From: Acidobacteriota bacterium
GTDB lineage: Bacteria > Acidobacteriota > UBA6911
NCBI GenBank assembly: GCA_963664705.1
Contig: OY761556.1
Span: 4,672,001 to 4,736,000, forward strand
Reading direction: 5' to 3'
DNA length: 64,000 nt
Below, piece by piece: positions 1-64,000 of the stretch. Position 1 is the stretch's first letter, and every line of letters starts with the position of its first letter. Below the pieces are notes generated by a model, which had not been told where the DNA came from, made no database searches, and worked only from the letters and a program-made list of their open reading frames with translations. A program made the position numbers and the translations under genes.

Positions 1-15
1 GCGAGCAAGCGCATC

Positions 16-3000
16 ATGCCGCTGGCGCAAGCCGGAGATCAACAGCAGCTTCTGGACAACGTTGAATATTATGCCGATGAAAGACCTGAAGGGCAGGGGA
101 ACCCCGGAAAAGCGATACGGGCCGGAGTACCATTTATATGCAATGAATGCAGCAGCACAACCTGTGCTCTTCCCTATGAAAAAAGGCCGGCCCATTTCGG
201 GTTTCAATCCTGCGGATCCTTTCCCCTTCGCTTCCGAGGCCGGATTTTCGGCTCATTGAACCTGGCAGTTGCAGAGGCGGGATTTTTCCAGGATAAGGAA
301 ATCAGCACACTGGAAGAAATAGCCATGGATATTTCCTTCGCCATGGACAAGCTTGATGGAGATTCCAAGAGAACCGAGATTGAGGAGGCTCTTAAGCAAA
401 GCGAAAGCCGGCTGAGGCTCGCTTTGTCAGCATCCAAGATGGGGGTATGGGAAAGAGATTTCTTGAATGACAGGGCTTTCTGGTCACCCGAATGTTTCGA
501 AATTGCCGGAATGAAAGGTTCCGAAATTACAGCCGCAGCCTTTGAAAGACTCCTGCACCCCGACGATTCGCTTCGCGTTGCGCAGGAGATACGGAAAGCG
601 ATTGCGGACAAAGCCCTGTTCAAATCGGAGTACAGAATTCTTCGCTCAGACAGTTCGCTTGCCTGGATCTCCGACCTGGCAAAAGCAGATTATGACGAAT
701 CCGGAAACCCCGTTCGCATGGTTGGCATTGTACGGGACATTACCGCGCTGAAAAACTCGGAGAATGCCCTGCGCCATAGCGAGACGCGCTATCGAAAGCT
801 GTTTGAGGAAGCCACCGAAGGTATTGCATTGGCAAATCTGGAAAACGGACATTTTCTCGACTGCAACCGGGCATTTCTGCAGATGACCGGGTATGAGAAA
901 GAGGAACTGATCGGAAAGCCCCAGGCAATTCTTCACCCACGGCGACAGGAGGATGACGGAGTTGTTTCGCGCACATTCGCGCAGCATCGAAGCAGCCAGG
1001 AAGGCGCCACTATTACAGAATCGCTGATAACAAGATTGGGCGATGTCCGGCAGGTTGAAATCAAAGCCAACAAGCTGGAATTGGGAGAAGAGAGAATCTT
1101 GCAGGGGTTCTTCCGCGATGTTACCGATGAGCTGCGCTATCACCACGAACGAGAGACAACCCTGAAATTGCTGAGCCTGCTGAATGAGCCAACCGACATG
1201 CATCATCTGATTCGCGGGCTGACCGAATTCATACAGAAATGGACCCAATGCGAAGCTGTCGGAGTCCGGCTATGCGAAGGAGAAGACTATCCCTATTTTG
1301 AAACCAGAGGCTTTCCTTCGAAGTTCGTCGAAGCGGAAAGACAGCTTTGTTCATGCGATATGAACGGCCAAATTCTGAGAGATTCGCTTGGCCAGCCTCT
1401 TTTGGAATGCATGTGCGGAAACATCCTCCAAGGTCGCTTTGATCCCAGTTTGCCCTTTTTTACGGCAAAAGGGAGTTTTTGGACTAACTCCACAACAAAA
1501 CTTCTCAAGAGCACAACGGATGGGGATCGCCAGGGACATACACGCAACCGCTGCAATACGGAAGGGTACGAATCCGTCGCTTTACTGGCCTTACGCCATG
1601 GAAATCAGACGCTTGGGCTTCTGCAAATCAACGATATGGCAGAGGATCGTTTCACACCGGATCTGATTCACTTTCTTGAAAATGCCGCAGATCAGGTTGC
1701 AATTGCACTGGCTCAACGTCAGACCCAAAGCCAGCTGCAGGCCAGCGAGGAACGCTATCGTATCCTGGTGGAAAATGCCGGTGAAGTGGTGGCGGTAACC
1801 CAGAACGGAATGCTTCGCTTTGTAAACGCACAAGCGGAGGTTGTCAGCGGCTATAGTCGCAGTGAATTGATGGCCCTGCCATTCCTGAGCCTTGTTCACC
1901 CTGATGATCGCGGTCTTTTGGAAGGAACCCGGCAGCATGCCTCAAACCGGCAAGGCGTTCTCGAAGAGATTGTAATCCGAATCCTGCGAAAGGACGGAGA
2001 TATCCGCTGGCTGCGCATCAAGTCGCAGACCATCGAGTGGAACGACACCGCGGCAACCCTGGATATCTGTTCCGACATCACCGAATCCAGAAAGGCGGAA
2101 GAGGAACGGGAGCGATTAAAGGCACAATTATTCCAGGCGCAAAAAATGGAATCGGTAGGACGCCTGGCCGGCGGGATTGCGCACGACTTCAACAACATGC
2201 TTTTTGTGATTACAGGAAACGCCGATATCGTGCTGCAACAGACGGATGCTTCGAGTCCCATTTACCAGGACCTTCAGGAAATCAGGAGTGCAAGCCAGCG
2301 TTCCGCCGATTTAACTCGCCAGCTCCTGGCCTTTGCCAGGAAGCAATCCGTGAACCCGCAGGTAATGGATTTGAATGAGACGATCGGAAGCATGACAAAG
2401 ATGCTTCTCCGTCTGATTGGCGAAAATATCCACCTATCCTGGACGCCGGGAAACAATTTGCGAAAAGTGAAGATCGATCCCTCTCAAATCGATCAGATCA
2501 TCGCCAACCTGATTGTCAATGCCCGGGATGCGATCCACAGCAACGGAAATGTTTCGATTGAAACATCCAATACCCTCCTGGATGAGCGCTATTGCAGTCT
2601 TCATTTCGGTGCAAACCCGGGAGAATATGTACTGCTCGCTATCAGCGACACCGGCGAAGGAATGAGTACCGAAGTGCTGGACCACATCTTCGAACCCTTT
2701 TTTACGACTAAGGAATCCGGCCGCGGCACCGGCCTGGGACTGGCAACCGTTTACGGAATCGTTCAACAAAACAACGGCTATATCGATGTCGCAAGCGCCC
2801 CCGGACAGGGGACAACCTTCAAGATCTATCTGCCTGCGGTCTCAGAGGAGGCCGCCAATAAAGCTCAGGAGCGAGAGTCCGCCCAGGATCTGAAGAGCTC
2901 TGAAACCATTCTGGTCGTTGAGGACGAAACGCTGGTCCGTAAACTCTCCAGCCGAATTCTTCGAGATTGCGGCTACCAGGTGATTGAAGCAGCCAATGGA

Positions 3001-3264
3001 GCGGATGCTTTGAAAGCTGCCGCGGAATTCAAAGATGTCATCCACCTGGTTTTAACCGATATGGTCATGCCGGGAATGGATGTCCGGGATATGGTTTCCC
3101 AGCTCAAGAAAGCGCGCCCCGGCATCAAGGAATTATTTATTTCGGGATATACCGAGCATATGATTACCGACCCTACTATCCCCTTTTTGCAAAAGCCATT
3201 CACGATTGAAACGCTGGCGCGCAAGGTTCGGGAAGTACTTCTTCAGTCGAAATCAGGAAGATAA
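16..3264 (+). CDS. Multi-sensor (GAF/PAS) hybrid histidine kinase-response regulator; probably 5'-truncated by the window edge
   Basis: H-box QAQKMESVGRLAGGIAHDFNN; HATPase motifs (NLIVNARDA, DTGEG, GTGLGL); C-terminal REC (LVVEDE, LTDMVMP); several PAS/GAF segments. The frame is open back to base 1. Confidence 0.92.
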   Translation: MPLAQAGDQQQLLDNVEYYADERPEGQGNPGKAIRAGVPFICNECSSTTCALPYEKRPAHFGFQSCGSFPLRFRGRIFGSLNLAVAEAGFFQDKEISTLEEIAMDISFAMDKLDGDSKRTEIEEALKQSESRLRLALSASKMGVWERDFLNDRAFWSPECFEIAGMKGSEITAAAFERLLHPDDSLRVAQEIRKAIADKALFKSEYRILRSDSSLAWISDLAKADYDESGNPVRMVGIVRDITALKNSENALRHSETRYRKLFEEATEGIALANLENGHFLDCNRAFLQMTGYEKEELIGKPQAILHPRRQEDDGVVSRTFAQHRSSQEGATITESLITRLGDVRQVEIKANKLELGEERILQGFFRDVTDELRYHHERETTLKLLSLLNEPTDMHHLIRGLTEFIQKWTQCEAVGVRLCEGEDYPYFETRGFPSKFVEAERQLCSCDMNGQILRDSLGQPLLECMCGNILQGRFDPSLPFFTAKGSFWTNSTTKLLKSTTDGDRQGHTRNRCNTEGYESVALLALRHGNQTLGLLQINDMAEDRFTPDLIHFLENAADQVAIALAQRQTQSQLQASEERYRILVENAGEVVAVTQNGMLRFVNAQAEVVSGYSRSELMALPFLSLVHPDDRGLLEGTRQHASNRQGVLEEIVIRILRKDGDIRWLRIKSQTIEWNDTAATLDICSDITESRKAEEERERLKAQLFQAQKMESVGRLAGGIAHDFNNMLFVITGNADIVLQQTDASSPIYQDLQEIRSASQRSADLTRQLLAFARKQSVNPQVMDLNETIGSMTKMLLRLIGENIHLSWTPGNNLRKVKIDPSQIDQIIANLIVNARDAIHSNGNVSIETSNTLLDERYCSLHFGANPGEYVLLAISDTGEGMSTEVLDHIFEPFFTTKESGRGTGLGLATVYGIVQQNNGYIDVASAPGQGTTFKIYLPAVSEEAANKAQERESAQDLKSSETILVVEDETLVRKLSSRILRDCGYQVIEAANGADALKAAAEFKDVIHLVLTDMVMPGMDVRDMVSQLKKARPGIKELFISGYTEHMITDPTIPFLQKPFTIETLARKVREVLLQSKSGR

Positions 3265-3279
3265 CCTGGATGCGAAAAA

Positions 3280-3741
3280 TCAATTTTTTGGTTTCGATAG
3301 GAATTCTGCCTTGATGGCCGCCACCGCTGCCGGCAGCATCTTCTGCACTTCGTCCGAAAGATCTGTCCCCCAGTCAATGCGCGCGGGTTCTACGCCAAAA
3401 ACCACCACTTCCGGGGAAGAACTGTTTCCGGCTAGAAACAGAGCTCGCGACAGGTCGAAGCCATGCAGGGACATGAGTCTTTCTGTCCTGGCACACTCTT
3501 TAAAGGGCACCCGATAGATCGTTCCAGGTGCATGCCCCGCCTGCATGGCATCGATGACAATGATGCGATCCGCGTTTTCCATCTCGGGAATGGAATCAAG
3601 AAATGCAGTCCCCACATCAAGTGCTAGAGTATCGGGCGGCAACGGCTCTTCCTGGAGGGCGCGAACGATATGTACGCCCACGCCCTCGTCACCAAGAAGC
3701 AGATTGCCTATTCCCAGGATAAGCAACCTTTCGCTCCTCAT
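3280..3741 (-). CDS. Hydrogenase maturation protease (HyaD/HybD family)
   Basis: ILGIGNLLLGDEGVG and VIDAM motifs, SLHG motif; the ATG at 3741 overlaps the large-subunit stop (ATGA). Confidence 0.93.
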   Translation of the reverse strand: MRSERLLILGIGNLLLGDEGVGVHIVRALQEEPLPPDTLALDVGTAFLDSIPEMENADRIIVIDAMQAGHAPGTIYRVPFKECARTERLMSLHGFDLSRALFLAGNSSSPEVVVFGVEPARIDWGTDLSDEVQKMLPAAVAAIKAEFLSKPKN

Positions 3742-5213
3742 CGTATTCCAGCCTCCGCAACAACCACAGGTTCCCCTTCCGGACGCATAACATGCACGGC
3801 GCAGGACAGGCAAGGGTCAAACGAATGCACAACGCGCAAAACTTCAATGGGTCGTGCCGGATCCGATATCTTGGTTCCTATCAGCGCCATTTCCATCGGC
3901 CCATGCACTCCACTGGTGTCTTTGGGGGAGGCATTCCAACAGGTTGGCGTAATAACCTGGTAGTTCGCGATGGCCGGTCCGCCGGCCGGGGCGGTAGGAG
4001 CGGTAATCGCGGAGGTGCTGACCCAATGGCCCAGCGCTCCACGAGGGGCTTCGGTAAGCCCGATACCGGATTTGCCATAGGGAGCGGTGTATTGCGTATA
4101 CACCGAACCGCCGACTCGCAGCTGTTTCACCCAGTCCATCATGGCATAGGCAATCTTTTGTGTCTCCAGGGCGCGCGCCAGGTGGCGGTCCATCACAGAG
4201 ATTCCATTGCGATAATCGCCATTCACCCACATGCGGGCCAAAGGACCGCACTCCATGGGAGCTCCTCCTAATCGCGGCGCCTTCAGCCACGAATAGGCAT
4301 TGGTTTTTGTCGCAGGGTCCACTGTTACGGTGCTTCCATTTGCCGGGTTCAGGCTATTTGTAGCATCGGAGTACCAGGAATAGGCCACATGCTCTGAAAT
4401 CATTTTCGTGGATACGGATTGCACCCGCGTGGGAGCGGTATTGACCACAAATCCACGCTTCAAAAGCTTGGAGGGGTTGGAACTGTCATCCAGATCAAAC
4501 ACTCCATAGGCAAGAAAATTGCCGAAGCCATCACCTATCTGGCTGTAATCCGGATACACCGCTTTCAGAATTTGGGCATCGGGCAGATAACAGTCATTGA
4601 TAAAGGTGATCAGCTCTTTGAGATAAGCAGTAAAAGAACTGATCAGGCTGCTGGTGGGCTTGGTCGTGAAGCCGCCGGCCTGAAAGGCGGGAGGCATGGG
4701 CATCCTGCCTCCGAAAAGCGCGCCCATTTCATGGGCCTTTCGGCGCATCGCAATCGCCTTCACAAAATTACTGGAGACCTGCTGAAGAGCTGAATCAGAT
4801 CTCATATCCACATCCCAGGTTGGGGTAAAGGGGGCGCTGGCAGGCGGCCTTATATAATCAAGTGCAGACAAAAGATAGAAGTGGAGAATATGGGATTGCA
4901 GGAAATTCGCGCCCAATACAAGGTTTCGCAGAATTCTGGCATTTGTCGGAATGAGCATGTTCGCCGCATTTTCCAACGCCAGATTGGCAGCCAGGCCGTG
5001 CGACACCGGGCACACGCCGCAGATGCGCTCCGTCAAATAGGGAGCATCCTTGGGATCTCGCCCTTTGAGTATCGTTTCGAATCCGCGGAATAGAGTCCCG
5101 GTACACCTGGCGTCGATGACCTGCTGTTGTCCTCCAACCGCATCAATGGTCACCTGAACTTTCAAATGTCCTTCAATCCGAGTCACCGGATCAACGATTG
5201 TAATGATTGACAT
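3738..5213 (-). CDS. [NiFe]-hydrogenase large subunit (group 1-like)
   Basis: DPVTRIEGH N-terminus; L1 ERICGVC; L2 FDPCLSCAVH followed by a cleavable C-terminal extension; APRG motif. Confidence 0.96.
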   Translation of the reverse strand: MSIITIVDPVTRIEGHLKVQVTIDAVGGQQQVIDARCTGTLFRGFETILKGRDPKDAPYLTERICGVCPVSHGLAANLALENAANMLIPTNARILRNLVLGANFLQSHILHFYLLSALDYIRPPASAPFTPTWDVDMRSDSALQQVSSNFVKAIAMRRKAHEMGALFGGRMPMPPAFQAGGFTTKPTSSLISSFTAYLKELITFINDCYLPDAQILKAVYPDYSQIGDGFGNFLAYGVFDLDDSSNPSKLLKRGFVVNTAPTRVQSVSTKMISEHVAYSWYSDATNSLNPANGSTVTVDPATKTNAYSWLKAPRLGGAPMECGPLARMWVNGDYRNGISVMDRHLARALETQKIAYAMMDWVKQLRVGGSVYTQYTAPYGKSGIGLTEAPRGALGHWVSTSAITAPTAPAGGPAIANYQVITPTCWNASPKDTSGVHGPMEMALIGTKISDPARPIEVLRVVHSFDPCLSCAVHVMRPEGEPVVVAEAGIR

Positions 5214-5271
5214 CTTTGACTCCTAAAAGTTTTGTTTGGCAAATCGACGGTTATCCAATTCGACTCCGCGC

Positions 5272-6234
5272 CTAATCATCATTCCCGTGACAGGTAGTGC
5301 ATGTGGACCTGGGACTGCTGATCGTTTTGTGATCTCTGGGCAGCGCACCCATTGTGCTGAAAAGCGGAGCATACTTGTCCGGGAATCCGCTTTGCGTGCA
5401 TCCATGGCAGAGCGAATCCGCGCCAACGCACCAATTTACGCCGTTGTTCCATTTGCGGCTCGAGCAGTCGCCATAGGTTTGCCGGCCTTTGCATCCAAGA
5501 TTATTGAGGCAAAGACCCGTCTGGCTGAGCGATGTCGCCCAGTTCGTTTCTCTTCTCGGGCATTTGCTATGAACCGTGGCGCCGAACAATGTCGTCGGTC
5601 GTCGGAAGGAATCCAACGCGACATTCTGGCCGGCCAGGAGTTGGGCTATCGTCCACACAATCCAGTCGGGATGAGGAGGGCATCCGGGGATATTGATGGT
5701 GGCGATACCTCCGGCGCTCATAACATCTTTGACTCCGGTTGGATTCGGGACAGCGCCGGGAATACCGCCAAAGGAGGCACAGGTTCCTATCGACAACACC
5801 TTCGCAGCCTTGGGTGCAAGCGTTTTGATGGCGGTCAAGGCTGTGACATCGACGCCTTTCTCCGTGTAGAGGGTGCAGGCGGCCCCGTTATATTGCGTGG
5901 GAATAGCTCCTTCCACCGCCAGAATGAACGATCCCGCCGATGCGCTTTTCAGGGTCTGAACCGCCTGGTCCCCCGCCGCTCCCATCAGTACCGAGTGATA
6001 AACGAGGTCGATTGTGTTGATGAGGAGATCCGCGACATCCACCGGCGCACTGCCGGATATCCTGTTCGCCAGAGAAACCGTGCATCCAGTGCAACTTGCC
6101 CCTTTGAGCCAGATGATGGGCGGGCCGCTGGAGTTGGAGAGAGCTTTTTCCAGCGGGCCAAGGCCGGAGGTCAGCCCAAGTGCGGCCGCCGACAAGGTGC
6201 AGTAGTTCATGAACTCTCGTCTTGTTACTTTCAT
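5272..6234 (-). CDS. [NiFe]-hydrogenase small subunit, Tat-exported, with C-terminal CxxCH
   Basis: TRREFM Tat motif; proximal CTGC, GTCA and GCPP; distal HSKC..C..C; medial cluster cysteines; ends DH..CTTCHGNDD. Confidence 0.94.
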   Translation of the reverse strand: MKVTRREFMNYCTLSAAALGLTSGLGPLEKALSNSSGPPIIWLKGASCTGCTVSLANRISGSAPVDVADLLINTIDLVYHSVLMGAAGDQAVQTLKSASAGSFILAVEGAIPTQYNGAACTLYTEKGVDVTALTAIKTLAPKAAKVLSIGTCASFGGIPGAVPNPTGVKDVMSAGGIATINIPGCPPHPDWIVWTIAQLLAGQNVALDSFRRPTTLFGATVHSKCPRRETNWATSLSQTGLCLNNLGCKGRQTYGDCSSRKWNNGVNWCVGADSLCHGCTQSGFPDKYAPLFSTMGALPRDHKTISSPRSTCTTCHGNDD

Positions 6235-6516
6235 TTCGTCATTCTCCCTTTGCCTGTTGCAGGACACACATATCCTGACTTACGGACGGTCGCAGTCCGC
6301 AAGGCCACGTGGGTCCTTGTTGAATGAGAGTTAGATGGCGCTTCGATTACGCGAAGTGGGCAAGGCTATGACCGACATCTCATCTCTCACACTCGAATAA
6401 GTGTCGGAATAATAGATGAACCTCAGCCGGCCGGTCTGTGAGGGTTATCACGTGAGCGTAAAATCGCAAAAACGATGTTCAGAGCCTCCGGGAACGTTTG
6501 GTTTCCCGCATAGCGC

Positions 6517-8490
6517 CTACTTGGGCTCCATCTGGTGCGCATAAGCGCCCAGAGCAAGAATCGGGAAGTAATCTCTATATAGATGATATTGGATATAAAA
6601 AACCCTGGGGAACCCTGTTCCGGTAGTACTCGACTCTTCCCAGGTTCCGTCGGCCCGCTGATGATCCTGAAGCCAGCGAATTCCGCTTTGAACGGCAGTG
6701 CCGGCAACCTCGCCGGCAGCCATCAAGCCCAGCACCGCCCAGGCGGTTTGCGAGGGAGTGCTCGCCGCACGTTCGAATTGCTCGGTGTCATAGCTAAGAC
6801 AACTCTCGCCCCATCCTCCGTCCGGATTCTGGACTTCACGAAGCCACTTCGCACCCCGGGCCACAGCCTTTCTCGTCTGCGGTGCCCCAGTGGCGACAAG
6901 GCCGCGAATTGCCAGAAAAGTACCGTAGACGTAATTGACTCCCCACCTGCCGTACCAGCTTCCATTTGATTCCTGCCGCTGCAAAAGAAAATCAATCGCG
7001 CGGGTAATGGCAGGATCCTGATATTGGAATCCCCGGCGGCAAAGCGACTCCAGGACTCGTCCCGTAATATCCGCGCAGGTCGGATCCAGCATGGCGTTAT
7101 GATCCGCAAACGGCACTTTGTTGAGGATCTGCCAATTGTTATCCACATCAAACGCCGCCCACCCGCCATCGGAACTCTGCATCCCGAGCAACCACTGGAC
7201 GGCTCTGCGTTCGGCACGCTCCTGCTTTTCAGGTTCGCTCGATTTGGCATGCAGCAGCGCCAGGAGAACCATGGCCGTGTCATCAATGTCGGGGTAAAAC
7301 TCATTGGCAAACTCAAAAACCCATCCGGAAGGCGTCAAATCCGGACGCTTGGCAGCCCAGTCCCCCTTGCGCCGAATTTCCTTGGTCAGCAGCCAATCCG
7401 CGGCCGCCGTCAATGCCGCGGAGTTGCTTGCCGGTCCAAGCTCTCCCAATGCGAAGCTTGCAATGGCTGTATCCCAGACCGGAGATTTGCACGGCTGGAA
7501 AATCAGCCGGTCTTCAGTCTCCAGCATTAAGTCGTCAAACTGCCGGATCGCGAGTTGGAGATCCGGATGATCCCGCTCGTAGTTGAGCGCATCCATTGCC
7601 ATGATCGAATACATCATAGACGGGTAGATGGCTCCCAATCCTTCGCTGAATTGCAGCCGGTCGAGCATCCAGTGCTCGGCCTCCCGAATGGCATGCCCAC
7701 GGATCTTCTTGACGCTTTTGCGCTCCCAGCGCTTGAAAAGGGTATCCGCTTTGATGAACAGATTCGCAATCCGATCCTTGCGATGCAGCGCCAGCTTTCG
7801 GCTGGGATGCATGAGTTCATCAATGCGCAGGCCGTTCGGAGTTCGCTTTGTCCCACCAGCTGCCTGCACGATCGAAAGGGGAACAATGATGGTTCGCGTC
7901 CAGGAGGACATTTCGTACAGCAGGTTCCCGGGTATGATCATGATTTCGGGAGGGATGGTAGGACAGTACTTGCGCGGGAACAGATCGAAGAAACTGTAGT
8001 TGATCTTCGTGTAGCTGTTGCAGGACTGAATACCGCCGAGCCGAAGGATCAGATCCCGCGCTTTCCGCATCTGCGGAGCCTCCGGATCCGTCCCGGTCAT
8101 TTTCAGCATTGCATACGCCCGGACAGTGGCATTGATTTCCGATGGTCCCGGCTGAAAGATGCTCCATCCTCCATCCGGAAGCTGCGCCTCGACAATGGAT
8201 CGGACAGCCTTGCGAATCTTCGGCAGCGTGGGCGGATTCCACGTACCATCCGGCTTCGGCGGATACAGCCACATCTGCAGGAGAATGTAGTCCGATTGCA
8301 ACGTGGAATCGGCCGTAAGATCGCCACACCAGTACCCTTCGCGATATTGACGTGCCTCCAGGCTATGGGCGGCCGACTCTGCCGCGGCCCTGGCTGCATT
8401 CGCGGCAATTCGAGCTTCCGTTCGACTCGCCGGAGCCATCTCCTTTGCCGTAACCCTAAATTTTCGAACAATTCCCGGCAATTCATTCAT
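6517..8490 (-). CDS. shc: Squalene-hopene cyclase
   Basis: DIDDTA catalytic motif; multiple QW repeats (QLPDGGW, QSSDGGW, QNPDGGW, QRADGTW); GTGFP motif. Confidence 0.95.
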   Translation of the reverse strand: MNELPGIVRKFRVTAKEMAPASRTEARIAANAARAAAESAAHSLEARQYREGYWCGDLTADSTLQSDYILLQMWLYPPKPDGTWNPPTLPKIRKAVRSIVEAQLPDGGWSIFQPGPSEINATVRAYAMLKMTGTDPEAPQMRKARDLILRLGGIQSCNSYTKINYSFFDLFPRKYCPTIPPEIMIIPGNLLYEMSSWTRTIIVPLSIVQAAGGTKRTPNGLRIDELMHPSRKLALHRKDRIANLFIKADTLFKRWERKSVKKIRGHAIREAEHWMLDRLQFSEGLGAIYPSMMYSIMAMDALNYERDHPDLQLAIRQFDDLMLETEDRLIFQPCKSPVWDTAIASFALGELGPASNSAALTAAADWLLTKEIRRKGDWAAKRPDLTPSGWVFEFANEFYPDIDDTAMVLLALLHAKSSEPEKQERAERRAVQWLLGMQSSDGGWAAFDVDNNWQILNKVPFADHNAMLDPTCADITGRVLESLCRRGFQYQDPAITRAIDFLLQRQESNGSWYGRWGVNYVYGTFLAIRGLVATGAPQTRKAVARGAKWLREVQNPDGGWGESCLSYDTEQFERAASTPSQTAWAVLGLMAAGEVAGTAVQSGIRWLQDHQRADGTWEESSTTGTGFPRVFYIQYHLYRDYFPILALGAYAHQMEPK

Positions 8491-8704
8491 GCGACAACCC
8501 TTCCGAAGACTGTTTTCCAAAACCGTCATTCTAATACAGGTTTTAGGGAAATGCCTGTTTTTTTGGTTTTTGTGATCGAAACCCGTAACGTATGGCCAGG
8601 AATGCCCAAATTGTGCTATTCCTTATTGGAGGACAGCATGCACCGCAGACCGCCCTCCCTTGCAGGTGCCATCAGATACCATGGATGCTGGATAAGGAGA
8701 GTAT

Positions 8705-9082
8705 ATGTTGAAATCGGCGGCAGGAGTGGTCGCAGGATATGTCCTCTGGTCAGTGCTTTGGTTGCTCTATAATGCGGCACTTAAAAAGCTGGCTTTACTC
8801 CCAACCGATACGACGATTTCGATCCAGGGCAAAACAGTGCTTCTCCTGCTGCTCGCCGGCAGCATTGTGATGTCGGCGCTTGCCGGATATATAAACGCTT
8901 CCATTGCGGGATCAACCACCTACGCGCCGGTGATAACGCTGGGGCTTCTGCTGCTGGCCACGGGTATTTTCTTCCAGGCACAGTATTGGCATCTGATGCC
9001 CTTGTGGTATCACCTCTCCTTTCTGTTGCTGTTGCTTCCCCTCTGCCTGGTCGGGGCACGGCTGCACCTATCCAGGAGTTGA
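8705..9082 (+). CDS. Hypothetical membrane protein (about 4 TM)
   Basis: Hydrophobic segments, P.WY motif near the C-terminus, AAGGAG RBS upstream. Confidence 0.7.
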   Translation: MLKSAAGVVAGYVLWSVLWLLYNAALKKLALLPTDTTISIQGKTVLLLLLAGSIVMSALAGYINASIAGSTTYAPVITLGLLLLATGIFFQAQYWHLMPLWYHLSFLLLLLPLCLVGARLHLSRS

Positions 9083-9134
9083 AGCGGAGCCACGGAGCTT
9101 TCCCTGCGATGGGCCCATTCGCTGTTTGCTAAAC

Positions 9135-9779
9135 CTATAATTTCATACCGCACCAGAGGCCGTCACCCAGTGGAACAATAATGCTTTGAAGGGCGCGCTC
9201 TTTGGCCATGAGATCGTTAAAGACGCGCATGGGTTCTGAGCCGGCATCGGTCGGATCCAGGATGCGCCCGAATCCGAAGGCATTGTCCGCCATGATCAAG
9301 CCTCCGCGTCGAACGATACGCAGGCTCTCGCGAAGATAGAACGGATACCCATCCTTATTGGCGTCAATGAATGCCGCGTCGGCGGAATCGCTTTCAAATG
9401 CAGGCAGGATTTTTTCACCTTTTCCCCGGTAGACCCGTATCCTCTCCGCCACATCCGATTTGGAAATCCACTGTTCAGCGAAACCGGCATGCCGGTCTGA
9501 AACCTCGATGGTCCGGACATGGCCGTCCGGCGGAAGCGCCCGGGCCATCCATATCGAAGAATAGCCGGCCAGGGTGCCCACCTCAATGACCTGTCTGGCG
9601 CCCGAAATCTTCAGGAGCAGCTGCATGAAGCTCCCCTGCTCGGGAGAAATCCAGATGGGCGGGATGCCGGCACCTCTCGCTGCAGCTTTGAGGCGGCGAA
9701 GAAACTCATCCTCCGGAGTCGTGCGCCTGGCCAGATAGTTAAAGTGATCTGCGGTAACTGTGGTGGATGTCTCCGACAT
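9135..9779 (-). CDS. Class I SAM-dependent O-methyltransferase (caffeoyl-CoA OMT/Methyltransf_3-like)
   Basis: IEVGTLAGYS motif I, FIDANK, ADN; GGAGG RBS. Confidence 0.9.
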   Translation of the reverse strand: MSETSTTVTADHFNYLARRTTPEDEFLRRLKAAARGAGIPPIWISPEQGSFMQLLLKISGARQVIEVGTLAGYSSIWMARALPPDGHVRTIEVSDRHAGFAEQWISKSDVAERIRVYRGKGEKILPAFESDSADAAFIDANKDGYPFYLRESLRIVRRGGLIMADNAFGFGRILDPTDAGSEPMRVFNDLMAKERALQSIIVPLGDGLWCGMKL

Positions 9780-9940
9780 GATTGGCTCCTCCTCCGACCC
9801 TCTGGATGGTGGGATCGATAGGGACTTTTCGTTCTATTGTCAGGCCGGGGGGACGATCGCAGCACAGCGTGGCTGTGCCTTCAATGTAGACAAAGTATAA
9901 CGGTTGGGATGGGCCGATGTGCAGGGGGAACTGTGAGATT

Positions 9941-10058
9941 TGCGGGTTCTATTGACTCGCATTGTTCGCGGAGATACATTTCAGTTATTCTCCCTTCCTA
10001 TTCCCGACTGGATTCTCTTTTGGAATTCCCAGGTCTGCCGGAGAAATAGTTCTTTAGC
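9941..10058. repeat. 118-bp direct repeat, copy 1
   Basis: Identical to 10332-10449 except for one substitution (9991 T vs 10382 C). Confidence 0.95.
9952..9980 (+). promoter_or_regulatory. Sigma70-like promoter inside repeat copy 1 (also in copy 2 at 10343-10371)
   Basis: TTGACT-17 nt-TACATT, oriented towards the CBS gene. Confidence 0.55.
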
Positions 10059-10088
10059 CCCTGACTTGACCAAATTAGTAACCCCATT

Positions 10089-10243
10089 AACCGCGAAGAC
10101 CGCGAAGACCTCGAAGACCGCGAAGATCTTTTTGCTCTTTTGGCTGCCGGGCAATTGGATAGTGTAATGAATGATCTGGCGAGAATGATAGGCGCAAAGC
10201 CCACAAAGATATTTTCTTTGCGGTCTTTGCGGTCTTCGCGGTT
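10089..10243. repeat. REP/MITE-like element with inverted arms built from tandem 9-mers
   Basis: Left arm AA + about 4x CCGCGAAGA (10089-10126); right arm TCTTTGCGG TCTTTGCGG TCTTCGCGG TT (10215-10243) is its approximate reverse complement. Confidence 0.8.
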
Positions 10244-10331
10244 CAAATACAAAAACTAATCAACGCTATTTATTTATGGAACCTGATTGATCAAATCAGT
10301 AACCACAGATCTGACCCGCCATTTATCAATA

Positions 10332-10449
10332 TGCGGGTTCTATTGACTCGCATTGTTCGCGGAGATACATTTCAGTTATTCCCCCTTCCTATTCCCGACT
10401 GGATTCTCTTTTGGAATTCCCAGGTCTGCCGGAGAAATAGTTCTTTAGC
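10332..10449. repeat. 118-bp direct repeat, copy 2
   Basis: Matches 9941-10058 with one mismatch. Confidence 0.95.
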
Positions 10450-10486
10450 TTGAGCCTGTCATCGGGAACCCACGAAGGATAATGCT

Positions 10487-10924
10487 ATGGACATCACGGT
10501 TGAATCTCTCCTGCGCCGTAAAGGGCACGAGGTCTTTTCCGTCCCGCCCGACTGCATCGTCTACGATGCGCTAAAAGTACTTGCCGAAAAGGATATTGGA
10601 GCTCTCCTCGTCCTCGAATCAGGGAAGCTGGTTGGCATATTCTCCGAAAGGGATTATGCGCGAAAGATTGTCCTCAAGGGTAAAATCAGCAAAACAACCG
10701 CAGTCAGGGAAGTGATGACGGAAAAGGTTTTTGCGGTGGATGCGCGCGAGAATATTGAAAACTGCATGGAACTGATGACCGGCAAACACATTCGGCATCT
10801 GCCTGTGCTGAAAGACGGCGCCGTCGCTGGCGTGATTTCCATAGGCGACATCGTGAAAGCCATCATTTCCGAACAACAGTCGACCATCCAGGATCTTGAA
10901 AAATACATCATTGGAGGCCGATAG
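10487..10924 (+). CDS. CBS-domain-pair protein
   Basis: Tandem CBS motifs (IGALLV..LVGIFSERD; IRHLPV..GVISIGD). Confidence 0.93.
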   Translation: MDITVESLLRRKGHEVFSVPPDCIVYDALKVLAEKDIGALLVLESGKLVGIFSERDYARKIVLKGKISKTTAVREVMTEKVFAVDARENIENCMELMTGKHIRHLPVLKDGAVAGVISIGDIVKAIISEQQSTIQDLEKYIIGGR

Positions 10925-10957
10925 CGCACCCGCTCCGAAATCTGGAATTTTGGGGAA

Positions 10958-10987
10958 ACAGGTTGCAGGCAGAAACCTGCAACCTGT
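10958..10987. terminator. Hairpin between convergent genes (putative terminator)
   Basis: ACAGGTTGCAGG-cagaaa-CCTGCAACCTGT, perfect 12-bp stem. Confidence 0.6.
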
Positions 10988-11001
10988 CTTGCGGATTACT
11001 T

Positions 11002-13446
11002 CTACAGGTTGTGCTCGTTTCTATTAATAACGTCGTCCTGAATATCCGGAGAAAGCTGTGTGAAGTACGCGCTGAATCCTCCGATGCGGACAATCAGATC
11101 CCTGTGATTCTCCGGGTGGATTTTGGCATCCCTCAGCTCGTTGGTATCCACCATATTATATTGAATGTGCGAGCCGCCGTTTGACAGAAACGCATTGGTG
11201 TACGTCACAAGCTTATCGATGCTCTCGGCGCTTCGAATCATTGCCGAGGAAAATTTCTGGTTCAGAACGGAGGCATGGGACTCGCTGGATCCTGCCTTCA
11301 GAACCGAACGAAGCACTGCCGTAGGTCCCTTCCTGTCGGCACCCCTCATCGGAGAGATAGAGCCGTCGTTGAGCGGTTCAAGGGCTTTTCTGCCGTTGGG
11401 CAGAGCCCCCACGCCCAGCCCGCCGAAGTAGTGCCAGGCCAGGCCTTCTCGGGCGACCATGTAATTGCGGAATGGAGCATTGTCGTAGCTCCGGATTATT
11501 CGATAGGAGTCTTCACTGATCTTCTTGGCAAGCAGATCCACATCGCTCAGATCATTCCCGAATTTGGGCTGAGCCAGGCACATCTGCCGGATTTCCTCAC
11601 CCCGCTTGCCGTCAAAGTTGGTCTCGAGGGCATTCAGCAGTTCACGCATCGACAGCTTCTTATCGTCGAATACCAGCTTCTTTACTGCCATTAGTGAATC
11701 GGCGACATCCACGATCGCCCTGTCTGAAATGCCAAACATGGAGTACACAGGATCCGGAATCACCAGATCTTGGCCCTGATCCATGCATCGCTGAATTCCC
11801 ATGGTTGATAAAAACGGGAGCCGCATATGCTTCGGTTGCTCTTTGCGGGCAATCCCGGCCAACCAGAACGAGCGGTGCGTGATGAATTGGTGCTGTTTCA
11901 TTAACGCACTATACAATTCATCAAAGCTCTTGAATTCCGCCGGATCGCCTGTTTCCAGCCCGGTGCGGTTGCCGTTTATATCGACTCCGTTATGAAGGAC
12001 CAGATGAAGCATTGCGGCCAGGTTACAGGCGGCAATACCCTCGGCTCCATAATGCTCCGCCCTTGATGGCAGACACGGATACACACAGCCCAAACCGCAC
12101 CATTCTGCCGCCTCCTCCATTGGGATCCCGTCTTCCAGGAAATGCTGAATAACGACATCGTCATTTTCAAAAAGGGGAATACCGCCTTTGGTCGCCATGT
12201 TGGTGCGGATGGCTTTGCTCATCAACCACTGGGGCGTGGCCTTGTTCCAACGCAGTCCCAAGGTGGGCGAGGAAAGCTGCAGGAGTCCGATGACGTGCAG
12301 GAAGAGATAGCTCAATTCGTTGGAGCAGTCGGTTCCGGTCTTGTCCACCCCGCCGATCATGACATTGTTAATGCCGAAATTGATCTGGTGGGATTCTTTG
12401 AGGCTCTCAGAAGCAACAAACGTCTGGGTTCCCCATCGTCCAATCAACTCTGCAAGCAACTCCGCGGCTCTCTCGACCGTGAGCATGCCGTTATTGATAT
12501 CCCGGATGAAATAGGGATACAGATATTGATCGCCGCGTCCCCATTGCGGATTGTTGTGCATCGGATGTTCGTAGAGTTTGCATACGCCGATGATGGCCAT
12601 GGCCTGCAGGGCTTCCTGAAAGGTTCTGGCCGGATGCTCGGGCACGTGTTCGCAGATGCCCGCAATCTGAAGCAGTTCGGCTTTGCGTTCCGGACGCGTT
12701 TCCGCTTTTGCCATTTCCTTTGCCAGCGCCGCATACCTGCGCGCATGGTTAATGGCCGCCTCGCTGACGATGATGGCAGACTTCCAGAAGTACAACTTAT
12801 CGATATCGGATTCGCGGTTTGCAATAAATGCATCGATATGGGCCTGCGCTTCCTGAATGAAGCCCCGAAGCCCGGTTTCGAGTATCTTTTTCCACATCAG
12901 CACGGAAGTGGTCTGTCCGTATATCGCGGTATCCAGGGTAGGATCTTTCAGTTTGGCTGCTTCGACATCTTTGATCCAGGAACCCACGACCGCTTCCCAT
13001 GCCTTATAGGTCATTTCGGGTGCGGTTTTTCCCCGAAATTCGCGCGCGCTCTCACGCAGTATCTCGAGGCTCTCGGGATCCATTCCAACATTCGCATCCA
13101 TTGTGATCTGAAGCGCGGCCGTGTCTTTCCAGATGTCAGGAACATAATCACCGCAGACGTCAAACGAGGTCGCGCATCCGATGACCCCTGGCGTCGGACG
13201 CCCTACAATCACATCGTAATCGTGAATCCGGATCTCGACATTCTCGACAATCTTCCTAAAAAGCATGGCGCGCCGTATCTGAATGTCCTCCCCCTCAGTT
13301 TCCCGCCATGACGCCACAGTCCATTTTTCCCTGTCCGCAAATAGCTTCCAGCCCGATTCCTTCATGGCCTTCTTCCACTGCTGGATCCGTTCGCCTAGCT
13401 GTACTGCATCAATTCGGTTGAGGAGTTCCCTGTTCACTTCAGCCAT
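11002..13446 (-). CDS. Glycyl radical enzyme (PFL2/GRE superfamily), substrate unknown
   Basis: 814 aa; GRGDQYLYP; thiyl loop WCGLGCVYP; C-terminal glycyl motif LIVRIGGFSAYF; activase is adjacent. Confidence 0.92.
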   Translation of the reverse strand: MAEVNRELLNRIDAVQLGERIQQWKKAMKESGWKLFADREKWTVASWRETEGEDIQIRRAMLFRKIVENVEIRIHDYDVIVGRPTPGVIGCATSFDVCGDYVPDIWKDTAALQITMDANVGMDPESLEILRESAREFRGKTAPEMTYKAWEAVVGSWIKDVEAAKLKDPTLDTAIYGQTTSVLMWKKILETGLRGFIQEAQAHIDAFIANRESDIDKLYFWKSAIIVSEAAINHARRYAALAKEMAKAETRPERKAELLQIAGICEHVPEHPARTFQEALQAMAIIGVCKLYEHPMHNNPQWGRGDQYLYPYFIRDINNGMLTVERAAELLAELIGRWGTQTFVASESLKESHQINFGINNVMIGGVDKTGTDCSNELSYLFLHVIGLLQLSSPTLGLRWNKATPQWLMSKAIRTNMATKGGIPLFENDDVVIQHFLEDGIPMEEAAEWCGLGCVYPCLPSRAEHYGAEGIAACNLAAMLHLVLHNGVDINGNRTGLETGDPAEFKSFDELYSALMKQHQFITHRSFWLAGIARKEQPKHMRLPFLSTMGIQRCMDQGQDLVIPDPVYSMFGISDRAIVDVADSLMAVKKLVFDDKKLSMRELLNALETNFDGKRGEEIRQMCLAQPKFGNDLSDVDLLAKKISEDSYRIIRSYDNAPFRNYMVAREGLAWHYFGGLGVGALPNGRKALEPLNDGSISPMRGADRKGPTAVLRSVLKAGSSESHASVLNQKFSSAMIRSAESIDKLVTYTNAFLSNGGSHIQYNMVDTNELRDAKIHPENHRDLIVRIGGFSAYFTQLSPDIQDDVINRNEHNL

Positions 13447-13501
13447 TTTTCACCTCGCTGCTTGCTTTGTTGCCACCCATCCTGCGAAATAGTCCAATAA
13501 A

Positions 13502-14416
13502 TCACCTAGAAATCGTACAGTCAATGCCGTACCCGACATACGCCTGTCGAACGGCTTCCAGCTGTGCCTCATCCATGGGAACAATTTCCTCGATCGCACA
13601 CGGCACGTCCAGCGCCCGGTATTTGCTCTGGCCCATTCGGTGGTACGGCATCAGCTGCAGTCTTGCTGCTTTGCCGCCGAGATTAGCCAGAAACCTGGCG
13701 GTTGCATCTATATTCTCGCTCGAATCATTAATTCCAGGGATCAGCGGCTGTCGGAACAATACATCGCTCGCGCGCTCCACGACCAGTCTGGCATTATTTA
13801 AGATCTGATCGTTGAATTGTCCAGTGTACCGCCGGTGAACACTCGAATCCATGTGCTTCAGATCAAACAGGAAATGATCGGTCACCGGAATGACCTGGAT
13901 AAATGCCTCCGGATCGACGAACCCGCACGTTTCCACGCATGTATCAATATGCTGCTGGCGGCTCAACTCAAAGAGCTCCCGGACAAACTGCGCCCTGAGC
14001 AGGGGCTCGCCGCCGGAAACGGTCACCCCTCCGCCGGAACTGTCATAAAACATTTTATCGCGCTGAACAGCATCCCAAACCTCGGCAACGGTCATGGGTT
14101 CGCCATACCGAACCAGAGCGCCGTGATAGCACTGCTCTTTGCATTTACCGCAGGATTTGCAGCGGGAATAATCGATGCGGTGTTCCCCTTCGCCGGCCTG
14201 GATGGCATGATTGGGACAGGCATCCAGGCATTTTCCACAATTTGCGCAGAGGGTTCGGATAAAGCCGATCAGCGGCGATCCCGGCAGGCATTCCGGATTG
14301 GCACACCACTGGCATGCCAGCGGACAGCCTTTGAAAAAAACAACGGTTCGAATCCCGGGGCCATCATGAATGGAAAAGCCCTGGATGTTCGTGATGATTG
14401 CACTCTGCATCGTCAT
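13502..14416 (-). CDS. Glycyl-radical-enzyme activating enzyme (radical SAM with 2x[4Fe-4S] ferredoxin insert)
   Basis: IHDGPGIRTVVFFKGCPLACQWCANPE; CxxCxxCxxxC twice; GVTVSGGEP. Confidence 0.95.
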   Translation of the reverse strand: MTMQSAIITNIQGFSIHDGPGIRTVVFFKGCPLACQWCANPECLPGSPLIGFIRTLCANCGKCLDACPNHAIQAGEGEHRIDYSRCKSCGKCKEQCYHGALVRYGEPMTVAEVWDAVQRDKMFYDSSGGGVTVSGGEPLLRAQFVRELFELSRQQHIDTCVETCGFVDPEAFIQVIPVTDHFLFDLKHMDSSVHRRYTGQFNDQILNNARLVVERASDVLFRQPLIPGINDSSENIDATARFLANLGGKAARLQLMPYHRMGQSKYRALDVPCAIEEIVPMDEAQLEAVRQAYVGYGIDCTISR

Positions 14417-14518
14417 TCCGACAAAGGATACATCGGCAATGATGAAATTGCTATTTCTTAGAGTCTCCACAAAGTTAGAGAAAGCTCATTAGCTCTAAGA
14501 CATAGACGCCTCGCAAAA

Positions 14519-15310
14519 TCAGCCGGCCAGTACCGAAGCATCCAGTGCATGCACACCGGCATCGCAGGTAAACTCGGAGGCGGTGGTATACGCGGATTCA
14601 TCGCTGGCCAGGTAAACAAAAAGTCCGGCAATTTCGGGTGGGAACGCAATGCGTTTGAGCGGGGCCGGTCCCGCCATGGTCTTCAGGCGTTCTTCCACGC
14701 TTATTCCGGCCGCGTGCGCCGTTTCTTCCAGCCTTCGATCGAACATTTCCGAGCGGAAGGCGCCGGGCAATATCACATTGCTGCGAATTTTTTGGTCACC
14801 GAAATCCATGGCCACCTGTCGCGAAAGCCCAAGCAATCCTGATTTTGCCGAGCAATACGCCGCTGCAAATGGAAGGCCCCGAATCGCACCAATCGATGCA
14901 ACATTAATAATGGAGCCGCCACCGGCCCGGAGCATATGCGGAATCGCATATTTCATTACAAGAAACGGTCCGGTCAGATTGGTGTCCATCACCTTTTGCC
15001 AGAGATTGATCTCCATGTCGACGACTGTTCCCGGAACTCCCATCGCGGCATTGTTTACTACGATGTCCAGTTTGCCTCCGAAAGCCGCAGCGGTTTCCAC
15101 CATGCGCTGCACATCTTCCAGCTTGCTGACATCCGCGACGCATACGGTGATCTGACTGCTGGAAAAACGCCCAGCCATCTTGTCCAGTTCTTCACGGCGA
15201 CGGCCGGTAATGCAAACCTTGGCTCCTTCGTTGATGAATGCCTCGGCAACAGCAGCGCCAATGCCCGTGCCGCCTCCGGTAATCAATGCCACCTTTCCCT
15301 GCAATCTCAT
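14519..15310 (-). CDS. Short-chain dehydrogenase/reductase (classical SDR)
   Basis: TGGGTGIG, NNAA, YCSAK catalytic motif. Confidence 0.95.
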   Translation of the reverse strand: MRLQGKVALITGGGTGIGAAVAEAFINEGAKVCITGRRREELDKMAGRFSSSQITVCVADVSKLEDVQRMVETAAAFGGKLDIVVNNAAMGVPGTVVDMEINLWQKVMDTNLTGPFLVMKYAIPHMLRAGGGSIINVASIGAIRGLPFAAAYCSAKSGLLGLSRQVAMDFGDQKIRSNVILPGAFRSEMFDRRLEETAHAAGISVEERLKTMAGPAPLKRIAFPPEIAGLFVYLASDESAYTTASEFTCDAGVHALDASVLAG

Positions 15311-15538
15311 GCGCTTCTCCTGTTGAGTAAAGCTCGTTGGATTCGAACTGTATCTCTATACGAGGATGGGCCTTTTTGCAAATAAATTGGTGACCCTGGG
15401 GACCGGCAAAAAGTCGAACTCAAAGAGATAAGTTGAGAACCCGATTGACAGTTGATCCGGGACTGGAATTAAATGAACGGCATATCGGATGCAGGGCATG
15501 CACGCCGCATGTCTTTGCATCATCTTAAAGGAGCTAGT

Positions 15539-15997
15539 ATGGGAGACCCCAAGGAACCTAAAGCTGTGGTTAGCACTAATCTCGAATTGCCTGCGGGCGT
15601 TCACAACTTCGAAGTTGATGACCTTGCAGACAAGGCGCCCGATTCGGACCCGATCAAACGGGTTATCTATATCGACGAGAGGATCATACCGGGATCGTTC
15701 TATGTTGAAGCTTGCTGGGTCGTGGGCTCCGTACCGAGGTCCCATCCGGAACACACCCATCCGGACTACGATGAAATTGTCGGCTTTGTCGGCAGTAATA
15801 TGGAAGATCCCAATGACCTGGGTGCGGAAATCGATTTCGTCGTTGGCGATCAGAAGATGACGATCACCAAAACCTGCTTTATTCACGTGCCTGCCGGGGT
15901 CAGTCATGGCGGGCTTTGCTTCCGAAAAATTGACCGGCCGGTGTTTCAGATCGCGATGTCCCGGATGCCCGCCTTCTCAAGCATTCCACCTACATAG
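15539..15997 (+). CDS. Cupin-like protein
   Basis: HPEHTHPDYDE and HVPAGVSHG metal-binding cupin motifs; AAGGAG RBS before ATG 15539. Confidence 0.8.
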   Translation: MGDPKEPKAVVSTNLELPAGVHNFEVDDLADKAPDSDPIKRVIYIDERIIPGSFYVEACWVVGSVPRSHPEHTHPDYDEIVGFVGSNMEDPNDLGAEIDFVVGDQKMTITKTCFIHVPAGVSHGGLCFRKIDRPVFQIAMSRMPAFSSIPPT

Positions 15998-16011
15998 ACA
16001 TCAGTTATTTA

Positions 16012-16047
16012 CGGAATTCGTGGCGCACATGATCGCCACGAATTCCG
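16012..16047. terminator. Hairpin between convergent genes
   Basis: CGGAATTCGTGGCG-8 nt-CGCCACGAATTCCG, perfect 14-bp stem. Confidence 0.6.
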
Positions 16048-16127
16048 CAATACTCGGCAGGCTTTGCTTGCTTGCAAATTTACATCCGGCCGCCGGCCGC
16101 AATTGGACAGCCTCTTCTCGCCGAAGG

Positions 16128-17066
16128 CTATTCCGCGGCAACAGTCAACGGCTGATCGAGTTGGAAGGTCAGGATTGTCTCTGCCGGCACCTTGATCGAG
16201 CCGCCTTTTGTGATGGCCTGGGTCACCACACCTGCTCCTGCTCCGGACGCGGCACCAATAGCCGCTCCCTTTCCGCCACCGGCAATTGCTCCGATAATCG
16301 CGCCCAGCGCAGCTCCACCGCCGGTATAGGTGGCGGTACGCTTATTCGCGCCCATTCCCTGTTTCCCGACCTTGCTGATCGCGGCAGTCTGAATGGCATA
16401 ACGCTTGCCGTTGATCGTTACGGATTTCAGGTCAAGCACCAGATCTGATGTCCCACGAAAGCGCCCGCCCTTGGATGCCGATTTGATCACAATCTCCGTA
16501 TTGGAGCGAGCTGGAATGACCACGTCCCCGGATGCATCCACAACATTTTTCGTAACCTCTCCCGAGAAGGTCTGCTCTTCAGTCGCGGTTGCAGAATTGA
16601 TGGCCTCAAAAGTACGAACGGCCACCTTGGTTCCGACCGGCAGTTCGTACATCGGCTTCAATTTTTCTGCTTTCTCCGCTGCTTCCGGCTGCATTCTCTG
16701 AACCGGAGCGGCAGGAGTTTTCACGACAGCGGTCGGAGCCTTGGCGTTTGGCTCCGGCGAAGTCGATTCGGTCGAAGGGACAGCGGAGGGTGGGGTATCC
16801 ACCGCGGGAGCGGGTGCGGCATCCGCGTATTCAATGGACCGGACCTGGTCCATGGGAATCGTTCGCGTAATCTTGTCATCACCGGCAACAGCAATTTCCT
16901 TCTCCGAACTGGACACCACATTTCCTGAGGTCGTTGTCCCATCCTTCATCGTTACCGTTGCATGCTTCGGAGGCTGCGATGAGGAAGTGTCCGTCTGGTT
17001 CTTTGCGCAGGAAGCAAAAATCAGCGCCGCAAAAACAACAGCGGCAAAAGCCAAAGACCGCTTCAT
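16128..17066 (-). CDS. Lipoprotein with Pro/Ala-rich linker and glycine-zipper C-terminal domain
   Basis: Lipobox IFASC; GAALGAIIGAIAGGGKGAAIGA glycine zipper; AGGAGG RBS. Confidence 0.8.
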   Translation of the reverse strand: MKRSLAFAAVVFAALIFASCAKNQTDTSSSQPPKHATVTMKDGTTTSGNVVSSSEKEIAVAGDDKITRTIPMDQVRSIEYADAAPAPAVDTPPSAVPSTESTSPEPNAKAPTAVVKTPAAPVQRMQPEAAEKAEKLKPMYELPVGTKVAVRTFEAINSATATEEQTFSGEVTKNVVDASGDVVIPARSNTEIVIKSASKGGRFRGTSDLVLDLKSVTINGKRYAIQTAAISKVGKQGMGANKRTATYTGGGAALGAIIGAIAGGGKGAAIGAASGAGAGVVTQAITKGGSIKVPAETILTFQLDQPLTVAAE

Positions 17067-17273
17067 GATAGGTGTTCCTCCTTTATTCAAGTGAAATGAC
17101 ATTACATCCCAACAGTATACACCGTCCCTACAGTGGACACGTCTTGACCTGAATTCACAAAATACGGGATGGCCAGATTTACCTATCCACAAATGAGCAT
17201 ATTTGCTTATACCAAATTCTAGAGCAACCGGGATCTAATATTATGGAGGATTATAGACAAACGGGAGGTTCTG

Positions 17274-17792
17274 ATGGTTAAGACCGTTTTAGTGAGTTTC
17301 GTCCTATCGTTATTCCTGCTCAATGCTTATGCGGGAATTCCGGAAGTCGGCATGCAAGCGCCGCCGTTTATGCTCAAGAATCAGGATGGGGTTGATGTAA
17401 AACTCAGCGACTTCAAAACGAAGTGGGTTGTCCTCTATTTTTATCCAAAGGACTTCACCTCCGGCTGCACCTTGGAAGCTCGCAATTTTCAGCATGATCT
17501 GGCGAACTATGAAAAGCTGGGCGCGGTGATTATTGGCGTCAGCGTCGACTCAGCGGGATCGCACAAAGATTTTTGCTCGAAAGAAGGGTTAGGCTTCAAA
17601 CTGCTTGCGGATACCGACCATAGGGTATCGGCGCTTTACGGCTCGCTTGGAGAGTACCAGGGAAATGCCATGGCATTGCGGAATACATTCATCATTGATC
17701 CAGGTGGGAAGATTGCCAAAATCTTTCAGTCGGTAAAGCCCGCAACCCACAGCGCTGAGGTACTGGCCGCGCTCGCCCAGCTGCAGCATTAA
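17274..17792 (+). CDS. bcp: Peroxiredoxin, BCP/PrxQ family, with N-terminal signal peptide
   Basis: VLYFYPKDFTSGCT peroxidatic motif; hydrophobic N-terminus. Confidence 0.88.
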   Translation: MVKTVLVSFVLSLFLLNAYAGIPEVGMQAPPFMLKNQDGVDVKLSDFKTKWVVLYFYPKDFTSGCTLEARNFQHDLANYEKLGAVIIGVSVDSAGSHKDFCSKEGLGFKLLADTDHRVSALYGSLGEYQGNAMALRNTFIIDPGGKIAKIFQSVKPATHSAEVLAALAQLQH

Positions 17793-17797
17793 ACTGA

Positions 17798-17816
17798 GAG
17801 CGCCGCCGTCTCGCCC
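17798..17816. repeat. 19-bp direct repeat, copy 1 (GAGCGCCGCCGTCTCGCCC)
   Basis: Identical to 26954-26972. Confidence 0.75.
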
Positions 17817-17872
17817 GATGCATTTGCTTTTTAATAATTGCTGTTCTTTCGCCCCTAGGGCTGAGATCGCCT

Positions 17873-20800
17873 TCAGGCTTGCCTGGCTTTTTGAAGTATC
17901 GCAGCCAGCTGCTGCCGCGAAAATGGCTTCTGAAGAATATAAGTTTCCGGATCCATCACTCCCTGGTGCTCGAGAATATCCGCGGTCCAGCCAGACATAA
18001 AGATACATTTCAGGCCCGGGCGTAATGACCAAATCTTGTTCGCCAGGTCGTGTCCATTCATTTTGGGCATCACAACATCGGACAGCAATACATCAATATC
18101 CCCGGGATGTGTTTGAGCCGAGCGGATCGCTTCATCCGGAGTTGCTGCCGGCAGAACCAAATAGCCCAGGTCTTCCAGCATTCTGGTGGTCAACCTCAAA
18201 ATGGAACCTTCATCTTCAACAAGCAAAACCGTTCCCTGCCCTTTTGCAGCCGACAGGGATCTATCCGATGTCCCGGCAGTGCTTCCCTGAAAACGAGGCA
18301 GATATATTTCAAACTTGGTGCCGGCTCCCTGTTTGCTTTGAACTTTGATATAGCCGCTGTTCTGTTTCACAATCCCATATACGGTCGACAATCCCAGTCC
18401 CGTTCCCTTTGTAGCATCCTTCGTTGTAAAGAACGGTTCAAAAATATGCTGCAGGGTCTGTTCATCCATCCCGACTCCGGTGTCTCTTATCGAGAGACAC
18501 ACGTAGTCGCCAGAGACCCAGTTGTCGTGCCCGGCCCCATACTGCTCCGTAACGGTTACATTTGCAGTTTCAATGGTCAACGTGCCGATCCCCTGAATCG
18601 CATCCCTGGCATTGACCGCGAGATTGGCCATTATCTGGTCTACCTGGGAAGGATCCATCCGGATGGTCCAGAGACCCTCTCCAGGATTCCATTCCATTCC
18701 GATATCTTCGCCGATGAGCCGTTTGAGCATCTTGGCCATGCCGGAAACGGTTTCGTTCAGATCCAGCACTTTGGGAACAACGGTTTGTTTCCGGGCAAAG
18801 GCCAACAACTGTCGCGTGAGATCGGCGGAACGCTGTGCTGCTTTCTGAATCTCCTTCAAATCGTCAAAGAGGGGTTGCGAGATATGCACCTGGTCCAGCG
18901 CGAGCTCAGTGTGGCCGAGAATGACGCCAAGCATATTGTTGAAGTCATGGGCGACGCCGCCCGCCAGGCGGCCGACCGATTCCATTTTTTGTGCCTGGAC
19001 AAAGAGCTCCGTCATGGTCTGCTTCTCGACTTCAGCCCGCTTGCGTTCTGTGATATCGCTGAAGATGACAGCAAATTGCCCTGGGGCGGTCTGGTAGGCA
19101 AATACATGGAACCAGTAATCCAGGGCTTCGCTATAGCCCTCAAAGTGGATGGGAGTGCCGGTCAAGGCAACCTGGCCATAATTGTCAATCCGCTGCGGCT
19201 CGATATTCGGGATCACCTCCGTAACACAGCGTCCCTGCAGTTCCGCACGCTTCAGGCCGGTCAACCGCTCAAACGCCGGGTTCACATCGAGAAACCGGTA
19301 GTCGTAGGGAATGCCTTCGGCATCCGCAATGATTTCGTGCAAGGCAAAACCCTCGGTCATGTTGTTGAACAGGGACCGATACCTTTCTTCGCTTTCCTTC
19401 AGCGCGCGCTCATCATTCTTTCTGTCAGTAATATCATGTGAGACACCGACAATTCCGATGATATTTCCTTTTTCATCCTGCCAGGGTGCCTTGATTGACA
19501 GGAATGACCGCCGTCCATCAACCGTATCAATGATCTCTTCCAGCTCCGCAGGATTTCCGCTCTCGACGATGCGTCGATCGTTTTCAAGAATGGCTTGCGC
19601 TGTCTGCGGATCATCGAAGATTTCCCGATCATTCCGGCCTAATGCCTGTGCCTCCGTTTTCCCAATAATCTGCAGCACAGCAGGGTTTGCCATCAACCAT
19701 CGACTATCCCGGCTCTTGACATAAATGGCATTCGGCGAATTCTCGATGACAGCCCGGAGCAGACTTTCGCTGCGTCGCACAGACTCTTCGGCGCGCCTGC
19801 GTTCGGAAATATCCACCAGGGTCGTCAGTGCCACCTTTTCGCCCTTGACAGTCAGCACAGACGAAGAAAACTGCGCCGTGAAGAGTTCTCCGGACTTTTT
19901 CCGGAATTCCTGCTCCCAGCCTCGAACTGAACCTTTGTCTTTCAGCGTCTGCAGGAATATGGCGGCATCTTCCTCGCTCGTCCAGATGTTCAGGTCGGTG
20001 GCGGAACGACCGATCACCTCTTCGCGATGCCGCTCATTGAGCGCCATCCAGGAATCATTCACCTCGAGAAATGTGCTGTCTTCCAAACGGGTCATCGCAA
20101 GGGCGGCGGGGTTGCCGGCAAAAGCTCTCGAGAATTTCTCTTCCGACAAGCGCACCATCTCTTCCGACTGTTTGCGTTCGGTAATGTCCCATGCCAATCC
20201 GTTTACCCAGCGCGGTTTCCCATCGGTGTCCCCAACCAGTTTTCCCCGGGCATTGATATACCGGATACTGCCATCCGGCCAAACGACGCGATATTCAACT
20301 TCCAGAGGGCTGCTCGTCTCAACGGCTCTATTCAGAGCCGCCGTAAGAAGCGGCCGATCATCCACATGCACTAACTTAAAAAACTCCTCGGAAGACACAA
20401 AGGAGCAGTCCGGGTCCATCCCCAGGCAGCGGCAGACCTGTTTATCAAAGTGCTGCGTCCTGTCCTGCAGGTCCATGCGCCAGATTCCCATTCCGGAGGA
20501 ACTCAAGGCCATTTCCAGGCTTTCATGGCTCTCCCGGAGTTCATTCTCTATCTGAACACGATCCGTGATGTCGAGACTGATACCTCCAACAAACTGCTCC
20601 CCGGCTGCGTTGCTAAAGGAAAACTTCGAAGACAACCAGAAGCTGTGAGCGCCATTGGCCTCAACCAGTTCTTCCAGAATCTTCTTCCTGGTATTTGATG
20701 CAAGAACTGCAAGATCATTGTTCCGAAACTGCCGTGCGACTTCCTGGGGGAAAAAGTCCGCATCCGTTTTTCCGAGCAGGTCCTTCTGCCGCACACCAAT

Positions 20801-21388
20801 CCGCTCTTCAACCCTGCTATTGGCATAGGCATACCGGCCATGCGCATCCTTGATCCAGGCATGCGTCGGGCTCATGTCCATAAACAGGCGGAATCTTTCT
20901 TCCGCCTCAATTCTGGCACTCTCGTTTTGTTTTCTTTTCGAGATATCCTGCAACGCCGTAATAACCAAATCTTCGCCGGCCACATTGATCAGTTCCGCCG
21001 AAAACAACGCCAGGAAAGGCTGACCCGATGATTTCTGCAGCGTTATTTCGCGATTTCGAATCTGTCCGTCAGCACGCAGCTCGTCCACAATCCTGGCTCT
21101 CAATTCCTTTTCGGGCCAAATGTTCAGAAGAGATGTTGGCCTGGCAATCGATTCGTCCCGGTTGAGTTCGAATAGGGCGGCACAGGCATTGTTCGCTTCC
21201 AATATCAGTCCGTCACTCAAACGCGTAATGGCAATGGCTACAGGGTTTGATGTGAAGGTCTTCAGGTAAACCTCGGGAGCAACGGGAGATTGAAGTGGCT
21301 TGATAGGATTATCCTCATTGGATTCCGTATGCTTTACATCGCTGTCTGGTCTTTTCGCTGGAGTAGTTTTGGGAGCGGATGATTGCAT
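17873..21388 (-). CDS. Multi-PAS hybrid histidine kinase-response regulator
   Basis: About six PAS domains, [21 protein letters not shown] H-box, HATPase, C-terminal REC. The start could instead be TTG 21403. Confidence 0.93.
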   Translation of the reverse strand: [1171 protein letters not shown]

Positions 21389-21559
21389 AGTGACATCTTT
21401 CAAAAATACAGGTTTCTCCCCAATGCCTTCAGGTGGCTTGGGAGCTTTTCTCCTATTTGTGCGCGCGATGAAGGTGAGATTGTACTCCTGAAGATCCGAA
21501 AATCCGGTCGAAATCTGCGCGGGATTGTGTTTTATCGCTAATATCCCGCGATGCCGGTT

Positions 21560-23602
21560 CTAAAATCGCAGCGCCAGTTTACCGTAGGCCATGCGAGGGA
21601 CCTCAGAGGGATCGTGATTATCCCTGTCCGCCCCCCACTCCCGATGCTGTTTGTTCAGAAGATTCTGGCCTACTATGGAGAATTCCCAGTGGTCGGAAAT
21701 CTGATACCCGAACCTGGCATCCAGTTCGACATAGCCATCCACGCTCAAGACCGGCATTTCGCTTACATAGCGCGTACTGATATCGAATTCAAAGCGCCGT
21801 CTGAAATCCATGATGGATTGGAATGAAAGCTGGTTAGCCGGGTTTTGTCCCTCCTCGGCTTTTGATCGCGTATCCTTGCTATTGGCATCCGGAATGAGGT
21901 TCATGTGCAAATAGCTGTATCCCGTCTTCAGTTGCCACCAGCCCGTCAACTTCAAGTCAATTGCTATCTCCACTCCATACGTTCTGCCGCTCATCAGATT
22001 ATCCATCCGAAGTGGAATGACACGGTGCGTGGGGGAGGGTGAAGTCTCGACAAATGGAGTTTCCGGTTCAAATGTCCTGAGCTGGTCGTAGAAGTTATAA
22101 AACAGCCCCACATCAAAATAGACCCTGTTATGGGGTTGCGTGCGATATCCCGCCTCCAGGGCCAGCACATCTTCGTGATCAATCGTATGGTTGCCAAGTA
22201 TCCTCAGCACGCTGGGCATGCTGCCAGGAATAACCGTCGGGTTGTGCCGGCTGTCGGACTCGATGCGATCAGGCGTTCTTATGGCCCGGGAGATCGAGGT
22301 CCAGAAGGTATTTTTCTTATTGGGCATCCAGGCCAGATTTGCGCTGGGTTCAAGTTCCGCCCCGGTGTAGTCGTTATGCTCGAATTTTGTTCCGACGGTA
22401 AATACCAACTTGTTCTTAACCAGGGAAATGGAATCCTGCACAAATCCGCTATAAAGCTTGTCCGTTCGGCGGGCCGGATCAAAGGAAAAGAAGAACGAGT
22501 CCCCGATAGAATCATGCGTAATGCGGAATCCCAGGCCCCAGAGTATTTCGTGGTTATCACGCCAGATGAATCGTCTCTGGAAATCCACGTCAAAGGTGTG
22601 CAGCCCTTCGCTTAATCGGACGTTCTCGCGCACGGAATGATCATAGTATGCCTGCAGCTGGAAATCCGAACGCGCCGAATATCGACGCTGCCAGCGTCCA
22701 ACCGCGTTGAATCCCTTCATTGTAGCGCGGTCAATGACGTTCTGAACGTAGGGAGCGGTCAAGCTCGGCAGAGCTAACGGTTCGCCGGCCTCCCCTTTGT
22801 AAATATCAGCCTGGAACGACAATGAATCACGATTAGACAAGTTAGAGTCTGCGCGAAATCCGGCACGAACAGCTTTCCAATAATCTCCGGAGGCAGTGCC
22901 GTCGGCATCGGCAGACTCTTCGTCATTGAAATATTTGGCGTATGCCCGGTAGTAACTGCCCTGTGAAAGGCTGCCTCCATATCGAACTCCAAATGACCCG
23001 TGGTCTTTGGATCCGACAGCTGCGGTCGCAAGCGATCCCGTGGTGGCCGCCGAGTGCTTGGTAATAATATTGATGATGCCATTGACGGCATTGGCGCCCC
23101 AGAGGCTGCTCCCGGGACCACGAATAACTTCGATCCGGTCGACGTCGTCCAGCAGCATATCCTGCGTATCCCAGTAAACACCGGAAAAAAGCGGGGAATA
23201 TACGGTTCTCCCGTCGACAAGCACAAGAAGCTTGGAGGCAAAGCGGCCGTTAAAGCCTCTCGACGTAATCGCCCACTTGTTCGTATTGATGCGGGCAACG
23301 CTCATTCCCGGCACCATTCGCAGGGCATCCGGAATCGTGGTTACGCCCGACCGGCGGATGTCCTCTCCGGTGAGGACATAAGCCGCGGAAGGAGTTTCAA
23401 AGGCTTTTTGCGGTTTTCTGGATGTTGAGGTAATAGTCACATCCAGGTTCATTAGTTCTTCCAGGGATAGTTGTGTAAGCGCTCCTGCCGGGTCCTTCGC
23501 ACCATTCTGTGCGGCGGCCGGGCCGGCGGAAATGCCCAGGAAAAGAATGACGAAACAGACGGCAGCCCGCACAGGGATCAAGCTTCGCGATGAAAGCTGC
23601 AT
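21560..23602 (-). CDS. TonB-dependent outer-membrane receptor
   Basis: Signal peptide; LSLEELMN; plug motif IEVIRGPGSSLWGANAVNGIINIIT; C-terminal Phe. Confidence 0.93.
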   Translation of the reverse strand: MQLSSRSLIPVRAAVCFVILFLGISAGPAAAQNGAKDPAGALTQLSLEELMNLDVTITSTSRKPQKAFETPSAAYVLTGEDIRRSGVTTIPDALRMVPGMSVARINTNKWAITSRGFNGRFASKLLVLVDGRTVYSPLFSGVYWDTQDMLLDDVDRIEVIRGPGSSLWGANAVNGIINIITKHSAATTGSLATAAVGSKDHGSFGVRYGGSLSQGSYYRAYAKYFNDEESADADGTASGDYWKAVRAGFRADSNLSNRDSLSFQADIYKGEAGEPLALPSLTAPYVQNVIDRATMKGFNAVGRWQRRYSARSDFQLQAYYDHSVRENVRLSEGLHTFDVDFQRRFIWRDNHEILWGLGFRITHDSIGDSFFFSFDPARRTDKLYSGFVQDSISLVKNKLVFTVGTKFEHNDYTGAELEPSANLAWMPNKKNTFWTSISRAIRTPDRIESDSRHNPTVIPGSMPSVLRILGNHTIDHEDVLALEAGYRTQPHNRVYFDVGLFYNFYDQLRTFEPETPFVETSPSPTHRVIPLRMDNLMSGRTYGVEIAIDLKLTGWWQLKTGYSYLHMNLIPDANSKDTRSKAEEGQNPANQLSFQSIMDFRRRFEFDISTRYVSEMPVLSVDGYVELDARFGYQISDHWEFSIVGQNLLNKQHREWGADRDNHDPSEVPRMAYGKLALRF

Positions 23603-23686
23603 GCACCGCCCCCGATTATCAACAGTCACCAACCGTCTCATCCTTCAACTCCAATCCTATAACTGCGATCGCATCCTGAAAGAAAA

Positions 23687-26209
23687 TCAAACTTCTATGG
23701 ATTCATTGGTCAGCCGGCCCTGAAGTGCTGTCCGGACTTTGCCATATTCTTCAATGATCCGCGAAACCAGGTCCCCTACGTCGGACAGCTCGTCTTTTCT
23801 GCACGCATTGTCCAGTTCTCTGCTTATTTTGGAAAGATCATCCGCACCCACAATGGGGCTGCTTCCTGCGAGGCTATGCGCAGAACGGCCCATCCCCTTT
23901 GCGTCTCTTGCCTGCCAGGCATCCGTCAGCGTCTGCATCAGCATATCGGAACTCGATATATATTTTCGGATGGAGGAAACTACGTAATCCTCTTCGCCTT
24001 CTTCCTGAAGTTCGGCAAGTAGATTCAGGGCATCTTCATTGATGGGAGATCCAGTGCTTTGGCCGGGGGTATCCTGGGAGGATGTCGGCATCATTTCGCC
24101 GGAATCGGCAATCGGCTCTGAATCTGCGGATGCCTGGCCGGCTACCCAACGGTCAAGGACGGCCCTGATGCCGCCCAAATTGAACGGTTTGCTCAGATAG
24201 TCATCCATCCCGGCGTCCAGGCACTTTTCGCGGTCTCCCCGCATTGAATGAGCGGTCAGCGCGATGATGGGCACATGGATGGAATCTCCTCGTTCCTTCT
24301 CGAGGAGGCGAATCGCCGCCGTTGCCTGGTAGCCATCCATGACCGGCATCTGACAGTCCATCAGGACCAGATCATAGCGGCCCTTGGAATAGGCCTGCAC
24401 GGCATCCCGGCCATTTTCCGATATGTCCGCCCCGCACCCAAAATGCGCGAGCATTCCGGAAACCACAGTCTGGTTGACTATATTATCTTCTGCAACCAGG
24501 ATGCATCGCCCGGCAAACCTCTGACTGTTTTCGGCCGCATCATCCGAACTCAAAGCACTGAGTTGCTCTGCCATGGATGCTTCCTGAGACTCCAGCCCAT
24601 CCACATTGGGTGATAGCGACATTTCAATGTTGAAGAAGAACCGGGCGCCTTTGCCCACCTGACTTTCACAATCCAGCTGGCCGCCCATGAGGGAAACCAG
24701 TTGGCTCGATATGGCCAGGCCAAGGCCGGTGCCGCCATATTTGCGAGTGGTCGTTCCATCCGCCTGTGAAAAAGCCCGAAAAAGCCGCTTGCGATTTTCA
24801 GTCGAGATGCCAATGCCTGTGTCCGTTACCGAAATGCTCAGCAAAACTCTTCCGGCATCTGTCAAGGCAGTGGATGCCCGTAACAGGACCTCCCCCTTCT
24901 CCGTAAACTTAATGGCATTCCCAACCAGGTTGATGATGATCTGACGGAGCCGGATCGGATCCCCCTGCAAAAATGTCTGTGTTTCTTCGGGCACAACAAC
25001 GGCGAGTTCAAGCTTCTTGGCCCTGGCATGAGGCGAAAGCAGTTGTACCGCTTCGTCGATCAAGGTGCGAAGATTAAAATCGACAGTTTCCAGCTGAAGT
25101 TTGCCGGCTTCGATCTTCGAAAAATCCAGAATATCGTTGATAATCGTCAGCAGAGATTCTCCCGATCCACGGATGATTTCCGCGGACCGCCGCTGCTCCC
25201 GATCAAGCCTGGTCTCCAGAAGCAGATCGACCATCCCGAGAACACCATTCATGGGAGTGCGAATCTCATGGCTCATGTTGGCAAGAAACTGGGACTTCAG
25301 ACGACTGGCCTCTTCAGCCGCTGCTTTAGCCTTTTCCAGACTCTCAACCGTGGCTTCAAGTTCGGCCTTCGCCCGTGACAGGTCCACGGTGCGTTCGGCA
25401 ATCATAATTTCCAGGTCGGAGCTGTATCGCATCAAGACTGTATCGCGGTCATGAATCTCATGGATCATTTCATTGAAATGATCTATCAGCGCGCCAAACT
25501 CGTCATTGCTCGGTTTTTCAACGCGTACGTCATAATGTTTTTCCTGCGTCACCTTGCTCATCGAGTTCATCAAGGCCAGAAGCGGCGCGGAAAACACTTT
25601 TTGCATCTTCGCCGACAGCAGAACAACCCCAACAAGCGTTATGGCCACGACAGATATCAATACAATGGTGTAATTCTTGAGTTTGCCGCGAATTCCCTGC
25701 CTGTCATCCACAAGATGAACCGCGCCGACATACTGGCCCTGGCTTAGAACAGGCCGGATGACGTGAACATACCGTCCGGTTCGATAGGCTATCTGACTAT
25801 GCTCCTTGAGTTCCGTCGCAAGAGGCGGCCGGTTCGGATAAGCGTTTGCCAGCTCCCGCATCAATGCCTGGACATTAGTATCTCCGCGTTGATACGTGCT
25901 GTAAGGGTTGCCCTTTCCGTCATAAAGGACTGCCCCCGCAATCCCGGATCGCACGGATAACGATTTAAGATTGTCCCGGGCTGCCTGCTCATCCTGGAAG
26001 GTCATTGCGGCAGCACTATTCAAGGCGACAAGATCGGCCATAGAACGCAGTTCTTCCACCAGATTTCTTTCGGAACTGACTTTCTCGTTGATGACCAGTG
26101 CAATCGACACTGGCAACAATGCCAGAATGGCGGTGAGGCTTAGCAGCCAGAGCAGCTTGGTCCGGATTGGGAGGTCCCGCATTCGAATGGCTCTTGTTGG
26201 CATTTTCAT
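23687..26209 (-). CDS. Membrane hybrid histidine kinase (CHASE8-like periplasmic domain, HAMP, HisKA, HATPase, REC, HPt)
   Basis: Two TM segments; [15 protein letters not shown]; [10 protein letters not shown]; LMDCQMP; AHSLAGSS HPt motif. Confidence 0.92.
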
Positions 26210-26778
26210 TGGGCTCCCACTACCGTAGCCAGCTTTAGGAGATGTGAACTGAAGCGAAGGTTTTGCCGGCGAGCATTTTCCACATTAATTTCAAAACCCA
26301 GTTTCCCGCCTTTATTGATCAGGCCAATCACCCCACCAATGCGGGCAAAATTATTTACCTCCCCAATGGTTAATACAGGCTTATGACTGAGGGCTGCCAG
26401 AATGCGCAGTTGATCGGCGTGATCCACTTCGCGGCTCATGAAAAGTACCTGGCATCCGTCCATGTTCGCCGAATCATTGGCATTTCGAATTCGAATGGTC
26501 TGTGAGCCCACGGGCTGACCGTTGATAGCCTCAAAGCCTGATATCGTGCTATCGCTGCCCATAAGGCAAAGGTCGCAGGTATTCGGTAACCTGGAGCCGT
26601 TCGTCGGACTCGTCCATTGGACATACCGTGCAAAATTGAGAACGAATGCGGATTTGACGGAGTACTCTTCCAGCCCACCGGCCGCCGAATCTACGCGGCG
26701 CGGCAGAAGGATATTCACTATCAACCCAAGGCTGATAAGAACTGCAGCAGCGCTATATCGATTCAGTGCGCGAGTCAT
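26206..26778 (-). CDS. YfiR-family periplasmic protein
   Basis: [29 protein letters not shown] and LLKLA motifs; its stop overlaps the kinase start. Confidence 0.88.
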
Positions 26779-26953
26779 AGCAGACAACGGTTTCTGCGGA
26801 GCGAGGTGAATGCGGGCGGCAAAGCCCTATCCAGTCTTGCTTCCAGCTTAAGAAGCTAGTATCGGCATATCCAGGACTTGGCTTTAAGTATGGATAAAAC
26901 TGTAATTTATTGATATTGCAGTTTTTATCAACTTTTGAAGGGGATACTGCAGG

Positions 26954-26972
26954 GAGCGCCGCCGTCTCGCCC
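26954..26972. repeat. 19-bp direct repeat, copy 2
   Basis: Identical to 17798-17816. Confidence 0.75.
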
Positions 26973-27056
26973 ACTGCGGCATACTATTGGTCGAGCGCGA
27001 AGGCTTGCCACCGCCATCGGCTTTTATGGTTTTCAAAGGCGGCAGTAGCGGCTTTT

Positions 27057-27647
27057 TTAGCCCTGCCCTGACTTGCAGGCAGCAGAGGTTTGTTGGCCTC
27101 GAAACGCGGAAGCCAACAATTCTTTGATCTTGAGAACGGTGTTCCAATTACGGCCTGTTCCGCGAGTTCCAAGTTTCTGCTCCATCAGCGCATTCGTCAG
27201 CCTGGAATGACCGATCCCATCCGGAAAGGTCACATAGAGTTGCCGGCCTTTGAGCCCAACGAGTTCAGGTCCACGGATCGCCGTTCGCAGAGCCTCGACA
27301 TCCCTGGTCGCTGGCGCACTCTTCAGACAGATCACCACAAGATGGCCGGGATCCTGTGCCGCCTCCCTGGGGAAAGGATTGTCCCTAATCAGCGCAGTCC
27401 ACTCCTCCGCGGAACGAATAAAAAAATCAGTGTTCAAACCCAATCTCCTGCCGGCCTCCGATTCGAGAGTGTGTTCCAATTGTTCTTCAGATCCGGCTTT
27501 GGTGCTGAAAATCAGGTTCCCGCTTTGCAGCAGCGATTTGGGGTCAACAAAACCGCATCGAGTCAGGAGATCGCGCAAATCCTCCATCGCAACCTGCTTG
27601 TGGCCTCCGACATTGATTCCTCTCAGCAGCGCAACATAGGAGATCAT
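27057..27647 (-). CDS. DUF1697 family protein
   Basis: YVALLRGINVGG, QSGN and TGRNWNTV motifs. Confidence 0.9.
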   Translation of the reverse strand: MISYVALLRGINVGGHKQVAMEDLRDLLTRCGFVDPKSLLQSGNLIFSTKAGSEEQLEHTLESEAGRRLGLNTDFFIRSAEEWTALIRDNPFPREAAQDPGHLVVICLKSAPATRDVEALRTAIRGPELVGLKGRQLYVTFPDGIGHSRLTNALMEQKLGTRGTGRNWNTVLKIKELLASAFRGQQTSAACKSGQG

Positions 27648-27708
27648 GGGAGTTCAGCGGATGGCAAAGGGGGTCGGCACAAGAGATCCGATCCCCCTGC
27701 CTGGACGA

Positions 27709-28341
27709 TCAATGAATCGTGGATGTTTGGGATATTTCATCTTTGGCCGGTGCAACGACGTCTTCCGCGGTCCACTCATAGCCAAGATAGGAATTCCATT
27801 GCAGCAGTTCCTCCCGAAATTCATCATAGCTTTTCTGGAGTGTCTGATAGAACTTTGCACTTTCCAATGCAATGGCTCCGAAGTTAGCAGCCACACCGGC
27901 GAAGGAAGCATCCGCATCGGTAAAGGTTCGAGGGTCGGAAGAATAGACCCTCATGACACCGATGACTTCTTCCCTTAATCTCACCGGAACGCTCAGGATG
28001 GATGCAATCCCCTCCTGCGCGACCTGCTTCCTGAATTGAATCCGGTCATCGGTGGTGGCGTCCTTCACCGCCACCGCTTTGCCTTCCAGCGATTCGGACA
28101 TGCTCCTGTCGGTTAAAACGGGCCCGATTCTGGCATACCAGTTGCTCAATCCATACGCAACAATCCGAAGGAGTTCCTTTTTGTCAGGCGTAAGCAGCAG
28201 CAATGAACAGCCTTTTGCATCCATTGCCAGCGCCACATTTTCCACAATGGAGTGAAGAATATCCTCAGGAGAACGAGCGGAATTCAGCGTTGTGGCCAAT
28301 TGATACAAACTATGGAAATACGTTTTTTCGATTCCCTCCAT
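27709..28341 (-). CDS. Stand-alone GAF-domain protein
   Basis: GAF pattern (SILSVPV..VIGVMRVYS..FT); GGAGGT RBS. Confidence 0.85.
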   Translation of the reverse strand: MEGIEKTYFHSLYQLATTLNSARSPEDILHSIVENVALAMDAKGCSLLLLTPDKKELLRIVAYGLSNWYARIGPVLTDRSMSESLEGKAVAVKDATTDDRIQFRKQVAQEGIASILSVPVRLREEVIGVMRVYSSDPRTFTDADASFAGVAANFGAIALESAKFYQTLQKSYDEFREELLQWNSYLGYEWTAEDVVAPAKDEISQTSTIH

Positions 28342-28446
28342 AACCGTACCTCCTCAGCCTTATTGACATAAGTATACTCTTCCGCTCGAACGGCTGCAGA
28401 GGACGCCGGTTATTTGTACGGTATATTGCTGCCGACTTAAAAACTG

Positions 28447-28470
28447 AAGGCGGTGGCAACCACCGCCTTT
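28447..28470 (-). terminator. Intrinsic terminator of the S1-domain gene
   Basis: AAGGCGGTGG-caa-CCACCGCCTT stem with a T-rich tail on the minus strand. Confidence 0.65.
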
Positions 28471-28502
28471 CATATGCCTAGCCGAAACGCGGATGCTCCC
28501 GG

Positions 28503-29936
28503 CTACTTTTTGGGTTGCTTGAGCGCTGAACGCAGCTTATCTGCCAGCGTTCCAAAACCCTCTTGGGGAGAGTCCTGGCGTTCCGACCACTCGCGCACCT
28601 CTTCGGCTTCGCGTGCTTCAATGATCGCCTTGGCGCTCAGGCGGATCCGTCGTCCCGATGGGTCGACTTCAAGCACGCTGACCTCCACCTCCGCTCCAAC
28701 CGGAAAGACCTTTTGCACTTCGCTTTCCTTCCCAACTCCAGTCTCGTTCATGGGGATCAGGCCGGTTTTTCCGGGAGCAAGGAAAACGAAGACTCCAAAC
28801 TTCTCGTGTCGTTCGACCTTTCCCTTCAACCGGGCACCCGGGACAATGCCGGGTTTGCGACCGGCAGCAACACTGGTGGCCGCCGCCGAGCCCTCTCCGA
28901 CCAGCGCGACGCCGATCCGTTTTTGATCGAGATCTATAGATAGAACCTCAAAGGTGCCGGACATCCCAGGGGAAACCTGGCTGGACCACCCTCCCGACAG
29001 GGTAGGGGCAAATGTGGAAGCGTGGGCCAGCCCTTCGATTCCCGGCTCGAGTTCCACGAATGCTCCGAATTCGGCGACACGCGTAACGCGGCCGGACCGT
29101 TGTTGGCCTACCGCGTAGCTCTCTCCCACTTTCGACCAGGGATCCGCCGAGAGCTGCTTCAGTCCGAGCGCAATCTTCTGCTTGTCATCCACCCGCAGCA
29201 CTTTTACCGTGATCTCTTCGCCCGGTTTGACAATCTCGGAAGGAGAGGACACGCGTGACCATGACATCTCGGATACATGCAGCAGACCCTGAACTCCGGC
29301 ACCCAGGTCGACGAATGCGCCGAAGTCTCGAATAGAGGTCACACGCCCCGGCAAAACCGCACCGGGAACAATCTTTTCCCGAACAGCCGCGGCATTCGCC
29401 TGCTGTTCCTCCTCAAGGAGAACTCTGCGGGAAATGACGATGTTCTTGCCGCCGTCCTTATATTCGATAATCCGGAATTGATAGAGATTACCTGCATGCG
29501 GAATCGCGTCCGCGCCCCGGACATCAATCTGGGAAATCGGACAGAACGCCCGGTTGCGGCCAAGCCGCACCTCGTAACCACCCTTTACTTCGCGTTCAAC
29601 TTTTCCTTCCACGGGCAGGCCGCTGTGAAAAGCATCCTCAAACTGGCGATCGCTGGCAGCGGCTCCCGCCAATCTCCGAGAGAGTGTGATCCCGCCCGAT
29701 GTAGACAGCACCATCGCCTGAATGCGATCCCCGACGGAAACCTCTATCTGGCCCTCGGCATTTTTCACTTCATCGATATTGAGAACCGCTTCGCCCTTGC
29801 CTCCAACATCAACCAGGGCAACCTCGGGACCGATCGAAACGATAGTCCCCTCAACCAGCTCACCTTTTTCGAGCTGTTTGGTTTGAAGCGAAGCCTCGAA
29901 CATTGCGGCAAAGTCTTCTTCTTCCGGATCACTCAC
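28503..29936 (-). CDS. Ribosomal protein S1-like protein with five S1 domains
   Basis: Repeated S1 motifs (FGAFVDL..GLLHVSE, FGAFVEL..GLAH, FGVFV); acidic N-terminus EDFAAMFE; GTG start with GGAG RBS. Confidence 0.88.
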   Translation of the reverse strand: MSDPEEEDFAAMFEASLQTKQLEKGELVEGTIVSIGPEVALVDVGGKGEAVLNIDEVKNAEGQIEVSVGDRIQAMVLSTSGGITLSRRLAGAAASDRQFEDAFHSGLPVEGKVEREVKGGYEVRLGRNRAFCPISQIDVRGADAIPHAGNLYQFRIIEYKDGGKNIVISRRVLLEEEQQANAAAVREKIVPGAVLPGRVTSIRDFGAFVDLGAGVQGLLHVSEMSWSRVSSPSEIVKPGEEITVKVLRVDDKQKIALGLKQLSADPWSKVGESYAVGQQRSGRVTRVAEFGAFVELEPGIEGLAHASTFAPTLSGGWSSQVSPGMSGTFEVLSIDLDQKRIGVALVGEGSAAATSVAAGRKPGIVPGARLKGKVERHEKFGVFVFLAPGKTGLIPMNETGVGKESEVQKVFPVGAEVEVSVLEVDPSGRRIRLSAKAIIEAREAEEVREWSERQDSPQEGFGTLADKLRSALKQPKK

Positions 29937-30462
29937 AGCATACTCCTCCGTTTATTTGGTCTCGGTTCGCCGGGAGGCTCTTGTCAGCCTGGACGCGACG
30001 AACAAGCCCCGATTGTACCAACGGGATTCATCCAGAAGAAGCAGGAACCGCTCGGCCCCAACTTGGGCAGCCGGAGGTTAATAAGGATGCTGCTTCTGAC
30101 TTCTATACTTTTCGCAACTAATATTATTATTAAGTTATCAAGGAAATATTTCCCGATCCGAGAATAATTTCCCGCCAAACAGCCTCAAGGAACCGTAACG
30201 GCCAGTCCCCCGGATTATGCTCCGCGATACGCCCTAGGCATACGGCAAGCTGAAGATAGGGTTCATTCAGCGCCATGCCACCTCGCTTCTGGCCAACGAA
30301 TTGCTTTTATCAGGCAACTGATAACGAGTGTTGTGAAATTTCTGGGATCGTCTGGGGAGTAGTGTGCTTCCGACGCATCCCGGCGGTTCATTCCCATACA
30401 TCCAGGGAACGCGCGAAAGGCACTAAATAATAATCCAAACGTGCCGATGAGAAAGGCAGACT

Positions 30463-30492
30463 TTATTACTTGCATTATTTCGCAAGTAATAA
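30463..30492. promoter_or_regulatory. AT-rich palindrome, putative operator upstream of the decaheme gene
   Basis: TTATTACTTGC-8 nt-GCAAGTAATAA, perfect 11-bp arms. Confidence 0.45.
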
Positions 30493-30570
30493 TATTAGTG
30501 AAGTAGCCTGGTTCCATCCACGCCTTCAATCTGGAACGGTCCTCCGACCCCACACGGGGAGACACGTACG

Positions 30571-33500
30571 TTGAATGTACCGTTTAGTACCCGGAAGGAG
30601 AAACCATTTATGTCCAGCTGCATGGCAGATCTACGGGGAACCCCCCCGCTCAAGCCGAACATGCCTGAGAAACCGGCAAGCCCAAACTCCGGCAATCGTC
30701 TGAGAATTACCATCGGAATCGGCCTATTCCTGAGCATATTCCCGGCCGCGTTTGCGTTGAGCTCTTACCTGACTACGTTCGTCAATACCTATCCCGCAGC
30801 AAAATCGACTTCACTCAACAGCTGCGTTCTCTGCCACGTTAACCCGGCAGGAGGAGGCACGCGCAATGCCTACGGAGAGGCGTTCCGAACCGCGGGACAC
30901 AGCTTTACAGCAATCGAAGCCGCCGATTCCGACGGTGACGGATATACGAATATACAGGAGATCAACGCCGGAACATTTCCCGGAGATTCAACCAGCCACC
31001 CCGGAGGAACCACCGATACAACGCCTCCGACTGTGACCAGCTTTACCATACCTTCGACCTCGTCCTCACTGACGGTTTCGATAACCCAGTTCGTCGCAAG
31101 CGACAATATGGGCGTGACCGGCTATCTGCTGACAACCTCTTCAACAAAGCCGACTGCCTCTGCATCCGGATGGGCAACAACTCCTCCGGCCAGCTACACC
31201 TTCAGTGCAGCCGGAACGCAGACGTTGTATGCCTGGGCAAAGGATGCCGCAGCGAACGTATCGAACAGCCTGAGCCGGAGTGTTGTCATCACACTGCCGA
31301 CGGGTCCCGATACCACCGCTCCCGTTGTAAGCCAGTTCAGTCTGCCTTCAACCTCGAGCACATTGGCAGTTTCGATTCTGGCGTTTACTGCCACAGATAA
31401 TATCGGCGTGACCGGCTATCTGCTGACGGCCTCTTCAACAAAGCCGACCGCATCTGCAACCGGATGGGGAGCCACGGCGCCCGCAAGCTACACGTTCGCC
31501 TCGGTGGGAACAAAAACTCTATACGCCTGGGCCAAGGATGCCGCAGGCAACGTATCCGCGGCCAAATCGGCATCCACCAGCATCACGTTGCCTGCGACCT
31601 CTTCCATCAAGTCGATCAATTCGACCAGCCAGAACCGCTCCTCGCTGCCGCAGGTTCCGGTGTCGGAACAGAGCCGCACACAGCTTGCAGGCTACCAAAT
31701 GGTCGCCGCCAATGACCTGGGAATGCACTGTCAGGATGTCGATCAGCGCGTAGCCAGCATTCTGCCGCCATTTAATGTTCTGCATGCACAGGTCATCAAG
31801 AAAGGCCATCAACCTGTCATCCTCGATGGAACACAGGCAGAGGTGGTCTACTCAGCGGCTTCGAACCCGCAGGATCCCGCACTGGCCAACCCGGTCCCCG
31901 GGATGGTATACAAAACAAATTTCTGGGATGTCAATCCCAGGACGGGCAAACCGATTGCCTATGACGCATTCGACGCCTATTATCCGGCCGGCATCCTGCA
32001 GCTCTTCCAGCTGTCCGGCGACGTTGGCCTTCCCGCCCCCAACCTGCAGTTGCTTTATCCGCTTAGCGGGGCAGGCAAGCTCACAGCCGATCAACAGGGA
32101 ATGCCCAGCGCGACAGGACGATGGGTCACCCTTCCATACTCCGCGAATGTCCCGCAGCCATTCGCTCTCTTTTACAAGTTCTTCCCGTTTTTTAAGAACT
32201 TTGCCTTTGGATACAATCTCACCGGTATCAACTGGTTCTCGGGCGAAGGAATTCCGGCGACACCCTATGATGATCTTGGCCGCCAGAATCCCTATCCTCT
32301 GATGCGCCTTCAGTCCTATGCCGCTCAAGGCAACACGCAGGGGCTGAAGACCGGAACGGTGATGACTTCTCTGGATGTCGTCACTCCGGTCTCCGGCGAG
32401 GTAAGCTGCGGCAATTGCCATCTTGCAGCGCCATACGGCAACGGAATGGCCACTTCGGGAATCATCCCAGCCACCCCGTTGAATGATCCTCAATACGGAG
32501 CAGTTCCCTCGGCGGTCAGTCTTGAGTATGCTTTTGATGTCAATATTCTCCGCCTGCATGACCTCCGGAACGGGACGAACCTTCAGAACCAGACTCCAGT
32601 TTCCTGCCAGCGTTGTCACTATACGCCGGCTCTGGACCTTGCGCATGTAGGTCCTTCCAATGACAATGGCCGTCAGCAGACAACCCACGAGACGTTCTCG
32701 CGGGCGATGCATGCTTTCCATGGCAGCCTGGGAGTGTTCCCATCCATGCCATCACCGGCGGCCCGGAACGCTGCCACGCGAGACACCGTCCTCGGACAAA
32801 CCTGCTACCAGTGCCATCCGGGGCAGGTCACCAAGTGCTTCCGCGGAGCCATGTATAACAGTGGAGCTGCATGCCAGGACTGCCACGGAAACATGGCCCA
32901 GATCGGCAACGATTTCTCCAAAACCGTTCCTACGAACGGCACGTTCACTGTCCGGGGAGACTTCTATACCAACTCGTCTACTCCGCGCGTTCCTTGGGCG
33001 AATGAACCGATGTGTCAGTCGTGCCATACGGGAGACATAAACAAGAATCTATCGACAGCAACCGGTGTTGTTAAGGCATCGGATGGACTGCGGCTGATCC
33101 AGGCCTTCAAGACCGGCGATGCCAATGCCAAACCGATTGTCGCCAGCAACCGACGCTTCGCCGAGAACCAGACCGGAAGCGGCTCCACAACCAAACAGGT
33201 TCTGTTCCGCCTCAGCAAGGGACACGGTGGAATATTCTGCGAAGGCTGCCATGGCAGCACCCACGCGGAATGGCCCAACGCAACCGCCAATGCCAATGAC
33301 AACATTGCCGCGACGCAGCTGCAGGGACATACCGGAAAGATCGTCGAATGCGTTGCCTGCCACGGCAGCAATACTTTGACGACCTCCGATTTCGTCGGAA
33401 ACTTTGATGCCAACGGCATGATGAAGGGACCTCACGGCATGCATCCGGTTGGTCAAAGCTGGATTTCAGGTCACCGTACGGTATTCAAGGACAGCCGGAC

Positions 33501-33669
33501 ACCGGCCGGAAATTGCCAGGCTTGCCATGGCAATCAATTGCAGGGCTCGGTACTGGCCAAGGTAGCGACCAACCGTAGCTTCAACGTGGAGCATTCAACC
33601 AGAACCCTGGCTCAGGGAACTCAGGTAAGCTGCACCCTGTGCCATGAGAATCCGTTGTATGAAGACTAG
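30571..33669 (+). CDS. Large exported decaheme c-type cytochrome with two Ig-like repeats (true start may be 30661)
   Basis: Signal peptide ending AFA; 10 CxxCH motifs; DSDGDGYTN Ca-binding-like motif; NDLGMHC motif; two 98-aa Ser/Thr-rich repeats. Confidence 0.9.
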   Translation: MNVPFSTRKEKPFMSSCMADLRGTPPLKPNMPEKPASPNSGNRLRITIGIGLFLSIFPAAFALSSYLTTFVNTYPAAKSTSLNSCVLCHVNPAGGGTRNAYGEAFRTAGHSFTAIEAADSDGDGYTNIQEINAGTFPGDSTSHPGGTTDTTPPTVTSFTIPSTSSSLTVSITQFVASDNMGVTGYLLTTSSTKPTASASGWATTPPASYTFSAAGTQTLYAWAKDAAANVSNSLSRSVVITLPTGPDTTAPVVSQFSLPSTSSTLAVSILAFTATDNIGVTGYLLTASSTKPTASATGWGATAPASYTFASVGTKTLYAWAKDAAGNVSAAKSASTSITLPATSSIKSINSTSQNRSSLPQVPVSEQSRTQLAGYQMVAANDLGMHCQDVDQRVASILPPFNVLHAQVIKKGHQPVILDGTQAEVVYSAASNPQDPALANPVPGMVYKTNFWDVNPRTGKPIAYDAFDAYYPAGILQLFQLSGDVGLPAPNLQLLYPLSGAGKLTADQQGMPSATGRWVTLPYSANVPQPFALFYKFFPFFKNFAFGYNLTGINWFSGEGIPATPYDDLGRQNPYPLMRLQSYAAQGNTQGLKTGTVMTSLDVVTPVSGEVSCGNCHLAAPYGNGMATSGIIPATPLNDPQYGAVPSAVSLEYAFDVNILRLHDLRNGTNLQNQTPVSCQRCHYTPALDLAHVGPSNDNGRQQTTHETFSRAMHAFHGSLGVFPSMPSPAARNAATRDTVLGQTCYQCHPGQVTKCFRGAMYNSGAACQDCHGNMAQIGNDFSKTVPTNGTFTVRGDFYTNSSTPRVPWANEPMCQSCHTGDINKNLSTATGVVKASDGLRLIQAFKTGDANAKPIVASNRRFAENQTGSGSTTKQVLFRLSKGHGGIFCEGCHGSTHAEWPNATANANDNIAATQLQGHTGKIVECVACHGSNTLTTSDFVGNFDANGMMKGPHGMHPVGQSWISGHRTVFKDSRTPAGNCQACHGNQLQGSVLAKVATNRSFNVEHSTRTLAQGTQVSCTLCHENPLYED
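31015..31593 (+). repeat. Intragenic tandem duplication with a 294-nt period, encoding Ig-like modules
   Basis: DTTPP...LYAWAKDAA and DTTAP...LYAWAKDAA; long identical DNA stretches such as GGCGTGACCGGCTATCTGCTGAC. Confidence 0.85.
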
Positions 33670-33780
33670 GAATCTCTCAATTTAAAGGAGACATGCGTGG
33701 GGCTTCGAGTCCCTTACAGGCTGAACGTGAAAACGAGCGACTGAATTCGACAACCAGCCCCACCGCATGACCGCAAATCC

Positions 33781-33819
33781 CACCGGCCGGTGCCTACATG
33801 CCCGGCCGGTGTTTTTTTT
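33781..33819 (+). terminator. Rho-independent terminator after the decaheme gene
   Basis: CACCGGCCGG-loop-CCGGCCGGTG followed by T8. Confidence 0.85.
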
Positions 33820-33828
33820 GGAAATCAC

Positions 33829-34002
33829 TTAATTTTTAGATTCCCCTTCAATGGATTCTGGCAGCGGAGCATGGGTTACCTGATTGAAACAGACATAGCA
33901 GATGGGCCCTCTCTCCGTCTGCATTTTCATCCACTCAAACTCCGGTCCCAGATCACGCCCGCAAATGAAGCAGTTATTGGCACCTGTACTGTATTCTTCC
34001 AT
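33829..34002 (-). CDS. Small (57 aa) CxxC...CxxC putative zinc-finger protein
   Basis: CFIC and CYVC pairs; GGAGAGGA RBS upstream of ATG 34002. Confidence 0.5.
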   Translation of the reverse strand: MEEYSTGANNCFICGRDLGPEFEWMKMQTERGPICYVCFNQVTHAPLPESIEGESKN

Positions 34003-34077
34003 CGATGGATCCTCTCCCCGAAAACGGATACGGTCCTTTTTCAAAAATATCGTTAATGCAAAAACAATAGGCTGTAA

Positions 34078-34119
34078 TTGACCTGCATCAAGTTTCCCGC
34101 ATTTACTCCGTACTAGAAT
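34078..34119 (+). promoter_or_regulatory. CRP/FNR-family box with class II promoter
   Basis: TTGACCTGCATCAA (34078-34091) and -10 TAGAAT (34114-34119) at the spacing expected for a -41.5 site. Confidence 0.7.
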
Positions 34120-34189
34120 CGTATCTGAGGAATATGTCTCAGCAAAACTGCCGGATCACCCGGCAGCTCGATGATCGGGAGAATATCTG

Positions 34190-34774
34190 ATGAAACTGAT
34201 GAAAGGGTCGATGATCCTGACTCTCTTTGCTTTCCAGGTCGCGACCGCTCCTTCGAACGCACAGATGCAGTGTATATGCCACAGCAAACAGCCTGCCATG
34301 AAACGGATGCACGAAATGACAGGCAAAACCGGCTGCGGCAATTGTCATACCAAAGACGAAAACCTGATGTCGAAGAGGGAGGGGAAGGATCCGGCCGCCA
34401 AAGCCAACACGGAAAGACGACAGAAAGAGGATCGTCTTTGCGTCCCCTGCCATAGCAAAAAGGAAGGCATCGCAAAGGAAGCCGGTCTCAACAAGGACGC
34501 GATGGGAATTTCCGGTACGCTCTATTGCCCCAAGGACAAGCTGAAGCTTCCTCCGGATAGCAAACGTTGTCCCAAATGCAGCGGTCCTTTGTTGAATATG
34601 GATGCTCTCATGGCAACTTCAGCCCAAAGCCCTTCGAACGACATCTGCATGAATTGCCATTTGAGTGAAGAAATCCAGCAGATCAAACGGCACACTATTT
34701 TCAATAATGAAAAACTCAAGAAATGCCTGGATTGTCATACCGGACACAGCGATTGCGGCAACTGCCATCACTGA
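34190..34774 (+). CDS. Small periplasmic pentaheme c-type cytochrome with an internal Cys-rich metal-binding-like insert
   Basis: Signal peptide; 5 CxxCH plus one CICH; YCPKD...CPKCSGPL insert. Confidence 0.85.
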   Translation: MKLMKGSMILTLFAFQVATAPSNAQMQCICHSKQPAMKRMHEMTGKTGCGNCHTKDENLMSKREGKDPAAKANTERRQKEDRLCVPCHSKKEGIAKEAGLNKDAMGISGTLYCPKDKLKLPPDSKRCPKCSGPLLNMDALMATSAQSPSNDICMNCHLSEEIQQIKRHTIFNNEKLKKCLDCHTGHSDCGNCHH

Positions 34775-34889
34775 CAATCTGAAAACCGGGAGCATCTCCA
34801 TCTCCCGGGAATTGGAAAGGGAGTCGCTCCCGGCAGTAGTTCCAGCCTGATTCCCTGCCGGGTCAGGCTGGAGTCCAAAAAACAAATCC

Positions 34890-34931
34890 TTGACCTGGAT
34901 CAATTACAGACCGGCGGATTGCATGAATAAT
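34890..34931 (+). promoter_or_regulatory. CRP/FNR-family box with class II promoter
   Basis: TTGACCTGGATCAA (34890-34903) and -10-like AATAAT (34926-34931). Confidence 0.65.
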
Positions 34932-34977
34932 GGAATCGATAGTGTGGACACAGCGGATGTTATGAAAGGAGCATTGC

Positions 34978-37353
34978 ATGGCTGATTTAGCTGGAGTAAA
35001 CGGAACCAGAAAAGATTTCAGGGTTGTCGGAAAGCCGAACCTTCCGGGAGTCCTGTCCTGGTCGCAGGCAACGGGTGCTGCAAGATTCGGAATTGACTAT
35101 GCCGTTCCAGACATGCTTCACGCCAAGTTTCTCCGCAGTCCTTATGCGAACGCGCGCATCAAGAGTCTCGACATCACAAAAGCCAAAGCCGTTCCAGGCG
35201 TTGTGGATATTGTTACCTGGGAAGACGAGGACATGAAGAAACTGAGCAGCGGTGGCGACGGCGGCTTTTTCATGGGACCCAGCCAGGCCTTCCTGGACAA
35301 TCTGGCCGATCAGGAAGGAGCCGAAGTGGGCGTTATCGTCGTGGCAGAAAATCCAGATATCTGCGATGAGGCGCTGCGGGCGCTCGTTGTGGAATGGGAA
35401 GAGTTGCCCTTTGTTGTGGACCTGCGCAAAGGACGAACCGCGGATGCGCCGGTCATCCGGCCGCCTTCGCCGGCCGGGAAAGGTGGCGGTGGATTTGGAA
35501 TGGGCGGAGGCAATAATCCTCCCAAGAAAGGCAATGTCAGTTATTCCAATACCAATGACGGCGATGTCGAAAAGGGTTTCAAGGAAGCGGACCACATCCT
35601 CGAATATGACGTGAACACCTCCGCCTTTGCCGGTCATATCCCCAATCCTCTGGGCACCGTTGCCTGGTGGTTCGATGATCCTCTGCACGGAGAAGGCAAA
35701 AGCCTCCAGATAGAAGGGGTTCCCTGGGGACATGATCAGGTTGCCGGCATGAACCGCGTGTCGCCCGACAAGGTTTTCCAGAACTGCATGTTCGTAGGCG
35801 GCCGGTACTGTGACTGGGGCATCCGCAAATCGCAGCAGATCACTCCGCTGCTCGCCAAAAGAGCCGGCCGACCCGTTCGATGCGTCAACACCAGGGCGGA
35901 TATGTACGATTTCAACCTGTGTCAGCGTTACGTGCATATGAAGATTGGATTCAAAAGCAACGGCCTGATTACGGCCATAGAAGATTTTTCAATTGCGGAT
36001 GGTGGGATCCGTGGAAGCTCGATGTTCGGGAATACGATGGATCAGACCTACGGGCCCTATTTCACCACCAAGTGCCTGAACGTCAAACAGAGCATGGAGG
36101 TCGTGGACAGCAACACAGGAATGATGTATGTCAGCGGCCAGCACAATCCCATGGGCTGGGATACACTGATGGTTGGCATCTATCTGATTGCCGAAAAGCT
36201 CGGCAAAGATCCGATCGAAATCGCGACGCTGAATCTGCACGGGCCGACATCTCAGACCGACACGAATCCCGTACCCAGCTATGAGGCCTGCGTTGCGGCT
36301 GTAAAAAAGATGATGAACTGGAACTGGCATCAGACGGGCGCCAAAAAGCTGCCGGACGGCCGTATGCACGGAGCCAGCTTCCGCTACAATCAGTGCCCGC
36401 GCCATTCCGTATCGGGATACAACCCCAAACTCGAACTCCGCAACGGCATCGTGCATCTGCCCTCCAAGGGTCCCATCATCGGCCACTATGGCCTGGAAGC
36501 CAATGCCATGGTCGTGGCGGAAGAACTTGGCCTGGAGTTCAAGGATATCCGCATTGATCTGGATCACCACGAAATCTACCGGCCGTTTGGCGGTGGCAGT
36601 GACGGATCCACGGCATCTTCCTGGGCGGTCAAAGAGTGCGCCAACAAACTGAAGAAGCTGATCCTGGAAACTGCCATCGAGGAGGCAAACAATCCTCCCG
36701 CTCCCGCCGGCTTCGGCATGGGTCCCGGCGCCAAACAGGCTCCCAATCCATTCAAGGGCCTGAAGCCTGAGGACCTCGATATGCAGGGCGGCAAGGTGAT
36801 TGTCAAAGCCGATCCAAGCAAAGGCCTGCCGCTGGCGCGCGCCGTCCAGGCGAATCTGTTCGCAACCTATGCGGGAAGACCTCCGCAAGCTCTCTGGGCT
36901 CAACGGGGAAAAGCATTGGACACAATGAACGTGGTTACATGCGAAGTGGCCGTGGACACGGAAACGGGAGAAGTGGAAATCACCCGGTTTGGTGTAGTCA
37001 CCGATACCGGAAAGGTCATGCGGCGGACATCGCTGGAAAGCCAGATCGATCAGGTGATGGATTTCACCAAGGGTTGCCAGCTTCAGGAAGAATTTATCTA
37101 CGATCAGAGGACTGGAGTAAAACTCAGCACGAATATGTTCGAGTACAAGAAAGTCAGTATGCTGGACATGCCTCGAGTGGATATGGAGCTTCTGGAAACG
37201 CGCGCCGGCAATGCCTGCTACGGGTCCAACGGCATCAGCCATTCTCTTGCCAGCACACATCTGGTCATCATGGCCATCCACAACGCGATCGGCAAGTGGG
37301 TGGAATCGCCGGCCACGCCGGACAGGGTGCTCAAAGCCCTGGGCAAGGCGTAG
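34978..37353 (+). CDS. Xanthine dehydrogenase/aldehyde oxidoreductase family molybdopterin-binding subunit (divergent)
   Basis: TGAARFGID..MLHAKFLRSPYANARI a/b hammerhead; EVAVDTETGEV; QIDQ..G; AIHNAIG..PATPDRVL C-terminus; AAAGGAG RBS. Confidence 0.9.
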   Translation: MADLAGVNGTRKDFRVVGKPNLPGVLSWSQATGAARFGIDYAVPDMLHAKFLRSPYANARIKSLDITKAKAVPGVVDIVTWEDEDMKKLSSGGDGGFFMGPSQAFLDNLADQEGAEVGVIVVAENPDICDEALRALVVEWEELPFVVDLRKGRTADAPVIRPPSPAGKGGGGFGMGGGNNPPKKGNVSYSNTNDGDVEKGFKEADHILEYDVNTSAFAGHIPNPLGTVAWWFDDPLHGEGKSLQIEGVPWGHDQVAGMNRVSPDKVFQNCMFVGGRYCDWGIRKSQQITPLLAKRAGRPVRCVNTRADMYDFNLCQRYVHMKIGFKSNGLITAIEDFSIADGGIRGSSMFGNTMDQTYGPYFTTKCLNVKQSMEVVDSNTGMMYVSGQHNPMGWDTLMVGIYLIAEKLGKDPIEIATLNLHGPTSQTDTNPVPSYEACVAAVKKMMNWNWHQTGAKKLPDGRMHGASFRYNQCPRHSVSGYNPKLELRNGIVHLPSKGPIIGHYGLEANAMVVAEELGLEFKDIRIDLDHHEIYRPFGGGSDGSTASSWAVKECANKLKKLILETAIEEANNPPAPAGFGMGPGAKQAPNPFKGLKPEDLDMQGGKVIVKADPSKGLPLARAVQANLFATYAGRPPQALWAQRGKALDTMNVVTCEVAVDTETGEVEITRFGVVTDTGKVMRRTSLESQIDQVMDFTKGCQLQEEFIYDQRTGVKLSTNMFEYKKVSMLDMPRVDMELLETRAGNACYGSNGISHSLASTHLVIMAIHNAIGKWVESPATPDRVLKALGKA

Positions 37354-37416
37354 GATGATTAAAAAAGCGCTGCGCTGGATCGGAGATTGAAGGTTCTAAG
37401 CCATTGGAGGCAGTGC

Positions 37417-38703
37417 ATGCCAGAGAGATCGGGTTCCAAACGAGTACGCCCTTTGATTATTGCAGCGGCATTATGTGTCCTGCTGTCTGGTACCAGGCCC
37501 ATGACATCCGCTGCCGCTCCTCCACAAGAGCAATCACCTGGTGGCTTCCCTCAGGGAACGGCAACACCATCAGAGGACTGCGGCAAATGCCACAGGGCAA
37601 TCTATCGTGAGTTTGCCTATGGTTTCGGCGCGGATCTGAAATTCGGTGGAATGGTTCTACAGTCATTAAGGGAAGACCAACTCTTCTTGCCTGGAAATTT
37701 TGCTCCTGGTGCGACGGCTCATTCCGTTGCCGGCGTTGATCCGTTTCCTATCCATGCTCGTGAAACAGAGTCCAAGGGACGATCCTGCAACGTCTGTCAC
37801 TATCCTCAGCCTTTTATGATACCATCGCTGGACTCTCCGGAAACCGCCAAGCCCGCCGCGCGCCCCAAGGACAAAGAAGCGGGCGGAATGACCTGTGCAA
37901 GTTGCCACTTAACTCCTGATGGAAAAATTCGAGGGCCGCATACCGTTAGTGCGCCTCATGCAACAGTGTCGGATGCCAATATACAAACTGCTGCCATGTG
38001 CGCCTATTGTCATAGTTCAGGAAAGCGTGTAAGCGGAAAACAGACGCAAACATTCTTCGAATGGCGTGAAGATTTCAACAAACCCGGCCTGGGTCCTCAG
38101 CATTGCCAAAACTGCCACATGCCCAAAACAGTCCGAAAAACCGCCGAGGCTTTTGATGTCCCCGATCGAGCCGTCTCCAGACACTTGTGGATCGGTGGAC
38201 ACGCACCGCAGCGACTCAAAAGTGCTCTCAACATGGTCCTTCTTCAGCCGGACAAGAACGGGGGAAATCTCGAGTTTCACATTATTAACCTCGGGGCAGG
38301 CCATTCAGTACCCACAGGGTCCAATCGACGGGGAATGTATCTGCGAGCAGAAGCCATTGATGCAAAGGGGAAAGTAATGGACAGACGCCAATGGCTGTTT
38401 GCGCCATGGTATGGAGATCGCCCGGATGACCGCAAATTTCTCGAGGAAGATAAAGGCCGAGACGATGCCACGGCGGCGATGCAGGCCGATGCACAAGGTC
38501 CGCATGAGAACATCATTCGCGCAGGCGAGGAGCGCATTCTCTCGTGGTCGCCGACGCTGAAGGCGGGCAGCTATACGATCAAGGCCCAGCTCGTCTACGA
38601 CCTGAACCGCTATAACGATCCCCAATATGCAGAGGATCAAACAGAACTTACTGTCACCTCATTGAACATGAAGATTGGCCTCGGAGCCGGCTCGGGCAAA
38701 TAA
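37417..38703 (+). CDS. Periplasmic pentaheme c-type cytochrome (c554/c552-like N-terminus, beta-rich C-terminus)
   Basis: Signal peptide; 5 CxxCH; AGHSVPTG motif; GGAGG RBS. Confidence 0.85.
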   Translation: MPERSGSKRVRPLIIAAALCVLLSGTRPMTSAAAPPQEQSPGGFPQGTATPSEDCGKCHRAIYREFAYGFGADLKFGGMVLQSLREDQLFLPGNFAPGATAHSVAGVDPFPIHARETESKGRSCNVCHYPQPFMIPSLDSPETAKPAARPKDKEAGGMTCASCHLTPDGKIRGPHTVSAPHATVSDANIQTAAMCAYCHSSGKRVSGKQTQTFFEWREDFNKPGLGPQHCQNCHMPKTVRKTAEAFDVPDRAVSRHLWIGGHAPQRLKSALNMVLLQPDKNGGNLEFHIINLGAGHSVPTGSNRRGMYLRAEAIDAKGKVMDRRQWLFAPWYGDRPDDRKFLEEDKGRDDATAAMQADAQGPHENIIRAGEERILSWSPTLKAGSYTIKAQLVYDLNRYNDPQYAEDQTELTVTSLNMKIGLGAGSGK

Positions 38704-38762
38704 TTCATCGAAACCTGCGCAACCAGGCAAAGGCAGGGCAACAATCAGCATTGGGTGCTGAC

Positions 38763-39314
38763 TCAGAACCAGAATTCAGGGTATTTGCGCGTTTTCGGAA
38801 TGTTGTTCACCAGCAGCGCCACTGCGAGCATGATCATTGCGCCCAATGCGGTCGGGATAATTGGATAAAGGAATCCCAGGCTCTGGACTTTCTCGCCGCC
38901 GATAACGGCAATCAGGGCGGTAGCTCCTCCAGGTGGATGCAGTGTCCTGGTAATGTGCATCAATGCCAGCGCTGTGGCCACGGCAATTGCGGCGGCAATC
39001 CAAATGCATGGGTGAAACAGCTTGTACGATGCGACTCCGATAAATGCCGAAAGCACATGCCCCCCAACAAGATTCCTGGGCTGAGCCAAAGGGCTCTTGA
39101 TAGCACCATAGATCAGAATGGCGGAGGCGCCAAACGATCCAAGCATGAGGCCCATGGCTGAGCCCTCAAGAATGACGTAGTTCAGATAGCCCACGGCCGA
39201 GATCCCAAGAAAAGCGCCAATCCATGACCAGATGATTTCGGAAATACTCACACGGGGCGGCGTGCAGGAAACCGCGCGTAATTTGTTTAGCAATTTATTC
39301 TCAGCGAAAAGCAT
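38763..39314 (-). CDS. HPP-family membrane protein (putative nitrite transporter)
   Basis: SFGASAIL, PLAQPRN and LHPPGGA motifs; multiple TM segments. Confidence 0.92.
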   Translation of the reverse strand: MLFAENKLLNKLRAVSCTPPRVSISEIIWSWIGAFLGISAVGYLNYVILEGSAMGLMLGSFGASAILIYGAIKSPLAQPRNLVGGHVLSAFIGVASYKLFHPCIWIAAAIAVATALALMHITRTLHPPGGATALIAVIGGEKVQSLGFLYPIIPTALGAMIMLAVALLVNNIPKTRKYPEFWF

Positions 39315-39358
39315 ACGACGGCATCCTCAAGTGATATTGCGGATAGGAATGAGCGCTT

Positions 39359-39973
39359 CTAGAAAGATATGCGGACAATATCTGCGCGAGATACGATCCC
39401 GACAAGCCGCCCCTGCGAATCAACCACGGGAACCCGGTTGATTGCTTTCTCCGTCAGAATAGCGGTGATCTGCCGCAGCGTCGCCTGCTCATCCACCGTT
39501 ATTGCGGGAGACGTCATTATGTCGGCCGCTTTCCCATCCCGTATGGTCATCGCGATGCAGCAATGATTCCTGATGCAGTCGGCAATGACGCCCATCAGGC
39601 TCTTTGCCGTGCGATCTCCCATATGAGAACAGAAATCCTTTTCAGAGATAATCCCCTGAACCCTCATTTCCCTATCAATAACAGGAATTCCGGAAATTTC
39701 GTTTGCGGCTAATATCTCTGCCACCTCGCTGAGTGGAGTGTCCACCCGCACCGTAAAGACCTTTTGCGTCATCAGGTCGCGCGCCTTTACGGAGTTGGCA
39801 ATCCGATCCAGTGCATGTCTGAAGGAGTGGGAATAGATTTCCTTTAAATCAGCGGGAGTAATATCCAGATATCCCGGTATCTCCTTCATCGCCTCATAGA
39901 TGTCTGCATCACTGATTTCCGGCTGGAATAGCGACGATTTTGTTCCGCCATTATCATGCTTGGCTTTTGTCAC
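39359..39973 (-). CDS. CBS-domain protein of the type associated with HPP proteins
   Basis: YLDITPADL N-terminal motif plus a tandem CBS pair. Confidence 0.9.
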   Translation of the reverse strand: MTKAKHDNGGTKSSLFQPEISDADIYEAMKEIPGYLDITPADLKEIYSHSFRHALDRIANSVKARDLMTQKVFTVRVDTPLSEVAEILAANEISGIPVIDREMRVQGIISEKDFCSHMGDRTAKSLMGVIADCIRNHCCIAMTIRDGKAADIMTSPAITVDEQATLRQITAILTEKAINRVPVVDSQGRLVGIVSRADIVRISF

Positions 39974-40017
39974 GTTCGTCCAACCCTTATCTGTGCTTTA
40001 GTCATTGATCCTATCGC

Positions 40018-40602
40018 CTATCTTCCCTGGCATTGGATATTGTCCATTAGAGCCTTGCCGGCAAGCGAGAGATACCGGATACCACTTTCCTCCAGGATCC
40101 TGCTGAGCGGCTGGGCAATTGTCGAAAGGTGTCGCTGGATGAAGTTTTGGGACGCTTCGCAGGTCGTTTCAGCGTGCTCGGAATCGTCGCAGGCCAGAGC
40201 GTATGCCTCTTTGAGACGAAGGTATCCAATGAAACCTGCTTCTACGGACACATGATCGCATGCCTCGCGCGTTGCGGGGTCGTAGCCAAAGACCTTATAG
40301 TATCCGGCCAGTTCGGATATCAGGCTGCCCAATTCCACTCCCTTATGATAGCTCGCCTCGCGTGGAGATGCCGGGCCACCCGGACCAAACAGCGAGTGAT
40401 AAGAGGACGCAGAGGCTTCGGCCTGCGCAGCCTCCGTGGCGGATTTCAGATCAGCGTCCGGGACAAGGGAAGAAAGCGCCAGCAGACGCTCGTTCCATCC
40501 TTCGCCCGGTGATTCAAACAGCAGGCTGATCAGCCGCCATCGGGCGGAGTCCATAATCATTTCCTGCTGTCTGCTGTTGAAGGAATGTAATTGTGTGCTC
40601 AT
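40018..40602 (-). CDS. TorD/DmsD/NarJ-family molybdoenzyme chaperone
   Basis: EACDHVSVEAGF motif, FIQRHL; ATGA-coupled to the gamma subunit. Confidence 0.88.
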   Translation of the reverse strand: MSTQLHSFNSRQQEMIMDSARWRLISLLFESPGEGWNERLLALSSLVPDADLKSATEAAQAEASASSYHSLFGPGGPASPREASYHKGVELGSLISELAGYYKVFGYDPATREACDHVSVEAGFIGYLRLKEAYALACDDSEHAETTCEASQNFIQRHLSTIAQPLSRILEESGIRYLSLAGKALMDNIQCQGR

Positions 40603-41465
40603 TGCTGTTTTTGCCTCAACAACGGAATCCATCCCGTCCGCATTTTTCTGGAACCGATTTCCCCCTGGGAGCCTTCCCATACGGCAAACGCTGCCTGGGT
40701 TCGTAAACCGGGGCCAAGCCCCGACGGCAGACTGCGATTGATTACAACCTTCCACCCGTCCGTTGTCCTGATCCCTTTTCCCGCGGACCCGGCACGGACC
40801 TCAGGCTTCAATGTACCAGGCCCTTCCGCGAGGAGGTCTTCCACCGGCGTTTCCCTCGGCCCGTTTCGCATGTTCCCTGCCGCCCGCGCCGGCGCATAGC
40901 GCATTGCCATTTCCTTTTGGCTTGCGGAGCCTGCCCCCAGAGGCTGTGCCTGGAATGGATAGTGATCGACGGCAGCGTTGGGATATAAATCCCTGATGCT
41001 GTTGCCTCTTCCATCAACCCAGGCCTGCCAGTCCGCTCGCCAGAGGGTGAGTTCCACCGGACGGTTCGCCTCGCCCATCTGTGGTGACGGCGGTTCCTTT
41101 GCGATCGTTTTGGGAAGTTGTACCGCGCAGCCGTCGACGGAAACTCCAGGCCCTGGAGCATCATCTTTTCGCGGATCCAGCCATTGCAGCCGGAATGCTA
41201 TTCGGCTTCCATCTGTCATGGCTCGCACTCTGACTTCGCGGGTTGAAGCCTTCATCAGGCGTGGATCTGCAACATCCTGCAGAAGCAGACCTGCCGCGTA
41301 TTCGGGAAGCTGATCCCAGATTGGATCTCCGGGATCCGTCGAAAGAGCAGAGGCCGGAACCGCCACGACTTCGGTGGCCGCGGGCGGCACCGTGCGGCAA
41401 CCGGCGACGGTCAACAACACCGCCAGAACGGCAAGCGCGAGGCAACTGCGGAATACATGCCGCAT
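40599..41465 (-). CDS. Ethylbenzene-dehydrogenase-gamma/NxrC-like heme b subunit, predicted lipoprotein
   Basis: Lipobox TVAGC; FRLQWLD, DGCAVQ, QMG and AVWEG...RK motifs (candidate Met/Lys heme b ligands). Confidence 0.82.
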   Translation of the reverse strand: MRHVFRSCLALAVLAVLLTVAGCRTVPPAATEVVAVPASALSTDPGDPIWDQLPEYAAGLLLQDVADPRLMKASTREVRVRAMTDGSRIAFRLQWLDPRKDDAPGPGVSVDGCAVQLPKTIAKEPPSPQMGEANRPVELTLWRADWQAWVDGRGNSIRDLYPNAAVDHYPFQAQPLGAGSASQKEMAMRYAPARAAGNMRNGPRETPVEDLLAEGPGTLKPEVRAGSAGKGIRTTDGWKVVINRSLPSGLGPGLRTQAAFAVWEGSQGEIGSRKMRTGWIPLLRQKQQ

Positions 41466-41475
41466 GAAATCCTCC

Positions 41476-42603
41476 TTAAGGACAATTGGTGCGAATAATC
41501 TGATATTTCGAGTCATATGCGGCGCGAATGTGCACGGGTTCCGTTAGCGGTACGCGGACGAGTGCTGCGCCCTTTTCATCCATGCCCGTTACGGTCTCGC
41601 CTTGCCGGGCCCATCGATGAATGATGCTTTCGGTGGAACCAAAGAGGCAGAGCAGTCCTGCAAGGTCCGCGTCCTTAGCGGCGGATCGATATGTCTTTCG
41701 TGCCGCGTCCACCCCCGGACCGAACATCTGCTTCAGAAACGGCATAGACACATGCAGTGGCGGGATGTAATAGATGTTCGGCTCCAGGCCAAATTGCGGG
41801 AAGAGCGGAAGCGCAACCTTGCGAATGTGTACCAGGTAGTCGATGGGGTTGTCGGCACGCGCTTTCCCCGGCTCCGAAATGAACCCGGACATTCGGATCT
41901 TCCCGATGCAATTTACAAAACACTGCGGCTGGAGGCCCTGTTCCCGTTTCGGGTAGCATGCAATACATTTTTCTCCGGTGCCGGTCATCGGGTTGAAAAA
42001 CGATTTTTTGTAGGGACAGGCCCTCAGGCATTCCTGGTATCCGCGGCATCGCCCCTGATCCAGCAACACGATTCCGTCTTCAGGGCGTTTATAAATCGAG
42101 CCGCGCGGACAGCCGGCCAGGCAGGCCGGGTAGGTGCAGTGATTGCAGATGCGCGCCAGATAAAAGAACCAGTTCATGTGCGGCAGTGAAAAGGCAGCGC
42201 CTTTATCCACCTGGCCCGTGCAATCATCTTCGCCTGTGTTGGGATAGGCATAATCATCCGACGTCGGTTTCCATCCGAGGATCCGCTCCCCTGCGGGCGC
42301 CGCTTCAAAAATCGTCTGGCCTTCGTACCGGCTTCCCTGCCACTTCTGACTGCCCAGCGATTCAAGCAGTTTCACGTCCCACGCCAGCGGATAGCTGCCG
42401 TACGGCTTGCTTTCAACGTTGTTCCAGAGCATGTATTCCTGGCCCACACCGGAGGTCCAGGTCGTCTTGCACGCCAGGGTGCAGGTCTGACACGCGATGC
42501 ATTTGTTAATGTCAAAGATAGCGGCAAACTGCTTTTGAGGACGGCTTTCCGGATACCAGTAAGACATCTGCCTGCCAATCTGCCAATTGTTGACCCGAGC
42601 CAT
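41476..42603 (-). CDS. nxrB: Type II DMSO-reductase beta (FeS) subunit, NxrB/NarH-like
   Basis: [13 protein letters not shown]-terminus typical of periplasmic NxrB; [27 protein letters not shown] and CIAC cluster motifs. Confidence 0.85.
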
Positions 42604-42605
42604 GG

Positions 42606-45600
42606 TTATTCCTCCTTCGATCCGGTAATAAATTCCCCTGCCAGGTACCGGTTCATTGGCGAGGATTCATAGCGAGGCCGAATGCCGAGAGCTGCAGGCC
42701 GCCAAAGCCCCGTCTTATCAATTCCACCCGCTTCAGCTCGGGTGATTTTGACAATGGCTTCGCGGGGAGCCCCGGTCGGGCAATGCACATCCGGCAGGAA
42801 TCCTTTTCCGATGCCCTGCCCATACACTCCTTTTCTTACAAGTGAATCGGTCATCAGTGTCGGTTTGAGCCAGCCTCTCGTGGGCGACTGATGCGAGCCG
42901 GAGCGGAACATTGCCTGATAATTGGTCCTTGGGTTTTTGGCCAGACCATCCGCACGGTTTTTCTGACCCTCCACAGAGCCGGGCGTCGCACCATACATGT
43001 TGAACCACATGCGCGTGACACCTCGCGGCGTGCCCGGGTAATAGCGGGCGCGGCACAGGAGCCGGGCAAATTCCATATCACGCTTGTTATTCTGCCAGCC
43101 TCGGAAGGGCCGGTCTTCCGGATCGCCGTCAATCCAGACGTAATCGCCATCCTGTACTCCGAGTTCTCTGGCATCGGCCGGGTTGATATCCACATAACCC
43201 TCGGCCACGAAGGGACTGCGCTTGTCGCGTCGATAGACATCGCCAAACGGCCCAAAAAGAACCGCGATCATATCGGTATCGATAGGCGTGGTGTGGGCTC
43301 CGTGGCGAAACTTCGGCGTGTGGAATATGAATCGATATCCTTCCTGAATACGAGGGTGCGCGGATTTGCGCACTTCCTCCCAGGTCATAACCACATTCCT
43401 GCCGCAGCGCGTTTCGCACGAAAGGTCTGTGCGAGCCACGCCATAGGACTCCGGCCCGGCAGGTCGGATCGCTTCATGCCTGGGAGCGACAATCACATTG
43501 GGTTCATAGAAGGTGGAATCGACCGGTTCGCGATGAACAGGCAGGTTCTCGCCTGCCTCGATAAATTCATTTTCCTCCCGGTAAAACTCGAGTCGTCCGC
43601 TTTTGGTGTACCATGGCCGCGAATCCGCAATTTGCTCATACCCGACGGCCTTTGGCGTCGTCCGGCTATTCATCAGCGCGGGCACACCCTCCTTCGCTTT
43701 CGCTTCCAACTCGGCAAATTTGTATCCTTTCGTGTTGGTGGAGTGATCCAGCACGCGCTGGAGATAAACATCCGTGCGGCCTTCGCGAACAAACTTCCAG
43801 TAGTCATTGAAGCGATTGTCTCCGGTCAGCTCGGCCAGTTTCGAACCAACCAAGGCCAGGACCTCGATGTCTCCAATGGTATTGAAGATTCGCTTGAGCG
43901 GCGTTCGCGGAAAAACCTGGAGAAACGGATTCGTTACCGAAGCGGTCATATCGGGATGCTTGAGCTCTGACCATGAATCGACACCAAAGACAATATCCGC
44001 CCACTCGCAGGAGGTAGACCACCACCATTCATTGACCGCAACCATCTCAATGCGGGGAAGAACATTCACAACCGTGTTGTAATGCCATTTGACATTCCCC
44101 AGGATCGAGTTGGCGTTGGCAAACCACAACGACTTCGTAGGCGACGGCACATGTGTCGTCCCGGTGAGCACCTTTTTGCCGACGCGAAGAATGTGGTCCT
44201 CGTGGTTGTAATAGTGTGCGGATTCAGCCTTCCAGAGTTGGCGGGGGCGTGCCGGCTTCTGGGGATCCAATTCAATGTCAAAAGGATTTTCGTTGATGTA
44301 TTGCGGGGAGCCATTGAACAGTGAAACGCGATAATTGCCGGCATACGACCCGACATTCCCGCTGATCTTGCCCACATTCCCCGTAAGTGCAGCCAGTAGA
44401 AATATGTCCCGATCTTTGTTGTCGTTGTTGAAGAACTGATTGGGCCCCATGCCTATGGCAAAGAGCGTGGTCCCCGGCATTTTTGCGACATCGCGCGCAA
44501 GCGATTCCACGGCCTGCGCCGGAGCCCACGTCAGCTCCTCCACCGTTTTGGGGTCGAAATGCGCGGCATATTCACGCACCAGATCGAACACGGGCCGACA
44601 ACGGACCTTTTTTCCATCCGCCAGAGTTACTTCCACGGAACCATCCAGCCGCGCCTCCCCTACACCGGAGTTCTTGCCGACCATATCTCTGGTAAGAGGC
44701 TTGGGGGCACCGGACTTCATATCCCACCATACATAGTCTCCCCACTCGTCCCTGATTTTTTGCGGAACAATCATCTGGTCGTGAGTTTCGGGAGGAGGTT
44801 CTTTCTCTCCGGCTTTTAGTATTTTTGTGCTCTTCAATTCGGCGGAGGTCCCACCGAATACATCCTGAGCCCGCAGGTATTTCAATGTATCCATGCGAAC
44901 AAGAATCGGCAGATCCGTCCAGCGGCGAACATAATCCAGGTCATAGAGCTTCTCTCTCATGATGACGTGGGCAAGGCCGAGCGCGAGTGCCGGAGTGGTG
45001 CCGGGCCGAACGACAATCACATCGTCTCCCTTGCTCGCTGTAGCCGAGTATTCACAGGCAATAACCACAACCCGGACTCCCTTGAGCCGTGACTCCGTAA
45101 GCCAGTGGGCATCCGGCATTTTGGTGGCAATCCAGTTCATCCCCCATACCACAAGAGTCTTGCAGTGCTCTACCGCCGAAAGATCGAATTCAACCGTCTG
45201 CTGCCCGGTAACCATCGGGTGTCCCGGAGGCAAATCCGTATGCCAGGAATAATTGTCAAATCCCTTGCCCCCCTGTGCCGCGTCGGGACCGACCTTTCGA
45301 ATGTGCTCATCGAGCAGCGCGATTGAATTTGCCATTCGATACATGCCAAATACGCGGGTGATGCCCAGCAGAGGCATGCCGCCGCGGAATTTGAGCGCCT
45401 GTGTCCCAGCCCCTTTCATTGCGTCAATAGTCAGTTCATCGTAGTGCTGTGCTTTGAGTCTCCGCCTGCCTTCCTCCCCGCTGTAAGTCTGAGCAATGTT
45501 TTTGAGAGCAGCGGCCGCGATTTTGGCGGCTTCATCATGCGAGATCCGCACCCACTGATCCCGGCCGCGATTGAAGTATTTGCGCAACGGGAGCCCATCG

Positions 45601-46049
45601 CTTTCACGAGGAAACCCATCCTTGTACCATTGCTGGAATCCCGTGCGAACCATGCACTGGTTGACTCGGCGATCTCCATAGAACCTGCGCGTAAGAGCCA
45701 ACCCCTTTTGGCAGACACGCGGATCCCATCGGTTCGTAGTACGGTTTCCGGCAAGGTCGGTGGCCTCACCGTAGCGCATGGTCGGTCCAATACGGGTGAT
45801 AATCCCTTCGCGCACATAAGCATTGAGGATGCAGTTGTGTGTGTCATTGGGCGCGCACAGGAAAGTAAACTTCGAATCATATTTCCAAAGGTCCCGATAT
45901 ACGCGCTCCCAGCCGCGATCCGGATAGGAAGCCAGCGGGTTGGTGACGTTCTCGAGACCCCATGCCTCGCTGGCGGCGCTGACCAGTGCACCAAAGCCCA
46001 TGGCGGAAATCATCTCCAGGAATTCACGTCGCGGGATTTCACTTTTCAT
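42606..46049 (-). CDS. nxrA: Periplasmic nitrite oxidoreductase/nitrate reductase alpha subunit (Mo-bisPGD, type II DMSO-reductase family)
   Basis: Tat motif PRREFL; [15 protein letters not shown]; FS0 motif CAPNDTHNC...C; Mo-ligand region WHTDLPPG; 1147 aa. Reaction direction cannot be read from sequence. Confidence 0.85.
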
Positions 46050-47701
46050 TTGCTTCCTCCTGCCCAGGAACGGATGTAGGCAACGATTGTTTCGATTTCA
46101 GATGGCGCCAGAGTCATCCTGGCCGGAGAGGGATTCAAAAATCCTTCCATGCTTGTTCCGCGTCGTCCTTTGCTGATGGTTTCAACCAGGTAGGTGTCGG
46201 TTGCATTGGTCAGAAGAACTGAATTATTCAGCGCAGGGCCTTCGCCCCCTTTCCCATCCTTGCCATGACATAAGGAACACGCTGAAATGAAGAGGCGCTG
46301 GCCGGCCGCGGCATCGCCGACAGCCCAGCGCGGCGGTTTTGGATCAGGTCGTATCTCTCCGCCACCTATTTGCCGCAGGTAATGAATGGCCTGAAAAATC
46401 TCTTCCTGTCTCAACCCTCCGTCTTTCTTTCCCCACGCCGGCATTTTCCTGCCGGGACGCCCCTGGGTTACGGTCTCGGTCAGAAACCCGTCCGACACAA
46501 GCGGCAGAAAATCGGGACTTCCAATGGCCGGAAACGTCTGACGGCCGGGAGCCCGTCTCCCCTGCCCGCGGTTGCCGTGGCAGCCGGCGCAGAATGCACC
46601 AAAAACGGTGAGGCCATCCGAAGCAAATTCTCTCTCTCCGAATTTCTCAATCCTGAGTCGGTCTTTTGGCAGGTAGGACCCGGGAAGCTCGCGCCGCCTC
46701 AAGCTGAGCGTATACAGGGTGAGCAGTTCTAAATCCTCATCCGCAATCGCGACCTGCGGCATCAACGACCCGGCAACAACAGCCGCCGGGGACTGAAAGT
46801 GATTTACGAACCAATTCTCAAGCGAATGTTTGCCTTGTACATTGGCAAAAGCTACCTGTCCCGGATCCTTTTCTCCGACTCGAGTGAGGTCGGGGCCCTC
46901 ATCTCCTCCTGTCCCGCTGACTTTGTGGCAACCCAGGCAGCCGCTCGATAGGAACAGCGCTTTTGCTTCCATCAGCCTGGGCGCGCCCATTTGTGCGGCG
47001 AGGTAAACGGAAACCAGGGAGAGGTCCCGGGCATCGATTGGCGCAAAGGCGGTATGCCACGGACCGGATGCAGCGCCGGCAGATTTTTCGAGGTGTTTTC
47101 GATACCAGTCTTTGTCGTATCCGGAAATGGCCGTACGCGAAAGATCCGGTCCTTCCATGCCAAAGCCATCGGGCCGAAGAACGCCTCCCCGCGAATCTAC
47201 TCGATGACAGGCAAGGCAATCCAGCCGTTCAAACGCGCCTCTTGCCTCCCTGAATAATTCACGATTCGGGATGCCTGGAATCGCGTGACAGGTACCGCAT
47301 CCGGCCTGGCTGAGATTCCTGGGAATCATCGGCTCAGGCCAGAAGTGCACTTCACCATGGGCATCGAGCTTCTCGGTTGCAGCACCCTGTCCCCCATGGC
47401 AAATCGTGCAGCCGAAATCCGCCGGGTCATGGACAACCGCTTTGTGAGATGCCAGAACCCCATTCCCACGAATCCCCTGTTCACTGGGATCCATGCCCAC
47501 ATGACAGGAAATGCATCGGTCGCTTGTCCGGAGTCCCTGGCTGACCACCTGGCGAATACGAACCTTTATGGGGCCGTCCTCAGACGAAGTCGCTCGTTGG
47601 ATCCCGCACCACTCCATGAAGATATCCTGTGTTGCCGCAACAACCAGCAGCAGCAGGACTCCAACACTCGAAAAGAGCAGCAGGTATTTGTTCTTGTTCA
47701 T
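46046..47701 (-). CDS. Membrane-anchored heptaheme c-type cytochrome (c subunit of the Rieske/cyt b complex)
   Basis: N-terminal TM; 7 CxxCH; GPDL and MP motifs of class I c domains; its stop overlaps the nxrA start. Confidence 0.9.
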
Positions 47702-47708
47702 GGCAGTC

Positions 47709-49262
47709 TCAGTGAGTGGGCCATTGAGATGGAGACCAGTAAAAAACCCAATTCGGTCCACGGAAGTAAGTGCCGATCAGGGTCAACACCAGGAATCCGC
47801 AGAGAAAACAGGTAAACAGGCCGAGTGCGCCGGCTCGGGTAGATTGAAAGCGCCTTATAAGCCAAATGGAATAAAGCGCATACAGCAGCGTGAGAACGGA
47901 CCCCGGGTTGAGGAATGTTATCAACAGCTGGGGAGCATGGGAAAACCACTCACGGATCCAGCCAAACCGGATGGCAATGGCCTCGATTCCGATGGCAAGC
48001 GCCAGCCCATAGGCGACAGAACCCAGCACCAGCCTCGCTCCATTGGGTCCGGCAAACCATTGGCCAGTGCCATCCTGCTCCCGCTCCAGAAATGGAATAA
48101 GCCCAAGGCCAAGCAATACGATCGCCGGGATGCCGAATCCCCCCATAAAGGCAGAGAAGGAAACCATCTCCTGAAGGCCAAGGAAATACCACGGTGCCTT
48201 GGCGGGATTTTCGGGAACTGCAGGGTTCGCCATTTCCTTGAGAGGAGCATCCCATACAATGGACAGAGCGAGACAGAGAAAGACCGTTAGCATCAGCACC
48301 GCCAGTTCCGCATAAAAAACATGAGGCATGGCAGGGATTGTGTTTTCAGGCCCATTTCCTACAGCCGGAGTGCGACCGCGGACAATAGCCGCCAGGTGGT
48401 AGGTTCGGCTGGGTGCTTCCGAAAAGACGGGATAGGTGCCTTCAGGCAACGGACCTAATCTTTGATCCGCATCCGCGGGGCGTGCCAACCCTCCATCTTT
48501 TCGAATGCGCCAGAAGTGAACTCCCATTAGAGCCGCAAGTGCCAGGGGAAGAATCATCACATGAAGCAGGTAAAAGCGAATGAGCGCGACCGGACCCACC
48601 ACATCCGAGCCCAAAAGCAGAAGACGCTGCATCTCGCCTGGATCAAACCATCCGGTAATTCCCAAGGCGTCCGTGACTTCTCTTGGGGACTGGGCAATAT
48701 TGGTGCCGATCGTAATTGCCCAATAAGCCAATTGGTCCCAGGGAAGCAGATATCCCGTGAACGACAATGCCAGCGTCACGACCAGCAGTCCCATGCCAAT
48801 CAGCCAGTTGAATTCCCTTGGCTTCCGATATGCCGCGGTAAAAAAGGTCCGAGCCATGTGGAGCAGTACCGCAATGACCATAATGTTCGCGGACCAGCGG
48901 TGAAGATTTCTTATGAATCTCCCGGTCGGCACAATGAAGTGGATGTCCTTGATCGACTGGTATGCAGCATCTGGGTAGGGCTTGTAGTAAAACATCAGAA
49001 GCACACCGGTCACAAACGCAATCAGGAAGGCGGCAGTACTGGCAATTCCGAATCCCAAAGTGGTGGTCCATCGGAGAGTCCACCGATGAACTCGCGTAGA
49101 GTGCAAATGCAGGAAGAGATTGCCAAATATGAAACTGGACCTGGTCCGGTCGGTAACAGGCTTTCCGCTTCGGAAGGCTGCCTCGATGATGCGCCGCGGC
49201 GTGGCCTTGAGATTATTCCAGATTTCGCTGAGGGCATTTACTGGCGGAGAGGTGGCGTTCAT
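47709..49262 (-). CDS. Cytochrome b of a Rieske/cyt b complex (b6 and subunit IV fused)
   Basis: [24 protein letters not shown] and VHF heme ligands; APWYF at the PEWY position. Confidence 0.93.
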
Positions 49263-49744
49263 AGCAGCACCTTCGTTCCGGCGGGAACGGTGGCGCCCTG
49301 ATCAACCAGCACTTTTCCCCCGGCCGCACTCACTTTGAGCCATGCCAGCGGTTTCGGCGCCGGACCTTTGGTCACGGATCCATCCGCAGCAAAACGAGAA
49401 CCGTGGCACGGACATTCAAATCCTTCTGCATTAATTTTTACAATGCAGCCAAGATGAGTACAGACCGTGGTGACAGCCCACGTCCCTTCCGAATCGCGGA
49501 ACAGCGCCACGGAGCGTCCCGGCGGCGAAAACGCCTGACCCGGCTGCAGCGCGTCGGGAAGGGCTACGCTGAATCGCTTGGAGGGAGCGGACAATATTGC
49601 GGCTTTGGGCAGACGTGCCATACCCAGGATGGCGAGGAAAAATGCTGTCCCCGCCGCCCAAAGAGACATGAGTCCAAGCATATCTCTTCTCGGTATTGGT
49701 TCCGGATCCAGACGTGAGTGGGCGGCTTTCGGTGTGGTGGTCAT
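49259..49744 (-). CDS. Rieske [2Fe-2S] protein
   Basis: Tat-like PRRDML plus TM; CTHLGC and CPCHGSRF boxes; 4-nt overlaps with both neighbours. Confidence 0.94.
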
Positions 49745-51654
49745 GCGGACCTCCAATGAGCGGAAAAAACAACGCGTTCCATCGTAATCGCTTGTACCGG
49801 GCAACGGGCGACGCACAGCGCACACCGAATGCAGCGGTCTTCATCCTTCAGAATTGCGGAATTCTGCGAACGATCGGCATCAGGGCCTAGCAGGCTCTCC
49901 GTCATGGCATCCAGTTCGCTATCGTCGGAGAGCTGATCCATCGGCGTCAGCTTAAGGCACTGTGTTGGACAAACTTCCGCGCAGCCTCCGCAGAGCACAC
50001 ATCGGCTTCCATCAAACACAGGGGTCACGCCGCAATCAAGGCACCGGGAGGCCTCTTTGACAGCCTGCGGCTGCGTGTATCCCGTCTCCACAACAGTATC
50101 GGGGTGCATCATTCTTGCTTCCGGCAGGGCGATGGGAACAGGAGTGCGGCGCAGCGATTCATAGCCGTATTCACGCCGATAGCCTTCCTGAACAACGTGG
50201 CGGGTCAGGATTTCCGAATATAGCCTTCGTCCTGTGACATATTCATAGACAGAGCGGGCTGCAGCTTTCCCGGAAGCGACAGCATCGATCAACAATCGTG
50301 TCCCGTGTGCCAGATCACCGGCAACGAAAACACCCGGCGCGGTCGTAGCCAGGGTCGAGGGATTGATCCTGGGCCAACCGGGCCGATCCATCCCGACATC
50401 CGCACCTCCGTCATCGAGGAAAGACAGCATCGGTGTTTGGCCCACTGCAAGCAGCACCGTATCGCAGGAAATCGTTGCACGCTGGCTGTCGTCAAATACA
50501 GGGCTGAAGCGATGCTCGCTGTCGTACACTCTGACACACTTGCGAAAGACTACACCGGTCGGCAAGCCGGATTCGTTACGCTGAATCTCAACCGGTCCCC
50601 AACCATTCAAGCGCTCGATTCCCTCTTCATCTCCTTCAAGAATTTCAGCCGTATCGGCCGGCATTTCCTCCAGACCTTCAAGAGAAACCAGCCGGACTAA
50701 AGCCGTGGAGGCGAACCGCGCCGCGGTTCGTGCCGTATCGTACGCAATCTGTCGAAGAACGGTCCGGGCAACATCATAGGCAACGTTGCCGCCTCCGATC
50801 ACGACAACCTCTCTGCCGATCTCAAACGGAAGGTCCAAAGCCACGGCTCTTAAAAGATCTACGCCTCCAAACACGCCCGGCCCATGTTCTCCCGGAAGTC
50901 CAAGCCCACGCGATGACTTGGCACCAACCGCGATGATGACTGCCGAAAAATCTCTGCGTAAATCAGCAAAGCGGATATCGCTCCCAACTGTAATGCCGCA
51001 TCGGATGTCGACGCCCAAAGCCCGGATAACATCCACTTCCCGGGCTATCACAGCCGGAGGGAGGCGATAGCCGGGAACTCCCAACGCGAGCATGCCCGCA
51101 GGAATTCTTTCAGTTTCAAAAACGATCGGCCTGAAATTCAGCAGGGCCAGATCATGGGCTGCAGAAAGTCCGGCCGGTCCCGCCCCGATGATTGCTATCT
51201 TCTCGCCTGAGCCCGGTTTGATTTTCCCATCCAGGCCGGCCCGCAGCAGGCTCGCCATCTCTTCAGCATCGCCACAGACCGGAATCCCATGGAGTTGCGT
51301 CTGCCGCAGAACATCTTCACGAGACCCAGCCTTCATTCCAGCATGAGAACATGCAAAGCCTTTTAGTGCGCGGATCGAGAGGGGCCGATCGTTGGCCACA
51401 AAATGTCCGTCATCGTCGACACGCGGCACCTGTCCGCGACGGCAAGCCGCTTCGCAGGGCGCACCGCAAATCCGCCCGCAAATCGAGGCAAATGGATTCG
51501 GACCGCGCGCAATCCAATAGGCCTCCTCAATCCGTCCTTCGGCAATGGCGCGTACATAGCCCCGCGCATCCGTATGAACCGGGCATGCCACCTGGCAGGA
51601 AATCAGATCCCGATGATAGTTGTCTCCTGGAAGATGCGCCTTTAGTTTGGGCAT
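49741..51654 (-). CDS. Cytoplasmic FAD/[4Fe-4S] NAD(P)H oxidoreductase (GltD/NfnB/DsrL-like architecture)
   Basis: N-terminal CQVACP and [13 protein letters not shown] clusters; GAGPAG and GGGNVA dinucleotide motifs; C-terminal [12 protein letters not shown] and [12 protein letters not shown] ferredoxin pair; no signal peptide. Confidence 0.9.
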
Positions 51655-51765
51655 TTTGGCGGAGCTCCAGGGCTTACCCTGATACGAAATAGCAGCATGC
51701 AAAACCGGTCCGGCATTTGTCTTGCTCCTTGGCTTTTTGCAGGATGTTTCAGCCAGTGTGACGGA

Positions 51766-51807
51766 AAAATAAGCCAACTCGCCTGTCGTGTAATTGATCT
51801 GAATCAA
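51766..51807 (-). promoter_or_regulatory. Perfect FNR-consensus box with class II promoter for the bc-NXR operon
   Basis: TTGATCTGAATCAA at 51794-51807; minus-strand -10-like TATTTT at 51771-51766 at -41.5 spacing; about 140 bp upstream of ATG 51654. Confidence 0.75.
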
Positions 51808-52102
51808 GTTTTTGAAAAAAACTATCTGCAGAACGGCAAAGCATGCCGGGCTGCCCGTGGCTGTGTTCCTGAGTCATTCCTGAGCTTTTGGGACAGGAAA
51901 TCGCATATACCAAAAGAATAGAATCCGATCATTTAGGACTTCAAGGGGGGATTTATTCGAAATTGATTCCAGGATTTTGCGTTTCTCATACGCTGTTGCT
52001 TTGCAATATCCACATTCCTGTTGAATCACTGGCGATTTGTTTGCTGTTGGAATATAGTCGCCTTCAATCACCAGATTATCCATTTATCAGCCGGGAGGAA
52101 CT

Positions 52103-52951
52103 ATGGTTCGTGCAATTGCAACGCTAGTCCTTATGTTCAGCATTGCATCCTTGCAGGCCGAGGCTGCGGGATGCACGCGCGCAAGCCTGCAGGGCGCCGT
52201 CAACAAATACCTGAATGCTCTGAAAAAGGGAAAGCCGTCAAAGATGCCGCTCGCCCCTCAGGCAAAGTACATCGAAAATCGGAAGGAAATCCCATTGGGG
52301 CAGGGCATCTGGCGTTCCCCGCTAGCAATCGATTTTGACCGCACCATGGCACTGGACGTAGACATCTGCGAGAGCTTTACAGAAATTATCACCGCCAAGA
52401 CTAAGCCGCAGTATGTCATCGGAACGAGATTGAAGGTCGCCAATGGTAAAATTGCGGAAATTGAAAGCCTCGTCAGTGCCAAAGACGACTGGGGCTTTGA
52501 TGCCGACAGCTATCTGAAATACTCCTCGATAGAAAAATGGGACATTATTGCCTCCGATAAGCGCACCGATCGTCCGACACTAACCAAAGTTGCCAGCGAT
52601 TACTTCGACATTTTCCAGGATTACTCTGCCTTCGACAAAATACCCTGGGGTATTCCTTGCGTCCGAATTGAAGGCGGCATGTATACGAATCCCAATAATG
52701 ATCCTAAACCGTCCTGTACACTGGGAGTTCCCAAAGGGGGCGGTGTCCCGATGACAAACCGTCGCTACATCGTCGATGTGGATCTGGGAACCGTTGTCGG
52801 CCAGGTGGATTTCGGAGGCCCCAAAGGTTTGTGGGATGCACACACTTTCCGGCTTGAGAACGGAAAGCTTCGTTACGTGCACGTGATTACGCTGTGCCCC
52901 GGCGGCTGCCCGAAAATTCCTATGCCCAAGGATGGTCGGCCCCCGCAATAA
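52103..52951 (+). CDS. Hypothetical exported protein
   Basis: Signal peptide, GGAGG RBS, 282-aa ORF with normal composition and several Cys. Confidence 0.75.
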   Translation: MVRAIATLVLMFSIASLQAEAAGCTRASLQGAVNKYLNALKKGKPSKMPLAPQAKYIENRKEIPLGQGIWRSPLAIDFDRTMALDVDICESFTEIITAKTKPQYVIGTRLKVANGKIAEIESLVSAKDDWGFDADSYLKYSSIEKWDIIASDKRTDRPTLTKVASDYFDIFQDYSAFDKIPWGIPCVRIEGGMYTNPNNDPKPSCTLGVPKGGGVPMTNRRYIVDVDLGTVVGQVDFGGPKGLWDAHTFRLENGKLRYVHVITLCPGGCPKIPMPKDGRPPQ

Positions 52952-53001
52952 AAGCGCGCCCGATCCTGCGGCAACGAGCATTTCGCCGCAAGTCGCAAAA
53001 C

Positions 53002-53042
53002 CATCTGCAGGGGGGAGACGGCTCCGTCTTCCCCTGCAGATG
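53002..53042. repeat. Strong GC-rich hairpin (REP-like or terminator)
   Basis: CATCTGCAGGGGGGAGACGG-ct-CCGTCTTCCCCTGCAGATG. Confidence 0.6.
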
Positions 53043-53196
53043 CCGGTACAGCCAATCGGCATTGGCAAACCTGTCCATTCAATTCCTGATATACCGCAAT
53101 TCCGTCACACATTGGCATGCAGATCGGCCCCGGAGGTGGTACCCTTTTTCGAAGTAGGACTCGTCTGTCGTTGGGCATGCAATTCAGGAAGGAAAG

Positions 53197-54477
53197 ATGG
53201 AACTGAAAAAAGATACAGCCGAAGCAATCCCCGAAGCAGCCACGTCCACAACCGATCGACCCGATTTTTTCAAACGCACCTTCCAGGCATTCACCTATCG
53301 TGATTTCCGACTGATGTGGGCAGGCGCCTTTACCTCCACGACAGGGACGTGGATGCAAAGCGTGGCGCAATCCTGGCTCGTGCTGGAAATGACCAGCTCA
53401 AGATCTGCCTTCTTCCTCGGCCTGCTCGGTTTCCTCGGGGATCTGCCGATCATGCTGTTCTCGCTGATCGGCGGTGTAGTCGCCGACCGCATCGACCGCC
53501 GCATCATTCTGCTGGGATCCCAATATGTACAGATGACATGCGCTTTCATCCTTACCCTGCTTGTCTATTTCAAGGTCGTGCATATAAGTCACATGATGGT
53601 CCTGGTGTTTGTAGCCGGTACAGCCATGTCGTTCGGTGGTCCAGCTTACCAGGCGCTCATCCCCGGGCTGGTGGAACGAAAAGTTGTCCCCAATGCCGTC
53701 GCGCTGAATTCGATACAATTCAATCTGGCCAGGGTCGTAGGACCTCTGATCGCCGGAGTCACAATGGCTGCCTTCGGCGCGGCCACCTGCTTTTTTCTGA
53801 ACGGGCTGTCCTTTCTGGCGGTAATAGCCGGCCTGTACATGATCCGAGCCACGTTTTTGCCGCCGAAGACATCGGAATCGGTTTTGGAGGGAATCCGCAG
53901 CGGATTCGCGTTCATTCGCAAACGCGGAGCGCTCTGGCAGCTAACCGTACTTGGTTTCGTCAGTACGTTTTGCGGCATCCCGCTTTTGACGTTGTTGCCG
54001 GTAATTGCAAAAAATACCTTTCATCTCGATGCCAAGGGATACTCCTACCTGCTTTCCATCTCAGGTATCGGATCCATCCTCGGCGCCCTTATATATGCCG
54101 GACTGGCTCAGCGCAAAAATCACGGATTGCTTGCATTGCGCGTTCAATTGACCTTTGCCATTCTGCTTGCGATCTTCGCCGTTTCGCATTACATGCCGCT
54201 CGTTTGCCTTTGCCTGTTCCTGAGCGGGATGTGCCTGATTACCCTGTTTTCCTCCATCAATTCCCTGGTGCAGCTTACTGTCACCGAAGACATGCGCGGG
54301 CGCGTAATGAGCATCTTTATGTTGTCCTTCCGGGGAGGAATGCCCTTGGGAAACCTGGTCGCCGGGTACTTTGCGACAAAATTCTCCCCTTCCCAGGCTC
54401 TCTTTACGCTGGGCTGTGTGCTAGCGACAACAGCCGTGGCATTTTTGTTCTCCAACAGCGGAATCAAGAAGCTTTAG
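53197..54477 (+). CDS. MFS transporter (MFS_3/H+-antiporter-like)
   Basis: About 12 TM; GGVVADRIDRR motif A; MRGRVMS motif. Confidence 0.92.
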   Translation: MELKKDTAEAIPEAATSTTDRPDFFKRTFQAFTYRDFRLMWAGAFTSTTGTWMQSVAQSWLVLEMTSSRSAFFLGLLGFLGDLPIMLFSLIGGVVADRIDRRIILLGSQYVQMTCAFILTLLVYFKVVHISHMMVLVFVAGTAMSFGGPAYQALIPGLVERKVVPNAVALNSIQFNLARVVGPLIAGVTMAAFGAATCFFLNGLSFLAVIAGLYMIRATFLPPKTSESVLEGIRSGFAFIRKRGALWQLTVLGFVSTFCGIPLLTLLPVIAKNTFHLDAKGYSYLLSISGIGSILGALIYAGLAQRKNHGLLALRVQLTFAILLAIFAVSHYMPLVCLCLFLSGMCLITLFSSINSLVQLTVTEDMRGRVMSIFMLSFRGGMPLGNLVAGYFATKFSPSQALFTLGCVLATTAVAFLFSNSGIKKL

Positions 54478-54718
54478 AACAAAGCGCTTCCACAGGCAAT
54501 ACCATGCTGACTGCAATCTGCGTTCACTTGGGGGGGGACAAGAAGCAGGAGTCCTATGTGCGGACAAAAACAGGGTCCTGGTTGCCGATACGGCCCATCA
54601 AGAGTAAGATCGGTTTATATGGCCGCTTCGTCTGTCCTGCAGTTTTCGGTCCGGGGTGGACAGTGCGGTTGCCCCGGGTACAAACAATTGAAGGGTTCAC
54701 AATCGGAGGAGTCTCAGC

Positions 54719-55645
54719 ATGTGCATAATGAAATCAGCGCCGGAAGGAATGACGAGAAGAAATTTTGTCTCCAGTGCCGCGGTGGCCATGGCGGGATCCG
54801 CCGCACTTGCAGATATCGCTCCGGCCGCAACATCACCCGTGGATAAGCCCGCGGGCTCGGCAGAAGCGATGAACGCCTACGGCTCCGATCTGCTGAATAT
54901 GCTGGTGCTGCGAACGTACCCGATTGCGATAAAAATGTTAAAAAACGAGAGCGAGACGCCCCAGGGGGCCGTGAGACCCAAAAGAGATCTCAAAACGCAC
55001 TATGCCGCCTGTCAGGCGTTCGGCGTTGTGAGACGACGCGGAACAACGCTGGCAATGTTTCTCGAAGACCACTGGTGTTTCGAGCCCATTATCGGCTACG
55101 GCCTGGTAGAACCGCCCAAGGACTTTCTGGAGGGATCAGGGAGTGCCTTTTTTGTCCAGAGCAAAGAAGGTGCCCGGCAGCGCAGCCAGGACATTGCGCT
55201 CCTGCCGCATGGCAAATATTCGGGAATGGTTCTGGCGCCACTGCACAAGGCAAATTTTTCTCCGGACCTGACGATGATTTACTGCAATGCATCCCAGTTG
55301 CGCCACATGCTGTTCGCGTATATGAATAAGAATGGACGCCGCGTGACGTCGACTCTAGACCCGATCTGGTCCTGCGTACACTCCATCGTACCATCTCTTT
55401 TGAAGGGCACCTGCGAAGTGACCGTGCCTGATCCCGGGGATTTCGAAAGATCTTCCGCAGGGGATGATGAGATGGTCTTCACCGTGCCTGCAGGCAATAT
55501 GAAGGAGTTTATGGACGGGGTATATCATTATGAGAAAAGCGGCATGGGGTACCGCAGTTTTGGCCGCGACCTGAGAGGCGATTTTCCGCAGCCTTCGTTC
55601 TATCAGGAATATTTTAAGAAATGGGGTTTGGACTCATCGAAATAA
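54719..55645 (+). CDS. DUF169-family protein with a Tat-like leader
   Basis: MTRRNFV leader; YPIAIK, ACQA, HWC, PDLTMIYCNASQL, SC and PDPGD motifs. Confidence 0.78.
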   Translation: MCIMKSAPEGMTRRNFVSSAAVAMAGSAALADIAPAATSPVDKPAGSAEAMNAYGSDLLNMLVLRTYPIAIKMLKNESETPQGAVRPKRDLKTHYAACQAFGVVRRRGTTLAMFLEDHWCFEPIIGYGLVEPPKDFLEGSGSAFFVQSKEGARQRSQDIALLPHGKYSGMVLAPLHKANFSPDLTMIYCNASQLRHMLFAYMNKNGRRVTSTLDPIWSCVHSIVPSLLKGTCEVTVPDPGDFERSSAGDDEMVFTVPAGNMKEFMDGVYHYEKSGMGYRSFGRDLRGDFPQPSFYQEYFKKWGLDSSK

Positions 55646-55708
55646 ATGCGGGAAATTGAAGCCTCCGGATCACGGTTCTTCCCGGAGACTTGGAAACCAT
55701 TATCGACC

Positions 55709-58294
55709 ATGAACACATCCGGGCCCAGGCAACGGAATTCGAAACAGGGAGAAGATCAGAAAACAACCGCAACTCCGCTGGTGAACCAATCGGGCGAAAC
55801 CAGTTGCGTGTTGCCCATACCGACAAGCGATCCGCGGATCGGCCTGGAGGTTTCCGAACTCAAGCAATCCTTTCTGGACAGTCTGTTTTGTAACCTGGGA
55901 CGTATTCCCTCGGCAGCCACACCGCACGATCTATACACCGCCCTGGCACTGGCTATTCGCGATCGCGTACTCAACCGCGGAGTTCAGACGCTGGAAACCT
56001 ACCTCGAACGAGACGCTCGGATGGTTGCCTACCTCTCCGCTGAATATCTCCCCGGGCCTCACCTTGCCAACAACCTTCTCAACCTGGGCATTTGGGATCA
56101 GACACGCCAGGCGGTCGGAGAATTGGGCTGCGACCTGGATTTCCTGCAGCAGCAGGAAGAAGAACCGGGTCTCGGAAACGGAGGATTGGGCCGGCTGGCT
56201 TCCTGTTTCATGGATTCACTGGCATCGCTCGAAATTCCTGCGATCGGATATGGACTGCGCTATGAATTCGGCATCTTCGATCAGGTCATACGCGACGGCA
56301 GACAGGTTGAAATTACGGACAAATGGCTGCGCTATGGCAATCCATGGGAAGTGGTGAGGCCGGAACTCACCTATGAGGTCAAGCTGGGCGGCCACACCGA
56401 ATCCTGGACTGACGAACAAGGGCGATATCGTGTGAACTGGAAGCCGCAACGCGTCATCCAGGGAATCGCCTATGATACGCCGGTTCTCGGCTATCGGGTC
56501 AATACCTGCAACCGGATGCGCCTCTGGAAAGCCGAAGCCGTCGAGTCCTTCGACTTTGCCGCATTCAATCATGGAGATTATTACCAGGCCGTCCATGACA
56601 AGATGTTTTCGGAAAACATCACCAAAGTGCTTTACCCGAACGATGAAATCCTTCAAGGCAAAAACCTGCGGCTCGAGCAACAGTTCTTTCTCGTCACATG
56701 CTCCCTGCAGGATATGCTGCGCATACACAAACTGGTCGGCCGCTCGATCGAACAGTTCAATGAAAAATGGGCGGTACAACTCAACGACACACATCCATCG
56801 CTCGCCATTGCGGAATTGATGCGCCTGCTGGTTGATGAGCACTTGCTGGACTGGGACACCGCCTGGCGAGTTACGACGAACACCTTTTCCTACACCAACC
56901 ACACACTGCTCCCGGAAGCTCTGGAGAAATGGCCGGTCGATCTATTCGGAGCATTGCTTCCCAGACACCTGGAAATCATCTACGAGATAAACCGTCGGTT
57001 CCTGGATGCGGCACAGCTTCATTTCCCCGGCGACGCTGCCCGAAGCGCGCGGCTCTCGCTGATTGATGAAGCCGCGGGACGTTCGGTCCGAATGGCCCAT
57101 CTCGCAGCGGCCGGAAGCCGTCACATCAACGGCGTGGCGCGACTGCACTCCGATTTATTGAAGCAGAGCGTCCTGCGGGATTTTGCTGACCTGTGGCCGG
57201 AGAAATTTTGCAGCATTACAAACGGCGTCACTCCCCGCCGTTTCATGGCCGTTGCCAATCGACCGTTAGCCGGACTCATCAGCCGAAGCCTCAGCGACGA
57301 TGGCTGGCTGAAAAACCTGGGCGAGCTCCACCGGCTGGAGTCCCTGGCTGACGATGCGGCGTTTATGGAAGAGTGGCGTGCAGTCAAACTGGCAGCCAAG
57401 CAAACTCTGGCCGCCAGAATTGCCGACCGCACCGGCGTGAGCATTGATCCCACCTCCATGTTTGACATCCAGGCCAAGCGCATCCACGAATACAAACGGC
57501 AGCACCTGAACGTTCTCCATATTCTTGCACTTTACCTCCGGCTGAAGAATGACCCGCTGGCGAATGTGCCGAACCGTACCTTCATTTTTGCGGGCAAGGC
57601 GGCCCCCGGATATTTTATGGCCAAGCTGATCATTGAATTTATTAATGCGGTCGCCGATCTTATCAACCATGACGCGACGATTCATGAACAGCTCAAGGTA
57701 GTGTTTTGTCCTGATTTCAATGTAACCAATGCCCAGTGCATTTACCCGGCGGCGGATGTCAGCGAGCAGATTTCAACAGCGGGCAAGGAAGCCAGCGGAA
57801 CGGGCAACATGAAATTCGCGCTTAACGGAGCCCTGACCATTGGAACGCTGGATGGAGCCAATGTGGAAATACGGGAAGAGGTTGGTGCAGACAATTTCTT
57901 CCTTTTCGGTCTCACCGCCGAACAGGTGCAGGCCTGCCAGTCCGGCGGATACCGGCCTTACGAAACGTATGAAAAAAATGCGTCCTTGCGTGAAGTCTTG
58001 GACTTTATTGCCACGGGCGCGCTATCCTGGGGCGATCGCAACCGGTTTCGGCCCCTGCTGGATAACCTGCTGCAAAGCGATCCGTTTCTTGTACTCGCAG
58101 ATTACCAGGCTTACGTGGATTGCCAGGAACAGGTCAGTGTCCGCTGGCAGGATGCAGAGAAGTGGACGCGACAATCCATCCTGACTGTATCGCGCATGGG
58201 TAAGTTCTCTTCAGATCGCGCCATCCGGGAATATGTAGAACGAATCTGGCTGGTGCCACCCATGCCGGTTCCCGAGCCTTCAGCTTTCGGCTAA
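55709..58294 (+). CDS. glgP: Glycogen/starch/alpha-glucan phosphorylase (start may be 55646)
   Basis: GLGNGGLGRLASC, QLNDTHP, KRIHEYKRQHLN and PLP motif EASGTGNMKF. Confidence 0.96.
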   Translation: MNTSGPRQRNSKQGEDQKTTATPLVNQSGETSCVLPIPTSDPRIGLEVSELKQSFLDSLFCNLGRIPSAATPHDLYTALALAIRDRVLNRGVQTLETYLERDARMVAYLSAEYLPGPHLANNLLNLGIWDQTRQAVGELGCDLDFLQQQEEEPGLGNGGLGRLASCFMDSLASLEIPAIGYGLRYEFGIFDQVIRDGRQVEITDKWLRYGNPWEVVRPELTYEVKLGGHTESWTDEQGRYRVNWKPQRVIQGIAYDTPVLGYRVNTCNRMRLWKAEAVESFDFAAFNHGDYYQAVHDKMFSENITKVLYPNDEILQGKNLRLEQQFFLVTCSLQDMLRIHKLVGRSIEQFNEKWAVQLNDTHPSLAIAELMRLLVDEHLLDWDTAWRVTTNTFSYTNHTLLPEALEKWPVDLFGALLPRHLEIIYEINRRFLDAAQLHFPGDAARSARLSLIDEAAGRSVRMAHLAAAGSRHINGVARLHSDLLKQSVLRDFADLWPEKFCSITNGVTPRRFMAVANRPLAGLISRSLSDDGWLKNLGELHRLESLADDAAFMEEWRAVKLAAKQTLAARIADRTGVSIDPTSMFDIQAKRIHEYKRQHLNVLHILALYLRLKNDPLANVPNRTFIFAGKAAPGYFMAKLIIEFINAVADLINHDATIHEQLKVVFCPDFNVTNAQCIYPAADVSEQISTAGKEASGTGNMKFALNGALTIGTLDGANVEIREEVGADNFFLFGLTAEQVQACQSGGYRPYETYEKNASLREVLDFIATGALSWGDRNRFRPLLDNLLQSDPFLVLADYQAYVDCQEQVSVRWQDAEKWTRQSILTVSRMGKFSSDRAIREYVERIWLVPPMPVPEPSAFG

Positions 58295-61233
58295 TCTTTC
58301 ACGCATTTGCGGATCATGTTAACCAGATCGGAGGAGGGTCCGCTTTTGGTCAAATAGCCCACCGCCCCGGCATCGCGCATTGCCTGGCCGCGTTCGCTGG
58401 CTTCAAACATGGACAATCCAATGACACGAATCTCCGGAAATTCCCGGGAGATGGTCCGGGTTGCCTCAATCCCATTGAGCTTGGGCAGGCTGACATCCAT
58501 CAGGATCACATCCGGAAGAAGTCTGGCAGCCATCTCCACGGCTTCCTCTCCATCCGCCGCCACTCCAACAACTTCTATACCCGGCTCATTGTTCAACAGG
58601 GTCGCCAATCCCTCCCGCAAAACCGCATGATCATCAGCCAAAAGCAGGCGAATCGGATTGCCGGGCTTTGATTCCACGGTCAAAGCGCCATCATGACTCG
58701 ACATCCTCGGAACAAAATTCGGCCGGCTCGACTGGATTTCGGCCCTTTCGCTGAATGGAACACTGAGCATAAATCGGCTGCCTCTTTCAGGCATACTGCT
58801 GATTTCCATTTGGCCGCCAATGAGATCCAGCCTCTCGCGAATACTAAACAGGCCAAAGCCGCCGCCGATCTCTCCCGCCTTTTTTAGCTTGCCGGGATCG
58901 AACCCCGAACCGTTATCGCTGACCGTGATCCGGAGTTGCCGCTCCTGCAAACAGCGTACATTCACATTGGCCGATCCGGCGCGCGCATGCTTGGCTGCAT
59001 TGAACAGTAGTTCACGAACCGATTCAAACAACAAAACCTTTACAGTTTCTGCCAATGACGGGATGTCCCCCTCAACCGAGAGGTCCACGATCAGACCATG
59101 CCGGTCAGCCATCCATCGGGCAAGCCACGCCAACCCCGCAGCCAAACCGCCTTCATGCAGAATGGGAGGGCTGAGCTCCGAGGTAAGAGTCCGGGACTCC
59201 TGAATGGATTCATCAAGAAGCTGCACAATTTCGCGGGTAGCCTGCTGAACAATCGGATCTGTATGACGGCTGAGAATTGTGATTCGGAACTTGGCTCCAA
59301 CCAGCAGCTGCTGAAGGTGATCATGAAGCACTTTTGCCAGCCGACGGCGCTCCCGTTGTTCCGATAGGGTCAATTCTCCGGCCAGGGCGCGAAGATGCGC
59401 CGCCCTCTGCTCGAGTTCCGCGGTACGCTCCTGAACGCGATCTTCCAAAACAGCATTGGCCTGTTTCAGGGCCGCCTCCGCCCGCGCCCTTTCCAGGCGC
59501 GGGAAGGTGCGATTCGTAATTTCCGTAATGAGATCCACTTCATCGTCACGCCAGTCTCGCGGAACAGAATCGTTAACGGTGAACATATATTGCCATTTCC
59601 CAACACGATGAAACGGAACCGCAACATACGCATGAATGTTCATGGCAGCATGGCCCCCGGCATCGGTCCGCGAGTCCACCTGCGTGTTGCGAATAATAAT
59701 TGCCTTGCCCGCACAGGCCTCCTGCCGAAACCCGACCGACACATAAGCGGACAGTTGTCGAACCCCCATTGCCAGCGGTGGATCCGGAATACGGCTCCAG
59801 GCCCACTCTATTTTTGCACAGTCCCGATCTTCATCAATTTCCGCAAAGAGGCAGTTCGAGATATTCAGATACTGGCCCACGCGCGAACCCACAGCCTGCA
59901 TGATATCTTCGGCAGAAGAGAGTTTGGCAAAATCCTCTCCGATCTTCGCCAGCAAGCTCAGATGCGCTTCGCGCCGCAAGCGCTCCGATATATCTCTGAC
60001 GATCACAAAGGAATGCGGCGGATCACCCTTTAAAATGACGGAATCAATCTCAACCGGAAATATCTCTCCATTCTTTCGGATGGCGTTGAGTTCCCGTCTT
60101 TGAGCGCGTCCCGCTCGTTCCCGCTCCTCCAGCGCGGCAGGCAATCGCGGGTCGTTCATGTCCATAACTCCAGCACGGCCCATCCGGCATAGCTCTGCCT
60201 CCGTCCACCCAAACATGGCGCTGGCAGCCGGATTTGCGCCCATCACATTTCCATCGGGGGCCGTCAGAAATACCGCATCCAGACTGCTCTCAAAGAGGGA
60301 TCGAAACTCGGCCTCGCTCTCCCGCAGAGACCTTTCGGCCCTTTTGCGTTTTCGCATCTCCCGCCAAAGGAAAATAATCCAGACAGCGGCCAGAGCAACC
60401 ATGCAAACAACCACAATCAGAAAACTCTTCTGTCGCAGATACTGAGCTCTGGTCTGGAACACCACTTCCCGGGGGCGCCACTTCGCCAGAATTTTCTCGT
60501 AGGTACCGTCCGCTCTGATAGACGCGAGGGCCTCATTGATTTGGGCCAGCAGCTCCCGGTTCCCCCTTTTCACGGCAATTGCAGATGAACTCCGGTCGAA
60601 CGCCTCTCCTGCTATTCTGACGCCACCGATATGGTTTTGTGCCAGCACATAGGAACCGACCCAGCGGTCCACGATAACAGCATCGAGCCGGCCATCGGAC
60701 AAACCTCGCATCCCCTGGAGTATGTCGGGAATGAAAACCAGATTAATCGATGGGAAATTATTCAGGATGCTGACCGGCATTCCCTTTTCTTCAACGCCGA
60801 CCCGGGTTCCCCGGAGAGTATTGAGGCTGTAAATCCCCTCCTTGTCAGCACGGACAAAAATGGAAAACTCCGATTCCAGCAAAGGCTCGGAAAAATCATA
60901 GATGCCCCGACGCTCTTCGGTCGGATTGATCTGCAGCAAAGCATCCGCTTTCCCCTCCTGCACAAGTTCCTGTGCCAGAGACCAGTTCATATAACTGAGT
61001 CGTACCGGAATCTTCATGCGGCCGGCAACAGCATCCGCAAGATCCACGACAACGCCGACCGGCTTTCCATCTTCCATGAAGATCATCGGCGGCAGTGCGT
61101 GGTTTCCAAGAAAGAGCCGTGGAGTATTTTCCTCGCCGGAAAGCGGTTGGGAGAAGAGCACTGCCAGCGCGAGCATGGCGCCTAATGCGGATATTAGAGC
61201 ACGAAACATAAACCAATGCCGATTGTCGTTCAT
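58291..61233 (-). CDS. Sensor kinase (periplasmic amino-acid-binding-protein domain, PAS, GAF, HisKA_3, HATPase, REC)
   Basis: SBP_bac_3-like N-terminus; ERRRLAKVLHDHLQQ; ELLFNAAKHA, DNGSGF, GFGL; C-terminal NarL-type REC. Confidence 0.9.
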   Translation of the reverse strand: MNDNRHWFMFRALISALGAMLALAVLFSQPLSGEENTPRLFLGNHALPPMIFMEDGKPVGVVVDLADAVAGRMKIPVRLSYMNWSLAQELVQEGKADALLQINPTEERRGIYDFSEPLLESEFSIFVRADKEGIYSLNTLRGTRVGVEEKGMPVSILNNFPSINLVFIPDILQGMRGLSDGRLDAVIVDRWVGSYVLAQNHIGGVRIAGEAFDRSSSAIAVKRGNRELLAQINEALASIRADGTYEKILAKWRPREVVFQTRAQYLRQKSFLIVVVCMVALAAVWIIFLWREMRKRKRAERSLRESEAEFRSLFESSLDAVFLTAPDGNVMGANPAASAMFGWTEAELCRMGRAGVMDMNDPRLPAALEERERAGRAQRRELNAIRKNGEIFPVEIDSVILKGDPPHSFVIVRDISERLRREAHLSLLAKIGEDFAKLSSAEDIMQAVGSRVGQYLNISNCLFAEIDEDRDCAKIEWAWSRIPDPPLAMGVRQLSAYVSVGFRQEACAGKAIIIRNTQVDSRTDAGGHAAMNIHAYVAVPFHRVGKWQYMFTVNDSVPRDWRDDEVDLITEITNRTFPRLERARAEAALKQANAVLEDRVQERTAELEQRAAHLRALAGELTLSEQRERRRLAKVLHDHLQQLLVGAKFRITILSRHTDPIVQQATREIVQLLDESIQESRTLTSELSPPILHEGGLAAGLAWLARWMADRHGLIVDLSVEGDIPSLAETVKVLLFESVRELLFNAAKHARAGSANVNVRCLQERQLRITVSDNGSGFDPGKLKKAGEIGGGFGLFSIRERLDLIGGQMEISSMPERGSRFMLSVPFSERAEIQSSRPNFVPRMSSHDGALTVESKPGNPIRLLLADDHAVLREGLATLLNNEPGIEVVGVAADGEEAVEMAARLLPDVILMDVSLPKLNGIEATRTISREFPEIRVIGLSMFEASERGQAMRDAGAVGYLTKSGPSSDLVNMIRKCVKD

Positions 61234-61789
61234 CTATGCTCCTCGCATGCGGCATTGCAAAAAAACCAATGCGTGCCGGCCACGGAATTCGCCCTGGAAA
61301 TCTATGTCGGTGAGAAACGGATATCTGCTGTTTATGTATCAGGGCGGCTCACCGGTCGATTTCATCTATCTGTCTGGATAATTCATAATTAATTCGCCCG
61401 CAGATTGCATTAAAAATTAGCTTAGATTAGATTGCCCTAATCATCAGACCACTACGAGAAGTGACAGATTCGTAATTCTCTATCTTCAAATGAGTTTAAG
61501 AAACCTCACATTTGCTCATCTTCCCGTGAAAACAGACGATATGCGTATAGTAAAAAATTTGATGGGATATGCGAAGCATGGCAAGGCCTCAAATGGTTGA
61601 GCAGAAACACTTTGCCATGAATTGGATCAAACGGAGCGGTGTCTGTCCGGCAACGGTCAGATGTTAAATGGAACTCAGTCATGGCGCGATCCGAAAATGC
61701 GATAGATATCGCCTGACAGATCATTGCTTCTGCAGCTCATCCCTGTTCGTGATGGAAAGGTCGAGCCCTCCGGCTCGGGTAGCTTGCTG

Positions 61790-62998
61790 ATGGATGTATT
61801 TATTGGTCGCCAGCCTATTTTTAATCGAGAGAATGCCATCTTCGGGTATGAGCTTCTTTTCAGGCAGAGCAGTGTCAATCATTTCATCGAAATGGATGAC
61901 GACATCGCCACCGCGGAGCTTATCTATAATTCCTTTCTGGTATTTGGAATTGACAATCTCACTGACGGGGCGATGGCATTCATCAATTTTTCGAAAAACC
62001 TGGTTACCAGCGATTTCATTGAATTGTTGCCGAAAGATCGCATTGTTGTAGAAATCCTCGAGCGCGAGAAAGCCACCGAAGCCACCTTGGAGGCATGCAG
62101 AAAATTCAAGAGCATGGGCTATATTCTGGCTGTGGATGATTTTGTTCTCGACGAGAATAACCAGCCGCTTTTGGATCTGATTGACATTGTCAAAGTCGAA
62201 TTCCCCGCGGTCAGCCTGGAGGATCAGGCGGCCCTGATCAAGAAATACGGAAAGAAGGCCAGGTTTCTGGCGGAAAAAATTGAAACGCGTGAGGAATATG
62301 CGGACGCGGTCAAGCTCGGATATGAGCTTTTTCAAGGCTATTTTTTCTGCAAGCCTGCCGTACTGAATTCGAAGGACATCGGCGTCATCAATACCAACCT
62401 TCTGAGAATCCTCGAGGAGCTGAACCTTGCGGATCCAAGCTACAGAAAGATTTCCGAGATAATCCAGATGGATCTTGGTCTTTCATACAAGCTGCTCCGG
62501 CTGGTCAATTCGGCCTATATTTCGCCGCAATGCGAGATCAAGTCTATCCAGCAGGCTCTCACCTTTTTGGGCACTCGTGAGATTTACCAGTGGATTTCGC
62601 TCATGATGTTGAAGGATTTCCAGAACGCTGCCAACGCAGAATTGGTCAAGCAATCGCTCATCCGCGGGAAGCTGATGTCGCTTCTGTGCAATGATGTGCG
62701 CCGACAGGCAACGACCTTTGAATATTTCTTCGCCGGCATTTTTTCGCTCATGGATGTCCTATTGAACAAGAGCCTTCAGGATGTGCTCAAAGGGCTGCCT
62801 CTGACCGACAACGTTAAACGCGCTCTTCTGGGCGAAGCCAACGAGTTGAGTGCGTTGCTGGATTACATCATCAATTTCGAAAATGGCGCCTGGGATAAAT
62901 TGGATGCGCATCCGCTGGCCAGAACCATCCCCACTGATCGTTTTATGGATTTTTATGTCGACGCTCTGAAGTGGACGAAAAACATCGGCAACTTCTGA
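61790..62998 (+). CDS. EAL-HDOD domain protein (YuxH/PdeH-like c-di-GMP phosphodiesterase family)
   Basis: GRQPI..YELLFR, AVDDF, AEKIET and FQGYFF motifs; HDOD LSYKLLRLVNS. Confidence 0.9.
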   Translation: MDVFIGRQPIFNRENAIFGYELLFRQSSVNHFIEMDDDIATAELIYNSFLVFGIDNLTDGAMAFINFSKNLVTSDFIELLPKDRIVVEILEREKATEATLEACRKFKSMGYILAVDDFVLDENNQPLLDLIDIVKVEFPAVSLEDQAALIKKYGKKARFLAEKIETREEYADAVKLGYELFQGYFFCKPAVLNSKDIGVINTNLLRILEELNLADPSYRKISEIIQMDLGLSYKLLRLVNSAYISPQCEIKSIQQALTFLGTREIYQWISLMMLKDFQNAANAELVKQSLIRGKLMSLLCNDVRRQATTFEYFFAGIFSLMDVLLNKSLQDVLKGLPLTDNVKRALLGEANELSALLDYIINFENGAWDKLDAHPLARTIPTDRFMDFYVDALKWTKNIGNF

Positions 62999-63043
62999 TT
63001 CCCGCATGATGTTCTCGACGGTTGTGGAAACCTTCCTCCAGAT

Positions 63044-63079
63044 GAAAAAAGCCCGGAGAAGCGCAACTTCTCCGGACTT
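63044..63079 (-). terminator. Intrinsic terminator (minus strand, possibly bidirectional)
   Basis: CCGGAGAAG-cgcaa-CTTCTCCGG stem; the A6 run on the plus strand reads as a U-tract on the minus strand. Confidence 0.7.
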
Positions 63080-63125
63080 CGCAATACTGTGCGGCTGCTT
63101 TCAGGCTCTGATTCGAGCGGCTTCT

Positions 63126-63968
63126 CTATTTTGAAACACCCGCTGCTTTCTGCTCCAGTTCCTGCTTCATGTTCATGCATTCGCCCTCGAGCTTTTCGCT
63201 GGTTTTGAGGGCCACCGCGCGCTCCTGTCTGGCGCATCCCACCTCTCGACGGAATTCCGGGAGGTCGTGCAATCTGCCCATGATGTCGGAAACCAGGATT
63301 TCGCCGGCATGGACATCACTGGGAAAATGGACTCCGCAGACAATGCGGCTTTCCCCGTATTCGCGACCGCGTGTCAGGATGGTCTGGGCACGCTCTGGAG
63401 CCACTTCTGCGAGAAGTAATGCAACGGACCAGCCGAATGTCGCATGGCCAGAAGGATAGGAGTTACCGCTCTTGGGAGCGGCTTCCGCCGTCGGCGCGGT
63501 ACTGAAGCCACATACTTTGCTCATTTGCATGCGCTGGTATGGACGCGGCCGGTTATAGAACATCTTGGCGCGGCCCATGACGCCGGAAAGGTTGGCTTCG
63601 ACTTTATCCAGCAGATGAACGAGGATCGGGGTTGAGGCCGGACTGATGGCGCTGCCGTAAGCTTCCGCGAAGCGTTCATAGGAGACCTGGGCATCTGCCT
63701 GCGCCAGTTGCCAGCGCGGAGTTTCGCCCGATTGCTGCCATTGTCGCACTCCTGCCATATCAGCCTCATCCTCCATGGACTGGAGCACGGGGTACGGAGG
63801 AATCAGCGAAAGATATTCTGATGCCTCGATTTTTAAAAACCCGGACGGGGATTGCCCTTGAGCCGCGGCAAAGTGGCAAAGCAACACAAACACCACCGGT
63901 AACATCAGTATGTTTTTCACATTTCGCATCTTTGCGGCAACCGCTATCTTTGACAGAACCCAATTCAT
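63126..63968 (-). CDS. Class A nonspecific acid phosphatase (PAP2 superfamily); exact start uncertain
   Basis: KMFYNRPRP, SYPSGH and SRIVCGVHFPSD motifs; signal peptide. Confidence 0.9.
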   Translation of the reverse strand: MNWVLSKIAVAAKMRNVKNILMLPVVFVLLCHFAAAQGQSPSGFLKIEASEYLSLIPPYPVLQSMEDEADMAGVRQWQQSGETPRWQLAQADAQVSYERFAEAYGSAISPASTPILVHLLDKVEANLSGVMGRAKMFYNRPRPYQRMQMSKVCGFSTAPTAEAAPKSGNSYPSGHATFGWSVALLLAEVAPERAQTILTRGREYGESRIVCGVHFPSDVHAGEILVSDIMGRLHDLPEFRREVGCARQERAVALKTSEKLEGECMNMKQELEQKAAGVSK

Positions 63969-64000
63969 GAATGGACTCCCTTCACCCTCGCGTTTATGCA

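What the first reader, a model, noticed from the sequence alone, without database searches (positions are those of the whole stretch)
38763..51654. Single operon joining a cytoplasmic NAD(P)H flavoprotein and a Rieske/cyt b complex to a periplasmic NXR-like molybdoenzyme
Seen: ten co-directional genes with 4-nt overlaps or very short gaps across the eight redox genes. The order is FAD/FeS oxidoreductase, Rieske, cyt b, heptaheme c, alpha, beta, gamma, chaperone, CBS, HPP. Known: Rieske/cyt b clusters carrying an NAD(P)-oxidoreductase subunit are described in anammox bacteria, and haloarchaeal periplasmic Nar operons include Rieske and cyt b genes. Inference: here both features are combined in one transcription unit. 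That suggests a supercomplex in which quinol oxidation at the bc Qo site sends one electron via the heptaheme wire to periplasmic nitrate reduction. The other electron would go, via cyt b and the ferredoxin/FAD subunit, to or from NAD(P)H. This would be an electron-bifurcating or confurcating nitrate/nitrite respiratory module. It is my best candidate for an undescribed system in this window.
Basis: partly seen in the sequence, partly recalled or inferred. Interest (0 to 1): 0.88.

Follow-up and report, generated by a model that had tools for sequence, protein, structure and literature searches.

The report
Quinol-splitting periplasmic nitrate respiration operon
Eight tightly packed genes, found in the same order in many groups of bacteria, likely build a respiratory chain that passes one electron from membrane quinol to nitrate outside the cell and is predicted to send the other to NAD inside it, a long-proposed but untested way of splitting electrons.

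Summary
The genes and their order are real. An eight-gene core (flavoprotein, Rieske, cytochrome b, heptaheme c, alpha, beta, gamma, chaperone) is conserved: upstream half in 52 of 53 relatives with room, downstream half in 60 of 60. CBS/HPP are a local add-on (0 of 53). Alpha is a periplasmic Asp-ligated molybdoenzyme of the sister lineage to anammox NXR. Nitrate reduction is the likely direction. Support: a perfect FNR-type box upstream, host NrfAH/qNOR without NarG/NapA, and the same upstream module paired elsewhere with cbb3 oxidase. The flavoprotein has the anammox-type lysine cluster and looks NAD-specific and non-bifurcating, so any bifurcation would sit at Qo. Cytochrome b lacks the heme ci cysteine. 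Electron flow to NAD+ is my best reading (0.45); NADH input is the main rival. It is not undescribed: Rieske-cyt b-cyt c next to narG was noted in Thermogutta terrifontis (2017), and NAD(P)-linked bc complexes are known from anammox. I found no paper on the full cassette or its mechanism in ten searches. Binding and co-transcription stay untested. The scan found this cassette before in several other genomes.

The parts
51794..51807 (.). Perfect FNR/Crp-family palindrome TTGAT-N4-ATCAA, 153 nt upstream of the flavoprotein ATG; likely anoxia/NO-responsive operator
   Evidence: 1 match in window, 0.08 expected by shuffle; related palindromes upstream in 21 of 52 relatives vs about 1% of shuffles (pattern set after seeing near-misses); consensus recalled
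49741..51654 (-). Cytoplasmic GltD/NfnL-fold FAD flavoprotein, 637 aa, four predicted Fe-S clusters (proximal 3Cys+Lys98, C-terminal 2x[4Fe-4S]); predicted NAD(H)-specific
   Evidence: no TM helix
49259..49744 (-). Rieske [2Fe-2S] protein with RR motif and one TM helix, Ser/Phe (mid-high potential) type
47709..49262 (-). Fused cytochrome b (b6 + subunit IV), 8 predicted TM helices, APWY Qo motif, four heme b His, no CxGG, conserved N-terminal His52/54/59
46046..47701 (-). Membrane-anchored heptaheme cytochrome c (three clustered hemes plus four class I-like domains)
42606..46049 (-). Tat-exported Mo-bisPGD alpha subunit, FS0 Cys65/Asp69/Cys73/Cys113, Asn68, Mo ligand Asp272, Y-4x-D-11x-QT
41476..42603 (-). 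Beta subunit, 15 invariant ligand Cys (3x[4Fe-4S] + [3Fe-4S])
40599..41465 (-). Gamma subunit, EB_dh heme b protein with Met130/Lys274 ligands and predicted lipobox (Cys23)
40018..40602 (-). TorD/NarJ-family chaperone
39359..39973 (-). CBS-pair protein; local add-on, not in the conserved unit
   Evidence: 0 of 53 relatives
38763..39314 (-). HPP-family 4-TM protein, possible nitrite transporter; local add-on
   Evidence: 0 of 53 relatives; family role from PMC7438415 passage

Best explanation
The eight conserved genes likely encode an anoxia-induced menaquinol:nitrate respiratory chain in which quinol oxidation at the cytochrome b Qo site would send one electron through the Rieske protein, heptaheme cytochrome and gamma/beta subunits to periplasmic nitrate reduction, and is predicted to send the other across the membrane through the b hemes and four Fe-S clusters to FAD and NAD+. 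Shown: gene content, order, conservation and cofactor motifs. Inferred with fair confidence (about 0.8): nitrate as substrate and the reducing direction; nitrite would then go to ammonium through the host NrfAH. Inferred with less confidence: that the flavoprotein docks on cytochrome b, and that the low-potential electron makes NADH instead of re-reducing quinone.
For: Conservation: 52 of 53 and 60 of 60 loci. In 301 phylum genomes, all 25 with a cyt b at 71% identity or more carry the alpha, 23 of them adjacent on one contig. Nitrate-type active site: Asn68, FS0 Asp69 and Mo Asp272 match Kuenenia Asn70/Asp71/Asp275. The Mo-site motif is in 84 of 84 clade rows and QT in 79 of 84. Reducing direction: related flavoprotein/Rieske/cyt b/multiheme modules with the same APWY motif sit with cbb3 oxidase genes in L118-L120 and with a pNarG-like DMSO_red_II enzyme in L108/L109. 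The host has MqnA/D, NrfAH and qNOR, with no second type II enzyme or NapA seen among 12 molybdopterin hits and no RuBisCO found. Canonical narG is in only 1 of 28 carrier genomes. There is an FNR-type box here, the same box upstream of host hcp and a 1-mismatch box upstream of qNOR. RIC, Rrf2, Crp/Fnr, YwiC and MoaA genes lie nearby in 20, 17, 16, 13 and 13 of 84 loci (no background control). T. terrifontis, a nitrate-respiring isolate, has the same seven-gene order. NAD branch: a Lys at the FAD-proximal cluster as in Kuste4570/Kustd1483 and in non-bifurcating StnC. No heme ci Cys in 61 of 61 rows, and Arg/Lys where bc1 has its Qi His (bc1 numbering recalled). Conserved N-terminal His and R252/R254/K255, like the predicted extra heme site in the anammox models. 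Ser/Phe Rieske (about 200-260 mV; the Ser/Phe Kustd1480 measured +335 mV). Net driving force +0.08 to +0.18 V per quinol for NAD. A diheme resembling c7 residues 358-545 is fused to gamma in 10 of 10 anammox-like loci (25-34% identity).
Against: No member has been assayed. Kao and Hunte read APWY as a mark of reverse-running complexes (PMC4122944), and Suarez et al. read the wider clade as NXR (PMC10732223). The sister lineage contains a true nitrite oxidizer, Nitrotoga. A heterotroph respiring nitrate has little obvious need to make NADH. The subunit IV His314/Glu319 pair near Qi is conserved (62 and 63 of 63), so a working Qi site is not excluded. The FNR box is absent as a perfect match in all 52 relatives, and the looser pattern was set post hoc in partly related genomes. 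Class I heme domains resemble each other generally, which weakens the fusion argument. T. terrifontis expressed the genes in microaerobic cultures whose described medium lists no nitrate, and I could not confirm that its THTE_1513 is the flavoprotein or that its alpha is in this exact clade.
Confidence: 0.45

Rival explanations
1. Same nitrate-reducing chain, but the flavoprotein oxidises NADH and feeds electrons into cytochrome b on the cytoplasmic side. One NADH electron and one b-chain electron reduce quinone at Qi, giving a self-contained NADH:nitrate oxidoreductase that bypasses complex I.
For: The hosts look heterotrophic, where NADH is the surplus. The flavoprotein looks NAD-specific (55 of 56 rows). 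The His314/Glu319 pair is kept. Downhill at every step.
Against: It yields about 2 charges per nitrate against about 6 via complex I plus Q-cycle (recalled stoichiometries); the host has NuoF and NuoH genes. Hauser et al. reject this direction for the anammox homologues on the same ground. No heme ci Cys.
Confidence: 0.22
2. An ordinary Q-cycle bc complex feeds the periplasmic nitrate reductase; the flavoprotein is only loosely attached or an overflow route.
For: The haloarchaeal Rieske/cytb-Nar model works without such a subunit (PMC3509893). The flavoprotein gene moves position in cbb3-linked loci.
Against: The flavoprotein is kept in 52 of 53 loci at about 62-75% identity (45% in L096), with a 4-nt overlap here and invariant cluster Cys. 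In Kuenenia, complexes containing both cyt b and the oxidoreductase are reported as highly expressed (de Almeida 2016, as cited in PMC5600118).
Confidence: 0.13
3. The molybdoenzyme reduces another oxyanion (chlorate, perchlorate, selenate, N- or S-oxide) with the same wiring.
For: Type II DMSO reductases are promiscuous (established knowledge). Castelle et al. list the motif-matched Beggiatoa and Natrinema proteins as of unknown function. Several pocket residues differ from Kuenenia.
Against: Asn68, Asp272 and QT are kept. Characterised members of the sister lineage use nitrate or nitrite. Neighbours and operator point to nitrogen oxides.
Confidence: 0.12
4. The system runs in reverse as a nitrite oxidoreductase with reverse electron transport through the bc complex.
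For: NXR-type alpha; Nitrotoga NXR is in the sister lineage; Kuenenia NXR is bidirectional; APWY was proposed as a reverse-mode motif; the host has an A-type oxidase with ACIII.
Against: Reverse Qo turnover with nitrite would consume, not make, NADH and is uphill (-0.11 V at 0.15 V pmf). APWY modules also sit with cbb3 oxidase. Anoxia-type operator; NrfAH in the host and in 4 of 5 near carriers; no RuBisCO found (other fixation routes not searched).
Confidence: 0.08

Closest known systems
Thermogutta terrifontis THTE_1512-1506 (Elcheninov et al. 2017, PMC5673643; passages and supplement rows)
   Same: Order Rieske, cyt b, cyt c, deep-lineage narG, narH, third subunit, TorD chaperone; complex III proposed to serve nitrate growth; NrfAH to ammonium.
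   Different: The paper calls the enzyme cytoplasmic, mentions no flavoprotein (THTE_1513 appears unnamed in the RNA table) and gives no mechanism. Sequence identity to this window was not tested.
Kuenenia stuttgartiensis Rieske/cyt b complexes Kuste4569-4574 and Kustd1480-1485 (Hauser et al. 2025, PMC12954380; Dibrova et al. 2017 subfamily G, PMC5600118; Kao and Hunte APWY clade, PMC4122944)
   Same: Rieske + cyt b + multiheme c + NfnL-like NAD(P) oxidoreductase with a Lys at the proximal cluster; P-WY Qo motif; Ser-type Rieske; candidate extra heme His.
   Different: Kuenenia cyt b is split with CMGG heme ci; here it is fused and lacks the Cys. The high-potential sink there is an HAO-like protein or unknown; here it is a co-encoded Mo enzyme. 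Hosts are mostly non-anammox bacteria.
Kuenenia NXR-ABC (PDB 7B04; Chicano et al. 2021, PMC8387239)
   Same: Best PDB hit (E 7e-253); Tat alpha, 3Cys/Asp FS0, Asn, Asp-Mo, Met/Lys heme b gamma.
   Different: Separate lineage; lipoprotein gamma; no NXR-T seen; linked to a bc module, whereas 10 of 10 anammox-like loci fetched lack one.
Sister lineage of periplasmic NXR/NAR: Ca. Nitrotoga fabula NXR, Hydrogenobacter thermophilus pNAR, Beggiatoa and Natrinema 'UnkA' (PMC6050957; PMC3903129 supplement)
   Same: FS0 and Mo-site motifs match the Beggiatoa protein almost letter for letter.
   Different: Nitrotoga has QM and no complex III. Deeper members (Natronococcus L107 49%, G222 59%) lack the bc module.
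Haloarchaeal Rieske/cytb-Nar cluster (PMC3509893)
   Same: Periplasm-facing nitrate reductase fed by a Rieske/cyt b complex.
   Different: PDWF-type cyt b of another subfamily; the passages read describe no NAD-linked flavoprotein or heptaheme cytochrome there; the model is itself mainly bioinformatic.

Membership tests
Type II DMSO reductase, periplasmic NXR/NAR | Tat signal on alpha; FS0 3Cys+Asp; Asp Mo ligand; substrate Asn | tested here: met
   RREFL at residue 7; C65/D69/C73/C113, N68, D272 align to Kuenenia
Type II DMSO reductase, periplasmic NXR/NAR | Beta with four Fe-S clusters; Met/Lys heme b gamma; TorD chaperone | tested here: met
   15 ligand Cys 74 of 74; M130 74 of 74, K274 73 of 73
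Type II DMSO reductase, periplasmic NXR/NAR | Nitrate/nitrite turnover | not testable with these tools
   needs enzyme assay
Anammox/Nitrospira NXR clade | Alpha groups with the anammox-like sequences | tested here: not met
   Separate branches, SH-aLRT 99/100, quick tree of 33 rows without named references; motifs differ
Nitrotoga/Hydrogenobacter/Beggiatoa sister lineage | Phylogenetic placement with named members | tested here: inconclusive
Canonical cytoplasmic NarGHI | TIGR01580 above cut-off, no Tat signal, NarI diheme anchor | tested here: not met
   131 bits vs cut-off 1084; Tat motif and EB_dh gamma instead
Rieske/cyt b complex (APWY clade, Dibrova subfamily G) | Rieske CxH/CxxH motifs, four heme b His, P-WY Qo motif | tested here: met
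   CTHLGC 60 of 60; His 121/135/234/249 63 of 63; KAPWY 63 of 63
Dibrova clade G' (large operons of unknown function) | WLGT or GLGG at the cn site | tested here: not met
   G(L/F)G(I/L/V) in 61 of 61 rows vs Fig. S1 text; fits the long cyt b part of G; operon drawings of the figure could not be seen
Anammox NAD(P)-linked Rieske/cyt b (Kuste4569-74 type) | Co-encoded NfnL-like oxidoreductase with Lys at proximal cluster and four clusters | tested here: met
Anammox NAD(P)-linked Rieske/cyt b (Kuste4569-74 type) | Split cyt b with CxGG heme ci | tested here: not met
   fused and no Cys; the split variants L110-L112 have YLGG, also no Cys
Anammox NAD(P)-linked Rieske/cyt b (Kuste4569-74 type) | Flavoprotein physically part of the complex; NAD(P)+ reduction by bifurcation | not testable with these tools
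   needs purification and assay
Flavin-bifurcating NfnB | Glu-ligated proximal cluster and NfnA partner | tested here: not met
   Lys98 in place of Glu, as in non-bifurcating StnC (position matched by motif); no NfnA in the operon

The most novel reading that the evidence does not exclude
A widespread 'extended Q-cycle': the complex has given up quinone reduction at Qi and uses nitrate to lift every second quinol electron to NAD+, which complex I then re-oxidises, so that up to about 6 charges instead of 2 are moved per nitrate (budget 1.0 eV vs 0.72-1.08 eV cost). The flavoprotein-Rieske-cyt b-multiheme unit would be a swappable bifurcating front end, plugged into nitrate reductases of two lineages and into cbb3 oxidase, with a natural NADP-specific variant (L096).
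Probability: 0.3. Interest if true: 0.85.

Novelty: new variant of a known kind. Interest (0 to 1): 0.62.

Why it matters
Quinol-driven NAD(P)+ reduction by a Rieske/cyt b complex has been proposed for anammox bacteria but not shown, and anammox cells lack genetic tools (PMC8387239). This cassette supplies the same module with its high-potential acceptor in one operon and a simple substrate, so the idea becomes testable, possibly in a cultured nitrate reducer. It also matters for the nitrogen cycle: 29 of 301 genomes of the host phylum carry this alpha lineage, and it scores far below the narG cut-off while resembling NXR, so surveys can miss it or count its carriers as nitrite oxidizers.

Tried and rejected
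Complex prediction (heptaheme residues 240-551 with gamma, alignments A1/A2) was not available: nothing was folded, so there is no verdict. RNA runs: no RNA holder listed. The sigma-70/terminator scan gave no more sites than shuffles and none informative on the minus strand between the genes. Rejected: CBS/HPP as core parts (0 of 53); membership of Dibrova clade G'; membership of the anammox/Nitrospira clade; flavin-based bifurcation at the FAD; the longer TTG/GTG starts given by the ORF list for flavoprotein, Rieske, cyt c, gamma and chaperone. A strict FNR consensus is not conserved in relatives (0 of 52 with at most 1 mismatch within 300 nt). NirK was not found above cut-off in the host. 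Plasmid search gave only 4 records, none with the cassette in the one region opened. Protein search with cyt b gave 7882 hits but no cultured names among the 120 listed. The careful alpha tree did not finish; the quick tree was used. Ten paper searches found no paper on the full eight-gene cassette; subscription papers (Kartal 2013, Dibrova 2013, ten Brink 2013, de Almeida 2016, Kameya 2017, Martinez-Espinosa 2007) were seen only as citations. PMC6037941, PMC6995999 and PMC12758564 passages added little.

Full report
Observation. Using the most plausible starts, the junctions are -4, -4, +7, -4, +2, +10, -4, +44 and +44 nt. The eight redox genes are therefore tightly coupled and CBS/HPP more loosely attached. 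The window lies in a one-contig 6.9 Mb genome. The closest named alpha (90%) is from an Acidobacteria MAG, so the host is likely Acidobacteriota (inference).

Conservation. A scan of GTDB genomes with alpha found 517 related stretches; only the best 80 were returned (72-90% identity; Acidobacteriota, Planctomycetota, Binatia, Myxococcales, Zixibacteria, Eisenbacteria and others). Of these 80, 53 had room upstream and 52 hold flavoprotein-Rieske-cyt b-heptaheme in order; the exception, L097, has an N gap just before a truncated alpha. 60 had room downstream and all 60 hold beta-gamma-chaperone. CBS and HPP were in 0 of 53 loci with 5.5 kb or more downstream. In 301 genomes of the phylum, 43 matched alpha: 29 at 59% or more (host included) and 14 at 40-42%. 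All 25 genomes with a cyt b at 71% or more are among the 29; 23 have both on one contig within a few kb, and two have them on separate contigs (18 weak matches were not listed). Three more (L110-L112) have the same order with a split cyt b. One (G222, 59%) shows no bc genes in the 5.7 kb upstream, and G094 looks degraded. Kin and near-duplicate loci are not independent, so these counts show conservation, not a statistical test.

The molybdoenzyme. The best PDB hit is Kuenenia NxrA (E 7e-253). Asn68, FS0 Asp69 and Mo-ligand Asp272 match Asn70, Asp71 and Asp275 (PMC8387239, parts 1-2 of 9 read). The motifs are those of the Beggiatoa/Natrinema 'UnkA' proteins (PMC3903129 supplement passages) and differ from the anammox-like rows. 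A quick tree of 33 rows puts the bc-linked alphas on one side of a branch (SH-aLRT 97) and the 8 anammox-like ones apart (100); no named NXR reference was in the tree. Kitzinger et al. describe this sister lineage as mostly uncharacterised, with Nitrotoga NXR (QM) and Hydrogenobacter pNAR (PMC6050957 passages). Ours has Y-4x-D-11x-QT in 79 of 84 clade rows and QS in 5. Beta keeps 15 ligand Cys; gamma keeps Met/Lys heme ligands and has a lipobox, so the trimer is likely tethered on the periplasmic face.

The bc module. Cyt b is fused, with 8 predicted helices, four heme His and KAPWY in 63 of 63 rows, and no CxGG in 61 of 61. It fits the long-cyt b part of Dibrova subfamily G, not clade G' (PMC5600118 parts 2-3 and Fig. 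S1 text). The operon drawings of that figure are not held, and its legend lists molybdopterin, EB_dh and Nar delta domains, so a related operon may be drawn there. His52/54/59 and R252/R254/K255 are conserved, like the His and Arg/Lys of the extra heme predicted for the anammox complexes (PMC12954380 part 1 and passages). The Rieske is Ser/Phe type. The flavoprotein is NfnL/GltD-like with a Lys at the FAD-proximal cluster (53 of 53 rows displayed of 56), as reported for Kuste4570 and the non-bifurcating StnC (PMC10482914 passages). 55 of 56 rows have GGGNVA(Y/F)D, and the 39 rows displayed have an acidic xLE where NADP-binding homologues have basic residues. One planctomycete locus, L096, has the YRR form. 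NAD specificity is an inference from this.

Direction. Related upstream modules, all APWY, are paired with a pNarG-like DMSO_red_II enzyme (L108, L109) and with cbb3 oxidase genes (L118-L120). An oxygen reductase is a sink, so the periplasmic arm likely carries electrons away from quinol; this weakens the reverse-mode reading of APWY (PMC4122944 passages). The host has futalosine menaquinone genes, NrfAH and qNOR in one locus, ACIII with an A-type oxidase, NuoH and NuoF, and only this cyt b and this type II enzyme by tblastn. No NapA was recognised among the molybdopterin hits by inspection of N-termini, and RuBisCO and NirK were not found. Only 1 of 28 carrier genomes has canonical narG above cut-off (base rate not measured), and 4 of 5 near carriers have NrfA. 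A perfect FNR-type palindrome lies 153 nt upstream (1 found, 0.08 expected). It is one of 18 in the genome, another lying upstream of a Prismane-family (hcp) gene, with a 1-mismatch copy upstream of qNOR. A looser palindrome, defined after seeing near-misses, is upstream in 21 of 52 relatives against about 1% of shuffles. Neighbour genes in 84 loci include RIC (20), Rrf2 (17), Crp/Fnr (16), YwiC (13) and MoaA (13). In 10 of 10 anammox-like loci, which lack the bc module, a diheme resembling the last heme domains of the heptaheme is fused to gamma, a modest hint that these domains are gamma's partner.

Mechanism. Inferred path: menaquinol at Qo; first electron to Rieske, hemes c, gamma heme b, beta clusters, FS0, Mo, nitrate; second electron to bL, bH, possibly an extra heme, four Fe-S clusters, FAD, NAD+. 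With menaquinone -74 mV, nitrate +430 mV (recalled), NAD -320 or -280 mV and an assumed pmf of 0.12-0.18 V, the net is +0.08 to +0.18 V per quinol; reverse nitrite oxidation is -0.11 V. The sequence cannot fix the direction of the NAD branch; NADH input to Qi remains the main rival, as His314/Glu319 are kept.

Prior art. Elcheninov et al. 2017 report complex III genes THTE_1512-1510 directly beside a deep-lineage narG operon THTE_1509-1506 in Thermogutta terrifontis and suggest a role in nitrate growth (PMC5673643 passages). The supplement names Rieske, cyt b and cyt c1 in the same order and lists THTE_1513 with RNA counts but no name. Haloarchaeal Rieske/cytb-Nar clusters (PMC3509893 passages) and anammox NAD(P)-linked complexes are in print. 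Suarez et al. treat the wider clade as putative NXR (PMC10732223 passages). Ten searches found no paper on the eight-gene cassette with its flavoprotein; the library lacks most subscription journals. Earlier notes of this scan describe the same cassette in other genomes; one gave the lead to planctomycetes.

Verdict. Real, widespread, partly noticed and not characterised: a new variant of known kinds. Interest 0.62, because it makes the anammox bifurcation proposal testable; binding, co-transcription and direction are open.

Noticed in passing
L118:2598-11257, L119:5514-13498, L120:5760-13734: Rieske-cyt b (APWY)-heptaheme c-ccoN-ccoO-flavoprotein clusters: the same NAD-linked bc module joined to a cbb3-type oxidase; ccoN/ccoO checked by profile in L118 only.
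   Followed up: partly
L109:6145-16033 and L108:2-7980: Flavoprotein-Rieske-cyt b-hexaheme c joined to a different, pNarG/PcrA-like 921-aa type II enzyme (TIGR03479 above cut-off): an independent pairing of the module with a molybdoenzyme.
   Followed up: partly
L096:1444-3408: Flavoprotein with an NADP-type site (GGGDAAMD, YRR) and a divergent upstream module (40-53%) in front of a 76% alpha: probable module swap.
   Followed up: partly
L110:4809-16679, L111, L112: Same operon with split cyt b (YLGG, no heme ci Cys) and 7 or 8 hemes; these alphas form a sister branch.
   Followed up: partly
L121-L126, L022-L025: Anammox-like NXR alphas in the host's phylum with a diheme c-gamma fusion and no bc module; 14 of 301 genomes have such alphas.
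   Followed up: partly
L079:13448-13945 and L089:15979-16485: Pyrinomonadaceae-type loci insert a small membrane-like ORF (no Pfam hit) between alpha and beta and a hemerythrin-looking ORF (no Pfam hit) between gamma and chaperone.
   Followed up: no
L127:6377-10689 (G094): Apparently degraded copy: truncated alpha, beta missing, heptaheme broken.
   Followed up: no
window 30571-38703 (+): Opposite-strand block: 1032-aa multiheme cytochrome with repeats, small multiheme protein (34190-34774), xanthine-dehydrogenase-family Mo subunit (34978-37353) and a multiheme cytochrome (37387-38703) ending 59 nt from the HPP stop.
   Followed up: no
window 52103-52951 (+): Divergent 282-aa secreted-looking ORF without Pfam or NCBIfam hit that shares the intergenic region holding the FNR-type box.
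   Followed up: no
G000:C1:4304637-4312819 and C1:3139091-3140829: Host qNOR, hemerythrin-like gene and nrfAH in one locus; hcp-like Prismane gene behind a perfect FNR-type box.
   Followed up: partly
window 11002-13446 (-): Pyruvate formate lyase-like glycyl radical enzyme.
   Followed up: no
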